Of a DNA stretch of 64,000 nt, positions 1 to 64,000 are shown one piece after another. Position 1 is the stretch's first letter. Every line of letters begins with the position of its first letter. The translations under genes and the position numbers were made by a program. A model generated the notes under the pieces. That model was given only the letters and a program-made list of their open reading frames with translations. It did no database searches and was not told where the DNA came from. Origin of the DNA: an uncultured Eubacteriales bacterium (GTDB taxonomy: Bacteria > Bacillota > Clostridia > Oscillospirales > CAG-382); NCBI GenBank assembly GCA_934446675.1, contig CAKSEL010000010.1, positions 19,861-83,860 on the forward strand. The letters run 5' to 3'.

Positions 1-660
1 ATTCTCCAACTTTTCGACGGCGAAAAAGTTGCACTCTACTAAAGAGCGTAAACAAAAGCCGTTCGCGGCTCAGACGCCGCCGCGAAAGCGTGGCTACGGG
101 AGGATTTCACTCTAAAGAGTGTAAACGCCTACCGCAACTAACTACCCCTCCGAAATTTCAAAAACTCTCGTTTTGCACTTGTCCACATTGCTGTGTTGCG
201 AAATCGCCGCGCGACAGGCGCGCGGATATGGGGTTCTGTACGAAGTCAAACCATTTTGGAAAAAGTGTTATTTTTTATATTCTCCGACAGTCAACAGGAC
301 TCGCTTTTCTGCTCAGCTCGCTTACGCGAGATGACTTTTACAAATGTTAGTTTTTTGTTTCACGGGCGCGGAGTGAAAAATTCGGTTCTGTTTCGCCGGT
401 GCAAAGTTAAATACCGCATAAATTTCGGTTTCTGCGAAACAATTTCACTCACCAAAGTTCCCCATAGCACACAGTTTCCATAGTTTACTCACGCACCTGT
501 TTACATCTGAGTCAGCCGCCTGCCTTTTGGTGGCTGACGGTACAAGCTGGCGGCAGAGAGTATCCCGTAGCCTTTTCCTTATTTAAGGGCTTACTTGTTT
601 TTCTTTGCAGCTTTCTTTTTAAAAAGAAAGCGCGTATTCTTTTTCGGCGTAGTTGTATCT
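1..660 (-). repeat. Mosaic intergenic repeat, copy 1 (minus orientation, cut by window edge)
   Basis: The reverse complement aligns module-for-module with 4682-5348. Modules: A palindrome 610-631, hairpin B allele iii 511-538, hairpin C 317-330, hairpin D 207-225, hairpin E 62-86, F-variant hairpin 8-30. Its 5' end lies just after the stop (679-681) of the minus-strand M23 gene. Confidence 0.9.
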
Positions 661-678
661 ATGTTTCACGTGAAACAT

Positions 679-2943
679 TTACCAGTTTTCGGGGAGATAA
701 TCATAAGGATTTTGGACAGAGCCGTTAACAATGATTTCAAAGTGGACATGGACGCCGGTAGCCATACCGGTTTTTCCCATAGCGGCGATAACTTCGCCCT
801 GTGCGACCTTTTGACCGACTTCGACATAGAGTTCGGAGTTGTGTGCGTAACGGGTTTTTGTGCCGTCGTCGTGCCTTATTACAATACACTCGCCGTAGCC
901 CGACTTGTCATGCCCGGAGAATATTACTTCGCCGCCGTCGGCTGCCACGATGTCGTCGCCGAGATTACCGCAGATGTCAATTCCCTTGTGGAACTCGTTG
1001 CTCGAGCCGTTAAGTCTCCAGCCGTATCCGCTTGAAACCTTGTCGCCGGAATGCGGCCAGATGTAATACCCCTTGGACGCAACGCGCTTTTCCTCCTCGC
1101 TCATCGGACGCGTGCCGACATTGATAACCTCGGTAATCGGCTCGGAAATAACCCTTTCGGAAATCAGCGTACGTTTGACCTCGTTGCCGCCGACATATCC
1201 TACGCTGTAAGTAAGCTCCTTGCTGCCGTTCACACCTTTGGTTATCACCTTGGTTCTGCCTTCGACAAGATCGGGATCTTCTATGCTCTGCTTTTCGTAT
1301 TCAATAGGCGCGGTCTCTGTTTCGGTCTGCTCTATTACAACGTCAAGTACAGCCGAATTCCGGGCACTTGTATTCGAGTAAAGCGACACCGAGTTGTCAA
1401 GATCCGTCATGTACGCCGGGACGTTGTTCTGATCTTCAGACGGCATACTGAACACTACCGCACCGCCGTTTTCAGCAGGATTTCCGTCCTGTTCGGATAG
1501 CTCATGTCGGTATTGCTCGCCGTCCTCGCTCACAAACGTGTCATACCTCTGCTCGCTGAAATACGCAAGATCCGAGTTTGACGCCGCCGCCAGTCCAAAC
1601 ATTCCGCGAAGTTCCGCAAGCGTGAACATCATTGCCTTGGGATACGTGCCGGCATTTACGGTAATATTATTATAATATGCAACATTGTCCGCATCTATCC
1701 CGCTTTTTTTCAAAACCGCGCGTTTATTTTCAAGGCTGTCCGCAACCGCCGAATCTATCCACGACTTGTACGGCACGGCACCCGTAAGAGCACCGTCAAT
1801 GTAAAGTCCGTAGCCTTCGACCATATCTTCAAGCGCACACTTTTCAAATACGCCGTTCAAATCCTTCTGACTCAGGACCTCTCCCGATTCTCCGGCGACT
1901 GTCGGCACATACTTCAGCGTCGTGTCAAGCCTGTACGACCGCCCGAGGTTGAGCGACATACTCTCATTGAATACATTTTCCGCCGTTTCCACCTGTGCTA
2001 TACTCGAAACAAGTCCTGCATAATCGCCGTCGACATATAGTTCAAACATCGGCGAGAGTTTCATCGCGTCGCCCACCGACAGTGCGCACATTACAAGGCA
2101 CGCCGCCGACGCACCGTACAGCACGGTATATCCGACTGCTTTGCCGATAGATTTTACCGCCACATGGCTGTATTCAAAATTCCTCCAAAGAGACTTTTTA
2201 ATTCTCGTCTCGGCTCGCGTCACCTTGTGCAGTATAAAGTGTCCCGCTCTCTGAAACGCCGGTACGAGATCCAGCGCCGCAACCGCAACAGACCACTTGT
2301 TGTGCCGCCAAAGCGCACTCGCGTTTTTGTACCACATTCCCGGGTGAGCATATATGTTTTTGAACTTGCCTTTTACCGGCGCTCCCGACGAGTAATATTT
2401 GTCATTGCAATACAGATACGCCGCATTGTACCAGCTTTCCAACGCCGACAGCTTGTTCTCGCGAAATCTCTTATACAGTTCTCCGAATGTCGGCGCAGCG
2501 CTGTTATCCACCGTCTTTTCTTCGACGTTTCCGTCCGCCGAACCGTCATTTCCGAGATCGTATACCCTGTATTCGTAATTATCAAGCTTTGCTTTTTTGC
2601 TTATTCTCTCTGCGTCGCGTTTTCTGCGTTCAAGATGTTCCTTTTCGCGCATTGCACGGCGTTCGGCAGCCTTTTCGGCGTCATCTTTTATTCTGTGCGT
2701 ATGTTTTACGGATCTATCCGCCTTATTATTGACGCCGTTCCCTGTTTTTCCAGACGTTCCGGATTTTTCCGCATATCCGCCGGCACCGTTTTCGCTGACA
2801 TTCGCGATTGTTTCACGTGAAACATTGCTTTTGCCGTGTTCGGCACCATAAAGAACATTTGTTCTGCACTCGGAATTCCGTTCCGTATCCGTTTTGCTTA
2901 TATTGGTTTCCGGATTTCTCAAATAATCTTCTCCTTTCCGCAC
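679..2943 (-). CDS. M23-family metallopeptidase with G5-like domain and one TM helix
   Basis: 754-aa ORF. C-terminal M23 signature (FHKGIDI ... GVHVHFEI), G5-like segment (TKVITKGVNGSKELTYSVGYVGGNEVKR) and a hydrophobic helix (AVGYTVLYGASAACLVMCALSV). The start is uncertain: the N-terminus is long, basic and low-complexity, and a 16-bp palindrome lies inside the 5' codons. Confidence 0.85.
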   Translation of the reverse strand: MRKGEDYLRNPETNISKTDTERNSECRTNVLYGAEHGKSNVSRETIANVSENGAGGYAEKSGTSGKTGNGVNNKADRSVKHTHRIKDDAEKAAERRAMREKEHLERRKRDAERISKKAKLDNYEYRVYDLGNDGSADGNVEEKTVDNSAAPTFGELYKRFRENKLSALESWYNAAYLYCNDKYYSSGAPVKGKFKNIYAHPGMWYKNASALWRHNKWSVAVAALDLVPAFQRAGHFILHKVTRAETRIKKSLWRNFEYSHVAVKSIGKAVGYTVLYGASAACLVMCALSVGDAMKLSPMFELYVDGDYAGLVSSIAQVETAENVFNESMSLNLGRSYRLDTTLKYVPTVAGESGEVLSQKDLNGVFEKCALEDMVEGYGLYIDGALTGAVPYKSWIDSAVADSLENKRAVLKKSGIDADNVAYYNNITVNAGTYPKAMMFTLAELRGMFGLAAASNSDLAYFSEQRYDTFVSEDGEQYRHELSEQDGNPAENGGAVVFSMPSEDQNNVPAYMTDLDNSVSLYSNTSARNSAVLDVVIEQTETETAPIEYEKQSIEDPDLVEGRTKVITKGVNGSKELTYSVGYVGGNEVKRTLISERVISEPITEVINVGTRPMSEEEKRVASKGYYIWPHSGDKVSSGYGWRLNGSSNEFHKGIDICGNLGDDIVAADGGEVIFSGHDKSGYGECIVIRHDDGTKTRYAHNSELYVEVGQKVAQGEVIAAMGKTGMATGVHVHFEIIVNGSVQNPYDYLPENW

Positions 2944-3137
2944 CGCGGCAAATAAAATGCGCGGAGCATAAGAATACTATTATACAATTATATATTATAC
3001 ACGCTTTTTTCAAATAAATCAAGTGGCAGAATATGTACGCGGCGTGTGCTGCGTGTGACAGGGACGGACAAAGTTTGAATAAAGTTCCGGGATAATTTTA
3101 AAAGTCGTGCCCGGCACGCGTATTTTCGCGGTTATAC

Positions 3138-3166
3138 TTGACTTTGGCGCAATAATTGTGTATAAT
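3138..3166 (+). promoter_or_regulatory. Sigma-A-type promoter candidate for guaB
   Basis: TTGACT (3138-3143), a 17-nt spacer ending in TGTG, then TATAAT (3161-3166), about 40 nt upstream of the guaB ATG. Confidence 0.6.
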
Positions 3167-3187
3167 AAAATGTAAAAATATACATGA

Positions 3188-4681
<1,494 letters not shown>

Positions 4682-4699
4682 GGGTACGCAAGAATACGC

Positions 4700-4721
4700 G
4701 CTTTCTTTTTAAAAAGAAAGC
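4700..4721 (+). other. Module A: 22-bp perfect palindrome GCTTTCTTTTTAAAAAGAAAGC
   Basis: Identical palindrome at 610-631, 17386-17407, 20539-20560, 22735-22756, 27601-27622, 31915-31936, 43055-43076, 46036-46057 and 52732-52753. It is always followed by TGCAAAGAAAAC. Confidence 0.95.
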
Positions 4722-4789
4722 TGCAAAGAAAACGGTAGCCCTTAATTTAGAAAAAGGCTATGGGATACTCCCTGCCGCCAGCTTGTTCC

Positions 4790-4818
4790 GTCCGCAGTCA
4801 AACAGCAGGACTGCGGAC
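4790..4818 (+). other. Module B hairpin (allele i): GTCCGCAGTC-N9-GACTGCGGAC
   Basis: Perfect 10-bp inverted repeat. The same position in other copies carries allele ii or iii (see findings). Confidence 0.9.
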
Positions 4819-4934
4819 TAAGATTATAAATAATGTGCCGAAGTAAACTATGGAAATTCAGTACAAAGGGTTGCTTTGGAAAGTGAAATTACTTTGCACC
4901 ACCCAAACAACAAACTAACATTTGTAAAAGTCAT

Positions 4935-4948
4935 CTCGCGTAAGCGAG
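4935..4948 (+). other. Module C hairpin: CTCGC-GTAA-GCGAG (GNRA-type loop)
   Basis: 5-bp stem with a GTAA loop, flanked by conserved AAAGTCAT and CTGGGCAGAAAA. Confidence 0.85.
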
Positions 4949-5040
4949 CTGGGCAGAAAAGTGAGTCCTGTTGACTGCGTGATTATATAGAAAATAACAC
5001 TTGCGCCGAATTGGGTTTAACTTCGTACAGAACCCCATAT

Positions 5041-5059
5041 CCGCGCGCCTGTCGCGCGG
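5041..5059 (+). other. Module D hairpin (allele a): CCGCGCG-CCTGT-CGCGCGG
   Basis: 7-bp all-GC stem between conserved CCCCAT and CGATTT. Confidence 0.85.
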
Positions 5060-5179
5060 CGATTTCGCGGCACAGTTTCAGGGACATTGCGAAACGAGGA
5101 TTTTTGAGCTTTCGGGGGCGTATTTGGTTTCGGTGCGCGTTTACACTCTTTAGAGTGAAATCCTCCACGTAGCCGCGCT

Positions 5180-5204
5180 TTCGCTGCGGCGTTTGAGCGG
5201 CGAA
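5180..5204 (+). other. Module E hairpin: TTCGCTGC-GGCGTTTGA-GCGGCGAA, followed by a T-rich tract
   Basis: 8-bp stem with one U.G pair. It is followed by AAAATCTTTTGTTT, which makes it the most terminator-like hairpin inside the element. Confidence 0.8.
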
Positions 5205-5231
5205 AATCTTTTGTTTACACTCTTTAGAGCG

Positions 5232-5256
5232 CGACTTTTTCGATTCCGAAAAGTCG
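5232..5256 (+). other. Module F hairpin: CGACTTTTTCG-ATTC-CGAAAAGTCG (start of a Z unit)
   Basis: The core CTTTTCGATTCCGAAAAG recurs about 19 times in the window (by eye), always followed by GAATAGAGTTGCACATGGAAGTGAAT..CCGTTTCCGCCC or a variant. Confidence 0.9.
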
Positions 5257-5348
5257 GTGTATAGACTTGCACATAGCAGTGAATTATCTCTTTCCGCCCA
5301 AAACAGGCAACAATCACTCCCCCAATGTAGAAGAAAGGAGCAGAACAC

Positions 5349-6719
5349 ATGAAAAAATACCTCAAAAAAATACTCCCCGTACTGTGCTCTGCACTTGTTC
5401 TCTGCGTAAATTTCACGTCCTACGCGTCCTATAATGACGAACGCTTTGAGATATACGTCAATATGAATAATAAGGTCACAAATTCGTATGTCGTGCCTAA
5501 TCTCTACCGCCAGGACGCAGCATATACCTATGTAAAAAGCTTTCCTCTCGTAGTAAGCGGCGGCGTGGAATATGTCCCTATAACCGAGTTCTCGCTCTTT
5601 TACTATATAACCGTAACGTATAGTAAAATCAATGATAATTTCTATATGACAAATACTAAAACCGGTTCGTATCTGTCTTTCGACGTTGAAAATAATATAG
5701 CCGAGTCAAATGACGGCGTTATAACCTCCATGAAAACCAAGCTGTATTATAAAACAAGATATATCCCGGCACGCGACGTTGCGGATATTCTCGGACTTGA
5801 GTGCGAAAGCTATGACGATAACTCGTCGGGTATATACGCTTTCCGCGTAAAGGATTCAAGCGCCGAGCTTTCGTTTGACGCTTTGCTTGAAAAGTATATC
5901 CCGCCTAAAAAACGCGAACTTCCCGATATACCTCTGCCCGAAATCAAATATCCCGACGACGGTAAAAATAATCCCGACGGTAATGATAATAAGGGTAACG
6001 GTTCCGATAATCCGGACGGCTCGAATACAGACTCCGGAAAGCAAGATCCCGATAACGGTAAGAATAATCCGCAGCCCGAACCGGAAGACCCGTATAAGGA
6101 TATAGCCCCGAGACAGATGTTTTTCGTTTATACCGATTTTAACGCCGATTGCGCTTCCGATATAGTAAAACGGTTCTCTTCTTATTCGGAAAACTGTACC
6201 TTTGCCATGACGGAACAGGATATAAAGGATAACCCGGATTTTGTAAGACTTGCCGTGGTGAACCAAAACGGTATCGCACTTGCGGCAGATGATGTGAATA
6301 CCGACGGTACGATAACGGATTCAAAACAGCTCGCAAATGAGCTTGCGGATAAATACGATAAAGCAAATGACGCGCTGTACGCCGCACTTAAACAAAAAAT
6401 AAGACTGTGCGTTGTTCCGGACGGGGTTCTGGCAGCGGCGGATAACGCAGATACACTGTATAATGAGCTTAAAGCGCGCGGATATGCCGCGGTAAAGTTC
6501 AACTGTACCTCTCCCGAAAATTATAACAGAGCCTATAACGTGCTTTCCTCGGTAAGACGTGTAATAACGTCGTATTTTCCTAAGAATACCGCGCAGAAAC
6601 CGGTTCTGAAACTCAGCATGAGCGATAACAGCGCATATTATACCGGACTTGTTCTCGGATTTATGAATGATTACGAGCAGTTTACGACCGGCATACCCGA
6701 TGAAACAATGTTCGGCTGA
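5349..6719 (+). CDS. Secreted hypothetical protein with D/N/G/P-rich linker
   Basis: 456-aa ORF with an N-terminal signal-like segment (MKKYLKKILPVLCSALVLCVNFTSYA) and a low-complexity stretch (PDDGKNNPDGNDNKGNGSDNPDGSNTDSGKQDPDNGKNNPQPEPEDP). SD AAGGAG lies 8 nt upstream. Confidence 0.7.
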   Translation: MKKYLKKILPVLCSALVLCVNFTSYASYNDERFEIYVNMNNKVTNSYVVPNLYRQDAAYTYVKSFPLVVSGGVEYVPITEFSLFYYITVTYSKINDNFYMTNTKTGSYLSFDVENNIAESNDGVITSMKTKLYYKTRYIPARDVADILGLECESYDDNSSGIYAFRVKDSSAELSFDALLEKYIPPKKRELPDIPLPEIKYPDDGKNNPDGNDNKGNGSDNPDGSNTDSGKQDPDNGKNNPQPEPEDPYKDIAPRQMFFVYTDFNADCASDIVKRFSSYSENCTFAMTEQDIKDNPDFVRLAVVNQNGIALAADDVNTDGTITDSKQLANELADKYDKANDALYAALKQKIRLCVVPDGVLAAADNADTLYNELKARGYAAVKFNCTSPENYNRAYNVLSSVRRVITSYFPKNTAQKPVLKLSMSDNSAYYTGLVLGFMNDYEQFTTGIPDETMFG

Positions 6720-6748
6720 AAATATCCGAAAGGAGCTTTTGAATAAAA

Positions 6749-7465
6749 GTGGAACAGAGAAAAAAACGTATTCTTATCGTCGAAGATGAAAGAGATATAT
6801 CGGAAATTCTCATGTATAATATAAAAAAGCAGGGGTTCGACGCCGACGCCGCGTTTGACGGCGAAAAGGGACTGGCTCTTGCGCTTTCGGGCAGCTATGA
6901 CCTTATATTGCTCGACGTAATGCTGCCGAAAATGGACGGCTTTGAAATATGCCGCAGGGTGCGTATGCGCCTCGATACGCCGATAATCATGCTTACGGCA
7001 AGAGAAGAAGAAAACGATAAGATAATGGGGCTGGATCTCGGCGCCGACGATTATATGACAAAGCCCTTCAGTCTCGGCGAGCTTACCTCCAGAATAAAAG
7101 CCAATATAAGACGTTATTCCGGCGAGGCGGTAGTGAGAAATACGGAAGATGACAGCGAAGACAGATTTATAAAAATAGAAGATCTCGAAATAGATACCGC
7201 AAGCTTTTCGGTAAAGAAAGGCGAACGTGATATCTCCCTCTCAAAGCAGCAGTATGAGCTTTTGCTGTTTCTGGCAAAGAACCGCGGCAAGAAGTTCAGA
7301 CAGGAGGCTCTTCTGGAGCAGGTCTGGGGATATGACGACGGCTTTTACGGCGATGTCAGAACCGTAGACGTAACCGTTGCAAGGCTCAGAAAACAAATAG
7401 AGGATAACCCGTCCGAACCAAAGATAATCAAGAATAAACGCGGTCTCGGCTACTATATCGACTGA
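6749..7465 (+). CDS. OmpR/PhoB-family response regulator
   Basis: Receiver motifs (ILIVEDE, LLDVMLPKMDGF) and a C-terminal winged helix (RTVDVTVARLRKQIE). GTG start. Confidence 0.93.
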   Translation: MEQRKKRILIVEDERDISEILMYNIKKQGFDADAAFDGEKGLALALSGSYDLILLDVMLPKMDGFEICRRVRMRLDTPIIMLTAREEENDKIMGLDLGADDYMTKPFSLGELTSRIKANIRRYSGEAVVRNTEDDSEDRFIKIEDLEIDTASFSVKKGERDISLSKQQYELLLFLAKNRGKKFRQEALLEQVWGYDDGFYGDVRTVDVTVARLRKQIEDNPSEPKIIKNKRGLGYYID

Positions 7466-7492
7466 AAATAAATCGGATAAGAGAAGTAAAAA

Positions 7493-9292
7493 ATGTACAA
7501 GACTTTAAATTCAAAGCTCGTGCTCATCTTCATAGTGTTTATAATTTCGGTAATGGCGACAGTGGGAATATTTCTCATGAACAGCGTTTTCAGCTTTTAT
7601 ACCGACGAATTTGTGTCGCAGGTAGACGAAGGCTTTTCCGATACCGTTGTAAAACAGCTTACCGACGCTTTGCAGTACGACGATTTCGCAAGCTCCCAGA
7701 ATAAACTGCTCGGCGCATATGCCAATGTGTTCGGCTTTGATTCGGGAAGAAGCTATTATATACTTGACGAAAACGCAAAAGTGCTTGCAAGCTCCGATTC
7801 CGACGCAAAAAGCCTTGAAATAACACAAAACCTGATTTCCGCAATGAACGGCACGGACGGAAAAAAACAGTCCTACGGCGCGGATTTTCTCGACTACGCA
7901 AGAGTGGTGAGCGACGGGAGCCGTTCGTGCATAATATATGTAAAGGACGATCTTTCCGAGATGAGAAAGCTGTCTTTCATGCAGTTTTCCATAATCATAC
8001 AGTCGCTTATAGTCGGACTTGTGATTGCTCTTGTAATGTCGTTCTTTCTCGCAAAGGCTATTACAAACCCGATAAAAAGCATTACAGGCGGTACTTTGAA
8101 AATTGCCTCGGGCGACTATTCCTACCGCATAACCTCGCGTTCGCGCGACGAGATAGGCATACTGTCAAATAACTTTAATTCCATGGCGCAGGTTATTGAA
8201 AACACTCTCGACGAGGTTTCGGGCGAGCGCGAAAAGCTCAAAAACGTGTTTAACCGCCTTAATGCGGGAGTTGCCGCCTTTGACGAAAACGGCAGCCTTA
8301 TGCATATAAATCCCAGCGCTCTTTCAATGCTCTCGCTTCCCGAAAACAACGCGCCGACCTTCAATGAGCTGACCGCGGCTCTCGGCACTCCCGAGGTTTC
8401 CATGCAGACGCTTAAAAACATAGGCAGTATTCATATAGATGAAAAGACGCTGTGCGATATTAAGACAAGAGAACTTGTGGTAAGCATAGATTTCGGCGTA
8501 TTCGGATATGACGGCGCGGCAAAGTCGGGCTTTATCGTCGTGTTCCAGAATATAACCGAAACGGCGCTGCTTGAAAAGAACAGACGCGAGTTTATCGCAA
8601 ATGTGTCGCATGAGCTGCGCACACCTCTCACAAGCGTAAAGGGCGCGACCGAAACCGTGCTTGAAGACGACGAAATGCCCGAAAGCATAAGAAAGCACTT
8701 TCTGAATATAGTAATTAACGAATCCGACAGAATGACGAGAATAGTTCAGGATCTGCTTGTGCTCTCAAGGCTCGATAACCGCCGTATGTCATGGAAACCG
8801 CATAAATTCGACCTGTACGACGCAATGAACCAGATGTGTACTGCTCTTCGCGCCGAAGCTCAGACGCACTCGCATACGCTTGAATTTGTAACGCCAAAGG
8901 GCGAGCCTATGCCCATCTTTGCCGATAAGGAAAGAATTGAACAGGTAATTACAAATATAATCGGAAACGCTATAAAGTACACTCCCGACGGAGGAAGAAT
9001 AACCGCGTCGCTCGAATACGACGAAAAACAGAGATATAAGATAACCGTAACGGATACCGGCGTCGGAATTTCAAAAGAGGATATTCCGCACCTGTTTGAA
9101 AGATTTTACAGAGTTGATAAATCGCGTTCGACCGACGCGGGCGGCACAGGACTCGGACTTTCCATAGCAAAGGATATTGTTGACGCGCATAACGGCAGCA
9201 TATCCGTAAGCAGCGAACCCGGAAAAGGCACAGCCGTGACCATAATCCTGCCCAAAGATACGAGAGTCGGTGAGGATAATGGCGAAAAATAA
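7493..9292 (+). CDS. Sensor histidine kinase (TM-HAMP-PAS-HisKA-HATPase)
   Basis: H-box ANVSHELRTPLTSVKG and G-box GTGLGLSIAKDIV, with two N-terminal hydrophobic segments. Adjacent to the response regulator. Confidence 0.93.
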   Translation: MYKTLNSKLVLIFIVFIISVMATVGIFLMNSVFSFYTDEFVSQVDEGFSDTVVKQLTDALQYDDFASSQNKLLGAYANVFGFDSGRSYYILDENAKVLASSDSDAKSLEITQNLISAMNGTDGKKQSYGADFLDYARVVSDGSRSCIIYVKDDLSEMRKLSFMQFSIIIQSLIVGLVIALVMSFFLAKAITNPIKSITGGTLKIASGDYSYRITSRSRDEIGILSNNFNSMAQVIENTLDEVSGEREKLKNVFNRLNAGVAAFDENGSLMHINPSALSMLSLPENNAPTFNELTAALGTPEVSMQTLKNIGSIHIDEKTLCDIKTRELVVSIDFGVFGYDGAAKSGFIVVFQNITETALLEKNRREFIANVSHELRTPLTSVKGATETVLEDDEMPESIRKHFLNIVINESDRMTRIVQDLLVLSRLDNRRMSWKPHKFDLYDAMNQMCTALRAEAQTHSHTLEFVTPKGEPMPIFADKERIEQVITNIIGNAIKYTPDGGRITASLEYDEKQRYKITVTDTGVGISKEDIPHLFERFYRVDKSRSTDAGGTGLGLSIAKDIVDAHNGSISVSSEPGKGTAVTIILPKDTRVGEDNGEK

Positions 9293-9677
9293 CGGCGGCG
9301 TGGAAAGTACGCGAACGGCAGGCTCTTACGGCGAAGACCTTGCGTCAAAAGAACTGCAAAGATTGGGGTATACCGTAATATGCAGAAATTATACCTGCCG
9401 CGGCGGCGAGATAGATATAATCGCGTCAAAGGGTGAATATCTTTTCTTTGCCGAGGTAAAAATGAGAAAACAGGGTACCGGAGACAACGCCGCAGAGGCT
9501 GTGGATAAAATAAAGGCGCAAAGAATAAGAACCGCGTGCCGAGGCTTTAGAAACGAGTACCGCGACAATCCGCTTATAGAAAACCTTGTTCCGAATGCAA
9601 TGATAATCGAAGTATATACCGGCAAAGAAACAAAGATCAATATTCTTGTCTGCCCGGGACTTCTGTCAGAAAGCTGA
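9270..9677 (+). CDS. YraN-family (UPF0102) endonuclease-like protein
   Basis: GYTVICRNYTCRGGEIDIIASKGEYLFFAEVKMRK matches the YraN core. The start is ambiguous (GTG 9270 or ATG 9279), and either choice overlaps the kinase stop at 9290-9292. Confidence 0.75.
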   Translation: MRIMAKNNGGVESTRTAGSYGEDLASKELQRLGYTVICRNYTCRGGEIDIIASKGEYLFFAEVKMRKQGTGDNAAEAVDKIKAQRIRTACRGFRNEYRDNPLIENLVPNAMIIEVYTGKETKINILVCPGLLSES

Positions 9678-9709
9678 AAAATATATTTTCCGTAAGGAGA
9701 ACAGTCATC

Positions 9710-10654
9710 ATGGATTATTTTGACCTTCACTGCGACACGGCTTATGAGCTGTATCACAAAAAGGCTGATCTTTATTCAAACAACCTTGCCGTGTCGATAG
9801 AAAACTATTCGGGTTATGACCGCAAGGCGCAGATTTTTGCCGTATGGTGCGACAAAGACAAGACCGACGACGAATGTTATCTCGATTTTCTTCACATATC
9901 CTCGGAATTCAAAGAACAGATAAAGAAATATTCCTATCATATAACGCTTTGCACCGACAGCGCGTCTCTTACAGACCAAGAGGATAAAAGATTAAAGGCT
10001 ATACTTTCCGTCGAGGACGCAAGACTTGCCGGAAACGATATTTCAAGGCTTGAAAAGCTGTATGCCGCAGGCGTAAGGCTCATAACTCTCGGCTGGGGAG
10101 GAAACAGCGTTATCTGCGGCTCTCACGATACGGACGACGGACTTACGAAATTCGGATTTGAGGTTCTGCGCGAGTGCGAAAACCTCGGAATTACCGTTGA
10201 CGTGTCGCATCTTTCGGAAAAAAGCTTCTGGGACGTTGCCGGAAAGGCACAAAAGCCGTTCTGCGCGACTCATTCAGATTCCGCAATGCTCTGCCGCCAT
10301 CGCAGAAACCTGTCGGACACTCAGGCAAGAACCGTCGCGGCGTCGGGCGGAGTCGTGGGCGTAAGCTTTGTGGGAGAACATCTTTCGGCGTCGCTCTCTC
10401 CTTCGTCAAGCAGTGAAAACGAGGTTTATGAGGCAGTCGCAAGCCACATAGAGCATTTTCTCGCAATAATACCCGAAAACGTCTGCATAGGCTCGGATTT
10501 TGACGGCACTGCACCTCTTGCCGGACTTGAAAACGCATCTCACGCGGAAAATCTCGCAAAGGCGCTCATCAACCGCGGCTGTGCGGAAAGCACGGTAAAC
10601 CGGCTGTTTTTTGAAAACGCATATAATTTTTTCTCAAAATCGCTTGAAAATTAA
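9710..10654 (+). CDS. Membrane dipeptidase (peptidase M19 family)
   Basis: N-terminal DLHCD metal motif, VDVSHLSEKSFWDV and ATHSDSAMLCRHRRNLSD. Family-typical length (~314 aa). Confidence 0.85.
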   Translation: MDYFDLHCDTAYELYHKKADLYSNNLAVSIENYSGYDRKAQIFAVWCDKDKTDDECYLDFLHISSEFKEQIKKYSYHITLCTDSASLTDQEDKRLKAILSVEDARLAGNDISRLEKLYAAGVRLITLGWGGNSVICGSHDTDDGLTKFGFEVLRECENLGITVDVSHLSEKSFWDVAGKAQKPFCATHSDSAMLCRHRRNLSDTQARTVAASGGVVGVSFVGEHLSASLSPSSSSENEVYEAVASHIEHFLAIIPENVCIGSDFDGTAPLAGLENASHAENLAKALINRGCAESTVNRLFFENAYNFFSKSLEN

Positions 10655-10675
10655 CACAGTTTTATATTTATATTC

Positions 10676-10704
10676 TTGCAACCGTATAAGAATTGTTGTA
10701 AAAT
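10676..10704 (+). promoter_or_regulatory. Sigma-A-type promoter candidate for thrC
   Basis: TTGCAA (10676-10681), a 17-nt spacer, then TAAAAT (10699-10704). Confidence 0.5.
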
Positions 10705-10751
10705 AATTCAAAACATACTCCCGGTGACGTATGGGAAAGGAAACATAAAAA

Positions 10752-12230
10752 ATGAACTATTACAGCACGCGCGATCTTAACAGAACAAAGCCTCTCACTT
10801 CCGCAGAGGCGATAAAGAAAGGTCTTGCCGACGACGGAGGACTTTACCTGCCCGAAAGCATACCGCAGATTGACCTTGATTTTATAAAGAGCTTATCCTC
10901 TCTTTCATACAGCGAGAGGGCGGCAAAAATATTATCGCTTTATCTTACGGACTACACCTATGACGAACTTCTCGACTGCGCAAAGGGCGCATATGAAAGC
11001 GGATTTGACGGATATGCCGCGCCCGTGAGCATGCTTATAGGAGACGATCTGCGCGTACTTGAGCTGTGGCACGGTCCCACCTGTGCATTCAAGGACATGG
11101 CACTCCAGATAATGCCTCGACTTCTTTCTCTCGCACTCAAAAAGACGGGAGAAAAGCGCACCGCGCTGATACTTGTCGCAACAAGCGGAGATACCGGAAA
11201 GGCAGCGCTTGAGGGTTACAAGGACATTGACGGCATAAAGATAACGGTATTTTATCCCGAAGACGGCGTAAGCCGTATGCAGAAGCTCCAAATGACGACG
11301 CAAGAGGGTTCAAACGTAAAGGTATGTGCGATAAAGGGCAACTTTGACGACGCACAGACCGGCGTAAAAAAGATATTCTCGTCGGAAAGCATAAGAAAAG
11401 AGCTTGACGGAAAAGGAATATTCCTCTCCAGCGCAAACTCCATAAACTGGGGCAGACTTGCACCGCAGATAGTTTATTACATTTCGGCGTATGCGGATCT
11501 TGTCGAACAGGGCAACATAAAGCTCGGCGAGCAGGTTGATATAACCGTTCCGACCGGAAACTTCGGCAACATATTCGCAGCCTTTCTTGCAAAGCGCATG
11601 GGACTTCCGGTAGGACGTTTTATCTGCGCCTCCAACAGCAACAACATACTTACGGATTTTCTCACCACCGGAACATACGACAGAAACCGCAGATTTTACA
11701 CGACGATTTCTCCGTCCATGGACATACTCATTTCGTCAAACCTTGAAAGACTGCTTTATTTCACGGCAGGCGCGCAAAAGGTATGCGAATACATGAAATC
11801 TCTTTCGGAAACCGGAAAATACACGGTTGACGCCGAAGTATTCGACGCGATAAAGTCAGATTTCAGCGCATATTACTGCACCGAAGAAAACTGCAAAAAG
11901 ACAATATCCGACGTATTCGGAAAATACTCGTATCTTATAGATCCTCACACTGCCGTTGCAGTATATGCGGCGCACAGATTTGTCGAGGAAAACCGCACCG
12001 GAAGAAAGAACATAGTAGCGTCAACCGCAAGTCCCTACAAGTTTGCAATCGACGTACTCAAAGCGCTCGGACAGACTGCGCCCGAAAACGATTTTGACGT
12101 ATTGAAGGCACTTTCCGAGTACAGCAAGACCGACATTCCCACTCCTCTTGCGGCGCTTTCGGGCAAGACAGTGAGATTTACTCAGTCTATCGAAAAGAAT
12201 CCGGAGGATCTTGCAAAGGCGATGCTGTGA
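10752..12230 (+). CDS. thrC: Threonine synthase
   Basis: 492-aa ORF with the PLP-lysine motif WHGPTCAFKDMALQ. Long-form ThrC architecture. Confidence 0.95.
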   Translation: MNYYSTRDLNRTKPLTSAEAIKKGLADDGGLYLPESIPQIDLDFIKSLSSLSYSERAAKILSLYLTDYTYDELLDCAKGAYESGFDGYAAPVSMLIGDDLRVLELWHGPTCAFKDMALQIMPRLLSLALKKTGEKRTALILVATSGDTGKAALEGYKDIDGIKITVFYPEDGVSRMQKLQMTTQEGSNVKVCAIKGNFDDAQTGVKKIFSSESIRKELDGKGIFLSSANSINWGRLAPQIVYYISAYADLVEQGNIKLGEQVDITVPTGNFGNIFAAFLAKRMGLPVGRFICASNSNNILTDFLTTGTYDRNRRFYTTISPSMDILISSNLERLLYFTAGAQKVCEYMKSLSETGKYTVDAEVFDAIKSDFSAYYCTEENCKKTISDVFGKYSYLIDPHTAVAVYAAHRFVEENRTGRKNIVASTASPYKFAIDVLKALGQTAPENDFDVLKALSEYSKTDIPTPLAALSGKTVRFTQSIEKNPEDLAKAML

Positions 12231-12257
12231 GAACAGGAGGCGGTGATTTTTGACCGG

Positions 12258-12338
12258 TTTGGGCGGGAAAAGATAATTCACTGCCACTTGCAATTCTATA
12301 CACCGACTTTTCGGAATCGAAAAAGTCGCGCTCTTTAG
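12258..12338 (-). repeat. Mosaic repeat copy 3a: isolated Z unit in reverse orientation
   Basis: The reverse complement reads GCGCGACTTTTTCGATTCCGAAAAGTCGGTGTATAGAATTGCAAGTGGCAGTGAATTATCTTTTCCCGCCCAAA. Hairpin F lies at 12304-12328. Confidence 0.9.
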
Positions 12339-12394
12339 TTTTATGTTTAGTTGGCGAAAGAGTGCAAGTCTGATAAAACTTAATACAAAAATAT

Positions 12395-12433
12395 ACTCTG
12401 TGCATTGTTCTACAACTTTGCACAGAGTTTTTC
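12395..12433 (+). terminator. Rho-independent terminator candidate (thrC), unique sequence
   Basis: ACTCTGTGCA (12395-12404) pairs with TGCACAGAGT (12419-12428): a perfect 10-bp stem with a 14-nt loop, followed by TTTTC. It lies between repeat fragments 3a and 3b. Confidence 0.7.
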
Positions 12434-12439
12434 TATACA

Positions 12440-12995
12440 TAAAAGTAGAATTTGATCCAAGTTTCTTGCCGATAGGCAAGCTGGGCAGAAAAACGTGTCC
12501 TGTTGACTGCGTAATAACTCGAAAAAATTACTTTTTTCACCTAAAATTAAGTTTACGCAGACCGCAGCGTGACATGGCGTAAGAGATAGAGCTGAGATAA
12601 ACAAATTTTACTTAGAAACCAACCCCATCGAGCAGTGCGGAGCATCTGCGAGCGAAAATTTAAAACTTCGGAGGTGCGGGAAAGTTTTACCGACGATAGT
12701 TTGATGTGTGGAAAGGAAGCCGCGCTTTCGCTGCGGCGTTTGAGCGGCGAAAATCTTTTGCGACTTTTTCGATTCCGAAAAGTCGGAAGAATAGAGTTGC
12801 ACATGGAAGTGAATTATTCTTTTTCGCCCAAAACAAGCGTCAGTTAGATAAACACAAAGTATCTTTTCTACTTTTCGATTCCGAAAAGTCGGAGAATAGA
12901 GCTGCACATGGCAGTGAATTAAAATTTCTCGCCCAAAATAAGCAACAGCCAGCCAAGCACAAAACATCTTTCCGCCCAACCTCCCTGCTCTCTTT
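12440..12995 (+). repeat. Mosaic repeat copy 3b: 5'-truncated copy (from module C onward)
   Basis: Hairpin C variant CTTGCCGATAGGCAAG at 12465-12480, then CTGGGCAGAAAA..CCTGTTGACTG, module V, D allele b, S3 spacer, E hairpin and two Z units. Confidence 0.9.
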
Positions 12996-13021
12996 TTAAG
13001 ATAGAAAAACTCAAATTTCCC

Positions 13022-13050
13022 TTGACGAAAAAACTAAAAAATAGTATAAT
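13022..13050 (+). promoter_or_regulatory. Sigma-A-type promoter candidate for the lipid-kinase/Fur/DHHW genes
   Basis: TTGACG (13022-13027), a 17-nt spacer, then TATAAT (13045-13050). A second TATAAT lies at 13052-13057, and the sequence is unique, just 3' of repeat copy 3b. Confidence 0.65.
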
Positions 13051-13083
13051 GTATAATGTAAAATTGTATAGGGAGGAATATGC

Positions 13084-13989
13084 GTGTCAAAGAAACTGCT
13101 GCTTGTGATGAACCCGTGCGCAGGTATAAAAAAGTCAAATAAATACTTGACCGATATACTGAGCGTGTTCGCCGTAAATGATTATGAATGTACCGTTCAG
13201 CTCACCACACTTAAAATAAGAGCCGCAGATATTGTCGAAAAATACGGAAAAAATAAAGACCTTATCGTGTGTATAGGCGGCGACGGCACGTTTAACGAAA
13301 CCGTATCCGGTATTCTTAAAGCAAATCTCCATGCAAAACTCGGATATATCCCTTCCGGCAGTACAAACGATTTTGCATCAAGCCTCGGTCTGAGTTTAAA
13401 TCCGGTAAGGGCGGCTGAAGATATAGCATACGGAGACGCGGTAAACTTCGACGTCGGGCTTTTCAATTCAAGACCGTTTACTTATGTCGCGTCCTTCGGC
13501 GTGTTCACAAAGGCGTCTTATGCGGCGCCGCGCGACCTTAAAAATATGCTCGGACACCTTGCATATATACTTGAAGGCATGAAAGAACTCGGCGATATAA
13601 AACCCTTTGACGTAACCGTTAAAACCGCAGATAAAACGTATAGCGGAAAATATCTTTTCGGCGCAGTCTGTAATTCAACGAGAGTCGGCGGCGGCGTAAT
13701 TAAACTGCCTAAAGACCTTGTGGATATGAACGACGGACTTTTTGAAACCGTGCTTGTAAAAAATCCCGAAACTCCGGCGGATTTCATGCAGCTGCTTATA
13801 GATCTCCAGACCTTTAACTATAAAGGCAATATGTTTGAATTTTTCACGTCGGATAAAGCTGAAATAACAGCGGATCCGAATATGAACTGGACTCTCGACG
13901 GCGAATATGAAAAAGGCTGTCAGAATATCACGGTCGAAAATCTGCACAGCGCAATATCCCTTATGATAAAAAGAAAGTATGAAGAATAA
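13084..13989 (+). CDS. Diacylglycerol-kinase-family lipid kinase (YegS/DagK type)
   Basis: VCIGGDGTFNETVSG motif. GTG start with SD GGGAGG 7 nt upstream. Confidence 0.92.
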   Translation: MSKKLLLVMNPCAGIKKSNKYLTDILSVFAVNDYECTVQLTTLKIRAADIVEKYGKNKDLIVCIGGDGTFNETVSGILKANLHAKLGYIPSGSTNDFASSLGLSLNPVRAAEDIAYGDAVNFDVGLFNSRPFTYVASFGVFTKASYAAPRDLKNMLGHLAYILEGMKELGDIKPFDVTVKTADKTYSGKYLFGAVCNSTRVGGGVIKLPKDLVDMNDGLFETVLVKNPETPADFMQLLIDLQTFNYKGNMFEFFTSDKAEITADPNMNWTLDGEYEKGCQNITVENLHSAISLMIKRKYEE

Positions 13990-14408
13990 TGAGCAGTCTT
14001 TATAAAACAAAACAGGGCGCGCTTGTTCTCGATTGCTTTAAAAACAGCGGCGGAACACATCTGACTATCGACGCCGTGTGCCGTATTCTCGAAGAAAATA
14101 ATACTCCCGTCGGCAAGGCTACCGTTTACAGACAGGTGCAGAAACTTGTCGATGAAGGAACTGTCAGAAAATACAGCGCAGATAACGCGGATTCGGCTTG
14201 CTTTCAGTACGTCGGAGATGATGAACACTGTAAACAGCATTTTCATCTTAAATGTACAAGGTGCGGTAAGCTTTTCCATGCGTCATGTCCGTATCTTGAC
14301 GGTATAAATAAGCACATTTTCGAGCATCACGGCTTTACAGTCGATAATACGCGCACCGTGTTCTACGGAATTTGCGAAGATTGTATGAGAGAGCAGAAAA
14401 AGCTCTGA
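13989..14408 (+). CDS. Fur-family metalloregulator
   Basis: 139 aa with an N-terminal winged helix and Cys/His motifs (HCKQHFHLKCTRCGKLFH ... GICEDC). The start overlaps the upstream stop. Confidence 0.9.
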   Translation: MSSLYKTKQGALVLDCFKNSGGTHLTIDAVCRILEENNTPVGKATVYRQVQKLVDEGTVRKYSADNADSACFQYVGDDEHCKQHFHLKCTRCGKLFHASCPYLDGINKHIFEHHGFTVDNTRTVFYGICEDCMREQKKL

Positions 14409-14423
14409 AATTTTAAGATTATA

Positions 14424-15818
14424 ATGAAAAAAGATAGAAAACTCTTTATAATACGCCGCGTCTTTTCTTTATTGACAGTATTCCTGTTTGCCGCGGCGAT
14501 AACCGTAACAGGCGTGTTGTTCTTTGTCGTGCCTAAAAGCGAAAGCTCCGAAATCGAGCGCAGAAAACTCGCAGAAATGCCGGAATTTACGTCAAAAGCA
14601 CTTGCTTCTGGTAAATTCACAGATGATTATTCGGTGTACTATTCCGATAATTTCGCTTTCCGCGATAAGCTTGTAAAAACCTCGTTCGCACTTGAGGATA
14701 TGCGCGGTATAAGATACGGAAACGTCAAGGTCTACGGATCGGATAATAATGCAAATACCGGTAAAAGCGAAAATTCAAGCATTGACAAAAAGCTGTATAC
14801 ACTTAAAAAATCAGCTTTAGATAATGTTTCCGTTAAAGTCGGCGAGGATAAACTGCCTGCAAAGCCCGTTCAGACGGTAATTCAGAACGAATCGGAATAC
14901 GCCGACCTTACACAGGCTGATCTTGAAGGCGAAAAGCGCGGTTCGCTGTTTATGATAGGCACAACGGCTCTTGAAATATTTTACGGAAATTCAAACGTTG
15001 CCGCCGATTATTCAAATACCGTAAATTCGTTCAGATATTCGCTCCCGGCAGACGTAAAGGTTTACTGCGAGGTAGTGCCGACGCATTTTGAGTTCGGTCT
15101 GCCGTCAAAATATAAGACAAGCGTCGGACGCCGCGAAAAGCCGTTTATCGACGATATATACTCAAATCTCGACGCAAACGTATACGCAGTTGACGCTTAT
15201 TCAAAAATCGAACAGAGCTATAATAACGGTGATTACGACTATTTCAGAACCGATCATCACTGGACTGCACGCGGAGCATATGCCGCGTATGCAGCCTTTG
15301 CAGAAACCGCAGGATTTATGCCTAGCGAACTTTCGGATTTTGAGTCGGGCAGGATAGATAAATTTCTCGGTACGTTCTATTCGAGTACATATGATAAAAA
15401 CCTTGAAGATAATCCGGATTACGTCGAATATTTTTTACCGTTTGCCGAGTATGAAATGACAAACTATGAGTCCGACGGAGTGACACATTCTTCGGGCAAG
15501 GCTGTCTATACAAAGGTTTCGGGAGAATCAAACGGTTATCTTGCCTTTACCGGCGGAGATCACCCTATGTCCGTAATCAAGACAAAGAATACGACGGGCA
15601 GAAAAATCATTGTTTATAAGGAAAGCTACGGAAATGCGTTTGTGCCGTTTCTTATAGCTAATTTTGATGAGATATACGTCGCGGATATACGGTCTTTTCC
15701 GTTTTCGTCGCTTAGCTTTATCGAGGATAAGGGAATCACCGACGTGCTGTTTCTCAACAATATTATGAGTGCCTGCACGCCTGCGAGAGTCATGAATATA
15801 ATGAATCTTTTGAAGTAA
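14424..15818 (+). CDS. DHHW-family protein (membrane-anchored, AlgX/DltD-like fold family)
   Basis: N-terminal TM helix and the eponymous motif YFRTDHHWTARGAY. Confidence 0.85.
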   Translation: MKKDRKLFIIRRVFSLLTVFLFAAAITVTGVLFFVVPKSESSEIERRKLAEMPEFTSKALASGKFTDDYSVYYSDNFAFRDKLVKTSFALEDMRGIRYGNVKVYGSDNNANTGKSENSSIDKKLYTLKKSALDNVSVKVGEDKLPAKPVQTVIQNESEYADLTQADLEGEKRGSLFMIGTTALEIFYGNSNVAADYSNTVNSFRYSLPADVKVYCEVVPTHFEFGLPSKYKTSVGRREKPFIDDIYSNLDANVYAVDAYSKIEQSYNNGDYDYFRTDHHWTARGAYAAYAAFAETAGFMPSELSDFESGRIDKFLGTFYSSTYDKNLEDNPDYVEYFLPFAEYEMTNYESDGVTHSSGKAVYTKVSGESNGYLAFTGGDHPMSVIKTKNTTGRKIIVYKESYGNAFVPFLIANFDEIYVADIRSFPFSSLSFIEDKGITDVLFLNNIMSACTPARVMNIMNLLK

Positions 15819-15855
15819 ATGAATTGTGGGTTATTTTGGATTGAGTTATGCTTGG

Positions 15856-15990
15856 TTTGGGTGAAAAAAGATAATTCACTGCCACTTGCAAGTCTATTCT
15901 CCAACTTTTCGATTCCGAAAAGCGGAGATACAAAGCTGCACTTTGAAGAATATTTCCCATTTCCGCCCAAACAAGCAACAATCAACCAAA
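15856..15990. repeat. Mosaic repeat copy 4: two Z units head-to-head around one F hairpin
   Basis: TTTGGGTGAAAAAAGATAATTCACTGCCACTTGCAAGTCTATTCTCCAA, then CTTTTCGATTCCGAAAAG (15905-15922), then CGGAGATACAAAGCTGCACTTTGAAGAATATTTCCCATTTCCGCCCAAA. The left arm is a reversed Z and the right arm a forward Z. Confidence 0.85.
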
Positions 15991-15996
15991 ATTACC

Positions 15997-16156
15997 TTTT
16001 CCACAAATTAACATCGACTTTCCCACAAAATCCACAAAGAGTTATACACATCAAATCCACAGGAAATCAACAGGTTACGCATAAGGTTTTCCATAGGAAA
16101 AAAATTCTGGAATCAAGGCAGAATAAGCACTTCGGGAGTTGTCCACAGTTTCCACA
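15997..16156 (+). promoter_or_regulatory. Cluster of seven DnaA-box-like 9-mers, all in one orientation
   Basis: TTTTCCACA 15997, TTTCCCACA 16019, AAATCCACA 16028, TTATACACA 16042, AAATCCACA 16053, TTGTCCACA 16139, GTTTCCACA 16148. Each has 1-2 mismatches to TTATCCACA. Confidence 0.7.
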
Positions 16157-16180
16157 CCCTCTACTACTACTACTGCTTCC

Positions 16181-16212
16181 TATAAACAATATATATTATA
16201 TTATTTTTGTAT
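16181..16212. other. AT-rich tract (possible unwinding element) preceded by a (CTA)4 microrepeat
   Basis: TATAAACAATATATATTATATTATTTTTGTAT contains 2 G/C in 32 nt. CTACTACTACTAC lies at 16161-16173. Confidence 0.4.
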
Positions 16213-16245
16213 CGGATATAAAGAAAAAAGAAAGGATAGATAAAC

Positions 16246-17358
16246 ATGATTTTTACCGTAGATAAGGACGAGTTCGAGAAAGCCATAATACCGGTAAGTA
16301 TAGTGGCGCAGAATAAGTCGTCGGAGGCAAGCCTTTCCGGCGTTTATATGGAGGCAAAAGATAATAAACTCGTGCTGTATTGCTATGATATAGAGCGCGG
16401 TATAAGAACCGAGATAGACGCCGACGTAAAAAAAGAAGGCTGTATAATAGCCGATTATCAGATAGTGCCTATTATACATTCGCTTAACGGCGGAGAAGTC
16501 TATATCGAAGTAGATGATAATTATATAATTAATATAAAGAATGATGAATCCGAACTTCAGATAATGGGCAGAGACGGCTCGTCGTATCCGAAAATTCCCG
16601 AAGTCAGAGGATTTTCAAGCTTTACAATAAGCCGCAGACAGCTTAAAAATGTTATATCAAAGACTATGTTCGCAGTGTCTGATGATGAGTCTAAGCCTAT
16701 ACTTAAAGGCTCGCTGTTTGAAATTTCAGACGGTAAACTCACAGTCAGCGCAATAGACGGATTCAGATTTACCGTAAGAACCGAAAAAAGTACCGTTGAT
16801 AAGTCCGATCTTAATGTAAGCTTTATTCTGCCCGGTAAGGCTGAACAGAACCTGCTCAGAATTATTGATGACAGCGATGATAATATAAGCTGTGAACTTG
16901 CAAATAAACATATAATTTTTGTTATGGATAACCTTTATATCCTTATCCGTTTGCTTGAGGGTGATTTTCCGTCTTATCAGAAGTTTATTCCGCAGTATGA
17001 TGTTAAGGCTGTCGTTGATAAACAGGAACTTATTGCAAGCCTTGAAAGAGTTAATATTATTAACGCTAAAAAGAAAACCTCCGCTAAACTTACTTTCGTT
17101 AATGATCAGCTTAAAATTTTCTGTAAAACCGATCTCGGTCAGGTTTCCGATGTTATCTCTATCTATATGGAGGGCGATCCTATCGAGGCTAATTTTAATC
17201 AGTCTTACCTCCTTGACGCTCTCCGCGCCTGCGATGATGAAAAAGTCGTCCTTAGAGTAGCCGGTCAGGGCAGAGGTCTCGTTATCGTTGCCCGTGAAGA
17301 AGATGAAAAAGATGATTCCTCTTATCTCCAGCTCGTTATGCCTGTCAGAGCAAGATAG
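16246..17358 (+). CDS. dnaN: DNA polymerase III beta sliding clamp
   Basis: 370 aa, three-domain clamp length, with the motif LLEGDFPSYQKFIP. Lies downstream of the DnaA boxes. Confidence 0.93.
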   Translation: MIFTVDKDEFEKAIIPVSIVAQNKSSEASLSGVYMEAKDNKLVLYCYDIERGIRTEIDADVKKEGCIIADYQIVPIIHSLNGGEVYIEVDDNYIINIKNDESELQIMGRDGSSYPKIPEVRGFSSFTISRRQLKNVISKTMFAVSDDESKPILKGSLFEISDGKLTVSAIDGFRFTVRTEKSTVDKSDLNVSFILPGKAEQNLLRIIDDSDDNISCELANKHIIFVMDNLYILIRLLEGDFPSYQKFIPQYDVKAVVDKQELIASLERVNIINAKKKTSAKLTFVNDQLKIFCKTDLGQVSDVISIYMEGDPIEANFNQSYLLDALRACDDEKVVLRVAGQGRGLVIVAREEDEKDDSSYLQLVMPVRAR

Positions 17359-18268
17359 AAACATTTTCGCCGAAGAAGAATACGCGCTTTCTTTTTAAAA
17401 AGAAAGCTGCAAAGAAAACGGGGAACGCGCTTTTCTGAAGAAAAGCTGAGCGCTCTAAAGAGTGTAAACAAAAGACTTTCGTAGCCCTTAAATAAAAATA
17501 AAGCTGTTGGCAACTCTGTGCCGCCAGCTTGTACCGTTCGCAGTCGAACAGCAGGACTGCGAACTCAAATCTAAGCAGGTGCCGAAGTAAACTATGGAAG
17601 TTGTGTACTATTGGTAACTTTGAAAAGTGAAACCCCTTTGCAACAGCGAAATAAAGTAAAAATTTCACTTCGCACCCGCGAAACAAAAACTAACATTTGT
17701 AAAAGTCATCTTGCCGTAGGCAAGCTGGGCAGAAAAATTTGTCCTGTTGACTGTTTGAATATATTAAGAGTAACATTCTTGCCAAAATAGTTTAACTTCG
17801 TACAGAACCCCATATCCGCGCGTCAGTCGCGCGGCGATTTTGCCGTAAGTTACACGGACGTACCGTAGTAGCAAGGCGGTCACGCTTGTGAGAATAATAG
17901 AGGTGAGAAAAGCTGTGTTTCGGGCAAAATCCTTCCGTCGGGGGATTGTCAAGGGGCGAGTAGTCCCTTGAACGGCTTTTCGACCACTTTTCGCCGCCGA
18001 AAAGTGCATATTTAAAGTTGCACTTTGAAGAATATAACCCGTTTCAGCTCAAAATAATCTGAAGTCAGCCACACGCAAGTGTAGTTCGCTTTCGCGGCGG
18101 CGTTTGAGCCGCGAAAATCTTTTGTCATTTATCCTCGCAGGGGACTTTTTCGATTCCGAAAAGTGAGAGAATAGAGTTGCAATTAGAAGTGAGTTATCCT
18201 TTTTAACCCAAAATAAGTAACACTCAGCCAAACAAAAAGTATTAAAAAATTTTGAAAAAAGAATATAG
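17359..18268 (+). repeat. Mosaic intergenic repeat, copy 5 (910 bp)
   Basis: A palindrome 17386-17407, a 60-bp insertion at 17421-17480, hairpin B allele ii 17536-17564, hairpin C allele ii 17710-17724, D allele a variant, S2-like spacer and two Z units. Confidence 0.93.
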
Positions 18269-20506
18269 GTGAAAAACTTGCCGAAAAAAAAGCAAATCGT
18301 AAAAGAATCCCTGCCGGAGGCAGTAATCTCCGATCAGAAAATAACCGATACATTGAAAAATAATTATATGCCGTATGCAATGAGCGTAATTATCTCAAGA
18401 GCAATACCGGAGATAGACGGATTTAAGCCGGCACATAGAAAACTTCTCTATACAATGTATAAAATGGGACTTCTTACCGGAAACAGAACAAAGTCGTCAA
18501 ACGTAGTCGGACAGACAATGAAACTTAATCCGCACGGAGATGCCGCAATATATGAAACTCTCGTAAGACTTACACGCGGAAATGACGCACTTCTCTGCCC
18601 TTTTGTCGATTCAAAGGGATCTTTCGGTAAGGTTTATTCGGATATGGCTTTCGCTGCGGCAAGATATACCGAGGTAAAACTCGATGAATTCTGCGAAACC
18701 GTGTTCCGCGGTATAGATAAAGACGCCGTTGAAATGGTAGATAACTATGACGGTACAATGAAAGAACCGACATTGCTGCCTACGGCTTTTCCAAATATAC
18801 TTGTTTCGGCAAATATGGGTATCGCAGTCGGTATGGCGTCAAAATTCTGTTCTTTTAACCTTGGCGAGGTCTGTGACGCTGTAATAGAGTATATTAAAGA
18901 CGAAAATGTTGATCTGACCGAAATTATAAAGGCTCCCGATTTTTCTACCGGCGCATATCTTATCTATGATAAACAGCAGATAAAAAATATCTATGAAACC
19001 GGTACGGGTTCGTTTAAATTAAGATCAAAGTATAGCTATAATAAAAAAGATAACTGTATAGAAATAACCGAAATACCTTACGGCGCGAAAGTCGAGGCTA
19101 TAATAGATAAAATTTCGGCAATGGCAAAGGAAGGTAAAGTCAAGGAAATTTCCGATGTCAGAGATGAAACGGGACTTGACGGACTGCGGCTCACAATAGA
19201 CTTGAAACGCGGAGCAGATCCCGAAAAGCTTATGAAAAAGCTCATGAAAAATACCCAGCTTGAGGATAGTTTTTCATGTAATTTCAATGTGCTTATAGCC
19301 GGAACTCCCAGAACTCTCGGTATAAGAAGTATAATTGAAGAATGGACAGCATGGAGAAGCGAGTGCATAAAACGGGAGCTTTATTTTGATCTTGAAAAGA
19401 TGAAAGCAAAACTGCACCTGCTCTACGGTCTGAAAGAACTGCTTGTCGATATAGATAAGGCAATTAAGATAATACGCGAAACCGAAAAGGAAAAGGACGT
19501 TGTTCCCAACCTTATGAAAGGCTTTTCGATTGATGAAATTCAGGCGGATTATATCGCGGAAATTAAATTGAGATACCTGAACCGCGAATATATACTCAAC
19601 AGGCTGTCCGAAACCGAGGAGCTTGAGAAAAAGATAGACGAAACCGAGAATATTCTTAAAAGCGAGAAAAAAGTCCGCGGCGTAATATCAAAACAGCTTG
19701 CCGATATTAAAAAGAAGTACGCAAAACCCAGAAGAACAGAGATTGTTTACGATAAACCCGAAGAATATACAGAAGAGCCGGAAATTCTCGATTATCCCGT
19801 AATAGCCGTTGTCACCAAAGACGGATATTTTAAGAAGATTTTGCCGCCGAAGAGCGCAAACGCTAAGGTTGAAGAGCATAAGCTTAAAGAAAATGATGAG
19901 ATCGTGTTTAATGAAACCGTTACAAATGACTGCGATCTGATTGCGTTTACCGATAAGTGCCAGGCATATAAGGCAAAACTTGATGATTTCGATGAAATTA
20001 AACCGTCCGCACTCGGAGATTATATCCCGGCAAAGCTGAAATTTGATGACGGTGAAAATGTAATGTTTATCTGCGTTACTAAGGATTATTCCGGATCGGT
20101 TGCGTTCTTCTATGAAAACGGTAAGGCGCTGACCGTTCCGCTTAAAGCTTATGAAACAAAAACCAACCGTAAAAAGCTTGCCAATGCGTATAGTGCGGAC
20201 AGTAAGCCCGTAGGTATATTCTTTGTTCCGCAAAATACCGGACGCAGCTCGAGCGTTGATTTTCTGCTTAAAACAAGCGGCTCTAAGGCTATGATCGTTA
20301 ATTCTTCCCTGCTTACCGAAAAGGTTACGCGCTCCTCTTCCGGCGTTATCGTGTTTACTCTTAAAAAGGGTCAGATACTTACCGATGTATCACTTTTCAC
20401 CGATGATGGCTCAGAAGAAATGAAAGAATTTTCCCGCTATCGCAAAACCAAAGTACCCAGCACCGGTACTACCATTACCTCCGGCAAACAACTTTCCCTT
20501 ATATAA
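18269..20506 (+). CDS. Type IIA topoisomerase subunit A (GyrA/ParC family)
   Basis: Active-site region FAAARYTEVKL and KLNPHGDAAIYETLVRL. At 745 aa it is shorter than typical GyrA, and no B subunit is adjacent. The start may be TTG 18278, preceded by AGGTGA. Confidence 0.9.
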   Translation: MKNLPKKKQIVKESLPEAVISDQKITDTLKNNYMPYAMSVIISRAIPEIDGFKPAHRKLLYTMYKMGLLTGNRTKSSNVVGQTMKLNPHGDAAIYETLVRLTRGNDALLCPFVDSKGSFGKVYSDMAFAAARYTEVKLDEFCETVFRGIDKDAVEMVDNYDGTMKEPTLLPTAFPNILVSANMGIAVGMASKFCSFNLGEVCDAVIEYIKDENVDLTEIIKAPDFSTGAYLIYDKQQIKNIYETGTGSFKLRSKYSYNKKDNCIEITEIPYGAKVEAIIDKISAMAKEGKVKEISDVRDETGLDGLRLTIDLKRGADPEKLMKKLMKNTQLEDSFSCNFNVLIAGTPRTLGIRSIIEEWTAWRSECIKRELYFDLEKMKAKLHLLYGLKELLVDIDKAIKIIRETEKEKDVVPNLMKGFSIDEIQADYIAEIKLRYLNREYILNRLSETEELEKKIDETENILKSEKKVRGVISKQLADIKKKYAKPRRTEIVYDKPEEYTEEPEILDYPVIAVVTKDGYFKKILPPKSANAKVEEHKLKENDEIVFNETVTNDCDLIAFTDKCQAYKAKLDDFDEIKPSALGDYIPAKLKFDDGENVMFICVTKDYSGSVAFFYENGKALTVPLKAYETKTNRKKLANAYSADSKPVGIFFVPQNTGRSSSVDFLLKTSGSKAMIVNSSLLTEKVTRSSSGVIVFTLKKGQILTDVSLFTDDGSEEMKEFSRYRKTKVPSTGTTITSGKQLSLI

Positions 20507-21285
20507 GGACGCGAAGGGGAACGCGCTGAAGGTTACGCGCTTTCTTTTTAAAAAGAAAGCTGCAAAGAAAACGGTAGCCCCTAATTTAGAAAAGAATTGT
20601 TGGATACTCTCTGCCTCCGGCTTGTACCGTCAGCCACCAAAAGTCAGGCGGCTGACTTAAATGTGAACAATGGTGCCGAAGCAAGCTATGGAAATTCAGT
20701 ACAAATGGTTGCTTTGAAAAGTGAAATAATTACGCACCGACGAAACACAAAACTAATACTTGTAAAAGTCATCTTGCCGTAGGCAAGATGGGCAGAAAAA
20801 TGAGTCCTGTTGACTGTTGGAGAATATAAAAAATAACACTTTTTCCGAAATGGTTTGAGTTTGTACAAACCCCATTATCGAGCAGTGCGGAGCATCTGCG
20901 AGCGATTTTGCCGTAGGTTGTGTGGACGCACCGTAGTAACAAGTGGTCACTTTGGTAAAAGCGGTTGAGGGGTAGAAATCCGAGTTCAAGGCAAAATCCC
21001 CCACGTAGCCACGCTTTCGCGGCGGCGTTTGAGCCGCGAAAATCTTTTGTAACTTTTTCGATTCCGAAAAGTTAGAGAATAGAGTTGCACATGGCAGTGA
21101 ATAACCCGTTTCCGCTCAAACAGGCAAAAATCAGCCAAACAAAAAACATCTTTCAGCTTTTCTACTTAGAAAAGCGTCAGTATAAAGTCGCACTTTGAAA
21201 AAAGTAACCCGTTTCCGCCCAAAAAAAAGTAAGTAAAATTTAAATATTTACCCAAAATTTAAGAAGAAGAAAAGGAGAATTTTCC
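20507..21285 (+). repeat. Mosaic intergenic repeat, copy 6 (779 bp)
   Basis: A palindrome 20539-20560, hairpin B allele iii 20629-20656, C allele ii, D allele b, S2, E hairpin 21016-21040, F hairpins at 21051-21073 and 21156-21175. Confidence 0.93.
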
Positions 21286-22695
21286 GTGGTAAAAATTTAT
21301 AGCTTTCCAGAAAAAGAGGAACAGAGCACAGAATTCAAAGTAAAAATCAATGGAGAAAACACTGCTTGCTATAAGGCAAGAGTGTCCGCAGAACCGTTTA
21401 ATCAGGTCTGGCCCGGCTATCAGAGACCGATAGAGCAGACAGAACTTACTTCTTTCGTTTCGCTTGGAGCAGATGAACCGGTAAAACTCGAAGTTGAGTG
21501 TGAGTATGATACAAAAAATGTCTGCATAAAACCCTTTTCAAAGAACGTAAAGGTAAACGCGGACGGAAATAAGTGTACATTTGAACTTCCGGGCGTCGGA
21601 CAGTACGTTCTTGAATACGGTACAAGACATAAGGTGCTTCATATATTCGTAAACCCCGTTAAGGATTTCGGCGTTGATGAAAACGATCCCGATGTTATAT
21701 ACTTCGGCAAGGGTACTCATTATATAGATACGCCCATAAACCTTAAAGATAATCAGACTCTTTATATAGACGAAGGCGCAGTGCTTTACGGCTCGGTGTC
21801 TACAAGCGACGCAAAGAACGTGAAAATTCTCGGTTACGGTATACTCGATAATTCGCTGTTTGAGCGCGGTAATGGAGATCCCGTAAGATTCAGCCATTGC
21901 GAAAATGTTTACGTCGAGGGTATAACCGTCCGCGATTCGTCAACCTGGACAATGCATATGTACGGCTGTAATAACTGTATCGTCGATAATATAAAGTTTA
22001 TCGGAATGTGGAGATATAATTCCGACGGCTGTGACTTTACAAACTCGACTAACTGCGTGCTCAGAAACAGTTTTCTGCGTAATTATGACGACTGTGTCGT
22101 AGTTAAGGGACTTTTCCCCAATACTCACCTTAATGTGCAAAATATTTTCGTCGAAAACTGCGTTACTTGGTGCGACTGGGGACGTAATATCGAGATAGGC
22201 GCCGAAACCTGCGCAGATACTTTTGATATGATAACTTTCAGAAATTGCGATATAATCCATGTAACTCATATTCCGCTTGACGTTCAGCACGGCGACCGCG
22301 CAGTTGTTACAAATGTGCTCTTTGATGATATACGTATCGAATATGATGATGAGTATGAGGAGGCTAAACTCCAGACCTTTAAAGGCGAAGTTTATGACCA
22401 TGAGAAAATGGACGGTATTCCCGTTATCTCCTGCGTTAATACCATAAGAACCATGTACTCTAAAGATGATCATACCGGCTCTGTCTCCGGCGTTACTTTT
22501 AAAGACGTTAAGGCTGTTAATACTCATGGCAGAGTTCCCGGTTTCTGGGTCGGCGAAGTCGATGGTAACGGTGTGGTTTCCGATATTAATGTTGTTAACC
22601 TTACAGTTGACGGTAAAAAAATCACTTCCGTTGAAGAAGCCCGCGTTGGTACTCCCTCCGGCTGCAATCCTGACAAATACATTACCGTAAAATAA
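21286..22695 (+). CDS. Glycoside hydrolase family 28-like (pectinase-type beta-helix)
   Basis: GH28-type motifs YNSDGCDF and NYDDCVVVKG with repetitive beta-helix turns. GTG start with SD AAGGAG. Confidence 0.8.
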   Translation: MVKIYSFPEKEEQSTEFKVKINGENTACYKARVSAEPFNQVWPGYQRPIEQTELTSFVSLGADEPVKLEVECEYDTKNVCIKPFSKNVKVNADGNKCTFELPGVGQYVLEYGTRHKVLHIFVNPVKDFGVDENDPDVIYFGKGTHYIDTPINLKDNQTLYIDEGAVLYGSVSTSDAKNVKILGYGILDNSLFERGNGDPVRFSHCENVYVEGITVRDSSTWTMHMYGCNNCIVDNIKFIGMWRYNSDGCDFTNSTNCVLRNSFLRNYDDCVVVKGLFPNTHLNVQNIFVENCVTWCDWGRNIEIGAETCADTFDMITFRNCDIIHVTHIPLDVQHGDRAVVTNVLFDDIRIEYDDEYEEAKLQTFKGEVYDHEKMDGIPVISCVNTIRTMYSKDDHTGSVSGVTFKDVKAVNTHGRVPGFWVGEVDGNGVVSDINVVNLTVDGKKITSVEEARVGTPSGCNPDKYITVK

Positions 22696-23565
22696 AGAAT
22701 ACGAAGGGGTACGAAGGGGTACGCAAGAATACGCGCTTTCTTTTTAAAAAGAAAGCTGCAAAGAAAACGGTAGCCCTTAAATAAGAAAAAAGCTGTGGGA
22801 TATTCTCTGCCGCCAGCTTGTTCCGTCCGCAGTCGAACAGCAGGACTGCGGACTAAGATGTAAACAGGTGCATGAGTAAACTATGGAAACTGTGTGCTAA
22901 GGGTAGCTTTGGAAAGTGAAATTGCTCCGCACTATCTAAACATAAAACTAAAATTCAGCAAAGTCATCTCGCGTAAGCGAGCTGGGCAGAAAAATAAGTC
23001 CTGTTGACTGTGTAATAACAGTAAAAATTAACATTTGCGCACCCAAAATAAAGTTTACGCAGACCGCGGCGTGACATGACGTAAAACTTGGCATTATGTC
23101 AACCAATCCATGTTCAGATACCAACCCCATCGAGCAGTGCGGAGCATCTGCGAGCGAAGATTGCAAACTTCGGAGGCGCGGAAAAAGCTTTACCGACGAT
23201 AGTTAGATGTGTGGAGAAGAAGCCGCGCTTTCGCTGCGGCGTTTGAGCGGCGAAAATCTTTTGTCATTTATCCTCGCAGGGGACTTTTTCGATTCCGAAA
23301 AGTGAGAGAATAGAGTTGCAGGTGGAAGTGGATAATCCGTTTTCGCCAAAAATAAGTGAAAATCAGCCACACGCAAGTGTAGTTCGCTTTCGCTGCGGCG
23401 TTTGAGCGGCGAAAATCTTTTGTTTACACTCTTTAGAGCGCCCGTCTTTTCGATTCCGAAAAGCGGAGATATAGGGTTGCACATGGAAGTGAATAATCAA
23501 TGTGGCACAAAAATATTCATTCCTCCTAAACTAATCAAAAATCACCCCAAAAAGGAATAAAAAAT
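22696..23565 (+). repeat. Mosaic intergenic repeat, copy 7 (870 bp)
   Basis: Four tandem TACG decamers (22697-22736), A palindrome 22735-22756, hairpin B allele i 22825-22853, C, V, D allele b, S3 and two E+F+Z units. Confidence 0.93.
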
Positions 23566-24714
23566 ATGCATAAACGTATCTGTGTCCTCGGCTCAACCGG
23601 CTCGATAGGAACGCAAACACTTGATGTCGCAAAACATCTCGATTTTAAAATCACAGGACTTTCCGTAAATTCAAATATAGATGTCCTCGAAAAACAAATA
23701 AAAGATTTCGACGTAAAAATCTGCGCCGTTGCCGATGAAAAACAGGCGGAAATTCTTAGAAAAAATACTGCCGGAACAGGGCTTAAAGTCCTTTCGGGTA
23801 AAAACGCAGCAAAAGAACTCGCACAGTGCTGTGACTGTAATACCGTCGTTAACGCAATAATCGGCTTTGCCGGACTTGAACCGACGCTCGCGGCTCTCGA
23901 AAGCGGAAAAAACGTCGCTATTGCAAATAAGGAAACGCTGGTTTCGGCAGGCGAACTTGTTATGAATACCGCACGTAAAAACCGCGTCGAAATAATGCCG
24001 ATAGACAGCGAACACTGCGCGCTTCATCAGTGTTTAAGGGCAGGTAAACACTCCGAAGTCAAAAGACTTGTCGTCACAGGCTCGGGCGGCCCGTTTTTCG
24101 GATATACAAAGGAAAAACTTAAAACCGTCACTAAGGAACAGGCGCTTAAACACCCTAACTGGAGTATGGGTAAGGGTATTACGGTGTATAGCTCGACGCT
24201 TGTCAATAAGGGACTTGAAATGATAGAGGCAATGCGCCTTTATGATATCCCTATGGAAAAAATCGACGTAATTATACATAGAGAAAGTATCGTTCATTCG
24301 CTTGTCGAATTCTGCGACGGCTCGATGCTCGCACAGCTCGCGAAACCCGATATGCGGCTGTGTATTCAGTACGCGCTGACATATCCAGACAGAATTGAAG
24401 GACTTACCGATAGCCTTGACCTTGCAAAAGTGTCAAAACTTACATTCTACGATGTGGATAATGATGTTTTCCCGTCGGTTGAGCTTGCAAGACGCGCGGT
24501 AAAATACGGCGGAACGTCAACCTGCGTGTATAACGCCGCAAATGAACAGTGCGTAGATCTGTTTCTGGCGGATAAAATAGGATATACTGATATTTTTGAT
24601 ATAATGGATAACTGCGTAGAAAGTATACGTAACCCCAAAACCGACCTTGAAAGTATAATAAATGACGATAAATGCGCAAGAGAGCTTGTAAATGAGCTTT
24701 CAAAAAAAGCATAA
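23566..24714 (+). CDS. dxr: 1-deoxy-D-xylulose 5-phosphate reductoisomerase
   Basis: ICVLGSTGSIGTQTLDV NADPH motif and NKGLEMIEA. 382 aa. Confidence 0.96.
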   Translation: MHKRICVLGSTGSIGTQTLDVAKHLDFKITGLSVNSNIDVLEKQIKDFDVKICAVADEKQAEILRKNTAGTGLKVLSGKNAAKELAQCCDCNTVVNAIIGFAGLEPTLAALESGKNVAIANKETLVSAGELVMNTARKNRVEIMPIDSEHCALHQCLRAGKHSEVKRLVVTGSGGPFFGYTKEKLKTVTKEQALKHPNWSMGKGITVYSSTLVNKGLEMIEAMRLYDIPMEKIDVIIHRESIVHSLVEFCDGSMLAQLAKPDMRLCIQYALTYPDRIEGLTDSLDLAKVSKLTFYDVDNDVFPSVELARRAVKYGGTSTCVYNAANEQCVDLFLADKIGYTDIFDIMDNCVESIRNPKTDLESIINDDKCARELVNELSKKA

Positions 24715-24732
24715 ACGAAAAGAGGAACTTTT

Positions 24733-25395
24733 ATGAAAAAATATAAGGGCGTCGTGTTCGATATGGACGGAACTCTGCTCGATACACTCGAAGATATGCA
24801 GTATTCCGTAAACCTTGCAATGAAAGAGTACGGCTTTCCGATGCATACGCTTGAAGATATAAGACATTTTATCAATAACGGCGCATACAGACTTATCGAA
24901 CTTTGCCTGCCCGAAGATAAACGCGACGAAAAGACCGTGACCGAGGTGCTGGGCAGATACCTTGAAATATACGCAAAGGACGTCTGCATAAAGACTCACC
25001 CGTATGACGGTATTGAAGAGCTCATGAAAAAACTGCATGACGGGGGATATAAGCTCGCAGTTGTGTCGAATAAGCCGGACGCGTGCGCAAAGCTGCTGTC
25101 GGATAAATTTTTCGGCGATACCGTAATTTATACGTCGGGATCGGGTATAGGACTTCCGACAAAGCCGGATAAAGAGTGCGTCGAAAGAGCGGCTGAACAT
25201 ATGGGGCTTGATAAAGAGGAGCTTATATTTGTCGGAGATTCCTGCGTAGACGTGCTTACGGCTCATAACGGCGGACTTGAGTGCGTCGGGGTAACATGGG
25301 GATTTCACGGTGCAAACGGCTTCGGAGAAGATGTACCGGATTATACCGTAGGAAATGCAAATGAGCTTTATAAGATTATAACCGCAGAAAAATAA
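24733..25395 (+). CDS. HAD-IA hydrolase (phosphoglycolate phosphatase-like)
   Basis: VVFDMDGTLLDT motif I, SNK motif and GDSxxD motif. Confidence 0.9.
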   Translation: MKKYKGVVFDMDGTLLDTLEDMQYSVNLAMKEYGFPMHTLEDIRHFINNGAYRLIELCLPEDKRDEKTVTEVLGRYLEIYAKDVCIKTHPYDGIEELMKKLHDGGYKLAVVSNKPDACAKLLSDKFFGDTVIYTSGSGIGLPTKPDKECVERAAEHMGLDKEELIFVGDSCVDVLTAHNGGLECVGVTWGFHGANGFGEDVPDYTVGNANELYKIITAEK

Positions 25396-25445
25396 CCGCG
25401 GTGTAATAAAAAGCAGAAACAGCAAAAAAGAAAAAACAGGAGAGT

Positions 25446-27569
25446 ATGGCAATGGAGAAATTTTACAGGCATAATAACCTTAAACTTCACTTTTCGGGAG
25501 AAACCGGAAGTGCGTTCGGCATGAAAAGACTTGAGACTGCCGATATGGAAAACGATAACCGCGAAGCAGAACCCAAAGCGCCGTTTATTCTGAGAACGGA
25601 TAATTTCAATGTCAATATGGAGGGCTGCGCAAGTATAGTTCCGGGTACGGAAAAGCTTGTAAACAGCATCGAGGATAAGGACGGAGTTACGCTCGTGTAT
25701 GAAAAGGGCGGACTTGAAATAACCGCAGTGCTTAAATATACAGACGGTGCTGACGTTGTAAGACAGACCGTTACCGTAAAGAATACGTCGGATAAGACTC
25801 AGAAACTCACTCATGTTTCAAGTGCGCTCATAAACGGACTTTGCACCGGAGGTCTGCTTAAAATTCATGATAAGAGAAAGGTCAAGGTTCATTACTGCCT
25901 GTCGCATTGGCAGGGAGAGGCTCAGTGGAGAACTTCAAACCTTGTCGATCTCGGAATTTATCATAAGACCGCGCACGCATGGGATACAATGGGATTCCGC
26001 GTAAGCTCGACAGGTTCGTGGAGCACGGGAAGATATTATCCTCTTGTAATGCTTGAGGACGCGGAATGCGGCAAGATCTGGTATATGGAGCTTGAGGGCG
26101 CATATGACTGGACAATAGAAGTCGGAAATGAAAACGGAAAAGACGGCGGCATGCTGTTTATGGAGGCAAACTGCGCAGATCAGAATCAGAACGGCTTTGT
26201 TTACGATCTTAAACCCGGAGAGAGCTATACCGCGCCGTCCTGCGTTTACGGCTGTACGACCGGCGGCTTTGACGAGGCTGTAAGAGAACTGCTCAAATAT
26301 AAGAGAGCGACGACAAAGGGACATTGGGACGCAGAAACTCCCGCTTGTTTCAATGACTATATGGACTGTATCTGGGGACAGCCCAGCCGCGAAAAGCTTG
26401 TTCCGCTCATAGACGCCGCGTCAAAAGCCGGCTGTGAGGTTTTCTGCATGGACGCAGGCTGGTACATAGGCTCGAACGGTCTTTGGCAGGTCGATAACAG
26501 TAAATACGGCGAAGGCGGACTTGCCGGAATTATAGATTATATAAAGCAGAAAAAAATGATACCCGGAATATGGCTTGAAATTGAGTCTATAACCAAAGGA
26601 ACGCCGCTTTATCAAAAGGATCTGCTGCTTTGCAGAAACGGCGAGATAGTAAATCCCGACAGAGCAAATGCGGACTTTACGAGAAAACCGGTTCGCGACT
26701 ATATTATGGGCGTGTTCGATATGCTCTACGGTATGGGTATACGCTTTGTAAAGAACGATTATAATATGTCCGTAATGTTGGGTTCCGATAAGGACGGCGA
26801 TTGCCCGGCAGAGGGACTGCGCAAGACGACAGACGCATTCTATTCGTTTATAGACGAAGTTAAGGCAAAGTACCCCGATCTCAAAATTGAAAACTGCGGC
26901 AGCGGAGCCATGAGATGCGATAACGGTACGCTTTCGCACTTTGAACTTCAGAGCACAAGCGACCAGGAATTTTATTATAATAATACCTCTATAATTTCCG
27001 GAACTCTCGCATACCTCGCACCCGAAAAGGCAGGTATCTGGTCTTATCCTTATCCGGTAAGCTTCTATGAAAACCGCGATAAAATAAATGTCTGGGAAAA
27101 TAAGGATTATGTCGCACAGCGCGCCGACGGCGAAGAAACCGTTTATAATATGGTCAACGCTCTTATGGGTACGCTCTATCTCTCCGGCAGAATAGAACAC
27201 GCAGATAAAAAGAACTTTGCACTCGTTAAAGAGGGCGTAAAGGCGTTTAAAAAGTACCGTAAACATAATGCGTCGGCTCACCCAGTGTGGCCCTGCGGTG
27301 TGTTTAACCTCGGCGACGATAGCTTTACAAGCCTCGGTCTTGTTGATGAAAAGAATAAGAAAATGACTCTCGCCGTGTGGAGACTTAATTCGTCCGAAGA
27401 TACTATCGTTGTAGATCTCTCTAAGTACCTTGCCGCAAACAGTAAAGTATCTCTCGCTTATCCCTCCGATCCTATGGGCGCTGAATTCGTATATAATCCT
27501 TTCTCTAAACTCCTTACCGTTAAACTCCCTAAACGCTGCTCCGCAAGATTCTTTGAAATAAGAATATAG
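25446..27569 (+). CDS. Alpha-galactosidase (GH36)
   Basis: FVKNDYNM and ENCGSGAMRCD motifs, ~700 aa. ATG 25452 has better SD spacing than ATG 25446. Confidence 0.85.
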   Translation: MAMEKFYRHNNLKLHFSGETGSAFGMKRLETADMENDNREAEPKAPFILRTDNFNVNMEGCASIVPGTEKLVNSIEDKDGVTLVYEKGGLEITAVLKYTDGADVVRQTVTVKNTSDKTQKLTHVSSALINGLCTGGLLKIHDKRKVKVHYCLSHWQGEAQWRTSNLVDLGIYHKTAHAWDTMGFRVSSTGSWSTGRYYPLVMLEDAECGKIWYMELEGAYDWTIEVGNENGKDGGMLFMEANCADQNQNGFVYDLKPGESYTAPSCVYGCTTGGFDEAVRELLKYKRATTKGHWDAETPACFNDYMDCIWGQPSREKLVPLIDAASKAGCEVFCMDAGWYIGSNGLWQVDNSKYGEGGLAGIIDYIKQKKMIPGIWLEIESITKGTPLYQKDLLLCRNGEIVNPDRANADFTRKPVRDYIMGVFDMLYGMGIRFVKNDYNMSVMLGSDKDGDCPAEGLRKTTDAFYSFIDEVKAKYPDLKIENCGSGAMRCDNGTLSHFELQSTSDQEFYYNNTSIISGTLAYLAPEKAGIWSYPYPVSFYENRDKINVWENKDYVAQRADGEETVYNMVNALMGTLYLSGRIEHADKKNFALVKEGVKAFKKYRKHNASAHPVWPCGVFNLGDDSFTSLGLVDEKNKKMTLAVWRLNSSEDTIVVDLSKYLAANSKVSLAYPSDPMGAEFVYNPFSKLLTVKLPKRCSARFFEIRI

Positions 27570-28282
27570 TTTTTGTCCCGAAGGGGTACGAGGAATACGC
27601 GCTTTCTTTTTAAAAAGAAAGCTGCAAAGAAAACGGTAGCCCTTAAATAAGAATAGAATTGTGGGATACTCCCTGCCGCCAGCTTGTTCCGTCCGCAGTC
27701 AAACAGCAGGACTGCGGACTCAGATATAAATAAGGTGCCGAAGTAAACTATGGAAATTGTGTACGGACGATAACTTTGAAAAGTGAAATTGCTCCGCACC
27801 AACAAAACAAAAAACTAACATCTGTAAAAGTCATCTCGCGCAAGCGAGCTGGGCAGAAAAACGAGTCCTGTTGACTGTGAAATAGCTCAAAAAAATTACT
27901 TTTTTGCACCCAAAATAAAGTTTACGCAGACCGCAGCGTGACATGGCATAAAAATCCGGAATTATGTCAACTAAACCGTGTTTAGATACCAACCCCATCG
28001 AGCAGTGCGGAGCATCTGCGAGCGATGATAGAGAATTTCGGAGGTGCGCGGAGGCTTTACCGACAATAGTTTGATGTGTGGAAACATAGCCACGCTTTCG
28101 CGGCGGCGTTTGAGCCGCGAAAATCTTTTGTTTACACTCTTTAGAGCGCGACTTTTTCGATTCCGAAAAGTCGGAGAATAAAGCTGCAAGTGGCAGTGAA
28201 TAATCCGTTTCCTCCTAAACTTAAGAAACAATCAGCCCAAATAATCAGTACCCTGAAAAAAGTAGAGAAAGGAAGATACCCG
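27570..28282 (+). repeat. Mosaic intergenic repeat, copy 8 (713 bp)
   Basis: A palindrome 27601-27622, hairpin B allele i 27691-27719, hairpin C with GCAA loop 27835-27848, V, D allele b, S3 and one E+F+Z unit. It ends GAAAGGAAGATACCCG just before TTG 28283. Confidence 0.93.
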
Positions 28283-29521
28283 TTGACGGAACAAATTTTC
28301 CAAAACGCTAAACGCGCGGCATATAACTGCGCAAACCTGCCGTCCGATGTAAAAAATAACGCGGTAAAAAATATAGCCGCAGTAATAAAACAAAACGCAA
28401 AAGAAATAATAGAGGCAAATAAAATCGACCTTGAAAACGCAAAAAAGACAGGAATTTCGGCGGCAATGCTCGATAGACTCCGCTTTGATGAGAAAAAGAT
28501 CGACGCCGTTGTAAACTCTCTGTTTAAAGTCGCGGCACTTCCCGACCCTGTCGGAACGGGTACCGTGCAGACGCGCCCGAACGGACTTGAAATTCAAAAG
28601 GTGCGTACGCCGCTCGGAGTTGTGGGTATAATCTTTGAGGCAAGACCTAATGTTACCGTTGACGCGGCAAGTCTTTGCCTGAAAACAGGTAACGCTTGTA
28701 TACTCCGCGGAGGAAAAGAGGCGGTAAATACAAACGTCGCACTCGGTAAGGCTATATCTCAGGCTTGCGTGCAGTCGGGCGTAGATGAATTTGCCGTACA
28801 GGTCGTTTCCGATACCTCGCGTGACAGCGCAAACGCTCTCATGACCGCAAACGGATATGTAGACGTGCTTATTCCGAGAGGCGGTAAAGGTCTTATAAAC
28901 AGCGTCGTAAAAAATGCAACCGTTCCGGTTATCGAAACCGGCGCAGGTAACTGCCATGTCTACGTAGACCGGTACGCTGACCTCGATATGGCGCTTAAAA
29001 TCACCGATAACGCTAAAAATCAGCGCCCGTCGGTGTGTAATGCCGCGGAAAGCCTGTTGGTTCACAGTAAAGTCGCACATGAATTTCTGCCGAAACTTAA
29101 AAAGCTGTTTGATGAAAGAAAAACCGAACTTCGCGGCTGTGACAGAACGCTTGAAATATTGCCGGGTATCGCGCACGCGTCGGACGAGGACTTTTATACC
29201 GAGTATAATGACTATATCATGTCGGTGAAGATCGTCGATAGCGTTCAAGAGGCTGTCGCGCATATAAATGAACATAGCACTCACCATAGCGAGACAATAA
29301 TTACCGAAAATATGCAGAATGCACAGTTCTTTACCCAAAATACGGATTCAGCGGCTGTCTATGTAAATGCCTCCACACGCTTTACCGACGGAGAAGAATT
29401 CGGACTCGGCGCGGAAATAGGAATAGCAACCCAGAAACTCCACGCAAGAGGTCCTATGGGACTTGAGGCGCTTACAACAGTAAAATATATCGTACACGGA
29501 AACGGACAGATAAGAAACTGA
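28283..29521 (+). CDS. proA: Gamma-glutamyl phosphate reductase
   Basis: GVVGIIFEARPNVTVDAASLCLKTGNACILRGGKEA and STRFTDGEEFGLGAEIGIATQKLHARGPMGLEALT. The ORF-track start at 28190 lies inside the repeat. TTG 28283 aligns with the ProA N-terminus and follows the SD. Confidence 0.93.
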   Translation: MTEQIFQNAKRAAYNCANLPSDVKNNAVKNIAAVIKQNAKEIIEANKIDLENAKKTGISAAMLDRLRFDEKKIDAVVNSLFKVAALPDPVGTGTVQTRPNGLEIQKVRTPLGVVGIIFEARPNVTVDAASLCLKTGNACILRGGKEAVNTNVALGKAISQACVQSGVDEFAVQVVSDTSRDSANALMTANGYVDVLIPRGGKGLINSVVKNATVPVIETGAGNCHVYVDRYADLDMALKITDNAKNQRPSVCNAAESLLVHSKVAHEFLPKLKKLFDERKTELRGCDRTLEILPGIAHASDEDFYTEYNDYIMSVKIVDSVQEAVAHINEHSTHHSETIITENMQNAQFFTQNTDSAAVYVNASTRFTDGEEFGLGAEIGIATQKLHARGPMGLEALTTVKYIVHGNGQIRN

Positions 29522-29552
29522 AATTTATAAATTAAAGGGGAGATTATAAATT

Positions 29553-31895
29553 ATGTTTTCAAAGAATTTCTACGGTGCGGGTAAGGAATACTGCACCTAC
29601 GACAAGCACGTAAACGCACCGTATCTGCGCCGCACATTTGAACTGGATAATATTCCGGAAACCGCGTCGCTCAAGATAACTTCTTCGGGTTTTTATGAAC
29701 TGTACATAAACGGAGAAAAGATAACAAAGTGTCCGCTGTCGCCGTATATCACAAATCCCGACAGCGTGCTGGTGTATGATACTTATGACCTTAAACCGTA
29801 TCTTAAAAGCGGAGAAAACTGCATAGGCATTATTCTCGGAAACGGACTTGTAAACTGCCTCGGCGGATTTATCTGGGACTTTGAGAAAGCGCCTTACAGG
29901 GCGGCACCGTCGGCAGCGTTTTACTTTGAGGCAAAGAACGGCGATAAGACCGTGCTCAGCTTTGAGGCGGACGAGAATATAAAAACTCACCCGTCGCCGA
30001 TACTCTTTGACGATCTCCGCAGCGGCGTTATATATGACGCGCGCCTTGAAATTCCCGACTGGTGTAAGCCGGGCTTTGACGATAAAGACTGGACGCCTGC
30101 AATAAAGGCGGATACTCTCAGAGGCGAGCCTGTCGATTTCGATACCGATAAGCTATCTTTCTCGGAAATACTCGACGCCGTAAGCTTTGAGCAAGGTAAG
30201 GAGCAGGAGGTTCAGATACCGAGCTGCAAACGTCCCATGCCGCCGTCTGTACCCGTTATGGAAAACGATAAACAGGGCTATGTGTACGATTTCGGCAAGA
30301 ACAGCGCCGGTATTCCGATTTTTAAGATCAAAGGAAAACCCGGACAGATGATAGCTCTTCAGTTTTCGGAATATTTCCGCGGCGGAGTTTATTCGTATGA
30401 GAATATAAACAGATTTTACCCCGACGGATATACCCAGAGAGATTATTATATCTGCCGCGGAGACGGCAGCGAGGAAACTTTCATGCCGCCGTTTACATAT
30501 CACGGAGCGCAGTACTGCACCGTTATCGGCGCGGAGAAAGAACAGCTCGATATAGATACGGTCAAATTCTGCGTTATACATTCGGATTTTGTTTCAAGAG
30601 GAGATTTTGACTGCTCGGACAGAATTGCGTCTGAACTGCAGAAAGCCGTAAGAAGAAGCGACCTTGCAAACTTCGTATATTTCCCGACAGATTGTCCGCA
30701 CCGCGAAAAGAACGGCTGGACGGGAGACGCGTCAATGTCTGCGGAACAGTTCACACTCAATTTCGGCGTTGAAAAGAGCTTAAAATTCTGGATGCGCCTT
30801 ATACGTCAGTCGCAGAGAATTGACGGCGCGATAGCCGGAATAGTGCCGACGTCGGGCTGGGGATATGCCTGGGGCAACGGTCCTATCTGGGACTCGGTAA
30901 TCGTCGAGCTGCCATATCAGACGTATAAATACCGCGGAGATATTTCGATGTTTAAGGAAAACGCGGATATGGTGCTGCGTTATCTTCATTACGCCGCGAA
31001 AAAGCGTAATAAGAGAGGGCTTTGCGCATTCGGACTTACCGACTGGGTTCAGCCGGGATATGACAGCGCAAATCCGACAACTCCTCAGGTCGTTACCGAT
31101 ACGTTTATGCTTGTAAATATCTGCCGGAAAGCCGGAATTATGTTCGCCGCGGCAGGACTTAAAGCCGAGAGCGACTATGCGTATGCGCTTATGAACGAGT
31201 ACAGAAACGCCGCAAGGGAATATCTTGTCGATCTCAATACAATGACCGCACTCGGAGAAACGCAGTGCGCACAGAGCGCCGCAATATACTATGAGATATT
31301 CGATAAGGCGGAAATTCCCGAGGCAGGGCGCAGACTTGTGGAAATCGTGCATAGAGCAAATGACGTTTTTGACTGCGGAATGCTCGGTGTAAGGCTTGTG
31401 TTTAATGTGCTTGCGGATCTCGGATATGCCGATCTTGCGTATAAGATGATCACGCGTTCCGATGTGCGCGGATATGGTATATGGATTGAAAAGTTCGGTA
31501 TCTCCACACTTCCCGAATCGTTCCATGATACTATCGACGGATTTACCACCTCTCTTGATCATCATTTTCTCGGTGATATTTCTGATTTCTTTATTACAAA
31601 AATTGCAGGTATTCGTGTAAATCCTAAACTTGATGACGCAAATTATGTCGAAATCAGACCGAATTTTGTTAAAACGCTTGACAGCGCCTGCGCACACTAC
31701 GATACCGTTTCCGGTAAAGTCTCGGTTTCCTGGAAACGCTCTCCCGACGGTACTGTCTCAGTTTCCGTCGATAAACCCGATGCGGTCAGAGTAAATCTCT
31801 TCCTCCCTAAAGGCTTTGTCTGCACTACTCCCGGTTTCTATCGCGGCAAATCAGCTCTCCTTAACTTCTCCGGCGTAACAGACGCAAAGGAGTAA
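29553..31895 (+). CDS. Alpha-L-rhamnosidase (GH78)
   Basis: YFPTDCPHREKNGWTGDA catalytic-domain motif. 780 aa. Confidence 0.88.
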   Translation: MFSKNFYGAGKEYCTYDKHVNAPYLRRTFELDNIPETASLKITSSGFYELYINGEKITKCPLSPYITNPDSVLVYDTYDLKPYLKSGENCIGIILGNGLVNCLGGFIWDFEKAPYRAAPSAAFYFEAKNGDKTVLSFEADENIKTHPSPILFDDLRSGVIYDARLEIPDWCKPGFDDKDWTPAIKADTLRGEPVDFDTDKLSFSEILDAVSFEQGKEQEVQIPSCKRPMPPSVPVMENDKQGYVYDFGKNSAGIPIFKIKGKPGQMIALQFSEYFRGGVYSYENINRFYPDGYTQRDYYICRGDGSEETFMPPFTYHGAQYCTVIGAEKEQLDIDTVKFCVIHSDFVSRGDFDCSDRIASELQKAVRRSDLANFVYFPTDCPHREKNGWTGDASMSAEQFTLNFGVEKSLKFWMRLIRQSQRIDGAIAGIVPTSGWGYAWGNGPIWDSVIVELPYQTYKYRGDISMFKENADMVLRYLHYAAKKRNKRGLCAFGLTDWVQPGYDSANPTTPQVVTDTFMLVNICRKAGIMFAAAGLKAESDYAYALMNEYRNAAREYLVDLNTMTALGETQCAQSAAIYYEIFDKAEIPEAGRRLVEIVHRANDVFDCGMLGVRLVFNVLADLGYADLAYKMITRSDVRGYGIWIEKFGISTLPESFHDTIDGFTTSLDHHFLGDISDFFITKIAGIRVNPKLDDANYVEIRPNFVKTLDSACAHYDTVSGKVSVSWKRSPDGTVSVSVDKPDAVRVNLFLPKGFVCTTPGFYRGKSALLNFSGVTDAKE

Positions 31896-32730
31896 GGAGT
31901 ACGCAGGAGAACGCGCTTTCTTTTTAAAAAGAAAGCTGCAAAGAAAACAATAGCCCCTAATTTAGAAAAGAATTGTGGGATACTCTCTGCCGCCAGCTTG
32001 TACCGTCCGCAGTCAAACAGCAGGACTGCGGACTAAGATGTAAACAGGTGCGTGAGTAAACTATGGAAATTGTGTACTAATGGCAGCTTTGGAAAGTGAA
32101 ATAATTACGCACAAACGAAATAAATCCCAAATTTCACTTTGCACCCACGAAACAAAAAACTAAAATTCAGCAAAGTCATCTCGCGTAAGCGAGCTGGGCA
32201 GAAAAACGAGCCCTGTTGACTGCAAAATAACTTGAGAAAATTACTTTTTTGCACTCGAAATAAAGTTTACGCAGACCGTAACGTGACATGGCATAAAAGT
32301 TTGGCATTATGTCAACTAAACCGTGTTTAGATACCAACCCCATCGAGCAGTGCGGAGCATCTGCGAGCGATTTCGCCGTAGGTTACGTGGACGCACCGTA
32401 GTAACAAGTGGTCGTTTTGGTAAGGGTTTTGGAGGGGAAGAATGTGCGTTTAGGGCGAAATCCTCCACGTAGCCACGCTTTCGCGGCGGCGTTTGAGCCG
32501 CGAAAATCTTTTGTTACCTTTTCGATTCCGAAAAGTAAGCATATAAAGTCGCACTTTGAAGAAAGTAATCCGTTTCCGCCCAAACCAAGCAAAAATAAGC
32601 CAAACGTAAAACATCTTTTCACTTTTCGATTCCGAAAAGAGGAGATATAAGGTTGCAATTGGAAGTGAATGTCCCGCTTCAGCCCAAAATAATCAAAAAA
32701 AGAAAATAGAAGAAGAAAAGAGGAGTCCCC
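31896..32730 (+). repeat. Mosaic intergenic repeat, copy 9 (835 bp)
   Basis: A palindrome 31915-31936, hairpin B allele i 32005-32033, C, V, D allele b, S2, E and two Z units. It ends AAGAGGAGTCCCC just before GTG 32731. Confidence 0.93.
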
Positions 32731-33756
32731 GTGAAGTTCTCGGTAGTAGGAATCCAGCACCCGCATATATACGGAATGACAAGTGAACTTGTCGCACATG
32801 GCGCAGAACTCGTCTCGGCGTATGATAGCGATAAGATAGCACTTGACGCGTTCGTAAAAAAGTACCCGGGCGTAAAGCCGGTAAGATGCGAAGAAGAAAT
32901 ACTTGAAGATAAAAATGTTCAGCTCGTGGCAGGCGCCGCCGTTACGTCCGAAAGAGCCGATATAGGTATACGCACAATGAACGCAGGTAAAGATTATTTT
33001 ACCGATAAAGGTCCGTTTACGTCGTTTGAACAGCTTGAAAGAGTAAAGCAGACAGTAAAGCAGACCGGAAAAAAGTATATGGTTTGTTATAGCGAAAGAC
33101 TTCAGAATTCAAGCGCTGAAATGGCAGGAATGATGATAAAGCGCGGAGATATAGGAAAAGTCGTTCAGGTCGTAAGTATGGGACCGCACAGACTTAACGC
33201 AAAGTCAAGACCGGAGTGGTTCTGGCAAAAAGAAAAGTTCGGCGGTATACTCGATGATATATGCTCGCATCAGTTTGAACAGTTTTTGTATTTCACAGGC
33301 GCAGATAAGGCAAGCGTGGTTTCGGCAAGAGTCGAAAACTTCGCACACCCCGAGTACCCCGAATTTGAAGATTTCGGTGAAGCAAGCCTTGTCGCCGATA
33401 ACGGGGCGTCGGGATACGTAAAGGTCGATTGGTTCACACCCGACGGACTTGATACGTGGGGCGACGGCAGAGCTTTTGTAATAGGCACGGACGGATATAT
33501 CGAACTCAGAAAAACCATAGATATATGCGGAAGACCGGGTGCAAATCACCTGTTTGTGACTACAAATAAGCAAAAAACAACGTATGTTGACGCAAATTCT
33601 TTCGGACACCCGTTCTTTGACGCGTTTATAAAGGACTGCCAAGAACGTACCGAAAACGCAATGACTCAGGAACACGTCTGGGAGAGCGCAAGACTTACGC
33701 TTGAAGCTCAGCAAAAAGCCGATGAATTCAGAAAAAAACTAAAAAATATGCTTTAA
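32731..33756 (+). CDS. Gfo/Idh/MocA-family oxidoreductase
   Basis: 341 aa. Family-level resemblance by eye (N-terminal Rossmann-like half, C-terminal alpha/beta domain). GTG start. Confidence 0.8.
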   Translation: MKFSVVGIQHPHIYGMTSELVAHGAELVSAYDSDKIALDAFVKKYPGVKPVRCEEEILEDKNVQLVAGAAVTSERADIGIRTMNAGKDYFTDKGPFTSFEQLERVKQTVKQTGKKYMVCYSERLQNSSAEMAGMMIKRGDIGKVVQVVSMGPHRLNAKSRPEWFWQKEKFGGILDDICSHQFEQFLYFTGADKASVVSARVENFAHPEYPEFEDFGEASLVADNGASGYVKVDWFTPDGLDTWGDGRAFVIGTDGYIELRKTIDICGRPGANHLFVTTNKQKTTYVDANSFGHPFFDAFIKDCQERTENAMTQEHVWESARLTLEAQQKADEFRKKLKNML

Positions 33757-33779
33757 AGTAAAAAAGGCGGTAAACATCA

Positions 33780-34598
33780 ATGGAAAAAGCGCATAACAGA
33801 GTTGTCGTAAAGGTAGGAACCTCGACGCTTACATACGATAACGGCGGAATCAATATCAAGACAATAGATAAGCTTTGTCAGGTGCTGTCGGCTCTGAGAA
33901 ATTCGGGATATGAAATAATCCTTGTTTCGTCGGGAGCGATAGCTGTGGGCGTAAATAAAATGAGACTTGCCGAACGCCCGAAAGAGATAAGAATGAAACA
34001 GGCTGCTGCTGCCGTAGGTCAGTGCGAGCTTATGCACCTGTACGATAAAATGTTCAGCGAATACGGAAATATGGTGGCTCAGATACTGCTTACAAGCGAG
34101 GACTTCGAGGCGGATGATAAAAGAGAAAATCTGCGCAATACCTTTTCCGCACTGCTCGAAAACGGCATTATTCCGATAGTCAATGAAAACGACTCGGTAA
34201 GCCATACCGAAATAGAGTCGCCCAAAAAGCTGTTCGGCGATAACGATACGCTCAGCGCCGTTGTTGCGGTAATGTGCGGCGCGGATAAGCTTATAATACT
34301 TTCGGATATTGAGGGACTGTACGATAAAGATCCGCATAAATGTGCCGACGCAAAGCTGATAAATACCGTTGACAGCATAGACGGCGATATTATGTCGCTG
34401 GCAAACGGCGCAGGCACCGCAAGAGGAACCGGCGGTATGATAACAAAGCTCGACGCGGCAAAGCTTGTAACGTCGCACGGGATAGATATGTATATAAATC
34501 TCGGCAAATATCCCGAAAGACTGTATGAAATTCTGTCCGGCGTCGATACCGGAACGCGTTTCAAGGCTTGTAAAAATATCGGGAACGATACTCTCTGA
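33780..34598 (+). CDS. proB: Glutamate 5-kinase (short form, no PUA domain)
   Basis: VVVKVGTSTLT, ILVSSGAIAVG and FGDNDTLSA motifs. 272 aa. Confidence 0.93.
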   Translation: MEKAHNRVVVKVGTSTLTYDNGGINIKTIDKLCQVLSALRNSGYEIILVSSGAIAVGVNKMRLAERPKEIRMKQAAAAVGQCELMHLYDKMFSEYGNMVAQILLTSEDFEADDKRENLRNTFSALLENGIIPIVNENDSVSHTEIESPKKLFGDNDTLSAVVAVMCGADKLIILSDIEGLYDKDPHKCADAKLINTVDSIDGDIMSLANGAGTARGTGGMITKLDAAKLVTSHGIDMYINLGKYPERLYEILSGVDTGTRFKACKNIGNDTL

Positions 34599-34628
34599 AT
34601 AAACTTTGCGGATAAAAAGGCATAATTT

Positions 34629-34670
34629 AAGCCCTGTACGTTTTTTGCAGCGTACCGGGCTTGTTTTGTT
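34629..34670. terminator. Bidirectional terminator candidate between convergent proB and polA
   Basis: AAGCCCTGTACG (34629-34640) pairs with CGTACCGGGCTT (34651-34662) at 11/12 positions. It is followed by GTTTTGTTTC on the + strand and preceded by an A-rich tract. Confidence 0.7.
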
Positions 34671-34688
34671 TCTGACCTGATATAATTT

Positions 34689-37241
34689 TTAATGACACTC
34701 GTCCCAGTTATATCCGTCCTTAACGTCAGCACAGAGCTTTACGCGTAGCTTTGCGGCGTTTTCCATTTCCTCTTTGAGAATAATTTTCGCGCGTTCCGCC
34801 TCGTTTTCGGGACATTCGAGAATAAGCTCGTCGTGAACCTGTAAAATGAGCTTTGATGACAGCTTTTCGGCTTTAAGACGGTTGTAAACGTTTATCATCG
34901 CGATTTTGATGATGTCCGCGGCAGTGCCCTGTATCGGCGCGTTCATCGCGACTCTTTCGCCGAACATTCTCTGCATGAACGCCTTGCTTTTGAGTTCGGG
35001 AATGTATCTTCTTCTGCCGTAAAGCGTCGTAACAAAGCCGTCGTCGCGGGCTTTCTGCTTTTCTCCGTCGAGATAAGCTTTTATGCCGGGATATTTTTCA
35101 AAGTAGGTTGCAATATACTGCGCAGCCTCTTTTTTTGTGACCTTTATATCGCCTGCAAGAGAAAAGTCGCTTATGCCGTAGATAATTCCGAAGTTTACGG
35201 CTTTCGCTTTCTTTCGCATTTCGGGCGTAACTTTGTCTTTCGGAACTCCGAACACGTGAGAGGCGGTGGAGGTGTGAATGTCCGCGCCGCTTTCAAAGGC
35301 GGAGCACATATTGTCGTCGTCCGAGATTGCCGCCATTATGCGAAGCTCTATCTGCGAGTAGTCAGCGTCAACAAGAACGTGACCCTCTTTCGGGATAAAC
35401 ACTTTTCTGAATTCCCTGCCCTCTTTTGTGCGCACGGGAATGTTCTGAAGGTTGGGATCGGCGCTTGAAAGACGTCCGGTAAGAGTGAGCGCCTGTTTGA
35501 AGTTTGTGTGCAGCCTTCCGTCGGAGCTTACCGCCTTTAAAAGACCGTCGGCATATGTGCTTTTGAGCTTTGCGACAAGACGGTACTCGGTGATCTCGTC
35601 GATTATGGGACTGTACGGGCGCAGCTTTTCAAGAGTGTCGGCGTCCGTTGAGTAACCGCTCTTGGTCTTTTTGCCGTGCGGCAGCAGCATTTTTTCAAAC
35701 AGGACCTCGGAGAGCTGCTTGGGCGAGTTGATGTTGAACTCGGTCCCGGCTATTTCGTATATTTCATTTTCGCGTTTTTGCTGAGCGTCGGACAGCAGAC
35801 TGCCGTATTCCGACAGTTTTTTGCGGTCTATTAAAAATCCCGTTTTTTCCATGTCGGCAAGCACAAACGAAAGCGGAAATTCAATGTTATAAAGCAGATC
35901 ATGCTGACCGTTTTTCTCTATGGTTTCGGAAAGCTCCTCTTTGAGTTTAAGGATCGCCGTAACTTCGAGAGTTTTTCTTGTGCGTGTGTCGTTTATGTCG
36001 GCGCCGGCGCTGCCGTAGACCGTGCACAGACGTTCTTCAGTTATTACGCCTGACGGATCGGCAACGTAGGACGCAAGCATTACGTCAAAAATTTCGGCTT
36101 TTACGCTGTCAAGGCTTATTCCGATTGAATCGAGATACAAAAGCTTTGATTTAAGGTCGTGCAGCGCTATATTGTTGTTAGCACGGCAGAATATCTTTTC
36201 GAGATTGTCTTTTGTGAGAGGGAGATCAAATATCTTGCCGCCGTCCGTCTTTATATATATAATAGAATCGGTTTCGTCGTATGCAAAGGAAAAGACGGTT
36301 TCGCCTATTTCGGAAAAGTCGGAAACATCGGTAATCTCGGGAAAGAGCGGCAAGGTTTCGGTTTTTTCCGCCGAACCGGATTCGCGCAAAGAGAGCCTGT
36401 CGATTACGGAATTAAGCTCCAGATCTTCGCAGAGATCCAAAAGTTCTTTTTTTTGTATTCCGTGATATTCAAGGTCTGAAAGCGACACGCCTATCGGTGC
36501 GTCAAGCTTGATTTCGGCTAAAAATCTGCTTTCAAACGCGCTGTCCCTGCCGTCGGTGAGCTTTGCCTTTACTGCTTTTGTAATGAGGTCGGTGCTTTCA
36601 AGATTTTCGTAGAGATTTTCGAGCGTGCCGAACTTTTTGACAAGATCGACGGCGGTTTTTTCGCCTATTCCGCGCACGCCCGGAATATTATCTGACGTAT
36701 CGCCCATGAGAGCTTTGACTTGTATCAGCTGTTTGGGCAGAAGTCCGTATTTTTGTTCTATGAGCGCGGTGTCGGTAAGAATAGTCTCTTTTGTGGAAAC
36801 GTATCTTACGAAAACGTTTTGATTTATAAGCTGATACGAGTCGCGGTCGCCGGTTACGATATAGACCTGAGTGCCGTCATCGGCAAAAGAGCTTAGCGTG
36901 CCGAGAATATCGTCAGCCTCAAAGCCTTCGCAGGTTATTGTGTGAAGTCCGAGAAAAGCGGCGGCTTTTTTTGCGTCCTCAAACTGTTCCGCAAGCTCCG
37001 GCGGCATACCCGTGCGGTTGGCTTTATAGTAGGAACACGCTTTATGGCGGAACGTCGGGCTTTTCAGGTCGAACGCTATTGCCGCATAGTCCGGCTTTAC
37101 TTCGCTTATTTCGCGGTTAAGCATATTTATAAATCCGTACACCGCGTTAGTGTTTCTGCCGTCTCTTGTAGTCAGCGGCTTTACGCCGTAAAATGCGCGG
37201 TTTACGAGGCTGTTGCCGTCTACGGCTAATACTTTGGACAC
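34689..37241 (-). CDS. polA: DNA polymerase I
   Basis: 850 aa with the 5'-nuclease N-terminus (LAVDGNSLVNRAFYG) and polymerase motifs DYSQIELRIMA and QVHDELILE. GTG start preceded by AAGAGGAACTCCCT. Confidence 0.96.
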   Translation of the reverse strand: MSKVLAVDGNSLVNRAFYGVKPLTTRDGRNTNAVYGFINMLNREISEVKPDYAAIAFDLKSPTFRHKACSYYKANRTGMPPELAEQFEDAKKAAAFLGLHTITCEGFEADDILGTLSSFADDGTQVYIVTGDRDSYQLINQNVFVRYVSTKETILTDTALIEQKYGLLPKQLIQVKALMGDTSDNIPGVRGIGEKTAVDLVKKFGTLENLYENLESTDLITKAVKAKLTDGRDSAFESRFLAEIKLDAPIGVSLSDLEYHGIQKKELLDLCEDLELNSVIDRLSLRESGSAEKTETLPLFPEITDVSDFSEIGETVFSFAYDETDSIIYIKTDGGKIFDLPLTKDNLEKIFCRANNNIALHDLKSKLLYLDSIGISLDSVKAEIFDVMLASYVADPSGVITEERLCTVYGSAGADINDTRTRKTLEVTAILKLKEELSETIEKNGQHDLLYNIEFPLSFVLADMEKTGFLIDRKKLSEYGSLLSDAQQKRENEIYEIAGTEFNINSPKQLSEVLFEKMLLPHGKKTKSGYSTDADTLEKLRPYSPIIDEITEYRLVAKLKSTYADGLLKAVSSDGRLHTNFKQALTLTGRLSSADPNLQNIPVRTKEGREFRKVFIPKEGHVLVDADYSQIELRIMAAISDDDNMCSAFESGADIHTSTASHVFGVPKDKVTPEMRKKAKAVNFGIIYGISDFSLAGDIKVTKKEAAQYIATYFEKYPGIKAYLDGEKQKARDDGFVTTLYGRRRYIPELKSKAFMQRMFGERVAMNAPIQGTAADIIKIAMINVYNRLKAEKLSSKLILQVHDELILECPENEAERAKIILKEEMENAAKLRVKLCADVKDGYNWDECH

Positions 37242-37640
37242 AGGGAGTTCCTCTTTTCTTCTTCTTTTCTTTGATTTATGTTGGGCTTGTTTTCTTTTGT
37301 TTTGGGCGGAAATTGGTTAGTCACTGCCATGTGCAAGCGTATACCTCCGCTTTTCGGAATCGAAAAGACGGGCAAAAGATTTTCGCGGCTCAAACGCCGC
37401 CGCGAAAGCGTGGCTTTATTTTCCACACAAAATTGTATCGTCGGAAAAACATCTTCGCGCCCCCGAAGTCTGCAATCTTCGCTCGCAGACGCTCCGCGCT
37501 GCTCGATATGGGGTTCTGTACAAAGCTAAACTATTTCGGGGAAAGTGTTATTTTTTATATACTCATGCAGTCAACAGGACACACTTTTACGACCAGCTCG
37601 CTGTCGCGAGATGACTACGGCTGAATTTTACTTTTGTGTT
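37242..37640 (-). repeat. Mosaic repeat copy 10a: 5'-truncated copy in minus orientation, 3' end at the polA start
   Basis: On the reverse strand: hairpin C (GACA loop) 37597-37610, D allele b, S3, E hairpin, F hairpin 37350-37367, Z core, then SD and the polA GTG. Confidence 0.9.
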
Positions 37641-37680
37641 TGGTAAACTAAACTTGCAAGTTCGCTCTAAAACGTAATAT

Positions 37681-38156
37681 ACCGCACCAAATTGCACTCA
37701 CAAAGACGTGACACGGCAGAAAAACAGTATTATGTCAACCAAGTCATTGCTAAGAAACCAACCCCATCGAGCAGTGCGAAGCATCTGCGAGCGATTTTGC
37801 CGTAGGTTATGTGGACGCACCGTAGTAACAAGTGGTCACTTTGGAAAAAGCGTTTGAGGGGTAAAAAGTCATGTTTAGGGCAAAATCCTCCACGTAGCCA
37901 CGCTTTCGCGGCGGCGTTTGAGCCGCGAACGGCTTTTGTTTACGCTCTTTAGAGTGCAACTTTTTCGCCGTCGAAAAGTTGGAGAATAGAGCTGCACATG
38001 GAAGTGGATTATCTTTTTAGCCCCAAATAAGCAACACTCAGCCAACCGCAGAACATCTTTCAGCTTTTCGATTCCGAAAAGCGTCGGTATAAAGTTGCAC
38101 TTTGAAGAAAATTCCCCGTTTCCGCCCAAATCGACCTCAAAATATCTTCAATCTTC
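37681..38156 (+). repeat. Mosaic repeat copy 10b: 5'-truncated copy in plus orientation
   Basis: Starts in module V, then D allele b, S2, E, F-variant hairpin 37957-37981, Z, and a second F+Z. It ends at the stop codon (38157-38159) of the minus-strand HD gene. Confidence 0.9.
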
Positions 38157-38744
38157 TCAGTTCAGCGAATCCAGCGACATTTCAAACGCACCTGCAAAGT
38201 GCTCCATAAAATACTTAAGCTCCGGACATGACTGCATGTGCTCGTCAAGCGCGCGTTTGGTTGAGTTGAGAGCGTCGCGGAACTCGGAGTTTCCGTTTTT
38301 GTACTCGTCAACGCATTTGAGATACGCGCATAGCTTGTCCGCAGCCTTTACAATGCGCTTTAAGTCGGCGCTTTGCTCAAATTCAAGAATTTCTGCATAG
38401 TTTTCTTTCAGATCTTCCGGAAGTTTTGACAGCGCGTTCTCCACCGCGTTCTTTTCAAGCGATTTGTAACTTTCGCGTATGGTGTCGTTAAAATATTTGA
38501 CCGGCGTCGGCAGATCTCCCGTGAATATCTCGCTCATGTCGTGGTACAGGGCGCAGAGCGCGGTCTTTCCGCAGTCGTAATTCTTGCCGAATACAGTGTT
38601 GCCTATCTCGGCAAGCGCGTGCGCAAGCATGGAACACTGTGCGCTGTGCTCAAGTAAGTTTTCGCTCGTGAGATTTCTCATAAGTCCCCAGCGGTTTATG
38701 TATTTCATTCTGAATGCAAGCGCAAAAAATGAGTAGTTTTCCAT
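38157..38744 (-). CDS. HD-domain 5'-deoxynucleotidase (YfbR-like)
   Basis: EHSAQCSMLAHAL and LYHDMSEIFTGDLPTPVK HD motifs. 195 aa. Confidence 0.88.
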   Translation of the reverse strand: MENYSFFALAFRMKYINRWGLMRNLTSENLLEHSAQCSMLAHALAEIGNTVFGKNYDCGKTALCALYHDMSEIFTGDLPTPVKYFNDTIRESYKSLEKNAVENALSKLPEDLKENYAEILEFEQSADLKRIVKAADKLCAYLKCVDEYKNGNSEFRDALNSTKRALDEHMQSCPELKYFMEHFAGAFEMSLDSLN

Positions 38745-38769
38745 TACTTCCTCCGGAATTATTATTAAT

Positions 38770-38831
38770 AATGCGCATAGCGCATTTCATTGCGTAAGCA
38801 CCATGCCGACAGGCAATTCATTGCGTTAGCA
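38770..38831. promoter_or_regulatory. Operator-like palindrome plus 15-bp direct repeat in a divergent promoter region
   Basis: AATGCGC-ATA-GCGCATT (38770-38786). TTCATTGCGTAAGCA (38786-38800) is repeated as TTCATTGCGTTAGCA (38817-38831). Confidence 0.4.
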
Positions 38832-39053
38832 TAATTATATCATAAACCATACCCGAAAACAACACGAAAACCGAAAATTTTACACCGCACGGAGCGCCGC
38901 GGCGGCAAAAAACAAAAATAATATGTTAATTTACATAAATTGATATTTACTTAACGGGAAAATAAGTGTATAATTATACTGATATTTTATATTGCTGGAG
39001 TGTGCCCCGATAAGAACGCACGCAAAAAACTCCGCAAAAAGGAAAGGCGAAAC

Positions 39054-39572
39054 ATGAAAAAGAAAACCTGTCTTGCGATATTTGCAATAACCGCCGCCTG
39101 TATTTTTCTCTCGTCCTGTTCGTCGGGAAACGATCCCAAAGAGGGATTTAAAGTCCTGTCGGACGCGAGCTGCGATTTTGCGCTCCGGATACCTTCGGAC
39201 TGGAATATTTCCTATACCGACAGTATGCTTGCCGCAAACGATCCGGACGATAACGCAAACGTCACCGCGTACAGCTTTGACACTGCGGAAAAAACCGGCG
39301 CCGACGATTATTGGGAGCAGTATCTCGAAAATCTCGAAACGCTGTTCAAAATAACCGTAAACAAGACCGAGGAAACCACACTTTCGGGCGTCATAGCGCG
39401 CCATGTGTTCTATACCGTGGATAACGGAAAGGACAGCTTTAACTGCGAGGCTGTAATCTGTTCGAGAGACTACTATTCAATGTATATCATTACCCTTACT
39501 GCGTCTGTCGATACATACGAAAGCCACACCGAGGACTTTAAGAATATAATTTCGTCCTTCAGTTTTAAGTGA
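39054..39572 (+). CDS. Lipoprotein, function unknown
   Basis: MKKKTCLAIFAITAACIFLSSC is a signal peptide with lipobox LSSC. The ORF-track start at 39000 is upstream, but ATG 39054 follows GGAAAGG. Confidence 0.75.
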   Translation: MKKKTCLAIFAITAACIFLSSCSSGNDPKEGFKVLSDASCDFALRIPSDWNISYTDSMLAANDPDDNANVTAYSFDTAEKTGADDYWEQYLENLETLFKITVNKTEETTLSGVIARHVFYTVDNGKDSFNCEAVICSRDYYSMYIITLTASVDTYESHTEDFKNIISSFSFK

Positions 39573-39597
39573 TAATAACGAAAGAGGTTAAATAATA

Positions 39598-42417
39598 ATG
39601 TCAATAATTTCAAAGATATTCGGCACAAGAAGCGAAAGAGAAGTAAAAAAGTTAAACGATACCATAGATAAAATAGAGGCTCTTGACGAAAAGTTTTCCG
39701 CAATGAGCGAAAAAGAGCTCCGCGGAATGACGGCGGTTCTCAAGGCAAGACTTGCGTCGGGCGAAACGCTTGACGATATACTTCCCGAGGCGTTTGCAAC
39801 CGTAAGAGAGGCTGCTTGGAGAGTTCTCGAAATGAAACACTTTCGCGTTCAGCTCATAGGCGGTATGATACTCCATGAGGGCAGAATTGCCGAGATGAAG
39901 ACCGGTGAAGGAAAGACGCTTGTCGCGACACTTCCGGCATACCTTAACGCGCTTAACGGCAAAGGCGTCCATGTCGTCACGGTAAACGATTACCTTGCGC
40001 GCCGCGACAGCGAATGGATGGGAAAGGTATATAACTATCTCGGACTTTCCGTCGGACTTATAGTTCACGGCATAACCCAGGAGCAGAGAAAAGCCGCATA
40101 TAACGCGGATATTACCTACGGAACAAACAACGAGTTCGGATTTGACTATCTGAGAGACAATATGGCAGTAACAAAGCGCGGCGTCGTTCAGAGAGGTCAT
40201 GCATTTGCCATAGTTGACGAGGTTGACTCTATACTCATAGACGAGGCGAGAACTCCGCTTATCATTTCGGGCGAGGGCGACGCGTCCTCCGAGATGTACG
40301 AAAAGGCGGACAGATTTGCCGCGACTCTTACTCCGCATATAATCAAGGAGCTTGACAATAAAGAGGAGCAGGACGACATTTCTGGCGATTATATCGTCGA
40401 TGAAAAGAAAAAGACCGTCGTTCTTACCGCAGAGGGCGTAAAGAAAGCCGAAAAGTATTTCGGAGTAAATAACCTTTCGGATACCGAGAATATTCAGCTT
40501 TCAAACCATATCAACCTTGCAATAAGAGCGCGCGGAAGCATGAAACGCGACGTAGATTATGTTGTCAAGGACGGCGAAGTGCTTATAGTAGACGCGTTCA
40601 CCGGAAGAATAATGCTCGGCAGACGTTTTTCCAACGGACTTCATCAGGCTATCGAGGCAAAAGAGGGCGTAAAGATAAAGAACGAGTCCAAAACGCTTGC
40701 CACAATTACATTCCAGAACTTCTTTAGACTTTACACCAAACTTTCCGGTATGACGGGTACCGCGCTTACCGAGGAGGACGAGTTCAGAGAAATATATAAC
40801 CTTGACGTCGTTGAAATTCCGACCAACCGTCCCATGATAAGAAAAGACCTTCCCGACGTCGTTTACAGAACGAAAAAGGGCAAGTACGACGCGATAGTAA
40901 AGCAGATAAAGGAATGTCACGAAAAGGGACAGCCCGTGCTTGTGGGTACGGCGTCCATCGAGATGAGCGAGGTTCTTTCGGCAATACTCAAGAAAAACGG
41001 TATTTCCCATACCGTGCTCAACGCAAAGTTCCATGAGAAGGAAGCCGAGATAGTCGCACAGGCAGGTAAGCTCGGAGCCGTTACCATTTCCACCAACATG
41101 GCGGGACGCGGTACGGATATCATGCTCGGAGGAAACGCCGAGTACCTTGCAAAGAACGAGATGAAGAAGAACGGCTGCGAACCCGAACAGATAAGCGCCG
41201 CAACCAGCTATTACGAAACCGACGACGAAGAAATTTTAAATCTCAGAAAGACGTATTCCGAGCTTTATAGAAAGTTTAAGGACGAGATAGCGCCCGAAGC
41301 AAAGCAGGTTGCCGAAGCCGGAGGACTTTTCATACTCGGCACGGAACGTCATGAAAGCCGCCGTATAGATAACCAGTTAAGAGGCCGTGCCGGACGTCAG
41401 GGAGACCCCGGTTCGTCGAGATTTTTCCTTTCGCTTGAGGACGATCTGCTCAGACTTTTCGGCAGCGAGAGAATAAGCGGCGTTGTCGCAAAGCTCGGAC
41501 TTGATGAGGATACGCCTATCGACGCCAAGATTCTTTCAAATACCATAGAAAACGCACAGAAACGCCTTGAGGAAATGAACTTCACAAGACGTAAGAACGT
41601 GCTTATGTACGACGACGTAATGAATAAGCAGAGAAGCCTTATTTATGAGCAGAGAAGCGAGGTTCTCAACGGCGACGATATTCACGAAAAGGTTGTTGGC
41701 ATGATAGACGAGTTCGTAAGAACCGCGTGCGAGAATTTCCTGTCGGGAGAGACGTATGAAGAATGGAATCTAGACGGACTGCGCGGCGCGCTTTACGGCG
41801 TTCTTACAAACGATGACGATTTCAGATTTACTCAGAGCGATTACGATAAGCTTACCGCCGAATCCCTTACAAACGACCTTGTAAAGAGAGCCGAGGATAA
41901 GTATGCCGAAAAGGAAAATATGTTCCCGGACGGAGCTTTGAGAGAGATAGAGAGAATCGTGCTGCTCAGAAACGTTGATAAATACTGGATAGAGCATATC
42001 GACGCAATGGAGGATCTCGAAGAAGGTATCGGACTGCGCGCATACGGTCAGAAAGATCCCGTAAACGAGTACAGATTCGAGTCGGCTAATATGTTTGACG
42101 AGATGATAGCCGGCGTTAAGGACGATACTGCGAAAATGCTGCTGTCGGTAGTGCCGGCGTCCAACGTAAAGCAGAGCGAAGCGCCCAAGAATATGTCCGA
42201 GGCGAGAAAAAATCCTCTTGCCGGAGCAATGAAAGCGCCCGCAGCGCGTGAAAACGTCTACGGCAGAGCCGCAAAGCCCGAAGCCGCAAAGACGCCTTAC
42301 AGAAAATCCGCAAGCGAAAATATAGGCAGAAACGATCCTTGTCCCTGCGGCAGCGGAAAGAAGTATAAGAAGTGCTGCGGCGCAGGTAAGTTCGATATAA
42401 ACGACGGCGAAGAATAA
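39598..42417 (+). CDS. secA: Preprotein translocase ATPase SecA
   Basis: 939 aa with Walker A KTGEGKTLVATLPAYLNAL and the C-terminal zinc motif RNDPCPCGSGKKYKKCCG. Confidence 0.97.
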   Translation: MSIISKIFGTRSEREVKKLNDTIDKIEALDEKFSAMSEKELRGMTAVLKARLASGETLDDILPEAFATVREAAWRVLEMKHFRVQLIGGMILHEGRIAEMKTGEGKTLVATLPAYLNALNGKGVHVVTVNDYLARRDSEWMGKVYNYLGLSVGLIVHGITQEQRKAAYNADITYGTNNEFGFDYLRDNMAVTKRGVVQRGHAFAIVDEVDSILIDEARTPLIISGEGDASSEMYEKADRFAATLTPHIIKELDNKEEQDDISGDYIVDEKKKTVVLTAEGVKKAEKYFGVNNLSDTENIQLSNHINLAIRARGSMKRDVDYVVKDGEVLIVDAFTGRIMLGRRFSNGLHQAIEAKEGVKIKNESKTLATITFQNFFRLYTKLSGMTGTALTEEDEFREIYNLDVVEIPTNRPMIRKDLPDVVYRTKKGKYDAIVKQIKECHEKGQPVLVGTASIEMSEVLSAILKKNGISHTVLNAKFHEKEAEIVAQAGKLGAVTISTNMAGRGTDIMLGGNAEYLAKNEMKKNGCEPEQISAATSYYETDDEEILNLRKTYSELYRKFKDEIAPEAKQVAEAGGLFILGTERHESRRIDNQLRGRAGRQGDPGSSRFFLSLEDDLLRLFGSERISGVVAKLGLDEDTPIDAKILSNTIENAQKRLEEMNFTRRKNVLMYDDVMNKQRSLIYEQRSEVLNGDDIHEKVVGMIDEFVRTACENFLSGETYEEWNLDGLRGALYGVLTNDDDFRFTQSDYDKLTAESLTNDLVKRAEDKYAEKENMFPDGALREIERIVLLRNVDKYWIEHIDAMEDLEEGIGLRAYGQKDPVNEYRFESANMFDEMIAGVKDDTAKMLLSVVPASNVKQSEAPKNMSEARKNPLAGAMKAPAARENVYGRAAKPEAAKTPYRKSASENIGRNDPCPCGSGKKYKKCCGAGKFDINDGEE

Positions 42418-42419
42418 AA

Positions 42420-43022
42420 ATGGGATTCGGACTGTTATTTCTCGGATTTCTGCTGTTTCTGTCGTTTAAAATATTTCCCGTCGGAGTAATCGGTGCGGCG
42501 CTTATGTATGCCGGACTTTCAAAGCTGTGTAAGTCCGCACCGTACTTTTCAAAGGTCAGAATACCGTGCGCCGTGTATTTTGTTTACAGCGTGCTGTTCG
42601 CCGTGCTCTGGACGTTTAATATTACAGGCGCGCTCGATGTTCTCGGCGACGGCGCAAAATTGCTCTGGATCGTTGACGACGCAGTTTATACGGTTATATT
42701 CTGCATACTCTGCGATTTTCTCTTTAAAGCGCTAAAACGTATTTGTGAACAGGTCGGCTTTGATAAGGGCGTGAAAAAGTATAGACTTTGCCTTGCGTTC
42801 CTTGAGGTTTATGCTCTCGGCTCCGCAGTTAAGTTTGTGTGCTATCCTCTCGGATATTCCGCTTATGTTACCGCTCCTCTGCTTGTTGCCGAACTGCTTA
42901 CCGTTGTCTCCGCCGCTGCTTGGCTCTATTCCTGCTATATGATGATCGCTACTCAGGAAATTATCGACGACGAAACCGAAAAAATCCGCAAGTACGACAA
43001 GTTACACTCAAAAAAACGGTAG
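42420..43022 (+). CDS. Multi-pass membrane protein, unknown function
   Basis: 200 aa with ~5 hydrophobic helices. The N-terminal motif resembles that of the 44617 gene. Confidence 0.7.
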   Translation: MGFGLLFLGFLLFLSFKIFPVGVIGAALMYAGLSKLCKSAPYFSKVRIPCAVYFVYSVLFAVLWTFNITGALDVLGDGAKLLWIVDDAVYTVIFCILCDFLFKALKRICEQVGFDKGVKKYRLCLAFLEVYALGSAVKFVCYPLGYSAYVTAPLLVAELLTVVSAAAWLYSCYMMIATQEIIDDETEKIRKYDKLHSKKR

Positions 43023-43399
43023 GGGTACGAAGGAGTACGCGCCGAAGAATACGCGCTTTCTTTTTAAAAAGAAAGCTGCAAAGAAAACAATAGCCCTTAA
43101 TTTAGAAAAAGGCTACGGGATACTCTGTGCCGCCAGCTTGTGCCGTCAGCCACCAAAAGTCGGGCGGCTGACTCAAATCTAAGCAGGTGCGTGAGTAAAC
43201 TATGGAAATTATGTGCTGACGGTGACTTTGGAAAGTGAAACTCTTTTGTCATTTATCCTCGCAGAGGACTTTTTCGATTCCGAAAAGTGAGTGTAGAAAG
43301 CTGCAAGCAGAAGTGAATTTCCCGTTTCCGCCAAAAATTAAGATATATTTCTCAAATTTTTAAGATACATTTTTCCCAAAAAAGAAAGGAAGAGTCCCG
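43023..43399 (+). repeat. Mosaic intergenic repeat, copy 11 (377 bp, internal deletion)
   Basis: A palindrome 43055-43076, hairpin B allele iii 43145-43172, and the 5' half of P3, joined directly to the linker TCATTTATCCTCGCAGAGG plus one F+Z unit. It ends GAAAGGAAGAGTCCCG just before ATG 43400. Confidence 0.92.
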
Positions 43400-43792
43400 A
43401 TGCTAAAGGTAGGAATAATCGGAAATGAGCAAATGATAGTCAGCCGCAGTAACAGCGCGGCGGAAAACGGCGGAACGCTTGAAGTGTTCTCCACTCCGTC
43501 AATGTGCGCCCTCATGGAGGCTGCGGCAGCGTCAAGCGTAAATAAACTTCTCGATAACGGACTTACGACAGTCGGCGTGTCAATGAACATTAAACATACC
43601 TCTCCGACTGCTCTCGGAATGACGGTTTATTGCGAAAGTACGCTTACGGAGCTTGACGGAAAAAGACTTGTGTTTAAAATAACCGCGTTCGACCGTACCG
43701 GAGTTATCGGCACGGCAGTGCATGAACGCATGATAGTCGACGCTAAAAGCTTTATGGAAAAAGCCGCGGCAAAAAGAGATGTCAGATTATGA
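43400..43792 (+). CDS. Hotdog-fold thioesterase-family protein
   Basis: 130 aa. The segment NGGTLEVFSTPSMCALMEAAA resembles the FlK/YiiD-type thioesterase N-terminal motif by eye. Confidence 0.7.
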   Translation: MLKVGIIGNEQMIVSRSNSAAENGGTLEVFSTPSMCALMEAAAASSVNKLLDNGLTTVGVSMNIKHTSPTALGMTVYCESTLTELDGKRLVFKITAFDRTGVIGTAVHERMIVDAKSFMEKAAAKRDVRL

Positions 43793-44598
43793 AACAAAAG
43801 GAAAAGAAAAATAAAGTAAAGATACATAATAAAAAGACTAAAAAGCAGAAACTCATTATCGGTGCGTGCGCCGTTGCTTTGTGCCTTGCGGTAATGGCTG
43901 TTGCGGGAGCGCTTATAGATAATTCAAAAAAGAATGACCCGTCGCTGCTTCCCGTCGTGCAGACCGAGGACGATTACCTTACAAAGTCGTTTCGTAATTA
44001 TTACCCGACGGATTTTGACGCCGATATTATGTCCGATGAAGAATATACCGCGCTTGACAGACAGGTAAAATATACCGATTCTTCGGGAAGTACATATTCG
44101 CTTGAAGATGTTTCCGAAAGTAATCTAAATGAGGGACAGCGTTTTTTCAAAGCTTATTTCGATACCGTAATTTCGGGCAGCTATGAAGAATATCCCGGTA
44201 TGTTCTCCGAAAGCTATAAAAACGATACGCCCGGATTTGAAAAATACGTGGATAGAGTTTTTCCTCCGCAGAGAGTCTATAATATAACCGTAAAGGAAAT
44301 CGCAAGGACTGATGTAGACGATACGTCTTATACGTATGACGGAAAGCCGTGCGTGTTCGGATTTTATGAAGTTGAGTTTATGATTCTGAAGAATGACGGC
44401 TGTTTCAGACGCGATCTTCCGGAAAATGCGTCGCGTCCGCTTATATTCGAGCTTGTGACGTTTGACGCAGGCACGGAAAATGAGAAAACATATATTAAAA
44501 ACCTCTATACGCCGTCGAGCCTTGTGAATAATGCGGATAATAGCGCCGCAGATGACGGCACAGATGCGGACGGCGCGGATAACGCGGAAAATAATTAA
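43789..44598 (+). CDS. Membrane-anchored hypothetical protein
   Basis: 269 aa with a basic N-terminus, one TM helix (LIIGACAVALCLAVMAVAGALI) and an acidic low-complexity C-terminus. It overlaps the upstream stop by 4 nt. Confidence 0.7.
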   Translation: MKQKEKKNKVKIHNKKTKKQKLIIGACAVALCLAVMAVAGALIDNSKKNDPSLLPVVQTEDDYLTKSFRNYYPTDFDADIMSDEEYTALDRQVKYTDSSGSTYSLEDVSESNLNEGQRFFKAYFDTVISGSYEEYPGMFSESYKNDTPGFEKYVDRVFPPQRVYNITVKEIARTDVDDTSYTYDGKPCVFGFYEVEFMILKNDGCFRRDLPENASRPLIFELVTFDAGTENEKTYIKNLYTPSSLVNNADNSAADDGTDADGADNAENN

Positions 44599-44616
44599 AT
44601 TTTTGAGAGGATAAAA

Positions 44617-46017
44617 ATGAAATCCGGACTTGTTTTGGTGTTTTTCGGACTTGTTTTTCTGATAAATCCGAACTTTAATATGTTCGACATATTGCCGGAC
44701 TTTATAGGATTTGCGCTTGTGTGCGCAGGACTTGCAAAATACGCGCTGATTGACGAAAATCTGTCGAGTGCAAAGAAATGTTCGATGTACTGCGCGTTTC
44801 TGTCTGCCGCAAAGCTTGTTTTTTCGCTGTGGACGAATGCCGGGCATACAGATTATCTTCTGCCGTTCGGGTTTGCCTTTGCGGTGCTTGAAATAATCTT
44901 TATGACGGCGTTTTTCAGAAACCTCTGCACGGGATTTGACTATATGGCTCTGAGAGCGTCGGAAGAAGGCGCAAGAACAAAGCTGTCGAACCTGTTTGCA
45001 ATGTCGGCGATATATACGTTCGGCACGCGCATACTCGATTTTGTACCGCAGATATTTTCGCTCGCCGTGCAGAACGAGGAGCTTGATTTAAGCTATAATG
45101 CGCATAGAAAAATGCCGCTTTCGGCGGTAAAGCCGTATGTTATGCTTGTCTGCATGGCGGCAAGCCTTGCACTCGGAGTGCTTTTGGTGATTGTCGCGTC
45201 GGGAGCATTGAAAAAACTGCGGAAAAGTGAGAAATTTATTGGTTTTGCGCAGCAGAAATATGCAAACGACGTCGAAAATGACCGTGAAAGATACGTAAGC
45301 CTTGTAATGCCGGGCGTTTTTACGCTCTGCGTGATTGCGTCGGTGTTCCTGTACGATTTTGAGATAGGCGGATTGAATTTGCTGCCGACGGTTCTGGCGC
45401 TGCCGTTTTTTGCCGCAGCTTTTGCGAGAATGAAAAAGGTCGATGCAAATATAAAAACTCCGTATGTGACATATATTGCTGCGGCTGTATTCTGTGCCGC
45501 ACAGTATGTGCTTATGTACGCGGTAAATGTCGGCGTGGGCGAGCTTTATGCGGAAAGTGCCGTTACTTACGGCGCGGCGTTAAGACTGTCGTCGGTCGGC
45601 GGTACGGTATTGACGGTTGCCGTTTGCGTGCTTTGCGCGGTGTTTACGGCGCTCGGTGCGGTTAAAACACTTAACGCGCTCGGTACTGTCTGCAAGGATA
45701 ACCGCAGAACGGCGGCTCTCGGACGTATTTTTCTCTGCAAGATTATGGTCTGCGCGGTCTGCTTTGCCGGATTTGTGAGCAATTCGCTTAGAATAGCCGT
45801 TCTGTATCTCGGCAACAATGCCGCAGTGCGTGAATTTCTCCTTGTACGCGGTAATATTAAGTCCGAGCCGCAGTATCTTTCATATCTTTCAAACCGCAGC
45901 GTCGCTCTCTTTCAGCGCCTCGATGCTCTCAGTGAATTTGTCGGTATCGCTTTCTTTGTCCTTGCTTTTTTCACTGTTCTCAACATCGCCGCCGCTCAAA
46001 ACAAATCCGAAGGATAG
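44617..46017 (+). CDS. Multi-pass membrane protein, unknown function
   Basis: 466 aa with ~10 hydrophobic helices. Confidence 0.7.
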   Translation: MKSGLVLVFFGLVFLINPNFNMFDILPDFIGFALVCAGLAKYALIDENLSSAKKCSMYCAFLSAAKLVFSLWTNAGHTDYLLPFGFAFAVLEIIFMTAFFRNLCTGFDYMALRASEEGARTKLSNLFAMSAIYTFGTRILDFVPQIFSLAVQNEELDLSYNAHRKMPLSAVKPYVMLVCMAASLALGVLLVIVASGALKKLRKSEKFIGFAQQKYANDVENDRERYVSLVMPGVFTLCVIASVFLYDFEIGGLNLLPTVLALPFFAAAFARMKKVDANIKTPYVTYIAAAVFCAAQYVLMYAVNVGVGELYAESAVTYGAALRLSSVGGTVLTVAVCVLCAVFTALGAVKTLNALGTVCKDNRRTAALGRIFLCKIMVCAVCFAGFVSNSLRIAVLYLGNNAAVREFLLVRGNIKSEPQYLSYLSNRSVALFQRLDALSEFVGIAFFVLAFFTVLNIAAAQNKSEG

Positions 46018-46820
46018 GAGTACGCAAGAATACGCGCTTTCTTTTTAAAAAGAAAGCTGCAAAGAAAACAGTAGCCCTTAATTTAGAAAAGAATTGCGGA
46101 ATACTCTCTGCCGCCAGCTTGTACCGTTCGCAGTCGAACAGCAGGACTGCGAACTCAGATGTGAGCAGGTGCTGAAGTAAACTATGGAAATTTAGTACAA
46201 AGGGCAACTTTGGAAAGTGATATTACTTCGCACCACCCAAACATAAAACTAAAATTCAGCAAAGTCATCTCGCGTAAGCGAGTTGGGCGGAAAAACGAGT
46301 CCTGTTGACTGCATAATAACGCATAAGAATTGCATATTTGAGCCTTAAATATAGTTTACGCAGACCGCAACGTGACATGGCATAAAAGTTGAACTGTGTT
46401 AACCAATTTGAGCGTAGACACCAGCCCCATCGAGCAGTGCGGAGCATCTGCGAGCGATTTTGCCGTAGGTTACGTGGACGCACCGTAGTAACAAGTGGTC
46501 ACTTTAGAAAAATCGTTTGAGGGGTAGAAAGTCATGTTCAGGGCAAAATCCTCCACGTAGCCACGCTTTCGCTGCGGCGTTTGAGCGGCGAAAATCTTTT
46601 GCGACTTTTTCGATTCCGAAAAGTCGGTGAATAGACTTGCAAGTGACAGTGGATAATCCTTTTCCGCCTAAAATAATCAAAATTTGATTAAACATAAAAC
46701 ATCTTTCAGCTTTTCTCCGTAGAAAAGCGTCAGTATAGGGTTGCACATGGAAGTGGATTATCCGTTTCCGCCCAAACCAAGAAACAATCAGCCAAGAAAA
46801 AAGAAAGGAAGTCTCTCACC
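46018..46820 (+). repeat. Mosaic intergenic repeat, copy 12 (803 bp)
   Basis: A palindrome 46036-46057, hairpin B allele ii 46126-46154, C, V, D allele b, S2, E (U.G allele) and two Z units. It ends GAAAGGAAGTCTCTCACC just before GTG 46821. Confidence 0.93.
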
Positions 46821-47030
46821 GTGGAACTTAAAGCCTTCGGCGTAGGCGATACGCTGAATATGAAAAAACCGCACGCGTGTGATTCAAAATCAAAAAAGAT
46901 GCTCGTGCTCATGGCAGGCAGTGACGTAAAAGTGCGCTGTGAGGGCTGCGGACGTGAGATGATCCTGCCGAGAGTTAAACTCGAAAGAAGTATAAAAAGC
47001 GTTACCCGAAAGGAAGACATGAATGTTTGA
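46821..47030 (+). CDS. DUF951-family small protein
   Basis: 69 aa. [37 protein letters not shown] matches the DUF951 pattern by eye. GTG start. Confidence 0.75.
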
Positions 47031-48093
47031 AAACCTCGAAGAAGCAAAAAAACATTTTGAGCAGATAAATGATATGCTCATGACTCCCGAAGTCGTAAAT
47101 GATACCGAAAAGTATAAAAATCTCATGAAAGAGCATAAAAACCTCTCCCCGATCGTCGAAAAGTATAATGAATATAAAACGACAAAGAATAATTACGATC
47201 AGGCTTGTGAGCTTGCGGACGAAACCGGCGATAAAGAGCTTAAAGAACTTGCCGAAACCGAAATGAAAGAATGTAAGGAAAAGCTCTCGGAAATCGAGGA
47301 GGAATTGAAAATTCTCCTGCTGCCGCGCGATGAGGACGATGATAAAAACGTAATCGTCGAAATAAGGGCAGGTACCGGCGGTGAAGAAGCCGCGCTTTTC
47401 GCACATAGTATTTTCCGTATGTACTCAATGTACGCCGATAGAAAACGCTTTAAAATCGAGGTTCTTAATATAAACGAAACCGAACTCGGCGGAATAAAGG
47501 AAGTCGCGTTTATGGTAGAGGGCGCAGGCGCATTTTCAAGATTTAAGTTTGAAAGCGGCGTTCACCGCGTTCAGCGCGTGCCCGAAACCGAAACCCAGGG
47601 ACGTATACACACCTCGGCAATTACAGTCGCAGTGCTTCCCGAAGCTGAGGACGTCGAAGTTGAAATCAATCCCAATGACCTTGAAATAGATACCTACCGC
47701 AGCGGCGGCGCAGGAGGTCAGCACGTAAATAAGACCGATTCGGCAATAAGAATAACCCATAAGCCGACAGGTATAGTCGTCGAGTGCCAGGACGAGCGCA
47801 GCCAGTTCAAAAACCGCGATAAGGCAATGAAAATGTTAAAGGCAAAGCTGTTGGATATGGAAAAGACAAGACAGCATAACGAGCGCGCAAGCGAGAGAAA
47901 GAGCCAGGTCGGTTCGGGCGACAGAAGCGAGAGAATAAGAACGTATAATTATCCGCAGAGCAGACTTACCGACCATAGAATAGGTCTTACGCTGTATAGC
48001 CTTGAAAATATCCTTGACGGAGATCTCGACGGCGTTATCGACGCATTGATTACAGCCGACAGAGCCGAAAAACTGCAGAACAGCGAGTTGTGA
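47023..48093 (+). CDS. prfA: Peptide chain release factor 1
   Basis: GGQ motif [18 protein letters not shown] and the codon-recognition loop [17 protein letters not shown]. It overlaps the DUF951 gene by 8 nt. Confidence 0.95.
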
Positions 48094-48099
48094 TAAATA

Positions 48100-49212
48100 A
48101 TGATTCTCGAAGAAACAAAAATACTTAAAGTGTCTCCGGATCTTTCGGATAAAGACGATCTGCAAAAGCTTGAATTTGCCGGAGAAATACTCCGTAAAGG
48201 CGGACTTGTCGCATTCCCTACCGAAACCGTCTACGGACTCGGCGCAAACGCACTCGATAAAAACGCGGTGGAAAATATATTCAAGGCAAAGGGACGTCCG
48301 CAGGATAATCCGCTTATAGTCCATGTAAGCAGGCCCGAAGATATAACAAAGTATGCCGTTACCGAAAATAATAAGTACTTTGAGATATTAAAGGACGAAA
48401 TGCCGGCGCCTCTTACCGTAATACTTCCCAAAAGAGATGTTATTCCGACGGAGGTCTGCGCGGGGCTTGACAGCGTGGGCATGAGAGTTCCTCTGTCGAA
48501 GATTGCAAGAAAGCTCATAGAGTGCGCGGGAGTTCCCGTCGCGGCGCCAAGCGCAAATCTTTCGGGAAAACCCAGTCCAACCTGCGCAAAACACGTCATT
48601 GACGATATGACGGGCAGAGCCGACGTAATTATAGACGGTTCGTTCAGTACCGTCGGCGTTGAATCTACCGTTGTAACGCTTTGTACGGAACCTCCGGCAA
48701 TATTAAGACCCGGCGGATTTACAAAAGAAATGCTCGAACGTCTGCTCGGACGCGTAAATGTGTCCGACGCTGTGTTAAACGGACTTAAAGAGGGCGAAAA
48801 AGCTGCGTCGCCCGGAATGAAATATAAGCATTACGCGCCGCAGAATAAGGTCGTGCTCGTAAAAGGCGAAAACGACGGACAGATAGAGGACGTTCTCTTT
48901 CATAAGCTTGAGACAGAAAACTGCGCGGTAATATGCTGTAAAGAGCAGTGCGGAAAGTTTTATGAGAAGTATAAGGAGCGTATAATAACGGTGGGCAGTA
49001 CGTCGCACCTTGAGGATTACGCGGAAAAGCTTTTCGGCGCGCTGAGAGATACCGACGGCTTTTGCGGTATAACGGCGGTCTATGCGGCGCTTCCCAAGGA
49101 TACATCTGGAATATCGCTTGCCATATATAACAGAATGTTGAGAGCTGCGGCGTTCAACGTCATAAACGCGAAAGATGGATCGGCGGAAAGCGCGGACGGT
49201 GAGAGAAAATGA
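48100..49212 (+). CDS. tsaC: L-threonylcarbamoyladenylate synthase (long Sua5/YwlC type)
   Basis: GGLVAFPTETVYGLGANA motif and a C-terminal Sua5 domain. 370 aa. Confidence 0.92.
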   Translation: MILEETKILKVSPDLSDKDDLQKLEFAGEILRKGGLVAFPTETVYGLGANALDKNAVENIFKAKGRPQDNPLIVHVSRPEDITKYAVTENNKYFEILKDEMPAPLTVILPKRDVIPTEVCAGLDSVGMRVPLSKIARKLIECAGVPVAAPSANLSGKPSPTCAKHVIDDMTGRADVIIDGSFSTVGVESTVVTLCTEPPAILRPGGFTKEMLERLLGRVNVSDAVLNGLKEGEKAASPGMKYKHYAPQNKVVLVKGENDGQIEDVLFHKLETENCAVICCKEQCGKFYEKYKERIITVGSTSHLEDYAEKLFGALRDTDGFCGITAVYAALPKDTSGISLAIYNRMLRAAAFNVINAKDGSAESADGERK

Positions 49213-49820
49213 TAATTCTCGGACTTACAGGCCCGTCGGGATCGGGAAAAAGCAGCTTTGCGCACAGGGCGCTTGAAAAATATGACGGCGTGTGCGTGAC
49301 CGACGCCGATAAGATAGCAAGAAGCGTGACCGAAAAAGGGACGCCCTGCTTAAATGAGCTTTGCGGATATTTCGGAAACGGTATTTTGCTTGCAGACGGC
49401 AGCCTTGACAGAAAGGCGCTTGCAAAGACGGCGTTTTCGGACGAAAAAAAGCATGAGGTCTTGAATTCCGTAACGCATAAGTATATAATGCTTGAAATGC
49501 GAAAGGAAATCGACGCGGCGGAAAAGTCGGGCATGAAAATGTGCATAGTTGACGCACCGCTGCTGTTCGAGAGCGGATTTGATAAAGACTGCGGCGTGAC
49601 GGTCTGCGTAATTGCGGATAAAGATACAAGAATAAAGCGCATAATGCAGCGCGACGGCATAGATGAAAATTCAGCAAGGCTGAGAATTTCGGCGCAGCAT
49701 GACGACAGCTTTTATACGTCAAAGTCGGACTTTGCGCTGAGAAACGATACGTCGCAGGCAGATTTTGAAAAGCAGACAGATGATGTTTTGCAGGTTATTT
49801 TTCAAAAATTTAAAGCATAA
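49209..49820 (+). CDS. coaE: Dephospho-CoA kinase
   Basis: P-loop ILGLTGPSGSGKSS. 203 aa. 4-nt overlap with the upstream gene. Confidence 0.92.
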   Translation: MIILGLTGPSGSGKSSFAHRALEKYDGVCVTDADKIARSVTEKGTPCLNELCGYFGNGILLADGSLDRKALAKTAFSDEKKHEVLNSVTHKYIMLEMRKEIDAAEKSGMKMCIVDAPLLFESGFDKDCGVTVCVIADKDTRIKRIMQRDGIDENSARLRISAQHDDSFYTSKSDFALRNDTSQADFEKQTDDVLQVIFQKFKA

Positions 49821-49866
49821 TAACAAATACATAATGAAATATCCCCCGAAGAGAGGTATTATATAA

Positions 49867-50421
49867 GTGAAGAGAACCGCGGTTATTCTTTCGATACTCG
49901 TTCTTGCGGCGCTTGTCAGCTTTGCATGGATAAAAGTCGAGAGAATCGTGCTTGAAAATAATTATCCGCTTGAATTTAAAGAATATGTGGATAAGTATTC
50001 CGAAAAATATTCCGTGCCGGAAAATATAGTCTACGGCGTTATAAAAACCGAGAGTAATTTCAAAAGCGACGCTTTGTCAGATAAGGGCGCAGTCGGTCTT
50101 ATGCAGATAACTCCCGAAACTTTCGAGTGGCTTTGTACCAAAGAACCTTATGAAAACGCCTCTGCCGAATTGCTCTATAATCCCGAAATCAATATAAGAT
50201 ACGGTACGCTTTTCCTCAGTATGCTCTATACCGAGTTCGGTACTTGGGATAACGCTTACGCCGCTTATAATGCCGGCAGAACGCGCGTTAATAACTGGCT
50301 ATCTCAGGAACAGTATAATGCCGACGGCAGACTCGTGAATATTCCGTTCCCCGAAACCGCAAACTATGTCGTGAAAGTCGCCAAAGCCGCCGAAACGTAC
50401 AAAAATCTGTATTTTGATTAG
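49867..50421 (+). CDS. Lytic transglycosylase (SLT domain), membrane-anchored
   Basis: GVIKTESNFKSDALSDKGAVGLMQITPETF catalytic Glu-Ser context with an N-terminal TM helix. GTG start. Confidence 0.9.
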   Translation: MKRTAVILSILVLAALVSFAWIKVERIVLENNYPLEFKEYVDKYSEKYSVPENIVYGVIKTESNFKSDALSDKGAVGLMQITPETFEWLCTKEPYENASAELLYNPEINIRYGTLFLSMLYTEFGTWDNAYAAYNAGRTRVNNWLSQEQYNADGRLVNIPFPETANYVVKVAKAAETYKNLYFD

Positions 50422-51292
50422 AGTACGCAGGAATACGCGCTTTATAGGGGTACGCGCTTTTCTGAAGAAAAGCTGAGCGCTCTAAAGAGTGTAAACAAAA
50501 GACTTTCGTAGCCCTTAAATAAGAAAAGAATTGTGGGATACTCCCTGCCGCCAGCTTGTACCGTTCGCAGTCAAACAGCAGGACTGCGAACTCAGATGTA
50601 AACAGGTGCGTGAGTAAACTATGGAAATTCAGTACAAAGGGTAGCTTTTGAAAGTGAAATTACTCCGCACCTACGAAACAACAAACTAACATTTGTAAAA
50701 GTCATCTTGCCGTAGGCAAGCTGGTCGGAAAAGTTAGTCCTGTTGACTGTGAAATAACAGAAAAAGTTAACACTTGCGCACCTCAAATAAAGTTTACGCA
50801 GACCGCAACGTGACATGGCGTAAAACTTGGCATTATGTCAACCAACTTGTGTGTAGATGCCAGCCCCATCCGCGCGCCTGTCGCGCGGCGATTTTGCCGT
50901 AAGCTACACGGACGTACCATAGTAGCAAGGCGGTCGCATTTGTAAGGATAATAAAGGTGAAAAAAGCCATGTTCAGGGCAAAATCCTCCACGTAGCCACG
51001 CTTTCGCGGCGGCGTTTGAGCCGCGAAAATCTTTTGCCTTTTATCCTCGCAGGGGACTTTTTCGATTCCGAAAAGAGGGGGAATAGGGTTGCACATGGCA
51101 GTGAATTATCTTTTCTCGCCAAAATAAGCAACAGCTAGCCAAACACCAAACATCTTTCAGCTTTTCTCCGTAGAAAAGCGTCAGTACAAAGTTGCACTTT
51201 GAAGAATATTTCCCGTTTCCGCCCAAATAGGCAACAATCAACCAATCAAAAACTAAAAAATTATATAGAATCTCAGAAAGAAGATGTAAAAT
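50422..51292 (+). repeat. Mosaic intergenic repeat, copy 13 (871 bp)
   Basis: TACG decamers. The A palindrome is replaced by the insertion variant (hairpin 50456-50473, inverted 27-mer 50475-50501). Then hairpin B allele ii 50563-50591, C allele ii, V, D allele a, S2, E and two Z units. Confidence 0.93.
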
Positions 51293-52702
51293 ATGCCGGA
51301 AAAGAAGTCAAAAGGAGAAGAGCTGAAAGAAAAGCTCTTTATGAAACAGCCCGACGCATATGAAAAGCTGTCCGAAAAGGAAATTGAAAAGGCTTATAAA
51401 TATTGCGACGGATATAAGAAATTCTTAGGTGAATGTAAAACCGAAAGAGAATCCGTGGATTTTGCGGTAAAGTACCTTGAAAAGAACGGATTTGAAAAAT
51501 TTGAGTACGGTAAAAAATATCAGCCGGGCGATAAAATCTATTTTAATAATAGAGGTAAGTCCGTCTATATAATCACCGTCGGTAAACATGGTCTTGAAAA
51601 CGGACTTCATATCGCAGCCGCACACGTTGATAGCCCCAGAATTGACTTGAAACAGCACCCGCTTTATGAGGACGGCGGATTTGCTTTCTTTAAAACGCAT
51701 TATTACGGCGGAATTAAGAAATTCCAGTGGGTAACAGTGCCTCTTGCACTTCACGGAGTTGTCGTTAAGGCTGACGGCGAGTGCGTAAAGATAAGTATAG
51801 GCGAGGACGAGAGCGATCCCGTGTTCTATATAACCGATCTTCTTCCGCATCTCGGTAAGGATCAGGCAACAAAGCCTATGGGCAGCGTGTTTAACGGAGA
51901 AATGCTCAATGTTCTCTGCGGCAGCCGTCCGTATAATGATGAAAAAGTGTCGGAAAAGATTAAGCTTAATGTGCTCAATCTGCTCTATGAAAAGTACGGA
52001 ATTACAGAGGCTGACCTCGTTTCGAGCGAACTTTGCCTTGTTCCGTCGCAGAAACCGCGCGATGTCGGATTCGATAGAAGTCTTGTCGGCTCTTACGGTC
52101 ATGACGATAGGGTTTGCGCATATCCTATCATGACTGCGGCAGTAGATTGCTCAAAGCAGATTCCCGAGCATACTCAGGTTACTATCTTCGCGGATAAAGA
52201 GGAGATAGGCAGCGAGGGAAATACGGGTATGCAGTCCTTCGCGTTCGTCGATGTGCTTAATGAAATTTGTATAAACAGGGGCGAAAATCCCAGAGTTATG
52301 TTCGCAAACTCAAAGTGCCTGTCAGCAGACGTAAACGCTTGCTTTGATCCGAATTATGCAGAGGCTTATGAAACCAGAAACTCGGCTTATATTAATAAGG
52401 GTGTGTCGGTTACTAAGTTTACCGGGGCGCGCGGTAAGTCCGAAACTAATGACGCTCATGCGGAATATGTCGCATATGTCAGAAACCTCCTCGATAAGGC
52501 AGGCGTCGTGTGGCAGATGGGTGAACTCGGTAAGGTAGATCAGGGCGGCGGCGGTACTGTCGCTATGTACCTCGCTAAACTTAATATTGATGTTATTGAT
52601 GTCGGCGTCCCCGTTATTTCTATGCACGCTCCTTATGAAATCGTCTCTAAAACCGATGTCTATTCCGCTTATAAGGCTTTCGAGGCTTTCTTTAAAGACT
52701 AA
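51293..52702 (+). CDS. M18-family aminopeptidase
   Basis: AAAHVDSPRIDLK and GHDDRVCAY metal-ligand motifs. 469 aa. Confidence 0.88.
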   Translation: MPEKKSKGEELKEKLFMKQPDAYEKLSEKEIEKAYKYCDGYKKFLGECKTERESVDFAVKYLEKNGFEKFEYGKKYQPGDKIYFNNRGKSVYIITVGKHGLENGLHIAAAHVDSPRIDLKQHPLYEDGGFAFFKTHYYGGIKKFQWVTVPLALHGVVVKADGECVKISIGEDESDPVFYITDLLPHLGKDQATKPMGSVFNGEMLNVLCGSRPYNDEKVSEKIKLNVLNLLYEKYGITEADLVSSELCLVPSQKPRDVGFDRSLVGSYGHDDRVCAYPIMTAAVDCSKQIPEHTQVTIFADKEEIGSEGNTGMQSFAFVDVLNEICINRGENPRVMFANSKCLSADVNACFDPNYAEAYETRNSAYINKGVSVTKFTGARGKSETNDAHAEYVAYVRNLLDKAGVVWQMGELGKVDQGGGGTVAMYLAKLNIDVIDVGVPVISMHAPYEIVSKTDVYSAYKAFEAFFKD

Positions 52703-53802
52703 GGAATAGATAGGGATTACGAGGGATACGCGCTTTCTTTTTAAAAAGAAAGCTGCAAAGAAAACGGTAGTCCTTAATTTAGAAAAGAATTGTGGGATAC
52801 TCTCTGCCGCCAGCTTGTACCGTCCGCAGTCGAACAGCAGGACTGCGGACTAAGATAAAAACAGGTGCCAAAGCAAGCTATGGAAATTGTGTGCTGAAGG
52901 TGGCTTTGGTGAGTGAAACCGTTTCGCAACAATGAAATAAAGTAAAAATTTCACTTTGCGCCGACGAAACAGAACCGAATTTTCGCTCCGCACCGACGGA
53001 AACAATAAACTAAAATTCAGCAAAGTCATCTCGCGTAAGCGAGCTGGGTAGAAAAATGAGTCCTGTTGACTGCGAAATAACTTAAAAAAATTACTTTTTC
53101 GCACCTAAAATAAAGTTTACGCAGACCGCAGCGTGACATGGTACAAGAACTCGGCATTATGTCGACCAATTTGTGTTTAGAAACCAGCCCCATCCGCGCG
53201 CCTGTCGCGCGGCGATTTCGCGGCACAGTTTCAGGGACAGTGCGAAATGTGAGTTTTTGAAATTTCGGAGGCGTAAATGGTTTTGGTGCGCGTTTACACT
53301 CTTTAGAGTGAAATCCTCCACGTAGCCACGCTTTCGCGGCGGCGATTGAGCCGCGAACGGCTTTTGTTTACGCTCTTTAGAGTGCAACTTTTTCGCCGTC
53401 GAAAAGTTGGAGAATAGAGTTTCAAGTGGAAGTGAGTAATCCGTTCCCGCCAAAAACAGGTGAAAATCAGCCATACGCAAGTTTAGTTCGCTTTCGCGGC
53501 GGCGTTTGAGCCGCGAAAATCTTTTGTCATTTATCCTCGCAGGGGACTTTTTCGATTCCGAAAAGTGAGGAGAATAGACTTGCAAGTGGAAGTGAATTTC
53601 CCGTTTCCACCCAAAATAAGCAATACTCAGCCAAACAAAAAGTATCTTTTCGCTTTTCGATTCCGAAAAGTCGGTGAATAGAGTTGCACATGGAAGTGGA
53701 TTATCATTTTCCGCCCCAAAATAAGCAACACTCAGCCAAACCCGCAAACCTGTCCTGTGCAAAGAGAAAAAAGATATTAAAAGTTAGAAAGGAAGATCCC
53801 CG
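52703..53802 (+). repeat. Mosaic intergenic repeat, copy 14 (1100 bp, longest)
   Basis: A palindrome 52732-52753, hairpin B allele i 52822-52850, extended P3, C, V, D allele a, S1, then three Z units (F hairpins 53385-53409, 53546-53566, 53653-53670) with two E hairpins. It ends GAAAGGAAGATCCCCG just before GTG 53803. Confidence 0.93.
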
Positions 53803-55110
53803 GTGAAAATTACAGAATTAAAATCAGCAATCAGAAACGGACACTATGATAAAGCGTTCCGTGAACTTTACGGAGAAACCTGTGACCTTGAGAAAGTGTA
53901 TGAAAGATATGAAAAGTGCGCACAGGGCTTTGAAGAAACATATAAAAACAGCGCAGATTTCGATGACGTGCGCCTTTTCAGCGTCGCAGGAAGAAGCGAG
54001 ATAAGCGGAAATCATACCGACCATAACCATGGCTGCGTGCTTGCAGCGTCAATAAGCCTTGATATAATCTCGGTTGCCGCAAAGACAAACGACGGTAAAG
54101 TTACAATTAAGTCGGAGGGCTTCCCTATTGATGAAGTAGACGTTGCAGACGCCGATAAAGTAAGAGACGGCGAAAAGTATAAGGCAAGCGCAATAATCAG
54201 AGGTATGTGCGACGGCTTTGTAAAGAACGGACTTAAAGTCGGCTCGTATTGCGCATATACTACCTCAAATGTCCTTAAAGGTTCGGGACTTTCTTCGTCC
54301 GCAGCGTTCGAGGATATGACCGGTAATATGCTTAACTGGTTCTATAACGACGGTAAGGTTGATAATGTCGAAATAGCAAAAATAGCGCAGTACGCAGAGA
54401 ACGTGCATTTCGGTAAACCCTGCGGACTTATGGACCAGATAGCGTGCGCGGCAGGCGGATTTGTCGCAATAGACTTTAAAGATACCAAAAATCCCGTAGT
54501 TACAAGACTTCCGTTTGACCTTGACGCACACGGACTTTCGCTCTGTATCGTAAATACCGGCGGAAACCATGCCGATCTTAATGAGGACTATGCGTCGATA
54601 CCGGCAGATATGAAAGCCGTTGCAAAAATGTTTGGTAAAGAAGTGCTCAGAGACGTTTCAAAAGAGGAACTTCTCGCAAGAGCCGCCGAAATACGCGAAA
54701 AACTCGGCGATAAGTGCCTGCTCCGCGCAATGCATTTCCTTAATGAGAATACGCGCGTAGGACTTCAGAAAGATGCGCTCCAGAAGGGCGATCTTGCAGG
54801 ATTTCTTAACGGCGTGAGAAAGTCGGGCATTTCTTCTGCTACAATGCTCCAGAACGTCTATACCGTAAAGAACGTAAATGAGCAGGGACTTTCCGTTGCG
54901 CTCGCGCTTTCGGCTGAAGTGCTCGACGGCGTCGATAACGCTGCATACAGAGTTCACGGCGGCGGATTTGCAGGTACAATTCAGGCGTTCGTACCCAAAA
55001 ACCTTGTCGGAAAGTACAGACAGACGCTTGAAGGCGTGTTCGGAAAAGGCAATGTCTATGTGCTCAATGTGCGTAAGTACGGCGCGGTAAGCCTTGACGC
55101 CATAAACTAA
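53803..55110 (+). CDS. GHMP-family sugar kinase (galactokinase-like)
   Basis: GRSEISGNHTDHNHG (galactokinase signature-like) and LKGSGLSSSAAFE GHMP motif. 435 aa. GTG start. Confidence 0.85.
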   Translation: MKITELKSAIRNGHYDKAFRELYGETCDLEKVYERYEKCAQGFEETYKNSADFDDVRLFSVAGRSEISGNHTDHNHGCVLAASISLDIISVAAKTNDGKVTIKSEGFPIDEVDVADADKVRDGEKYKASAIIRGMCDGFVKNGLKVGSYCAYTTSNVLKGSGLSSSAAFEDMTGNMLNWFYNDGKVDNVEIAKIAQYAENVHFGKPCGLMDQIACAAGGFVAIDFKDTKNPVVTRLPFDLDAHGLSLCIVNTGGNHADLNEDYASIPADMKAVAKMFGKEVLRDVSKEELLARAAEIREKLGDKCLLRAMHFLNENTRVGLQKDALQKGDLAGFLNGVRKSGISSATMLQNVYTVKNVNEQGLSVALALSAEVLDGVDNAAYRVHGGGFAGTIQAFVPKNLVGKYRQTLEGVFGKGNVYVLNVRKYGAVSLDAIN

Positions 55111-55117
55111 AAAATAT

Positions 55118-55486
55118 ATGACGCGTAAGCAAAAAATCAAAAATCTTCTTGCGCTTTTCGTAAATCTCTGTATCGTCGGCGGAATTTATATCTATGCCAA
55201 TATGCGTATGTTTCTGCCGATAGTCTGGATATACGCGGCTTTTACAGTCGTCGGTTCGTGTCTTTATGTATACCTGTATATGAAAGACCGTATAGCAGAG
55301 GCAAATCCTCCGGAAGGGCTGTCCGAACAGCATATCGCGGAGCTTTCGCAAAAGCGCAAGAAAAATATGAGAACGGCGGTCATAATCTTTTTGCCGTTCA
55401 TAATAGTAATGCTCTGCGACTGTACATATCTTCTGCTGCTTTCCGACAGCGAGGTCTTTAAGGCAGTCGGCAATATTTTCCGATAA
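55118..55486 (+). CDS. Small membrane protein, unknown function
   Basis: 122 aa with three hydrophobic helices. Tightly packed between neighbouring genes. Confidence 0.6.
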   Translation: MTRKQKIKNLLALFVNLCIVGGIYIYANMRMFLPIVWIYAAFTVVGSCLYVYLYMKDRIAEANPPEGLSEQHIAELSQKRKKNMRTAVIIFLPFIIVMLCDCTYLLLLSDSEVFKAVGNIFR

Positions 55487-55501
55487 GGTAGTAATTTTTC
55501 C

Positions 55502-56287
55502 ATGTTTAAAGCTGTACCCATGTTCTCCGGCTCGTCCGGAAACTGCGCATATGTAAAATACGGCGATACCGAATTTCTTATAGACGCAGGCGTTTCATAC
55601 CGTAATATAAGACTTGCGCTCGAGATGATAGGCACGGATATTTCAAATATCTCCGCAGTCTTCGTAACTCATGAGCATATCGACCATATCAAGGGACTTG
55701 AAGTGCTGGCAAAGAATAATCCGGGTGTACCTGTATACATAAATCAAAAGTCGTATGACGCTGCGGACAAAAATCTGTATAAGCATATGGCGGACAGTGC
55801 CGTCATAAAGAACCCGAAAGATACGGTAGAACTTGACGGGACGCTTGTAAGGATATTTGAAACTCCGCACGACTCCGCGGGCAGCGTGGGATACAGGTTT
55901 GAATTTGACGACGGAAACGCGTTCGGATACGCGACCGATATAGGCGAGATTACCCCCGATATAAGAGGCGCGCTGTACGGCTGCGAACAGGTGATACTTG
56001 AGTCCAACCATGACGTTGAAATGCTGAAAAACGGCCCGTACCCGTATGTTCTCAAGAAAAGAATACTGTCCGATCACGGACATCTTTCAAACGACGCGTG
56101 CGCCGAATTTCTGACCGAGCTTGTAAGCCACGGAACGCATAAGGCAATGCTTGCGCACCTGTCGCACGAGAATAATACGCCGCAGACCGCGTATAAGACC
56201 TCTGCGCTTAAACTTACGGAGGCGGGTTTTACGCCGGAGGATATAAAGCTTACGGTTGCCATGAGATCAATACTCGAAAACGGCTGA
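55502..56287 (+). CDS. MBL-fold metallo-hydrolase (YycJ/WalJ-like)
   Basis: VFVTHEHIDHIKG motif. 261 aa. Confidence 0.9.
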   Translation: MFKAVPMFSGSSGNCAYVKYGDTEFLIDAGVSYRNIRLALEMIGTDISNISAVFVTHEHIDHIKGLEVLAKNNPGVPVYINQKSYDAADKNLYKHMADSAVIKNPKDTVELDGTLVRIFETPHDSAGSVGYRFEFDDGNAFGYATDIGEITPDIRGALYGCEQVILESNHDVEMLKNGPYPYVLKKRILSDHGHLSNDACAEFLTELVSHGTHKAMLAHLSHENNTPQTAYKTSALKLTEAGFTPEDIKLTVAMRSILENG

Positions 56288-56315
56288 GCGGTATGCAAAA
56301 GGAGCAGAGAGAAAG

Positions 56316-56975
56316 ATGTTTGATACAAAACTTTATGTCGTAAGACACGCGCAGGGAATGGGAAATAAGCTTGCCGAGTTTCACGGTCAGTATAATTCCG
56401 ACCTTACCGAGCTTGGAAAAAAGCAGGCGGAATGTACCGCGGAATACCTAAAGGACGTAAAATTCGACGGAGCATATTCAAGCGATATTGCAAGGGCATA
56501 TTCGACTGCGTGCATAGTAGCAAAGCGCCATGACGGACTTGAGATCGTCAAAAACAAACTGCTCCGCGAGATAGACGCAGGCACGTGGGAATGTATGAAG
56601 TTTGACGACATCGAGAAAAACTATCCCAAAGAGCATGAAATGTTCATGAAGAACCTTTCAGAGTTTGTTTGCCCCGGAGGAGAAAGCGTAAAGCAGCTCC
56701 ATGACAGGGTAAAACGCGGTTTTGATGAGATAGTAAAGCAAAACCCCGGAAAAACTCTGCTTATAGCCTCTCACGCAACTCCGATACGCTGTATGCTGTG
56801 CGACTGGAAAGGGCTTGCTCTCAGCGCCATAACGGAACTTAAATGGGTGTCAAACGCGTCGGTTACGGTTGTGGAATATAACTCGCGGACGCTTGAAACG
56901 CACCTATGCGAGACGGCATACGCGGAACATCTTGCAAAGCAAGGGCTTGTTACGGAACTTCCGGCAAATATCTGA
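56316..56975 (+). CDS. Histidine phosphatase family protein (phosphoglycerate-mutase-like)
   Basis: LYVVRHAQGMGN (RHG motif) and ASHATPIRC. 219 aa. Confidence 0.9.
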   Translation: MFDTKLYVVRHAQGMGNKLAEFHGQYNSDLTELGKKQAECTAEYLKDVKFDGAYSSDIARAYSTACIVAKRHDGLEIVKNKLLREIDAGTWECMKFDDIEKNYPKEHEMFMKNLSEFVCPGGESVKQLHDRVKRGFDEIVKQNPGKTLLIASHATPIRCMLCDWKGLALSAITELKWVSNASVTVVEYNSRTLETHLCETAYAEHLAKQGLVTELPANI

Positions 56976-57001
56976 GATAAATAAGAAAATTAATATGAAA
57001 A

Positions 57002-57038
57002 TACCCGGTGCTCACACTTTAAAAGTAAGTACCGGGTA
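57002..57038. terminator. Bidirectional terminator candidate between convergent genes
   Basis: TACCCGGT (57002-57009) pairs with ACCGGGTA (57031-57038), with further pairs inside. The minus-strand read-out is followed by TTTTCATATT. Confidence 0.6.
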
Positions 57039-57079
57039 AAATATTGCCTGTTTTAACGTGTTTTCACTTTGTCTGTAAA

Positions 57080-57946
57080 TCAGACTCCAGAATAAGCGGC
57101 AAAACCGCCGTCGATCGGAATTACAACGCCGTTTACAAACGCGGACGCCTTGTCGTTGAGTAAGAACTGAAGTGCGCCGTCAAGATCTTCGGGTACACCG
57201 AAACGTCCCATGGGAGTGTGCGCAAGGATTTTCTCGCTGCGTGCTGAAAGGCTGCCGTCGGGATTGTAAAGCAGAGCCTTGTTCTGGTTTGTCGAGAAGA
57301 AACCGGGAGCTATTGCGTTTACGCGTATGCCGACTTTGGAGAAGTGAACGGCGAGCCACTGTGTAAAGTTGGAAACGGCAGCCTTTGCGCCGCTGTAAGC
57401 CGGTATTCTTGTGAGAGGACGAAAAGCGTTCATGGACGAAACGTTGATAATGCTTGCGCCGTCCTTTTTAGCCATGTCCTTTGCGAAAACCTGAGTCGGA
57501 ATAAGAGTTCCCAAGAAGTTTAAGTTGAAAACAAAGGAGATACCGTCGGGATCGAGATCGAAGAAGGTCTTTATGCCGGAAATTTCGGCGTTGTTTTCAA
57601 GGTCATCGGCTTCGAGATAGTCCTTTGTCGTCGAGCCTTTGGGATTGTTTCCGCCTGCGCCGTTTATGAGAATGTCGCACGAGCCGAGCTTTTCATCGAC
57701 GATTTTCTTTGCTTCTTCCATGCTTGCCTTTTCAAGGACGTTGGCTTTGACGGCAACAGCCGTTCCGCCGTCGGCGATAATTTCGTCGGCAACTTTTTTT
57801 GCTGCGTCAAGGTTAAGGTCAAGCACTGCGACTTTTGCATTGCAGGCAGCCGCGGTTTTTGCAAATCCCGAACACAGAACTCCGCCCGCACCCGTGATTA
57901 CTACTACTTTTCCGCCAAGATCAAGATCAAACGGTAATGTTTTCAT
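57080..57946 (-). CDS. SDR-family oxidoreductase
   Basis: VVVITGAGGVLCSG cofactor motif and the YSGAKAAVSNFTQ catalytic YxxxK. Start moved to the ATG at 57946 (SD GAGGA upstream); the ORF track starts at 57985. Confidence 0.88.
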   Translation of the reverse strand: MKTLPFDLDLGGKVVVITGAGGVLCSGFAKTAAACNAKVAVLDLNLDAAKKVADEIIADGGTAVAVKANVLEKASMEEAKKIVDEKLGSCDILINGAGGNNPKGSTTKDYLEADDLENNAEISGIKTFFDLDPDGISFVFNLNFLGTLIPTQVFAKDMAKKDGASIINVSSMNAFRPLTRIPAYSGAKAAVSNFTQWLAVHFSKVGIRVNAIAPGFFSTNQNKALLYNPDGSLSARSEKILAHTPMGRFGVPEDLDGALQFLLNDKASAFVNGVVIPIDGGFAAYSGV

Positions 57947-58019
57947 TTCATGTTCCTCACTTAGTGTATAAAAATTCCGGGACATTCAGGCATTTAGCAA
58001 GAGCGTCCCGGTTAAAGGT

Positions 58020-58841
58020 TTACCAGTTAAGGCTCTTGAGGTAATCTCTGCTCATCTTTGCAGCCTCAAGGCAGGGAATATCGTAGGTGTTGTCTTGCTC
58101 TACGATAACGTATTTTGCGCCGCTTTCAACGGCAGCTTCGAGAATTGCCGGGAAGTTCTGCTTGCCGTGACCTACGGGTCTGAACTCAAAGGTGTTCTTC
58201 ACAGGCTCTTTGTCGTCGGACTTTATACCGATAAGCTCGTACATATGCTCGCTCTTTGAACCTACAAAGTCCTTGAGATGAACAACGGGGCATCTGCCTG
58301 CGTACTTTCTTATGTAAGCCGCGGGATCTTCGCCGCCGACGTTTACCCAGCAGGTGTCAAGCTCTGTCTGGAGATGTTCGGGGCTTATGGTTTCGTACAT
58401 ATAGTCAAGACCGTATCTGCCGTCGGGCATCTTCTTGAATTCAAAGTCGTGGTTGTGGTAAACAAGGATAAGTCCCTTTGCGGCACATGCTGCGCCTATC
58501 TTGTCAATGCTCTTTAAAACTTCGTCAAAGCCTTCGTCGCCGGGTCTCTGACCTTCTGCAAGGTAAGGAACCGCAATGCATTCGCAGCCGATGGTCTTGT
58601 ATGTGTCAAGACACTTATCGGTGTCCGCAAGCATTTCTGCGAGCGCAACGTGAGCGCAGATCGCCTTGAGTCCGTTCTCGTCGAGAAGTGCTCTGAACTG
58701 TTCGCCGGTGAGTCCGAAAAGTCCTGCCGGCTCAACGTAATCGTATCCTGCCGCCTTTACAGCCTTTAAGGTTGCGGCAACGTCTTTTTCCATTTCGCTT
58801 CTTACTGTGTAAAGCTGAAGTCCTACGGGTAATGTTTTCAT
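58020..58841 (-). CDS. Sugar phosphate isomerase/epimerase (xylose-isomerase-like TIM barrel)
   Basis: ~273 aa. Family resemblance by eye. Start moved to the ATG at 58841 (SD GGAAGGAG upstream). Confidence 0.8.
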   Translation of the reverse strand: MKTLPVGLQLYTVRSEMEKDVAATLKAVKAAGYDYVEPAGLFGLTGEQFRALLDENGLKAICAHVALAEMLADTDKCLDTYKTIGCECIAVPYLAEGQRPGDEGFDEVLKSIDKIGAACAAKGLILVYHNHDFEFKKMPDGRYGLDYMYETISPEHLQTELDTCWVNVGGEDPAAYIRKYAGRCPVVHLKDFVGSKSEHMYELIGIKSDDKEPVKNTFEFRPVGHGKQNFPAILEAAVESGAKYVIVEQDNTYDIPCLEAAKMSRDYLKSLNW

Positions 58842-59157
58842 AATTAGCTCTCCTTCCGGTAATCGCAAGATTTACCAAAAAACTGCGGCACGGTGTGCCT
58901 GACTTAAAAGAAAAGACAACGCTTCTCTTTACGCATAACATTATATCATATAAATTCCCGATTTTCAAACTTTCAAAATAAATTTAACAAAAAATTCCTA
59001 TTTTTATAAAGATAGTTGCGCATTTTATAAAAATCGTATATTGACCGCGGCAAAAAAGAGATGTGCCCGGCGCAGAGTGTAAATTGTTGTGGACACGGAC
59101 GCACGTTTGTGGTAAAATATAAAAAAGACAAATAATCGTACCGGACGGGAGAAAAAA

Positions 59158-59847
59158 GTGAGCGCAAAAGACGTCGTAATAATAAATCAGACAAAAGATC
59201 TCATAATCTGCATAAAGCCGTGCGGAATAAGCTCGGAATATACAGAGGGAAAACCGAACGCCGTGTCGGAGCTCGAAAGGCTGACAGGGTGCAAGACCGT
59301 AAAAACGCTGCACAGACTCGACGTCGGCGTGGGCGGAGTAATGGTGTACGCAAAGAATAAGGACGCGGCGGCGAAAATGTCGGCTCTTATCGCGGACGGA
59401 AAACTGGTAAAGCAGTATTCTGCGCTTGTTCGCGGCGTTCCCGAAAATAAAAGCGGCTCTTTGGAAAATATACTGTTCAAGGACGGCAGGGCAAATAAAG
59501 TTTACGTCGTTGACAGAGAGCGCAAGGGCGCGAAAAAGGCAAGATTGACGTATGAAACGGTCTGCACGCGGCAAACGCCGAAAGGCGCTGTTTCCGAACT
59601 TTTCATAACGCTGGATACCGGCAGGAGCCACCAGATAAGAGCGCAGTTTTCTCATATCGGACACCCTCTCTGCGGCGACGGAAAATACGGCGCAAAGGAC
59701 AACAATAACCGGATATGCTTAATGTCGAAACGCATAAGCTTTGTAAGTCCGTTCGATAACAAAGAAGTCTGTTTTGAGTGTCCGCAAAGCGTATGGGAAC
59801 TCTGGGACTTCGGCGCAGATGAAAAAATCGCACAAAATGTACAATAA
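59158..59847 (+). CDS. RluA-family pseudouridine synthase
   Basis: TLHRLDVGVGGVMVYAK catalytic Asp motif and GRSHQIRAQFSHIGHPLCGDGKYG. GTG start. Confidence 0.9.
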   Translation: MSAKDVVIINQTKDLIICIKPCGISSEYTEGKPNAVSELERLTGCKTVKTLHRLDVGVGGVMVYAKNKDAAAKMSALIADGKLVKQYSALVRGVPENKSGSLENILFKDGRANKVYVVDRERKGAKKARLTYETVCTRQTPKGAVSELFITLDTGRSHQIRAQFSHIGHPLCGDGKYGAKDNNNRICLMSKRISFVSPFDNKEVCFECPQSVWELWDFGADEKIAQNVQ

Positions 59848-59933
59848 GAGCGCAGAATGTAAAATCGCGGCGCAAAGGCGCGGAAATTCCCATTAAAAAA
59901 AACGTTTTTCGCGGTTTGTTAACGCGTCATTAA

Positions 59934-59962
59934 TTGACAAAAGTTAAATAATGTGGTATACT
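59934..59962 (+). promoter_or_regulatory. Sigma-A-type promoter candidate for ruvC
   Basis: TTGACA (59934-59939), a 17-nt spacer ending in TGG, then TATACT (59957-59962). Confidence 0.6.
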
Positions 59963-60022
59963 GACTTAATAAACCGTGTGTGCATTTTTGCGTAAAGTAT
60001 GTTTTGAAACGGAGACGCCGCA

Positions 60023-60520
60023 ATGATAATAATGGGAATAGATCCGGGACTTGCGACGGTGGGTTTCGGCATAATAAACGCGTCGCGTGCGACAAAGTTC
60101 GAAGCTGTGGAATACGGCGCGGTGCTTACTCCTGCAAAGAGTAAAATTCCGGACAGGCTCGCCGAGATATTCGAGAACATAAGACAGCTTGTAAAGACGT
60201 ATAAGCCTGATGCCGTGTCCGTGGAAAAGCTGTATTTCAACACAAACGAAAAGACCGCCATAAACGTAGCACAGGCGCGCGGAGTAATACTGCTTGCCGC
60301 AAGGCTCGGAAACGTACCGATATACGAATATACGCCGCTTCAGATAAAGCAGGCGCTTACGGGGTACGGCAGAGCCGAAAAAAAGCAGATAATGTATATG
60401 GTTAAAACTATTCTGAAGCTTGAGAGCGAACCGAGACCGGACGATACGGCGGACGCTCTTGCCGCGGCAATATGCCATGCTTACAGCTCGTCGTCGGCAC
60501 TGTTCAACGCCGGCATATGA
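60023..60520 (+). CDS. ruvC: Holliday junction resolvase RuvC
   Basis: IMGIDPGLATVGFGII and DTADALAAAICH catalytic acidic motifs. 165 aa. Confidence 0.95.
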   Translation: MIIMGIDPGLATVGFGIINASRATKFEAVEYGAVLTPAKSKIPDRLAEIFENIRQLVKTYKPDAVSVEKLYFNTNEKTAINVAQARGVILLAARLGNVPIYEYTPLQIKQALTGYGRAEKKQIMYMVKTILKLESEPRPDDTADALAAAICHAYSSSSALFNAGI

Positions 60521-60720
60521 CATAATGGCAAAGCGCGGGTCAAAGAATAGATATTAATAAATAAACCGCAGCATGAGATTACCTCGGAGATAAGGGCGTA
60601 AAGCTTCTGCGGAAAAAGAAAATTTTGAAGGAAAGGAGGAAAAAACGAAAGACGGGATCTTATGCGGTGAGCGTAATATAAAGCCGCAAAACCGAAAAGT
60701 CTTTCGCAAAGAAATAAAAA

Positions 60721-61656
60721 ATGAATAACCTGCCGCGTCAGTTTATAAATAACAGCAGACTGCACGCATATCTTCTGGTATGCCCGGATTCGTCGCTTGC
60801 GTCGCGCACGGCGCTTGAAATTTCGGCGTCGCTCATGTGCCGCAATACAGATGAGAATACGGCGGAGCCCTGCGGAAAATGCTCCGACTGCATAAAGCTT
60901 ATGTCGGGAACGCACCCCGATCTTCATATAATCGGAGACGCGGGAAATAAAGTCGGCGTGGACGATATAAGAGCGGTGTCGGACGAGGCGTATCTTGCGT
61001 CTAACGAGGCGGACTGCAAGGTGTTTCTGCTCAAAAACGCAGATCTTTATAATGTGCAGGCGCAGAACGCGCTGCTGAAAATTCTCGAAGAACCGCCCGA
61101 GGGCGTAAAATTCGTGCTTACCGCGTCGGGAACGTCGTCAATACTTCCGACGGTGCGTTCAAGGCTTTTTACGCTGCATTTAAGCGGACTCGGAAAGAAC
61201 GCGTACTATCAGACGCTGAAAAAAGCCCGTCCCGGCGCAGACGACGGATTGCTTGTCAAAATGGCGGCGTTTGCGGCAAAATACGAGGGCACGGAGCTTT
61301 CGGAAATGGACGAAAAGGTATATGAAAAAGCTTTCAGTCTTGCCGCGGAATATTTTTCGGGCAATAAAAGCGACGTACTTCTTGAATTTCCGCGTTCAAA
61401 GGATTCGAGAAAGAATATGCTTATATATCTTCAGGTCTTTTATCTTGCTCTCGGAGAAATAATGTACGCAAAGCTGTATAAAATACCCGATGACGCGGCT
61501 TTTACCGAGAGCGAACTTCACGACGGAATAATGAAGACCTCGTCAAAAAGAGCCTCTGTCATACTCGACGGACTCGAAAAGGCAATAATAAAGATAAGCT
61601 CGCCCATGAATTACAGCGTAAATCTCATTGCCGCAGAGCTTGGCGGAGTTCTGTAA
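60721..61656 (+). CDS. holB: DNA polymerase III delta-prime subunit
   Basis: Zinc module CGKCSDCIKLMSGTHPDLHII and QNALLKILEEPPEG. 311 aa. Confidence 0.85.
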   Translation: MNNLPRQFINNSRLHAYLLVCPDSSLASRTALEISASLMCRNTDENTAEPCGKCSDCIKLMSGTHPDLHIIGDAGNKVGVDDIRAVSDEAYLASNEADCKVFLLKNADLYNVQAQNALLKILEEPPEGVKFVLTASGTSSILPTVRSRLFTLHLSGLGKNAYYQTLKKARPGADDGLLVKMAAFAAKYEGTELSEMDEKVYEKAFSLAAEYFSGNKSDVLLEFPRSKDSRKNMLIYLQVFYLALGEIMYAKLYKIPDDAAFTESELHDGIMKTSSKRASVILDGLEKAIIKISSPMNYSVNLIAAELGGVL

Positions 61657-61737
61657 AAAACATATCCGCAAAATAAGTTTTTATAAATTCTAACCGGATA
61701 TTTTCCGGTAAACGAAAGGAACAGCACTCAGAATATA

Positions 61738-63495
61738 ATGAATAACAATACAAAAAAGCCGGATAACGAAAAGAACGACAGCGAAAACATCTCGACCAAA
61801 AAGGGTTTCCGCCTCTCGCTTCCCGGCAAGAAAAATTCCGGCGAAATCAAGAGCACAATACATTTTTCCGCACCGCAGAATACGCAGAACAACGGCGCCG
61901 CACAGCCCTCCGCACCCGTAAAGAACGATAAGGGCGAAAATAAAAATTCTCATTCGGATTCATTCAAAAAGACCCGCGGCGATAAGGAAGATAACAGAAA
62001 CAATAAAGAAAACCGCGGCGGACGTTTCCGCGATAAAGACCGCAGCAAAAACGCAAATTCCGGCAGTGCCGACGACAGAAAGACCGAACGCGACGATAAA
62101 AACAGAAAGAACGCAAATTCAGACAGACAGCCCGGTTCTCAGGGCGGTTTTCAGAAGAAAAGAAACGACAGAAACGAGAAAAACGAGAAAAACGGCGCAA
62201 ACAGGAACCGTGCGCCGCAGAATAATGCCGCAAAGGACGAAAATGCCGTTCAGAACGACAGAAATCAGCAAGGGTTTAAGAATAAAAACCGTCCGCAGAA
62301 AAATCAGCCCGAACAGAACGCAAAGGGCGTAAAGGATAACCGTAAAAACGAGCAGAGAAACGGCAAAAAGGAAAATAATAACCGCAATCAGCCGCCGCGC
62401 ACTCCTCTTTCGGCGCTTTCAGGAGATATGCAGCAGAGCCTTGCCGCGATCAAGGAACATAAAAGAGAGCTTGAGGCGGCAAAACCCAAGGTAAAGGAAC
62501 TCAGCCTTGAGGAAAAGTATAAGGACGCGATACCTCTTGCCGAAAAAATAGCCGCAGAGGACGAAAAGGCGCGCCACCCGATATACGGCAGCGGACTGTC
62601 CGACGACGAAAAGCAGGAGATAGTCGGAATACGTTTCAGAGAAGCCGGAAAGATATACTATTTCGATCCCGACGGACAGACAATCCCCTACGGAGCTCAC
62701 GTGATAGTCGAAACCGCACGCGGCAGCGAATACGGCTTCACTGCCATTTCAAACCGCCTTATACCCAAAGAGGGCATAGTTTCTCCGCTTAAAAAGATTC
62801 AGAGAATTGCAACCGAGATGGATACCCAGAAATACACTGCAAACAAGATGCTTGAAAAGCAGGCTGCCAAGGTATTTAAGGAAAAAGTTGCGGCTCTCGG
62901 ACTTGCGATGAATCTCATATACGTAGAATACACTTTTGACAATTCAAAGCTGCTGTTTTACTTTACAGCCGAAACAAGAATAGACTTCCGCGAGCTTGTA
63001 AAGGAGCTTGCCGGAGTATTCAGAACAAGAATAGAGCTGCGCCAGATAGGAGTGCGCGACGAAGCAAAGGTTCTCGGCGGACTCGGAGTATGCGGCAGAG
63101 CCGCGTGCTGCGCTACGTTCTTGGGTGATTTTGCACAGGTTTCCATAAAGATGGCAAAGGATCAGAACCTGTCGCTCAGCGCGGCAAAGATCTCGGGCGC
63201 CTGCGGAAAGCTCATGTGCTGTCTGCGCTACGAGGACAGGGTCTATGAACAGGAAAACGCGCGCACACCCAAAGTCGGGGCGTTGGTCGAAACAAGCGAG
63301 GGCAAGGGCGTCGTAACCGAAAGAAACGCGCTTAAAGGAACGGTCGGCGTTGTGCTTGACGCGTCCCCCGATTCGCCGGCAAAGACCTTTGACAGAGATA
63401 CCGTAACGGTACTCGGTTTTTCGGGCAAAGCCGCGGCGGAGGATCAGAGAGCCGATGACAACGCGGACGAAATAAAGGACGACGAACAGGATTAA
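61738..63495 (+). CDS. PSP1-domain protein (RicT/YaaT-like) with a long low-complexity N-terminal extension
   Basis: PSP1 core starts near residue 296 (VGIRFREAGKIYYFDP ... ACGKLMCCLRYE). Residues ~1-220 are K/N/R/D/Q-rich and repetitive. Confidence 0.85.
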   Translation: MNNNTKKPDNEKNDSENISTKKGFRLSLPGKKNSGEIKSTIHFSAPQNTQNNGAAQPSAPVKNDKGENKNSHSDSFKKTRGDKEDNRNNKENRGGRFRDKDRSKNANSGSADDRKTERDDKNRKNANSDRQPGSQGGFQKKRNDRNEKNEKNGANRNRAPQNNAAKDENAVQNDRNQQGFKNKNRPQKNQPEQNAKGVKDNRKNEQRNGKKENNNRNQPPRTPLSALSGDMQQSLAAIKEHKRELEAAKPKVKELSLEEKYKDAIPLAEKIAAEDEKARHPIYGSGLSDDEKQEIVGIRFREAGKIYYFDPDGQTIPYGAHVIVETARGSEYGFTAISNRLIPKEGIVSPLKKIQRIATEMDTQKYTANKMLEKQAAKVFKEKVAALGLAMNLIYVEYTFDNSKLLFYFTAETRIDFRELVKELAGVFRTRIELRQIGVRDEAKVLGGLGVCGRAACCATFLGDFAQVSIKMAKDQNLSLSAAKISGACGKLMCCLRYEDRVYEQENARTPKVGALVETSEGKGVVTERNALKGTVGVVLDASPDSPAKTFDRDTVTVLGFSGKAAAEDQRADDNADEIKDDEQD

Positions 63496-63504
63496 GAGTG
63501 TCGT

Positions 63505-64000
63505 ATGGACGGAATACTGAATGTTTACAAACCGCAGGGCATAACGTCGTTTTCGGCGGTGTCGAGAATACGCAAATTTACGGGCGAAAAACGTGTGGGA
63601 CACGCAGGAACGCTTGATCCCATGGCTACGGGCGTGCTTCCGGTGCTTGTCGGACGCGCGGCGGCTTTGCAGGAAATGCTGTCGGATCACGATAAGTCGT
63701 ACCGCGCAGGCATAAAGCTCGGCGTTGTTACAGATACCGGCGATATTACCGGAAACACCGTGCAGAGCAAAGAGGTAAGCGGCATTTCCGGGCAAATGTT
63801 TGAAGATGCATTGCAAAGCTTTGTCGGTAAGATAATGCAGACTCCGCCGATGTATTCGGCAATAAAGATAAACGGCGAAAGGCTCTATGATCTTGCCAGA
63901 AAAGGCGTTGAGGTCGAGCGCCAACCGCGTCAGATAGAAATATATTCGGCGTCGCTTGTAAAAAGGCTGTCGGAAGATGAATTTGTATTTGACGTGTCTT
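63505..64000 (+). CDS. truB: tRNA pseudouridine(55) synthase, 5' part (runs off the window)
   Basis: My own translation from ATG 63505: MDGILNVYKPQGITSFSAVSRIRKFTGEKRVGHAGTLDPMATGVLPVLVG. This is the TruB signature, and the frame stays open to the window end. Confidence 0.9.
   Translation, partial: MDGILNVYKPQGITSFSAVSRIRKFTGEKRVGHAGTLDPMATGVLPVLVGRAAALQEMLSDHDKSYRAGIKLGVVTDTGDITGNTVQSKEVSGISGQMFEDALQSFVGKIMQTPPMYSAIKINGERLYDLARKGVEVERQPRQIEIYSASLVKRLSEDEFVFDVS

Follow-up and report, generated by a model that had tools for sequence, protein, structure and literature searches.

The genes for a rhamnosidase and a GFO/MocA oxidoreductase in an uncultured gut Clostridia species are separated by a repeat that begins directly at the stop codon of the first and runs into the start codon of the second. 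The original prediction was that such copies extend exactly from stop to start codon in gene orientation, either because the element is a portable linker carrying its own translation signals or because gene conversion homogenises copies up to the ORF boundaries. This raises the question of what sets the limits of the repeat. The window (the whole 64,000-nt stretch of DNA that was analysed) and related assemblies were used to address it. The focal copy (31893–32733) contains the following features.

31893–31895, plus strand: TAA stop of the rhamnosidase gene (29553–31895), directly adjoining the repeat
31896–31914, plus strand: 5′ array of two SD-like TACG units, GGAGTACGCA and GGAGAACGC
31915–31936, plus strand: perfect 22-nt A/T-rich palindrome, GCTTTCTTTTTAAAAAGAAAGC
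32005–32033, plus strand: hairpin GTCCGCAGTC-9 nt-GACTGCGGAC, three pairs of which co-vary between sub-families
32180–32222, plus strand: core block with a CTCGC-GTAA-GCGAG hairpin, GGGC..GCCC and the CCTGTTGACTG motif
32515–32602, plus strand: first 3′ unit (repeat family D5, ~104-nt period) with the CTTTTCGATTCCGAAAAG hairpin, GCACTTTGAAG and CCGTTTCCGCCCAAA
32619–32706, plus strand: second 3′ unit (repeat family D5)
32707–32733, plus strand: TAG, purine run, SD (GAGGAG, 32720–32725), C-rich spacer (TCCCC, 32726–32730) and GTG start (32731) of the oxidoreductase gene

This copy belongs to a large, modular, non-coding repeat family of 0.4–1.1 kb that is specific to this lineage. Self-BLAST and repeat-family analysis of the window revealed this one modular family at high density, with 16 repeat segments covering ~10.9 kb (17%), and copies number in the dozens across the species lineage, as represented by the window and the related assemblies. 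A copy opens at its 5′ end with a hypervariable array of SD-like 10–15-nt TACG units, some of which contain a TAA or TAG of their own. Next comes the A/T-rich palindrome of 22 nt, which hardly varies between the copies of the window, then a core that includes several conserved hairpins and the CCTGTTGACTG motif (identical in 11 of 11 aligned window copies), and at the 3′ end 1–6 units of ~104–160 nt. Copy length ranged from 377 to 1100 nt, the only tandem parts being the 5′ 10–15-nt units, whose number and type vary between copies and between strains, and the ~104-nt units of the 3′ end. The sense frames have stops in all three phases, with the longest stop-free run at 49–81 codons, and antisense ORFs had no match in Pfam. 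The family was absent from Rfam, phage and plasmid searches, and it matched no known family in the databases and literature searched. Among GTDB species representatives, a 29-mer of the repeat occurred only in UMGS1387, and the metagenome matches were strains ~95% identical to the window in genes. About one-third of the copies of strain S1 fall inside this 64-kb origin-proximal region, and the genes neighbouring the copies share no common function. The other copies in the window are as follows.

1–649, minus strand: copy after the M23 peptidase gene, starting beyond a parS site 3′ of the stop codon
4682–5320, plus strand: copy after guaB
12243–12975, both strands: head-to-head pair after thrC, an antisense unit fragment (12243–12334, minus) and a sense core with units (12432–12975, plus)
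15838–15992, mixed orientation: remnant, an antisense unit fused to a sense unit at the unit hairpin
17359–18250, plus strand: copy after dnaN, with 5′ sub-module AAACATTTTCGCC and two hairpin types
20507–21260, plus strand: copy after a gyrA/parC-like gene
22696–23540, plus strand: copy before dxr
27570–28260, plus strand: copy before the aldehyde dehydrogenase gene (TTG start, 28283)
37272–37644, minus strand: partial copy (3′ part) upstream of polA
37706–38131, plus strand: partial copy aimed at the 3′ end of the HD/YfbR gene, ending in a plain unit without SD
43021–43343, plus strand: short copy before a thioesterase gene
46013–46802, plus strand: copy before the DUF951 gene (GTG start, 46821)
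50422–51260, plus strand: copy before the M18 aminopeptidase gene, with a variant 5′ hairpin
52703–53780, plus strand: longest copy, before galK (GTG start, 53803)

The partial copies at 12243–12334 (minus), 12432–12975 (plus) and 15838–15992 were absent from the original prediction. Between the thrC-side pair and 13084 lies a unique stretch that resembles a promoter, and the remnant site is ~670 nt longer in strain S1.

All 12 of the junction strings that had been listed with their coordinates were found there. The ten complete plus-strand copies do lie between plus-strand genes, the copies associated with minus-strand genes (1–649 and 37272–37644) are flipped, and the one counter-example (37706–38131) points at the 3′ end of the HD gene, as described. 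The same polarity was observed in 46 distinct hairpin-bearing sites from the window and three related assemblies: a co-oriented long ORF ended just upstream at 42 of them (p = 5e-9), and the preceding gene was co-oriented for 44/50 segments of at least 250 nt (p = 3e-8). This association with the preceding gene is beyond chance, and the sense-orientation rule holds on both strands and on either side of the putative oriC. Copies started 0–3 nt past the stop codon at ~35 of the 46 sites, and some copies begin beyond a parS site or a terminator. Where DNA was left between gene and copy, it was functional (parS, terminators, a promoter, oriC). Stop-codon usage was skewed as well: TAG ended 13/45 genes before a copy (~29%) vs 5/149 other genes (3%; p = 4e-6), and TGA ended 5/45 (~11%) vs 64/149 (43%; p = 7e-5). 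This skew shows that the stop codon of the preceding gene is often supplied by the element. Internal units read GCGCTT(T)A(A/G)GGRGTACGC, and some ORFs continue into the array, where a stop within a unit terminates them (locus L023 compared with L082, L036 and L022).

The 3′ side was less uniform than predicted. The motif GAAAGGA(A/G) also precedes the element-free genes at 10752, 47023 and 61738; GAAAGGA is therefore the general SD of the species, and the SD part of the junction is not specific to the element. The C-rich spacer, on the other hand, was found at 5/12 element-preceded starts vs 0/33 other starts in the window, and at 9/28 vs 1/164 overall. Of the proposed GGAAG-N-TCCC-NTG context, then, the SD part is general and the C-rich spacer is element-specific, but the spacer is confined to about one-third of tandem gaps. 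Similarly, the claim that starts are mostly non-ATG held in the window (8/12 after an element vs 3/25; p = 0.001) but faded to a weak enrichment in the larger set (10/28 vs 30/164; p = 0.045). A TAG or TAA lay 0–45 nt before the start in 9/12 element-preceded genes vs 2/25 others, and NTGA overlaps were observed at 18269, 28283, 32731 and 53803. In a subset of copies the stretch next to the RBS is similar to the internal alpha-unit segment CTTTGAAGAAnnTTCCCCGTTT, and the proposed repeat-derived SD, spacer and start therefore hold in that subset. The galK SD, AGAAAGGAA, also occurs in relatives, so that a change of just the 8-nt spacer and the start codon would have been enough at this gene; given this, a unit-derived origin of the C-rich spacer is plausible rather than proven. 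The stop-to-start extent was exact only in part on the 3′ side, where several copies are followed by 100–440 nt of unique DNA, which holds a clean promoter in the case of 13084 and oriC in the case of dnaN. In convergent gaps, a copy occupies the whole gap as far as the stop codon of the opposing gene and ends in a plain unit, with neither SD nor C-rich spacer. The RBS is accordingly not an intrinsic end of the element, and the generic SD likewise speaks against a strictly portable stop-to-start linker. Small terminal ORFs were present in some copies only and in differing frames, and no ORF spans a copy.

Comparison with six relatives (73–82% amino acid identity), which share the gene order secA ... 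SLT–M18–galK, showed that the element is absent from them. Their spacers at the same gaps are 2–63 nt long and followed by ATG starts, the one exception being the DUF951 gap of L032, with an unrelated 496-nt insert and a GTG start. The position of the M18 stop codon is identical to that in the six relatives, as is that of the galK start; the DNA between them was replaced and ATG became GTG. In front of the M18 gene, the ~22 nt of the copy that lead up to the ATG look like the ancestral spacer found in relatives. No partly eroded spacer intermediate was found among the relatives (up to ~82% amino acid identity) and the strains (~95% nucleotide identity). At the same site in different strains, the array units, the 5′ sub-module and even the TAG or TAA stop differ, with indels of hundreds of nucleotides; many contigs break at the 46-nt near-invariant hairpin, and these interior differences may partly be short-read assembly chimeras formed there. 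Orthologous copies were 72–94% identical vs 87–92% at neighbouring third codon positions, and some (72–81%) were thus more diverged than those positions. All compared sites were common to the strains, with no recent insertion seen. These same-site differences, and the copies that exceed third-position divergence, support the idea of homogenisation up to ORF boundaries.

Among the window copies, the palindrome region stands out by its conservation. With its 3′ flank the palindrome forms a 34-mer, TGCAAAGAAAAC, present in 10 window copies with at most one mismatch, and a 46-nt stretch from AAGAATACGC to AAAACGG was 89–100% identical in nine copies, in contrast to ~64% identity elsewhere in the window copies. 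Copies from other assemblies were fetched by exact palindrome match and so are no independent evidence of its invariance. The near-invariance among the window copies points to a sequence-specific function that our favoured model leaves unnamed. The palindrome is conserved as sequence and not through covariation. The minimum distance from stop codon to palindrome is ~17–19 nt, just beyond a ribosome footprint. An intrinsic terminator at the palindrome was rejected, the stem being A/U-rich and followed by UGCAAAGAAAAC, without a GC-rich stem and U tract; a terminator scan flagged the palindrome weakly and on the antisense strand only. No consistent promoter or terminator was found in the copies. 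Consensus folds of the sense and antisense strands were equally good, and a helix closing the 5′ and 3′ ends had no statistical support (p = 0.03 and 0.09). Exact DnaA boxes were absent from the copies, many 3′ units have 8/9 matches to the box, and one-mismatch boxes are enriched window-wide, mostly within genes.

[quoted passage not shown] According to passages on MIRU in PMC12548453 and PMC3184786, which draw on Supply et al. 1997, these lie between genes within operons, oriented like the flanking genes, each end overlaps a stop or start codon of the adjacent gene, unit number varies between strains, and insertion is read as minimally harmful to expression. The present repeat likewise occupies operon gaps in gene orientation (44/50 segments), at places where relatives have 2–63 nt. 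The same passages give MIRU as 40–100 bp with an internal ORF that couples translation (PMC12548453; PMC3184786), whereas our modular copies of 377–1100 nt hold no consistent coupling ORF (longest sense stop-free run, 49–81 codons), also occupy convergent gaps, and are unrelated in sequence and in a different phylum. BOX of Streptococcus pneumoniae, boxA-(boxB)n-boxC, is transcribed, non-autonomous and predicted to form RNA structure (PMC3184786); it is likewise a modular intergenic repeat of a Firmicute with a variable number of internal modules, but it is much shorter and is not reported at stop codons or as strictly co-oriented. BOX was set apart by this description, and curated-family searches gave no similarity to our repeat. 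REP/BIME sequences of enterobacteria often lie between operon genes or after the last gene, are transcribed with the operon and can stabilise upstream mRNA, and REPs are GC-rich palindromes of 21–65 nt linked to RAYT transposases (PMC3184786); our palindrome is rich in A/T and makes up a single module of an element on the kilobase scale. MITEs such as Correia/NEMIS and RUP are abundant, non-autonomous, co-transcribable intergenic repeats that can alter the expression of neighbours (PMC3184786). Like TA-targeting MITEs our repeat is strongly associated with TAA/TAG, but it is mostly above their size range and strictly polar. No terminal inverted repeats joined the two ends in three copies, and in a target-site duplication check the TAR at the 5′ end matched the TAG/TAA 0–45 nt before the start in only 5/10 copies. 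No autonomous partner with a transposase was found in ~0.7 Mb of loci. Derivatives of IS200/IS605 (PATE, REP-like, omega-RNA carriers) were rejected: hairpins are present, but orientation follows the genes across the putative oriC, and Rfam gave no HEARO or IS605-type RNA match in the copies. Also rejected were an ORF-less group I or group II intron (Rfam gave nothing at gathering score, nor with E relaxed to 10), the large RNAs GOLLD, ROOL, OLE, raiA and HEARO (no covariance-model match) and an integron cassette array with attC sites (the flanking genes are of the housekeeping type, and six repeat-free relatives keep their order). The sole weak Rfam match, RAGATH-32, scored 18.6 bits, below its gathering score of 41.8, and was not seen again in any other copy.

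How the element came to fit these gaps can be explained in several ways. A portable intercistronic linker, MIRU-like and inserted or copied in precisely, would have defined ends providing the stop, SD, spacer and start context; being placed exactly between stop and start codons, it would leave both neighbours expressed, and their translation might be coupled across the folded insert. The array 0–3 nt past the stop, the TAG excess and TGA deficit, the unmoved M18 stop and galK start with everything between them replaced, the element-specific C-rich spacer, the alpha-unit homology of the 3′ junction and the NTGA overlaps all agree with it, and MIRUs are reported, in the passages cited, to insert at start codons with coupled ORFs (PMC12548453; PMC3184786). 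In its strict form, however, this reading conflicts with copies that sit beyond parS, terminators, a promoter or oriC, that are followed by unique DNA, or that end without an SD in convergent gaps. The lack of a spanning ORF, the inconsistent terminal ORFs, the missing inverted repeats, the TAR ends that match in only 5/10 copies, the unsupported closing helix and the lack of recent insertions also speak against a linker, which we consider possible but unlikely.

Benefit to the host offers a second route, in which the copy is a transcribed 3′/5′ UTR device whose SD-like array and hairpin shield up- or downstream mRNA from exonucleases in the manner of REP or of a STAB-SD-type ribosome-binding stabiliser, or which insulates or processes polycistronic transcripts. 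Hairpins with compensatory changes, near-invariant motifs in otherwise divergent copies, strict sense orientation, the stop-to-palindrome minimum and SD-like units without a start codon speak for such a device. Nevertheless, orthologous copies change at least as fast as synonymous sites, with losses of hundreds of nucleotides between strains, six relatives have no need of the element at these gaps, the neighbours have no function in common, and the equally good antisense folds leave even the RNA strand unproven, making this role doubtful. A third reading places the function at the DNA level: the palindrome and units would be bound by a protein, either the recombinase or transposase of an autonomous partner that was not seen or one belonging to the nucleoid or origin region, and the orientation rule would be a by-product. 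This would account for a palindrome kept in sequence, the share of S1 copies near the origin and the 8/9 DnaA-box matches. That possibility is very improbable, because orientation tracks transcription on either side of the putative oriC, exact boxes are missing from the copies, near-matches are enriched window-wide and mostly in genes, and the ~0.7 Mb of flanking sequence holds no partner gene.

We favour, at about an even chance of being right, a lineage-specific repeat whose fast turnover replaced dispensable spacer DNA within limits set by selection. The family has colonised the DNA directly downstream of genes in one species-level gut Clostridia lineage. The dispensable bases of the ancestral spacer would have been lost through slippage of units, deletions within copies and, probably, ectopic exchange from one copy to another, a historical reconstruction from present-day copies. 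With every such base erased, a copy would end where selection stops it: on the 5′ side at the stop codon, often supplied by a 5′ unit, a parS site or a terminator, and on the 3′ side at a promoter, at oriC, at the RBS with its start codon or, where the next gene is convergent, at the stop codon of that gene. The boundaries look selection-set because the DNA left between gene and element is functional and copies in convergent gaps reach the next stop codon without an SD; the clustering of 5′ ends 0–3 nt from the stop could alternatively be read as targeted insertion. What survives of the original linker idea within this turnover model is its polarity, the stop-codon usage and the alpha-unit-like junction of a subset. 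In about one-third of tandem gaps, the RBS-proximal purine run and C-rich spacer would derive from a 3′ unit, possibly together with the first base or two of the GTG or TTG start. Only the sense orientation would be tolerated, and the copies probably share transcripts with the genes on either side, as their operon context and the lack of a consistent promoter or terminator in them suggest.

The window has a GC content of 45.8% and encodes ordinary housekeeping and sugar-utilisation functions (guaB, thrC, dnaN, a gyrA/parC-like gene, dxr, polA, secA, prfA, galK and others); no tRNAs were found in it. Many of these genes are separated by gaps of 0.4–1.1 kb, and every such gap is occupied by one modular repeat, which totals approximately 10.9 kb, or 17% of the window, in 16 pieces (merged BLAST segments). 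An Rfam search of the window gave no match at the gathering score, and none common to several copies at E values up to 10. A weak match to RAGATH-32 (E = 0.13) was absent from the other copies and was rejected, and the thrC–DAGK gap contains, at 12386–12428, a match to the uup RNA motif (RF03060) that scores 25.5 bits, below the gathering score of 36.8. The phage and plasmid collections held no match to the element. Its parts, from 5′ to 3′, are as follows.

Parts of the element
Part 1, 5′ array: two to more than six units of 10–15 nt each, for example GAAGGGGTAC, GCAAGAATAC, GCGCCGAAGAATAC and GCGCTTTAGGGGTAC
Part 2, palindrome: perfect, 22 nt, GCTTTCTTTTTAAAAAGAAAGC
Part 3, core: conserved blocks, namely TGCCGCCAGCTTGT, a 10-bp hairpin, AAACTATGGAAA, a CTCGC-GTAA-GCGAG hairpin and CCTGTTGACTG
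Part 4, 3′ units: one to six, approximately 104–160 nt each, with a CTTTTCGATTCCGAAAAG hairpin, GCAC(T/A)T(T/G)G(A/C)AG and CCGTTTCCGCCCAAA

All units of the 5′ array end in (T/A)ACGC and lack a start codon, and most carry a Shine–Dalgarno (SD)-like GGAG or GGGG. The palindrome and its 3′ flank form a 34-mer that 10 window copies share with no more than one mismatch; the 46-nt stretch around the palindrome is 89–100% identical among nine window copies; in the copy at 50422, another hairpin replaces it. Because the copies from other assemblies were retrieved by an exact match to the palindrome, they lend no independent support to its invariance. The paralogous cores share a mean identity of 64%. 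Conserved hairpins with compensatory changes are present, and the 10-bp hairpin of the core shows three co-varying pairs. Assigning the RNA strand from G–U pairs failed, as the sense and antisense consensus folds were of equal quality and the hairpin counts ambiguous, and the long-range pairings proposed from single copies (CAGCAGGACT with AGTCCTGTTG; GAGTAAACT with AGTTTAC) gained no support from variant sub-families. The 5′ arm of the palindrome, GCTTTCTTTTT, is anti-SD-like and complementary to a purine leader, AAAAAGAAAGG, located just 5′ of several downstream starts (46037–46046 with 46798–46807; also the leaders of 43400 and of L016 and L025, two loci from other assemblies); the 3′ arm is almost identical in sequence to this leader.

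Among 185,579 species representatives, the exact hairpin 29-mer occurred only in 'uncultured Clostridiales bacterium UMGS1387'. Metagenome contigs carrying the 22-mer in family context came mostly from two samples, with genes approximately 95–96% identical to those of the window, and thirteen further metagenome matches to the 22-mer were unrelated low-complexity DNA. The sites analyzed therefore represent, by sampling, one species-level lineage (the window and two or three more strains), with 94 hairpin-bearing copies at 46 distinct sites. A literature search for UMGS1387 gave nothing, and reviews of bacterial small repeats name nothing like the element. No prior description of the family was found; its general kind, interspersed intergenic repeats, is already known.

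The order secA, 200-aa gene, thioesterase, 250-aa gene, 465-aa gene, DUF951, prfA, sua5, coaE, SLT, M18, galK is conserved in six relatives (73–82% aa identity). There the gaps measure 2–63 nt and are followed by ATG starts, whereas in the window they measure 377–1100 nt, with GTG at DUF951 and galK. These short spacers indicate that the operons were tightly packed ancestrally and that the family entered them in this lineage alone. The sole exception among the relatives is L032 (78% aa identity), in which a 496-nt insert (5894–6389) lies in the gap between the 465-aa gene and DUF951, again before a GTG start. This insert looks alike by eye and has no significant BLAST similarity to the family, and it was not accepted as a member. 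It contains internal 54-nt direct repeats and an A/T-rich palindrome (GCTTTTTGAAAAAAGC) beginning 8 nt past the stop.

The junction strings quoted in the original prediction are all correct. Its claim that copies start at the upstream stop codon was borne out in that a co-oriented long ORF lies just upstream at 42 of the 46 sites (p = 5e-9), and the array begins 0–3 nt after the stop at approximately 35. The leftovers between gene and copy are functional: a perfect parS after the M23 gene, and a hairpin and T-run terminator at two other sites. Two perfect parS sites (TGTTTCACGTGAAACA) were observed, one at 662–677, after the M23 peptidase stop and between the gene and the repeat, and one at 2809–2824 within the M23 gene. 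The stops that precede a copy are TAA (18), TAG (12) and TGA (2), against 80, 5 and 64, respectively, for other genes on the same sequences; counted per site, the stop is TAG at 13/45 sites vs 5/149 for other genes (p = 4e-6), and TGA at 5/45 vs 64/149 (p = 7e-5). Longer internal array units read GCGCTT(T)A(A/G)GGRGTACGC, indicating that TAA/TAG followed by GGRGTACG is part of a unit. An alternative 5′ sub-module, (A/T)TACATT(C/T)TCGCC, is preceded by TAG at 6 of the 7 sites where it was seen, and its variant at the window dnaN site, AAACATTTTCGCC, likewise follows TAG. At some sites (L023, L036, L022) the ORF continues past the array boundary for a few codons, until it meets a stop carried by a unit; the L023 ORF is five codons longer than that of L082. 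The upstream stop codon is often supplied by the element itself, yet the M18 reading frame stops at one and the same codon in the window and the six relatives.

At the 3′ junction, the SD sequence can no longer be regarded as element-specific, since GAAAGGA(A/G) is the general SD of the species and is also found before genes without the element. The C-rich spacer that directly adjoins the start is specific to element-preceded genes (5/12 vs 0/33 in the window; 9/28 vs 1/164 in the larger set, p = 8e-8), but is absent from most element-preceded starts, and the excess of non-ATG starts, clear in the window (8/12 vs 3/25), is weak overall (p = 0.045). The junctions resemble an internal segment of the 3′ units, CTTTGAAGAAnnTTCCCCGTTT (Mann–Whitney p = 3e-5), most clearly TCTTTGAAGAAAGGAGAGAACCCG-TTG at L036. 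Judging from this resemblance, the first start-codon bases (G of GTG, TT of TTG) may derive from the unit sequence CCCG|TT; against such an origin, the galK SD, AGAAAGGAA, is also present in the relatives. Copies in convergent gaps finish in a plain unit without an SD, and between several copies and the next gene lie 100–440 nt of unique DNA, for example oriC ahead of dnaN and a clean TTGACG-17-TATAAT ahead of 13084, so the ribosome-binding site (RBS) is not the intrinsic end of every copy. Most element-preceded genes also have a TAG 0–24 nt 5′ of the start (9/12 vs 2/25), an oddity in a genome that otherwise uses TAG rarely; it may be left over from a unit (AATAGAG), represent a duplicated target or serve to stop stray translation.

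TAG before element-preceded starts
5328–5330
18266–18268
28263–28265
32707–32709
51266–51268
53785–53787
Also at loci from metagenome-assembled genomes

Minus-strand copies come after minus-strand genes. A probable replication origin is located at 15990–16245, directly upstream of dnaN, where a cluster of DnaA-box-like 9-mers (TTTTCCACA, TTTCCCACA, AAATCCACA, TTATACACA, TTGTCCACA, GTTTCCACA) accompanies a DnaA-trio-like CTACTACTACTACT run and an AT-rich stretch; an origin at this position would agree with the GC skew, and no dnaA gene adjoins it. Copies to the left of the putative origin (4682, 12432) still follow plus-strand genes, indicating that orientation tracks transcription, not replication. 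The 3′ units were considered as DnaA boxes and rejected: exact boxes are absent from the copies, and one-mismatch boxes are enriched window-wide. The repeat is concentrated around the origin: in the strain of sample ERZ835980 (L035–L099), approximately 12–13 of approximately 38 hairpin-bearing copies map to the 64-kb region, although the contigs with hairpin matches total approximately 1.2 Mb. Head-to-head pairs, in which an antisense 3′-unit fragment lies beside a sense core and units without the 5′ hairpin, were also observed, and the genes preceding them have TGA stops.

Head-to-head pairs
Window, 12243–12975
Window, 15838–15992; here the window has a deletion of approximately 670 nt, relative to L098, that fuses two unit hairpins
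Window, 37272–38131
Other assemblies: L007, L011, L030, L098

Every comparable site is occupied in all strains, and hence no recent insertion was caught. The strains differ in the number and type of array units, in the presence of the sub-module, in TAG vs TAA at one site and in indels of 150–900 nt, one deletion being flanked by two quasi-palindromic unit hairpins. Orthologous copies are 72–94% identical where alignable, vs 87–92% at third codon positions of neighbouring genes, and the most diverged pairs suggest ectopic exchange between copies. Chimeric short-read assembly at the invariant 46-mer, where many contigs end, is a real caveat here.

In the view we favour, a copy ends where selection stops it, and its boundaries are not termini fixed by the act of insertion. 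The repeat, polar, co-transcribed and rapidly turning over internally, would have replaced all dispensable DNA in the gaps that it fills, and would halt at a stop codon, parS, terminator, promoter, oriC, RBS and start, or convergent stop. This model is preferred because it accounts for the exceptional copies, which a strictly targeted linker leaves unexplained. Precise insertion of the element between stop and start appears unlikely to us, even though 5′ ends are strongly concentrated at the stop and MIRUs offer a precedent for such behavior (PMC12548453, PMC3184786). A closing helix between the 5′ array and the C-rich spacer was not supported (cognate vs non-cognate duplex energies, p = 0.03 when the hairpin arm was included, p = 0.09 when it was left out), nor was a TAR target-site duplication (5/10 copies match, the chance level), nor were coupling ORFs; terminal inverted repeats were sought in three copies and none was found. 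It is similarly doubtful that the element is a self-contained intercistronic cassette, with its own 5′ stop and, in one sub-family, its own 3′ RBS, spacer and first start-codon bases, which would be installed precisely from stop to start by a mechanism reading translation signals or mRNA, through an RNA intermediate, for instance, or by copy-choice at SD-like microhomology.

Stops occur in every sense frame of the element. On the antisense strand, the 3′ units are almost free of them, with runs of 97–208 codons that cross units whose lengths are not divisible by three (31896–32730 and other copies). Antisense coding was rejected, as frames shift between the 104-nt units and neither a Pfam match nor a protein family was found; we judge these long ORFs to be compositional. 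No consistent promoter or terminator site was found inside the element, and TTGACT within the conserved CCTGTTGACTG lacks a conserved −10.

Among known interspersed repeats, those that respect the limits of genes are all short (REP, BOX, MIRU). The present family, in contrast, is a kilobase-scale modular repeat that takes up approximately 17% of a region close to the origin, which is unusually much for a compact genome, and it has split ancestral tight operons and altered the stop-codon use of genes. In practical terms, the near-invariant 46-nt segment breaks short-read assemblies of this species, and the 5′ arrays lend themselves directly to strain typing as VNTR markers. As a natural experiment, the family can show how operons cope with long inserts that are not translated (polarity, coupling, mRNA stability), and the element is a candidate case of a new mechanism of insertion or turnover. 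Were the cassette reading true, it would be a kilobase-scale, RNA-structured counterpart of MIRU in Firmicutes, invading operons without polar damage.

Follow-up and report, generated by a model that had tools for sequence, protein, structure and literature searches.

The closest known kinds of sequence to the repeat described here are the REP/BIME mosaics, including REPIN doublets, the BOX elements of pneumococcus and the NIME and Correia elements of Neisseria. Among the Firmicutes, the Bacillus cereus group carries the intergenic repeats bcr1–bcr18, which are 100–400 nt long; some of them are mobile and some have a conserved RNA structure. The locus considered here lies between polA and the gene of an HD-domain protein, in an origin-proximal window (the whole 64-kb stretch of DNA that was analysed) from an uncultured human-gut Clostridia species. 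A first-pass annotation, made from the sequence alone, had noticed two partial repeat copies lying back to back at this position and had taken them as a hint of a 3′-anchored copying or recombination mechanism. Our favoured explanation, to which we give a probability of roughly 0.6, is that the region is an inverted doublet of a lineage-specific, non-coding, modular intergenic repeat that has been reshaped by DNA recombination.

The repeat family and the polA–HD spacer

The family is a large, lineage-specific, modular, hairpin-rich non-coding intergenic repeat. A canonical element is 650–1000 nt long and reads T-B-C-V-X-W-Y-U(1–3), where T is a perfect 22-nt palindromic hairpin; a tandem array of decamers is carried at the 5′ end. 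The element starts 10–50 nt past the stop codon of the upstream gene, in the orientation of that gene, and ends 20–70 nt ahead of the next start codon. Window genes are all housekeeping, and elements were found in 14 of the intergenic regions between them, where this ∼1-kb, eight-module non-coding element fills ∼10 kb, or ∼16% of the 64 kb (summed module-HMM coordinates). T adjoins the stop codon of a co-oriented gene in every case except one (L023), in which ∼160 nt separate it from the start of a gene in the opposite orientation. Convergent regions carry full copies (L009 and L021), and no modules were found in the divergent regions sampled. Copies are mosaic and 70%–90% alike, and no young copies were seen. 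The T2 variants (17428–17481 and 50455–50508) are inverted U-hairpin fragments at the 5′ end. T itself was considered as the reverse complement of the U hairpin, the two forming terminal inverted repeats, and this was set aside as only marginally supported, the likeness being weak (p ∼ 0.01; 23 of 2000 shuffles as good).

The 26-mer of the T hairpin was found in a single species among 185,579 GTDB representatives (UMGS1387) and in one stray contig. The MAG named "uncultured Clostridiales bacterium UMGS1387" is ∼95% identical to the window. Exact matches to the window were also seen in ENA and Hadza gut metagenome contigs. Two syntenic relatives (L036 and L037), whose HD proteins are ∼73% identical, have spacers of 0–130 nt, and the module HMMs gave no match in either. 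The absence of the family from syntenic relatives with compact spacers indicates a lineage-specific invasion of intergenic spacers. In our reading of the coordinates, the sites of the family match the larger spacers of the relatives; these empty spacers are too diverged to align with the window. No match to a full copy was obtained by blastn in phage and plasmid collections, and nothing relevant was found in the literature on UMGS1387 or on comparable mosaic repeats in Clostridia.

From the polA start to the stop codon of the HD gene, the spacer is made up of two partial, oppositely oriented copies whose 3′ ends face outward (Table 1). BLAST and the module HMMs agree on this layout, which is the one first described. 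The full copy at 22696–23565 matches the minus arm in two blocks (its positions 428–673 against 37284–37515, E = 4.6e-40, and 243–362 against 37527–37641), and the full copy at 46018–46800 matches the plus arm (353–759 against 37706–38130, E = 9.7e-99). Both partial copies are real and far above chance. Modules were resolved with an alignment of 14 copies (A1) and with module HMMs (nhmmer). As had been reported, the minus copy starts at module C and ends at the SD and the GTG start codon of polA (37241, minus strand). The plus copy does begin in module V and end at the HD stop codon (38157); its start had been placed at 37681, and V is complete from 37669. The ∼40 nt of "unrelated" sequence thought to separate the copies shrinks to ∼23 nt (37646–37668) and is a junction module, S, conserved at four loci. 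The short V of the minus arm groups with copies 4682, 17352, 20512 and rc(1–678) in A1, and Y of the same arm folds at −15.5 kcal/mol and was flagged as terminator-like. The plus arm is antisense to the HD gene.

Table 1. Features of the polA–HD spacer (window coordinates) and loci sharing its central junction
Feature	Position	Strand	Basis or remark
polA, 850 aa, downstream gene served by the minus arm	34689..37241	-	ORF; Pfam 5_3_exonuc_N, 5_3_exonuc, DNA_pol_A
Minus partial copy, S-C-V-X-W-Y-U	37242..37668	-	terminates at polA start
U-unit tail and polA SD leader	37242..37288	-	sequence; alignment A1
Module U, minus arm: hairpin CTTTTCGATTCCGAAAAG plus TTGCAC...CCGCCCAAA	37289..37367	-	nhmmer E 3.6e-19
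Module Y, minus arm: 9-bp GC-rich hairpin, then U-rich tract	37373..37416	-	nhmmer E 9.7e-16
Variable module W, short "W2" variant	37417..37477	-	alignment A1; X-to-Y segment classes
Module X (CATATCGAGCAGCGCGGAGCGTCTGCGAGCGA), minus arm	37478..37511	-	nhmmer E 1.2e-8
Module V, short variant	37512..37558	-	A1 columns 497-541
Module C, complete; invariant GTCCTGTTGACTG and GNRA-capped hairpin	37559..37645	-	nhmmer E 1.1e-20, HMM 3-88
Junction module S, including 12-nt palindrome AACTTGCAAGTT at 37651-37662	37646..37668	.	homologous junction, alignment A4
Plus partial copy, V-X-W-Y-U-U	37669..38156	+	terminates at HD-gene stop codon
Module V, long variant, complete; plus-arm start	37669..37760	+	nhmmer E 1e-12, HMM 3-102
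Module X, plus arm	37761..37796	+	nhmmer E 4.7e-10
Variable module W, long "W1" variant	37797..37892	+	94.8% identical to window 46460-46555
Module Y, plus arm	37893..37939	+	nhmmer E 8.5e-16
First U unit, plus arm	37959..38041	+	nhmmer E 4.7e-20
Second U unit, plus arm	38064..38134	+	nhmmer E 2.9e-16
U tail adjoining HD stop codon	38135..38156	+	sequence
HD-domain (YfbR-like) 5′-deoxynucleotidase gene, upstream gene	38157..38744	-	Pfam; source names
Junction homolog	L035:62-244		downstream of 200-aa gene after secA; window there has T-B-U
Junction homolog	L059:3986-4166		
Junction homolog	L060:3360-3573		DHHW-dnaN spacer of another strain

The shared junction and the truncation bias

Comparisons beyond the window were made in ∼590 kb of partly redundant metagenome contigs, often broken at these repeats. 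Element regions were clustered by their flanks into 55 loci, and orthology was judged from the flanks. The C(−)-S-V(+) junction of the polA–HD doublet aligns through its centre with three independent loci (alignment A4; Table 1), and S also aligns in the orthologs L018 and L041. Polarity is alike at all four junction loci: the arm that starts with V is antisense to the upstream gene and faces its stop codon, and the C-bearing arm is directed at the downstream gene. The V-starting arm abuts the stop codon at three of them; at L059, where polarity was judged by eye and the arms lie 350–500 nt from called genes, there is a gap of 500 nt. S has large indels between loci and, by eye, resembles the last ∼20 nt of module B (A1 columns 309–330). 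Because the junction is homologous at four independent loci, it must have been inherited or copied as a unit and does not reflect two separate truncations. The composite is best described as a canonical, gene-oriented element that carries an inverted V-to-U segment in place of T and of most of B.

A second type of doublet, in which S and the strong hairpin H (ACTCTGTGCA...TGCACAGAGT, then U5; −18.2 kcal/mol) join C(−) to C(+), occurs at 12231–12975 of the window and in L027, L005, L042 and L045. The centres of doublets hold palindromes, which are the U hairpin, H or AACTTGCAAGTT, and the inverted arms are 300–570 nt long. Arms start at three discrete module boundaries, namely the first positions of C, V or U. 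A recent inverted duplication was rejected, the two arms being no more alike than any two copies; with an identity of only 76%–94% in conserved modules, no pair of arms represents a fresh inverted duplication that would show how the doublet forms.

The back-to-back arrangement at polA–HD is also present in the UMGS1387 ortholog (L018) and in two further assemblies (L041 and L047). The doublet thus occupies this locus in at least two lineages that are ∼95% identical, and its HD-proximal arm is found in a third, sister lineage (L035, HD protein 91% identical), in which antisense U-U-U-Y follows the HD stop codon and the contig then ends. The same arrangement in orthologs indicates that the doublet was inherited and that its content is unstable. 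Indeed, W of the plus arm is a different variant in L018, L041 and L047, with flanking X and Y modules that are identical between the window and L018, and the Y–U spacers differ between these two. The plus arm holds two U units in the window and three in L035; that of L018 lacks the terminal U units and has one partial U followed by a different tail.

Since the polA–HD spacer is a synteny break, a chromosomal inversion was considered, with the doublet as a by-product of a breakpoint formed by recombination between oppositely oriented copies. In L036 and L037 the HD gene is directly followed by HAD-melibiase-Aldedh-rhamnosidase-GFO (and AA_kinase in L037) in one orientation, and in the window the same block (24733–34598) is inverted relative to HD, with polA between them. 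A crossover between inverted copies should, however, yield two complete hybrid copies and not truncated arms, and it predicts an element at the other breakpoint, where the Dxr–HAD spacer is only 18 nt. The origin of the doublet by such a crossover was rejected on these two grounds. The doublet junction is also found at loci with unchanged gene order (the locus of the 200-aa gene in L035 and DHHW-dnaN in L060), and the inversion reading as a whole is highly improbable.

Among the 55 loci, ∼22 are canonical and ∼10 are large doublets, and another three to four are mini doublets, U(−)U(+), sharing one hairpin; inverted arrangements were seen at about 13 of about 45 informative loci. T-B-U or T-B-C-U forms occupy three loci, and at five others they occur as variants between strains. 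Derivatives with an internal deletion and both ends retained (T-B-U, U(−)U(+)) are common, and forms with T/B but without U are rare; apparent T-T-B-C copies in L024 and L060 are internal deletions that still retain the U tail. Two further window copies that had been listed as 5′-truncated, 3b (12432–12975) and 4 (15905–15989), keep their 3′ ends and are in fact the sense halves of inverted doublets, the module HMMs placing their U(−) partners at 12244–12326 and 15843–15922, respectively. The statement that no copy keeps its 5′ end while lacking its 3′ end holds within the window and fails beyond it: L005 5619–5724 consists of T and 60 nt of B with nothing further and faces a plus arm, as L046 confirms. 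The asymmetry itself is real and persists in the wider sample, where many arms lack T/B and few lack U, and 3′-truncated copies are not as common as 5′-truncated ones.

One-sided 5′ truncation had been compared with target-primed reverse transcription (TPRT), so that each arm would be an independent, incompletely reverse-transcribed insertion copied from its 3′ end. The excess of arms without 5′ modules over arms without U is what this predicts, and all elements are polar. The arm starts, however, fall at module boundaries and are not scattered, the junction is common to four loci, and the 3′ end, which should be fixed, ranges, at one and the same locus in different lineages, from a single partial U unit to three. 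T-B-U forms retain both ends, and the copies, being mosaic and 70%–90% alike, include no young ones. Rfam 15 at gathering thresholds gave no match in the whole window, and at E up to 5 the regions 45900–47100 and 37100–38300 gave no group II intron and only four chance-level matches to unrelated families. The Pfam records of the window genes include no reverse transcriptase (RVT) or transposase family, and tblastn of the 590 kb, covering part of the genome, with crude reverse transcriptase consensus queries returned nothing below E = 1, a weak test. Weak consensus queries for Y1, RAYT and other transposases likewise had no tblastn match in the 590 kb. No target-site duplication was visible at the outer ends of 10 doublets, where homology fades gradually and the boundaries are uncertain. 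Reverse transcription of each arm is hardly credible, and the family lacks the defining features, among those tested, of both TPRT elements and actively moving MITEs.

The bias toward copies lacking 5′ modules has a cause other than reverse transcription. It can arise from an inherited doublet together with internal deletions, which removes the retroelement story; in our description, the asymmetry combines the inherited doublet form with internal deletions that leave the ends next to the genes intact, an account that describes the excess of T/B-lacking arms and does not fully explain it. Of the two mechanisms proposed in the first-pass annotation, recombination survives and 3′-anchored copying does not. 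Its mechanistic inference was not supported, and its overall interpretation was partly supported. The polA–HD doublet is genuine and, within a repeat family that is itself unusual, an ordinary structural variant.

Remodelling, and possible mobility and transcription

In the comparison between strains, all 10 loci were occupied and none was empty, and 9 of the 10 differed in internal length, by 33–680 nt. The positions of the elements thus stay fixed between strains, yet nearly every locus compared has been remodelled. Two routes of change were identified. The first is patch exchange between dispersed copies, or gene conversion. W of the plus arm has its 94.8% identical counterpart in another copy of the same genome (Table 1), and a swap of the W patch between identical flanks is what ectopic gene conversion would leave. 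The second is deletion between short direct repeats or palindromic hairpins. The DHHW-dnaN locus of the window holds only U(−)U(+), at 15843–15983, sharing one hairpin; a full doublet is present at this locus in strain L060, and the flanks align base for base with the window (alignment A5). Being palindromic, the two U hairpins count as direct repeats even where the units are inverted, and when the stretch between them is deleted a single shared hairpin remains, just as is seen in the window. The dnaN-gyrA copy of L060 has lost 439 nt, with the junction, placed by eye, at a 10-nt direct repeat, CCCAAAATAA, that is common to the start of V and the tail of U.

Two other comparisons were left out of the evidence. 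The pair L054 and L005 resembles a canonical-to-doublet conversion at one locus, and it was not used because only one flank is shared; it could be a rearrangement or an assembly chimera, and some other junctions in the sample could be chimeras too. The pair L045 and L029 was set aside for the same reason.

The composite has a fixed junction and a fixed polarity relative to the flanking genes, recurs at several loci and, at polA–HD, is inherited. Read from HD to polA, it comprises antisense U-U-Y-W-X-V, the junction S, probably the last ∼20 nt of B, and sense C-V-X-W-Y-U. The doublet may have originated by strand switching or by inverted conversion at a palindromic hairpin, and would then have reached the other loci as a unit. 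The gene-proximal ends may survive because deletions end at hairpins, or because these ends carry signals that the neighbouring genes need. No copy compared here preserves a conversion or a strand switch in progress.

The spread of the doublet to other loci could equally reflect transposition by some enzyme. The doublet might be a foldback or MITE-like unit with long inverted arms, bounded by inverted U hairpins and moved by a transposase, with T-B-U and U(−)U(+) as its internal-deletion derivatives. The identical type of junction at four loci, the loss of the middle with retention of both ends, the inverted U-hairpin fragments of the T2 variants and the absence of the family from syntenic relatives, which implies an invasion at some time, would all fit such a unit. 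It is opposed by the strains, in which 0 of 10 loci were empty, by the lack of a discernible target-site duplication at outer boundaries that are themselves fuzzy, and by the lack of near-identical copies, the arms being 76%–94% alike. T matches the reverse complement of U only marginally (23 of 2000 shuffles scored as high), and no Y1, RAYT or other transposase was seen in the 590 kb, a weak test. The elements, moreover, follow gene orientation strictly and occupy the whole spacer, ending exactly at the stop codon on one side and the RBS on the other. A transposase-moved unit is therefore doubtful. A bolder proposal appears similarly doubtful, namely that the doublet is the active form of a new non-autonomous element, bounded by inverted U hairpins and colonising the spacers between transcription units in one gut Clostridia lineage, which would either be mobilised or copied via its palindromic hairpins by a host or other enzyme or encode multi-copy structured RNAs of ∼250 nt transcribed divergently from the centre.

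A further reading is a back-to-back pair of functional transcription units. Each arm would be a gene for a non-coding RNA that is driven from C or S, extends from V to Y and stops at the Y hairpin, and the minus arm would double as the leader of polA. In module C, TTGACT is invariant and its distance to the start of V is constant, and Y, in which a U-rich tract comes after a 9-bp GC hairpin, resembles a weak intrinsic terminator. Pairing in the hairpins is kept by compensatory changes: across 24 variants, pairing in the U hairpin reaches 96.4%, G-C gives way to U-A in four distinct sequences, and 0 of 500 shuffles attain the score. The B stem folds at −18.9 kcal/mol with visible double changes, and double changes are seen by eye in the B and C stems; the U·G pairs of the hairpins lie on the sense strand. 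Canonical copies, moreover, leave no space for another promoter ahead of the next gene. A σ70 promoter in module C was nevertheless rejected: by eye, in A1, no conserved −10 element stands 16–18 nt past TTGACT, and promoter consensus scans flagged module C in none of the scanned copies, whereas TTGACG-17-TATAAT promoters are present nearby. S, which would have to drive the plus arm, has large indels between loci. There is no Rfam match, and RNAalifold, run per module, gave local hairpins only, with little covariation and a weak signal beyond a few hairpins. Folding of the whole element gives z ∼ −3 on both strands alike. Divergent non-coding RNA units are accordingly unlikely. Maintained hairpins, a terminator-like Y and the lack of room for a promoter favour a transcribed, intercistronic role, and we would guess, with low confidence, that the hairpin-rich spacer serves as a terminator, stabiliser or insulator between cistrons in the transcript of the sense strand.

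Comparison with known repeat systems

The family is an unusually large and dynamic intergenic mosaic repeat in an uncultured human-gut Clostridia species, in which ectopic gene conversion and hairpin-mediated deletion might be studied as they occur in nature. Metagenome assemblies break at it, many contigs having their end in the T hairpin, and for this reason it is relevant to MAG quality.

Class C group II introns share polar insertion, gene orientation and a place just downstream of gene ends; their ORF-less forms are of similar size, and 5′-truncated copies are known. In contrast, the present family gave no Rfam match to domain V/VI or D1–D4 at E up to 5, no reverse transcriptase was found in the part of the genome covered, and it has discrete arm starts and a variable 3′ end. 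Compared by description only, it differs from bcr1–bcr18 in being larger and mosaic, in its doublet form and in the decamer tandem array at its 5′ end.

Pneumococcal BOX and Neisseria NIME/Correia elements resemble this family in being intergenic, hairpin-rich and modular, an inner or terminal module varying in copy number; they are co-transcribed with their neighbours, as by analogy the present elements probably are. They are, however, shorter than ∼350 nt, inverted repeats define their termini, and TA duplications accompany the Correia elements. In the family described here no target duplication or defined termini could be discerned at the fading outer boundaries, and the positions are fixed between strains.

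The REP/BIME sequences of enterobacteria and pseudomonads, with their REPIN doublets, span 35–300 nt, whereas the unit here is 650–1000 nt with at least eight modules. The REP unit of ∼35 nt has a conserved 5′ tetranucleotide, and a GTAG-type signature is absent here; REP sequences are associated with RAYT, none of which was found in the 590 kb (a weak test). There is no sequence similarity, and the present family is known from one Clostridia lineage only. The organisation is nonetheless alike. Both are extragenic and hairpin-based, lie after stop codons between co-directional or convergent genes and are missing from divergent promoter regions, and the present family has both the extragenic downstream placement and the imperfect palindromes kept by compensatory change that characterise REP/BIME. 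Analogous to REP/BIME, it forms mosaics of several motif types in a set order, in which inverted unit pairs are standard and the number of tandem units is variable.

Probable replication-origin signals beside the elements

Two perfect Firmicutes-type parS sites (TGTTTCACGTGAAACA) are present in the window, where none would be expected by chance. One of them follows the M23-peptidase stop codon and precedes the first element's T hairpin, T being the palindromic module near the upstream stop codon. The pair suggests that the window is origin-proximal. DnaA-box-like 9-mers (TTTTCCACA, TTATACACA, AAATCCACA, TTGTCCACA and others) are clustered immediately 5′ of dnaN and immediately past the mini doublet U(−)U(+), in which two inverted U units have one common hairpin; this cluster is probably oriC. 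The GC-skew minimum is not at the DnaA-box-like cluster but near 3–5 kb of the window, at the change of gene orientation. In another strain (L060), a complete doublet of ∼800 nt adjoins the DnaA-box-like cluster upstream of dnaN.

Features and contig ends (window positions unless a contig is named)
Feature	Location
parS sites	662-677; 2809-2824
DnaA-box-like cluster	15984-16245
Promoters at H-type doublets	13030-13075; L027:1862-1895
Synteny break	24733-37241
Module B examples	22770-22931; 46071-46232
Tandem array 5′ of T, examples	22696-22734; L024:30-100; L027:4790-4852; L018:6740-6802
Contig ends	L003, L004, L007, L012, L016, L019, L023, L024, L030

Synteny and assembly breaks

Synteny with L036 and L037, relatives that lack the family, is broken downstream of the HD gene. 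In both relatives HD is followed by HAD-melibiase-Aldedh-rhamnosidase-GFO in one orientation throughout, with AA_kinase added in L037; in the window the HAD-to-GFO block is inverted relative to them, and polA lies between the block and HD. One inversion of [polA...HAD] would explain the break, judging from a gene-order comparison of the HD-flanking block in which the place of polA is taken from the window only.

Many contigs of the UMGS1387 MAG terminate inside a T hairpin, and the T motif is absent from its seven largest contigs. Short-read assemblies are broken by the repeats, and contigs may thus misrepresent the true genomic distribution of the family. The 75 nt flanking T are identical in L012 and L030; the latter, binned as 'Collinsella', is probably mis-binned. 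On one side of the strong hairpin H, L054:4420-5110 and L005:4830-5770 share 99.7% identity; their divergence begins precisely at H, beyond which they differ in upstream genes and in 5′ architecture (T-B-H-C... versus T-B′-inverted arm-S-H-C..., S being the junction module). The cause is a rearrangement between strains at the centre of the doublet or, alternatively, a chimeric assembly.

Tandem arrays, promoters and module B

Every T hairpin has on its 5′ side, in the interval that separates it from the upstream stop codon, a variable-number tandem array of 10–14-nt units (consensus RGRRTACGMR; for example, GGGGTACGAA ×6, GGAGTACGAA ×5 and GAAGAATACGCGCC ×4), whose copy number varies among loci and among strains. 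Many units resemble Shine-Dalgarno sequences.

The H-type doublets of the window and of L027 each have a canonical promoter (TTGACG-17-TATAAT and TTGACG-17-TATTAT) between the last U and the following gene; at the canonical copies and the polA arm, just 20–70 nt remain ahead of the start codon.

From its sequence, module B looks like a structured RNA, and an Rfam match for it was not found. Its 5′ stem, CCCYTAA/TTRKGGG, is perfect in some copies. A 10-bp hairpin shows several double changes (GTCCGCAGTC/GACTGCGGAC, GTTCGCAGTC/GACTGCGAAC, GTCAGCCRCC/GGCGGCTGAC), and a mini palindrome co-varies as AGTAAACT or AGCAAGCT.
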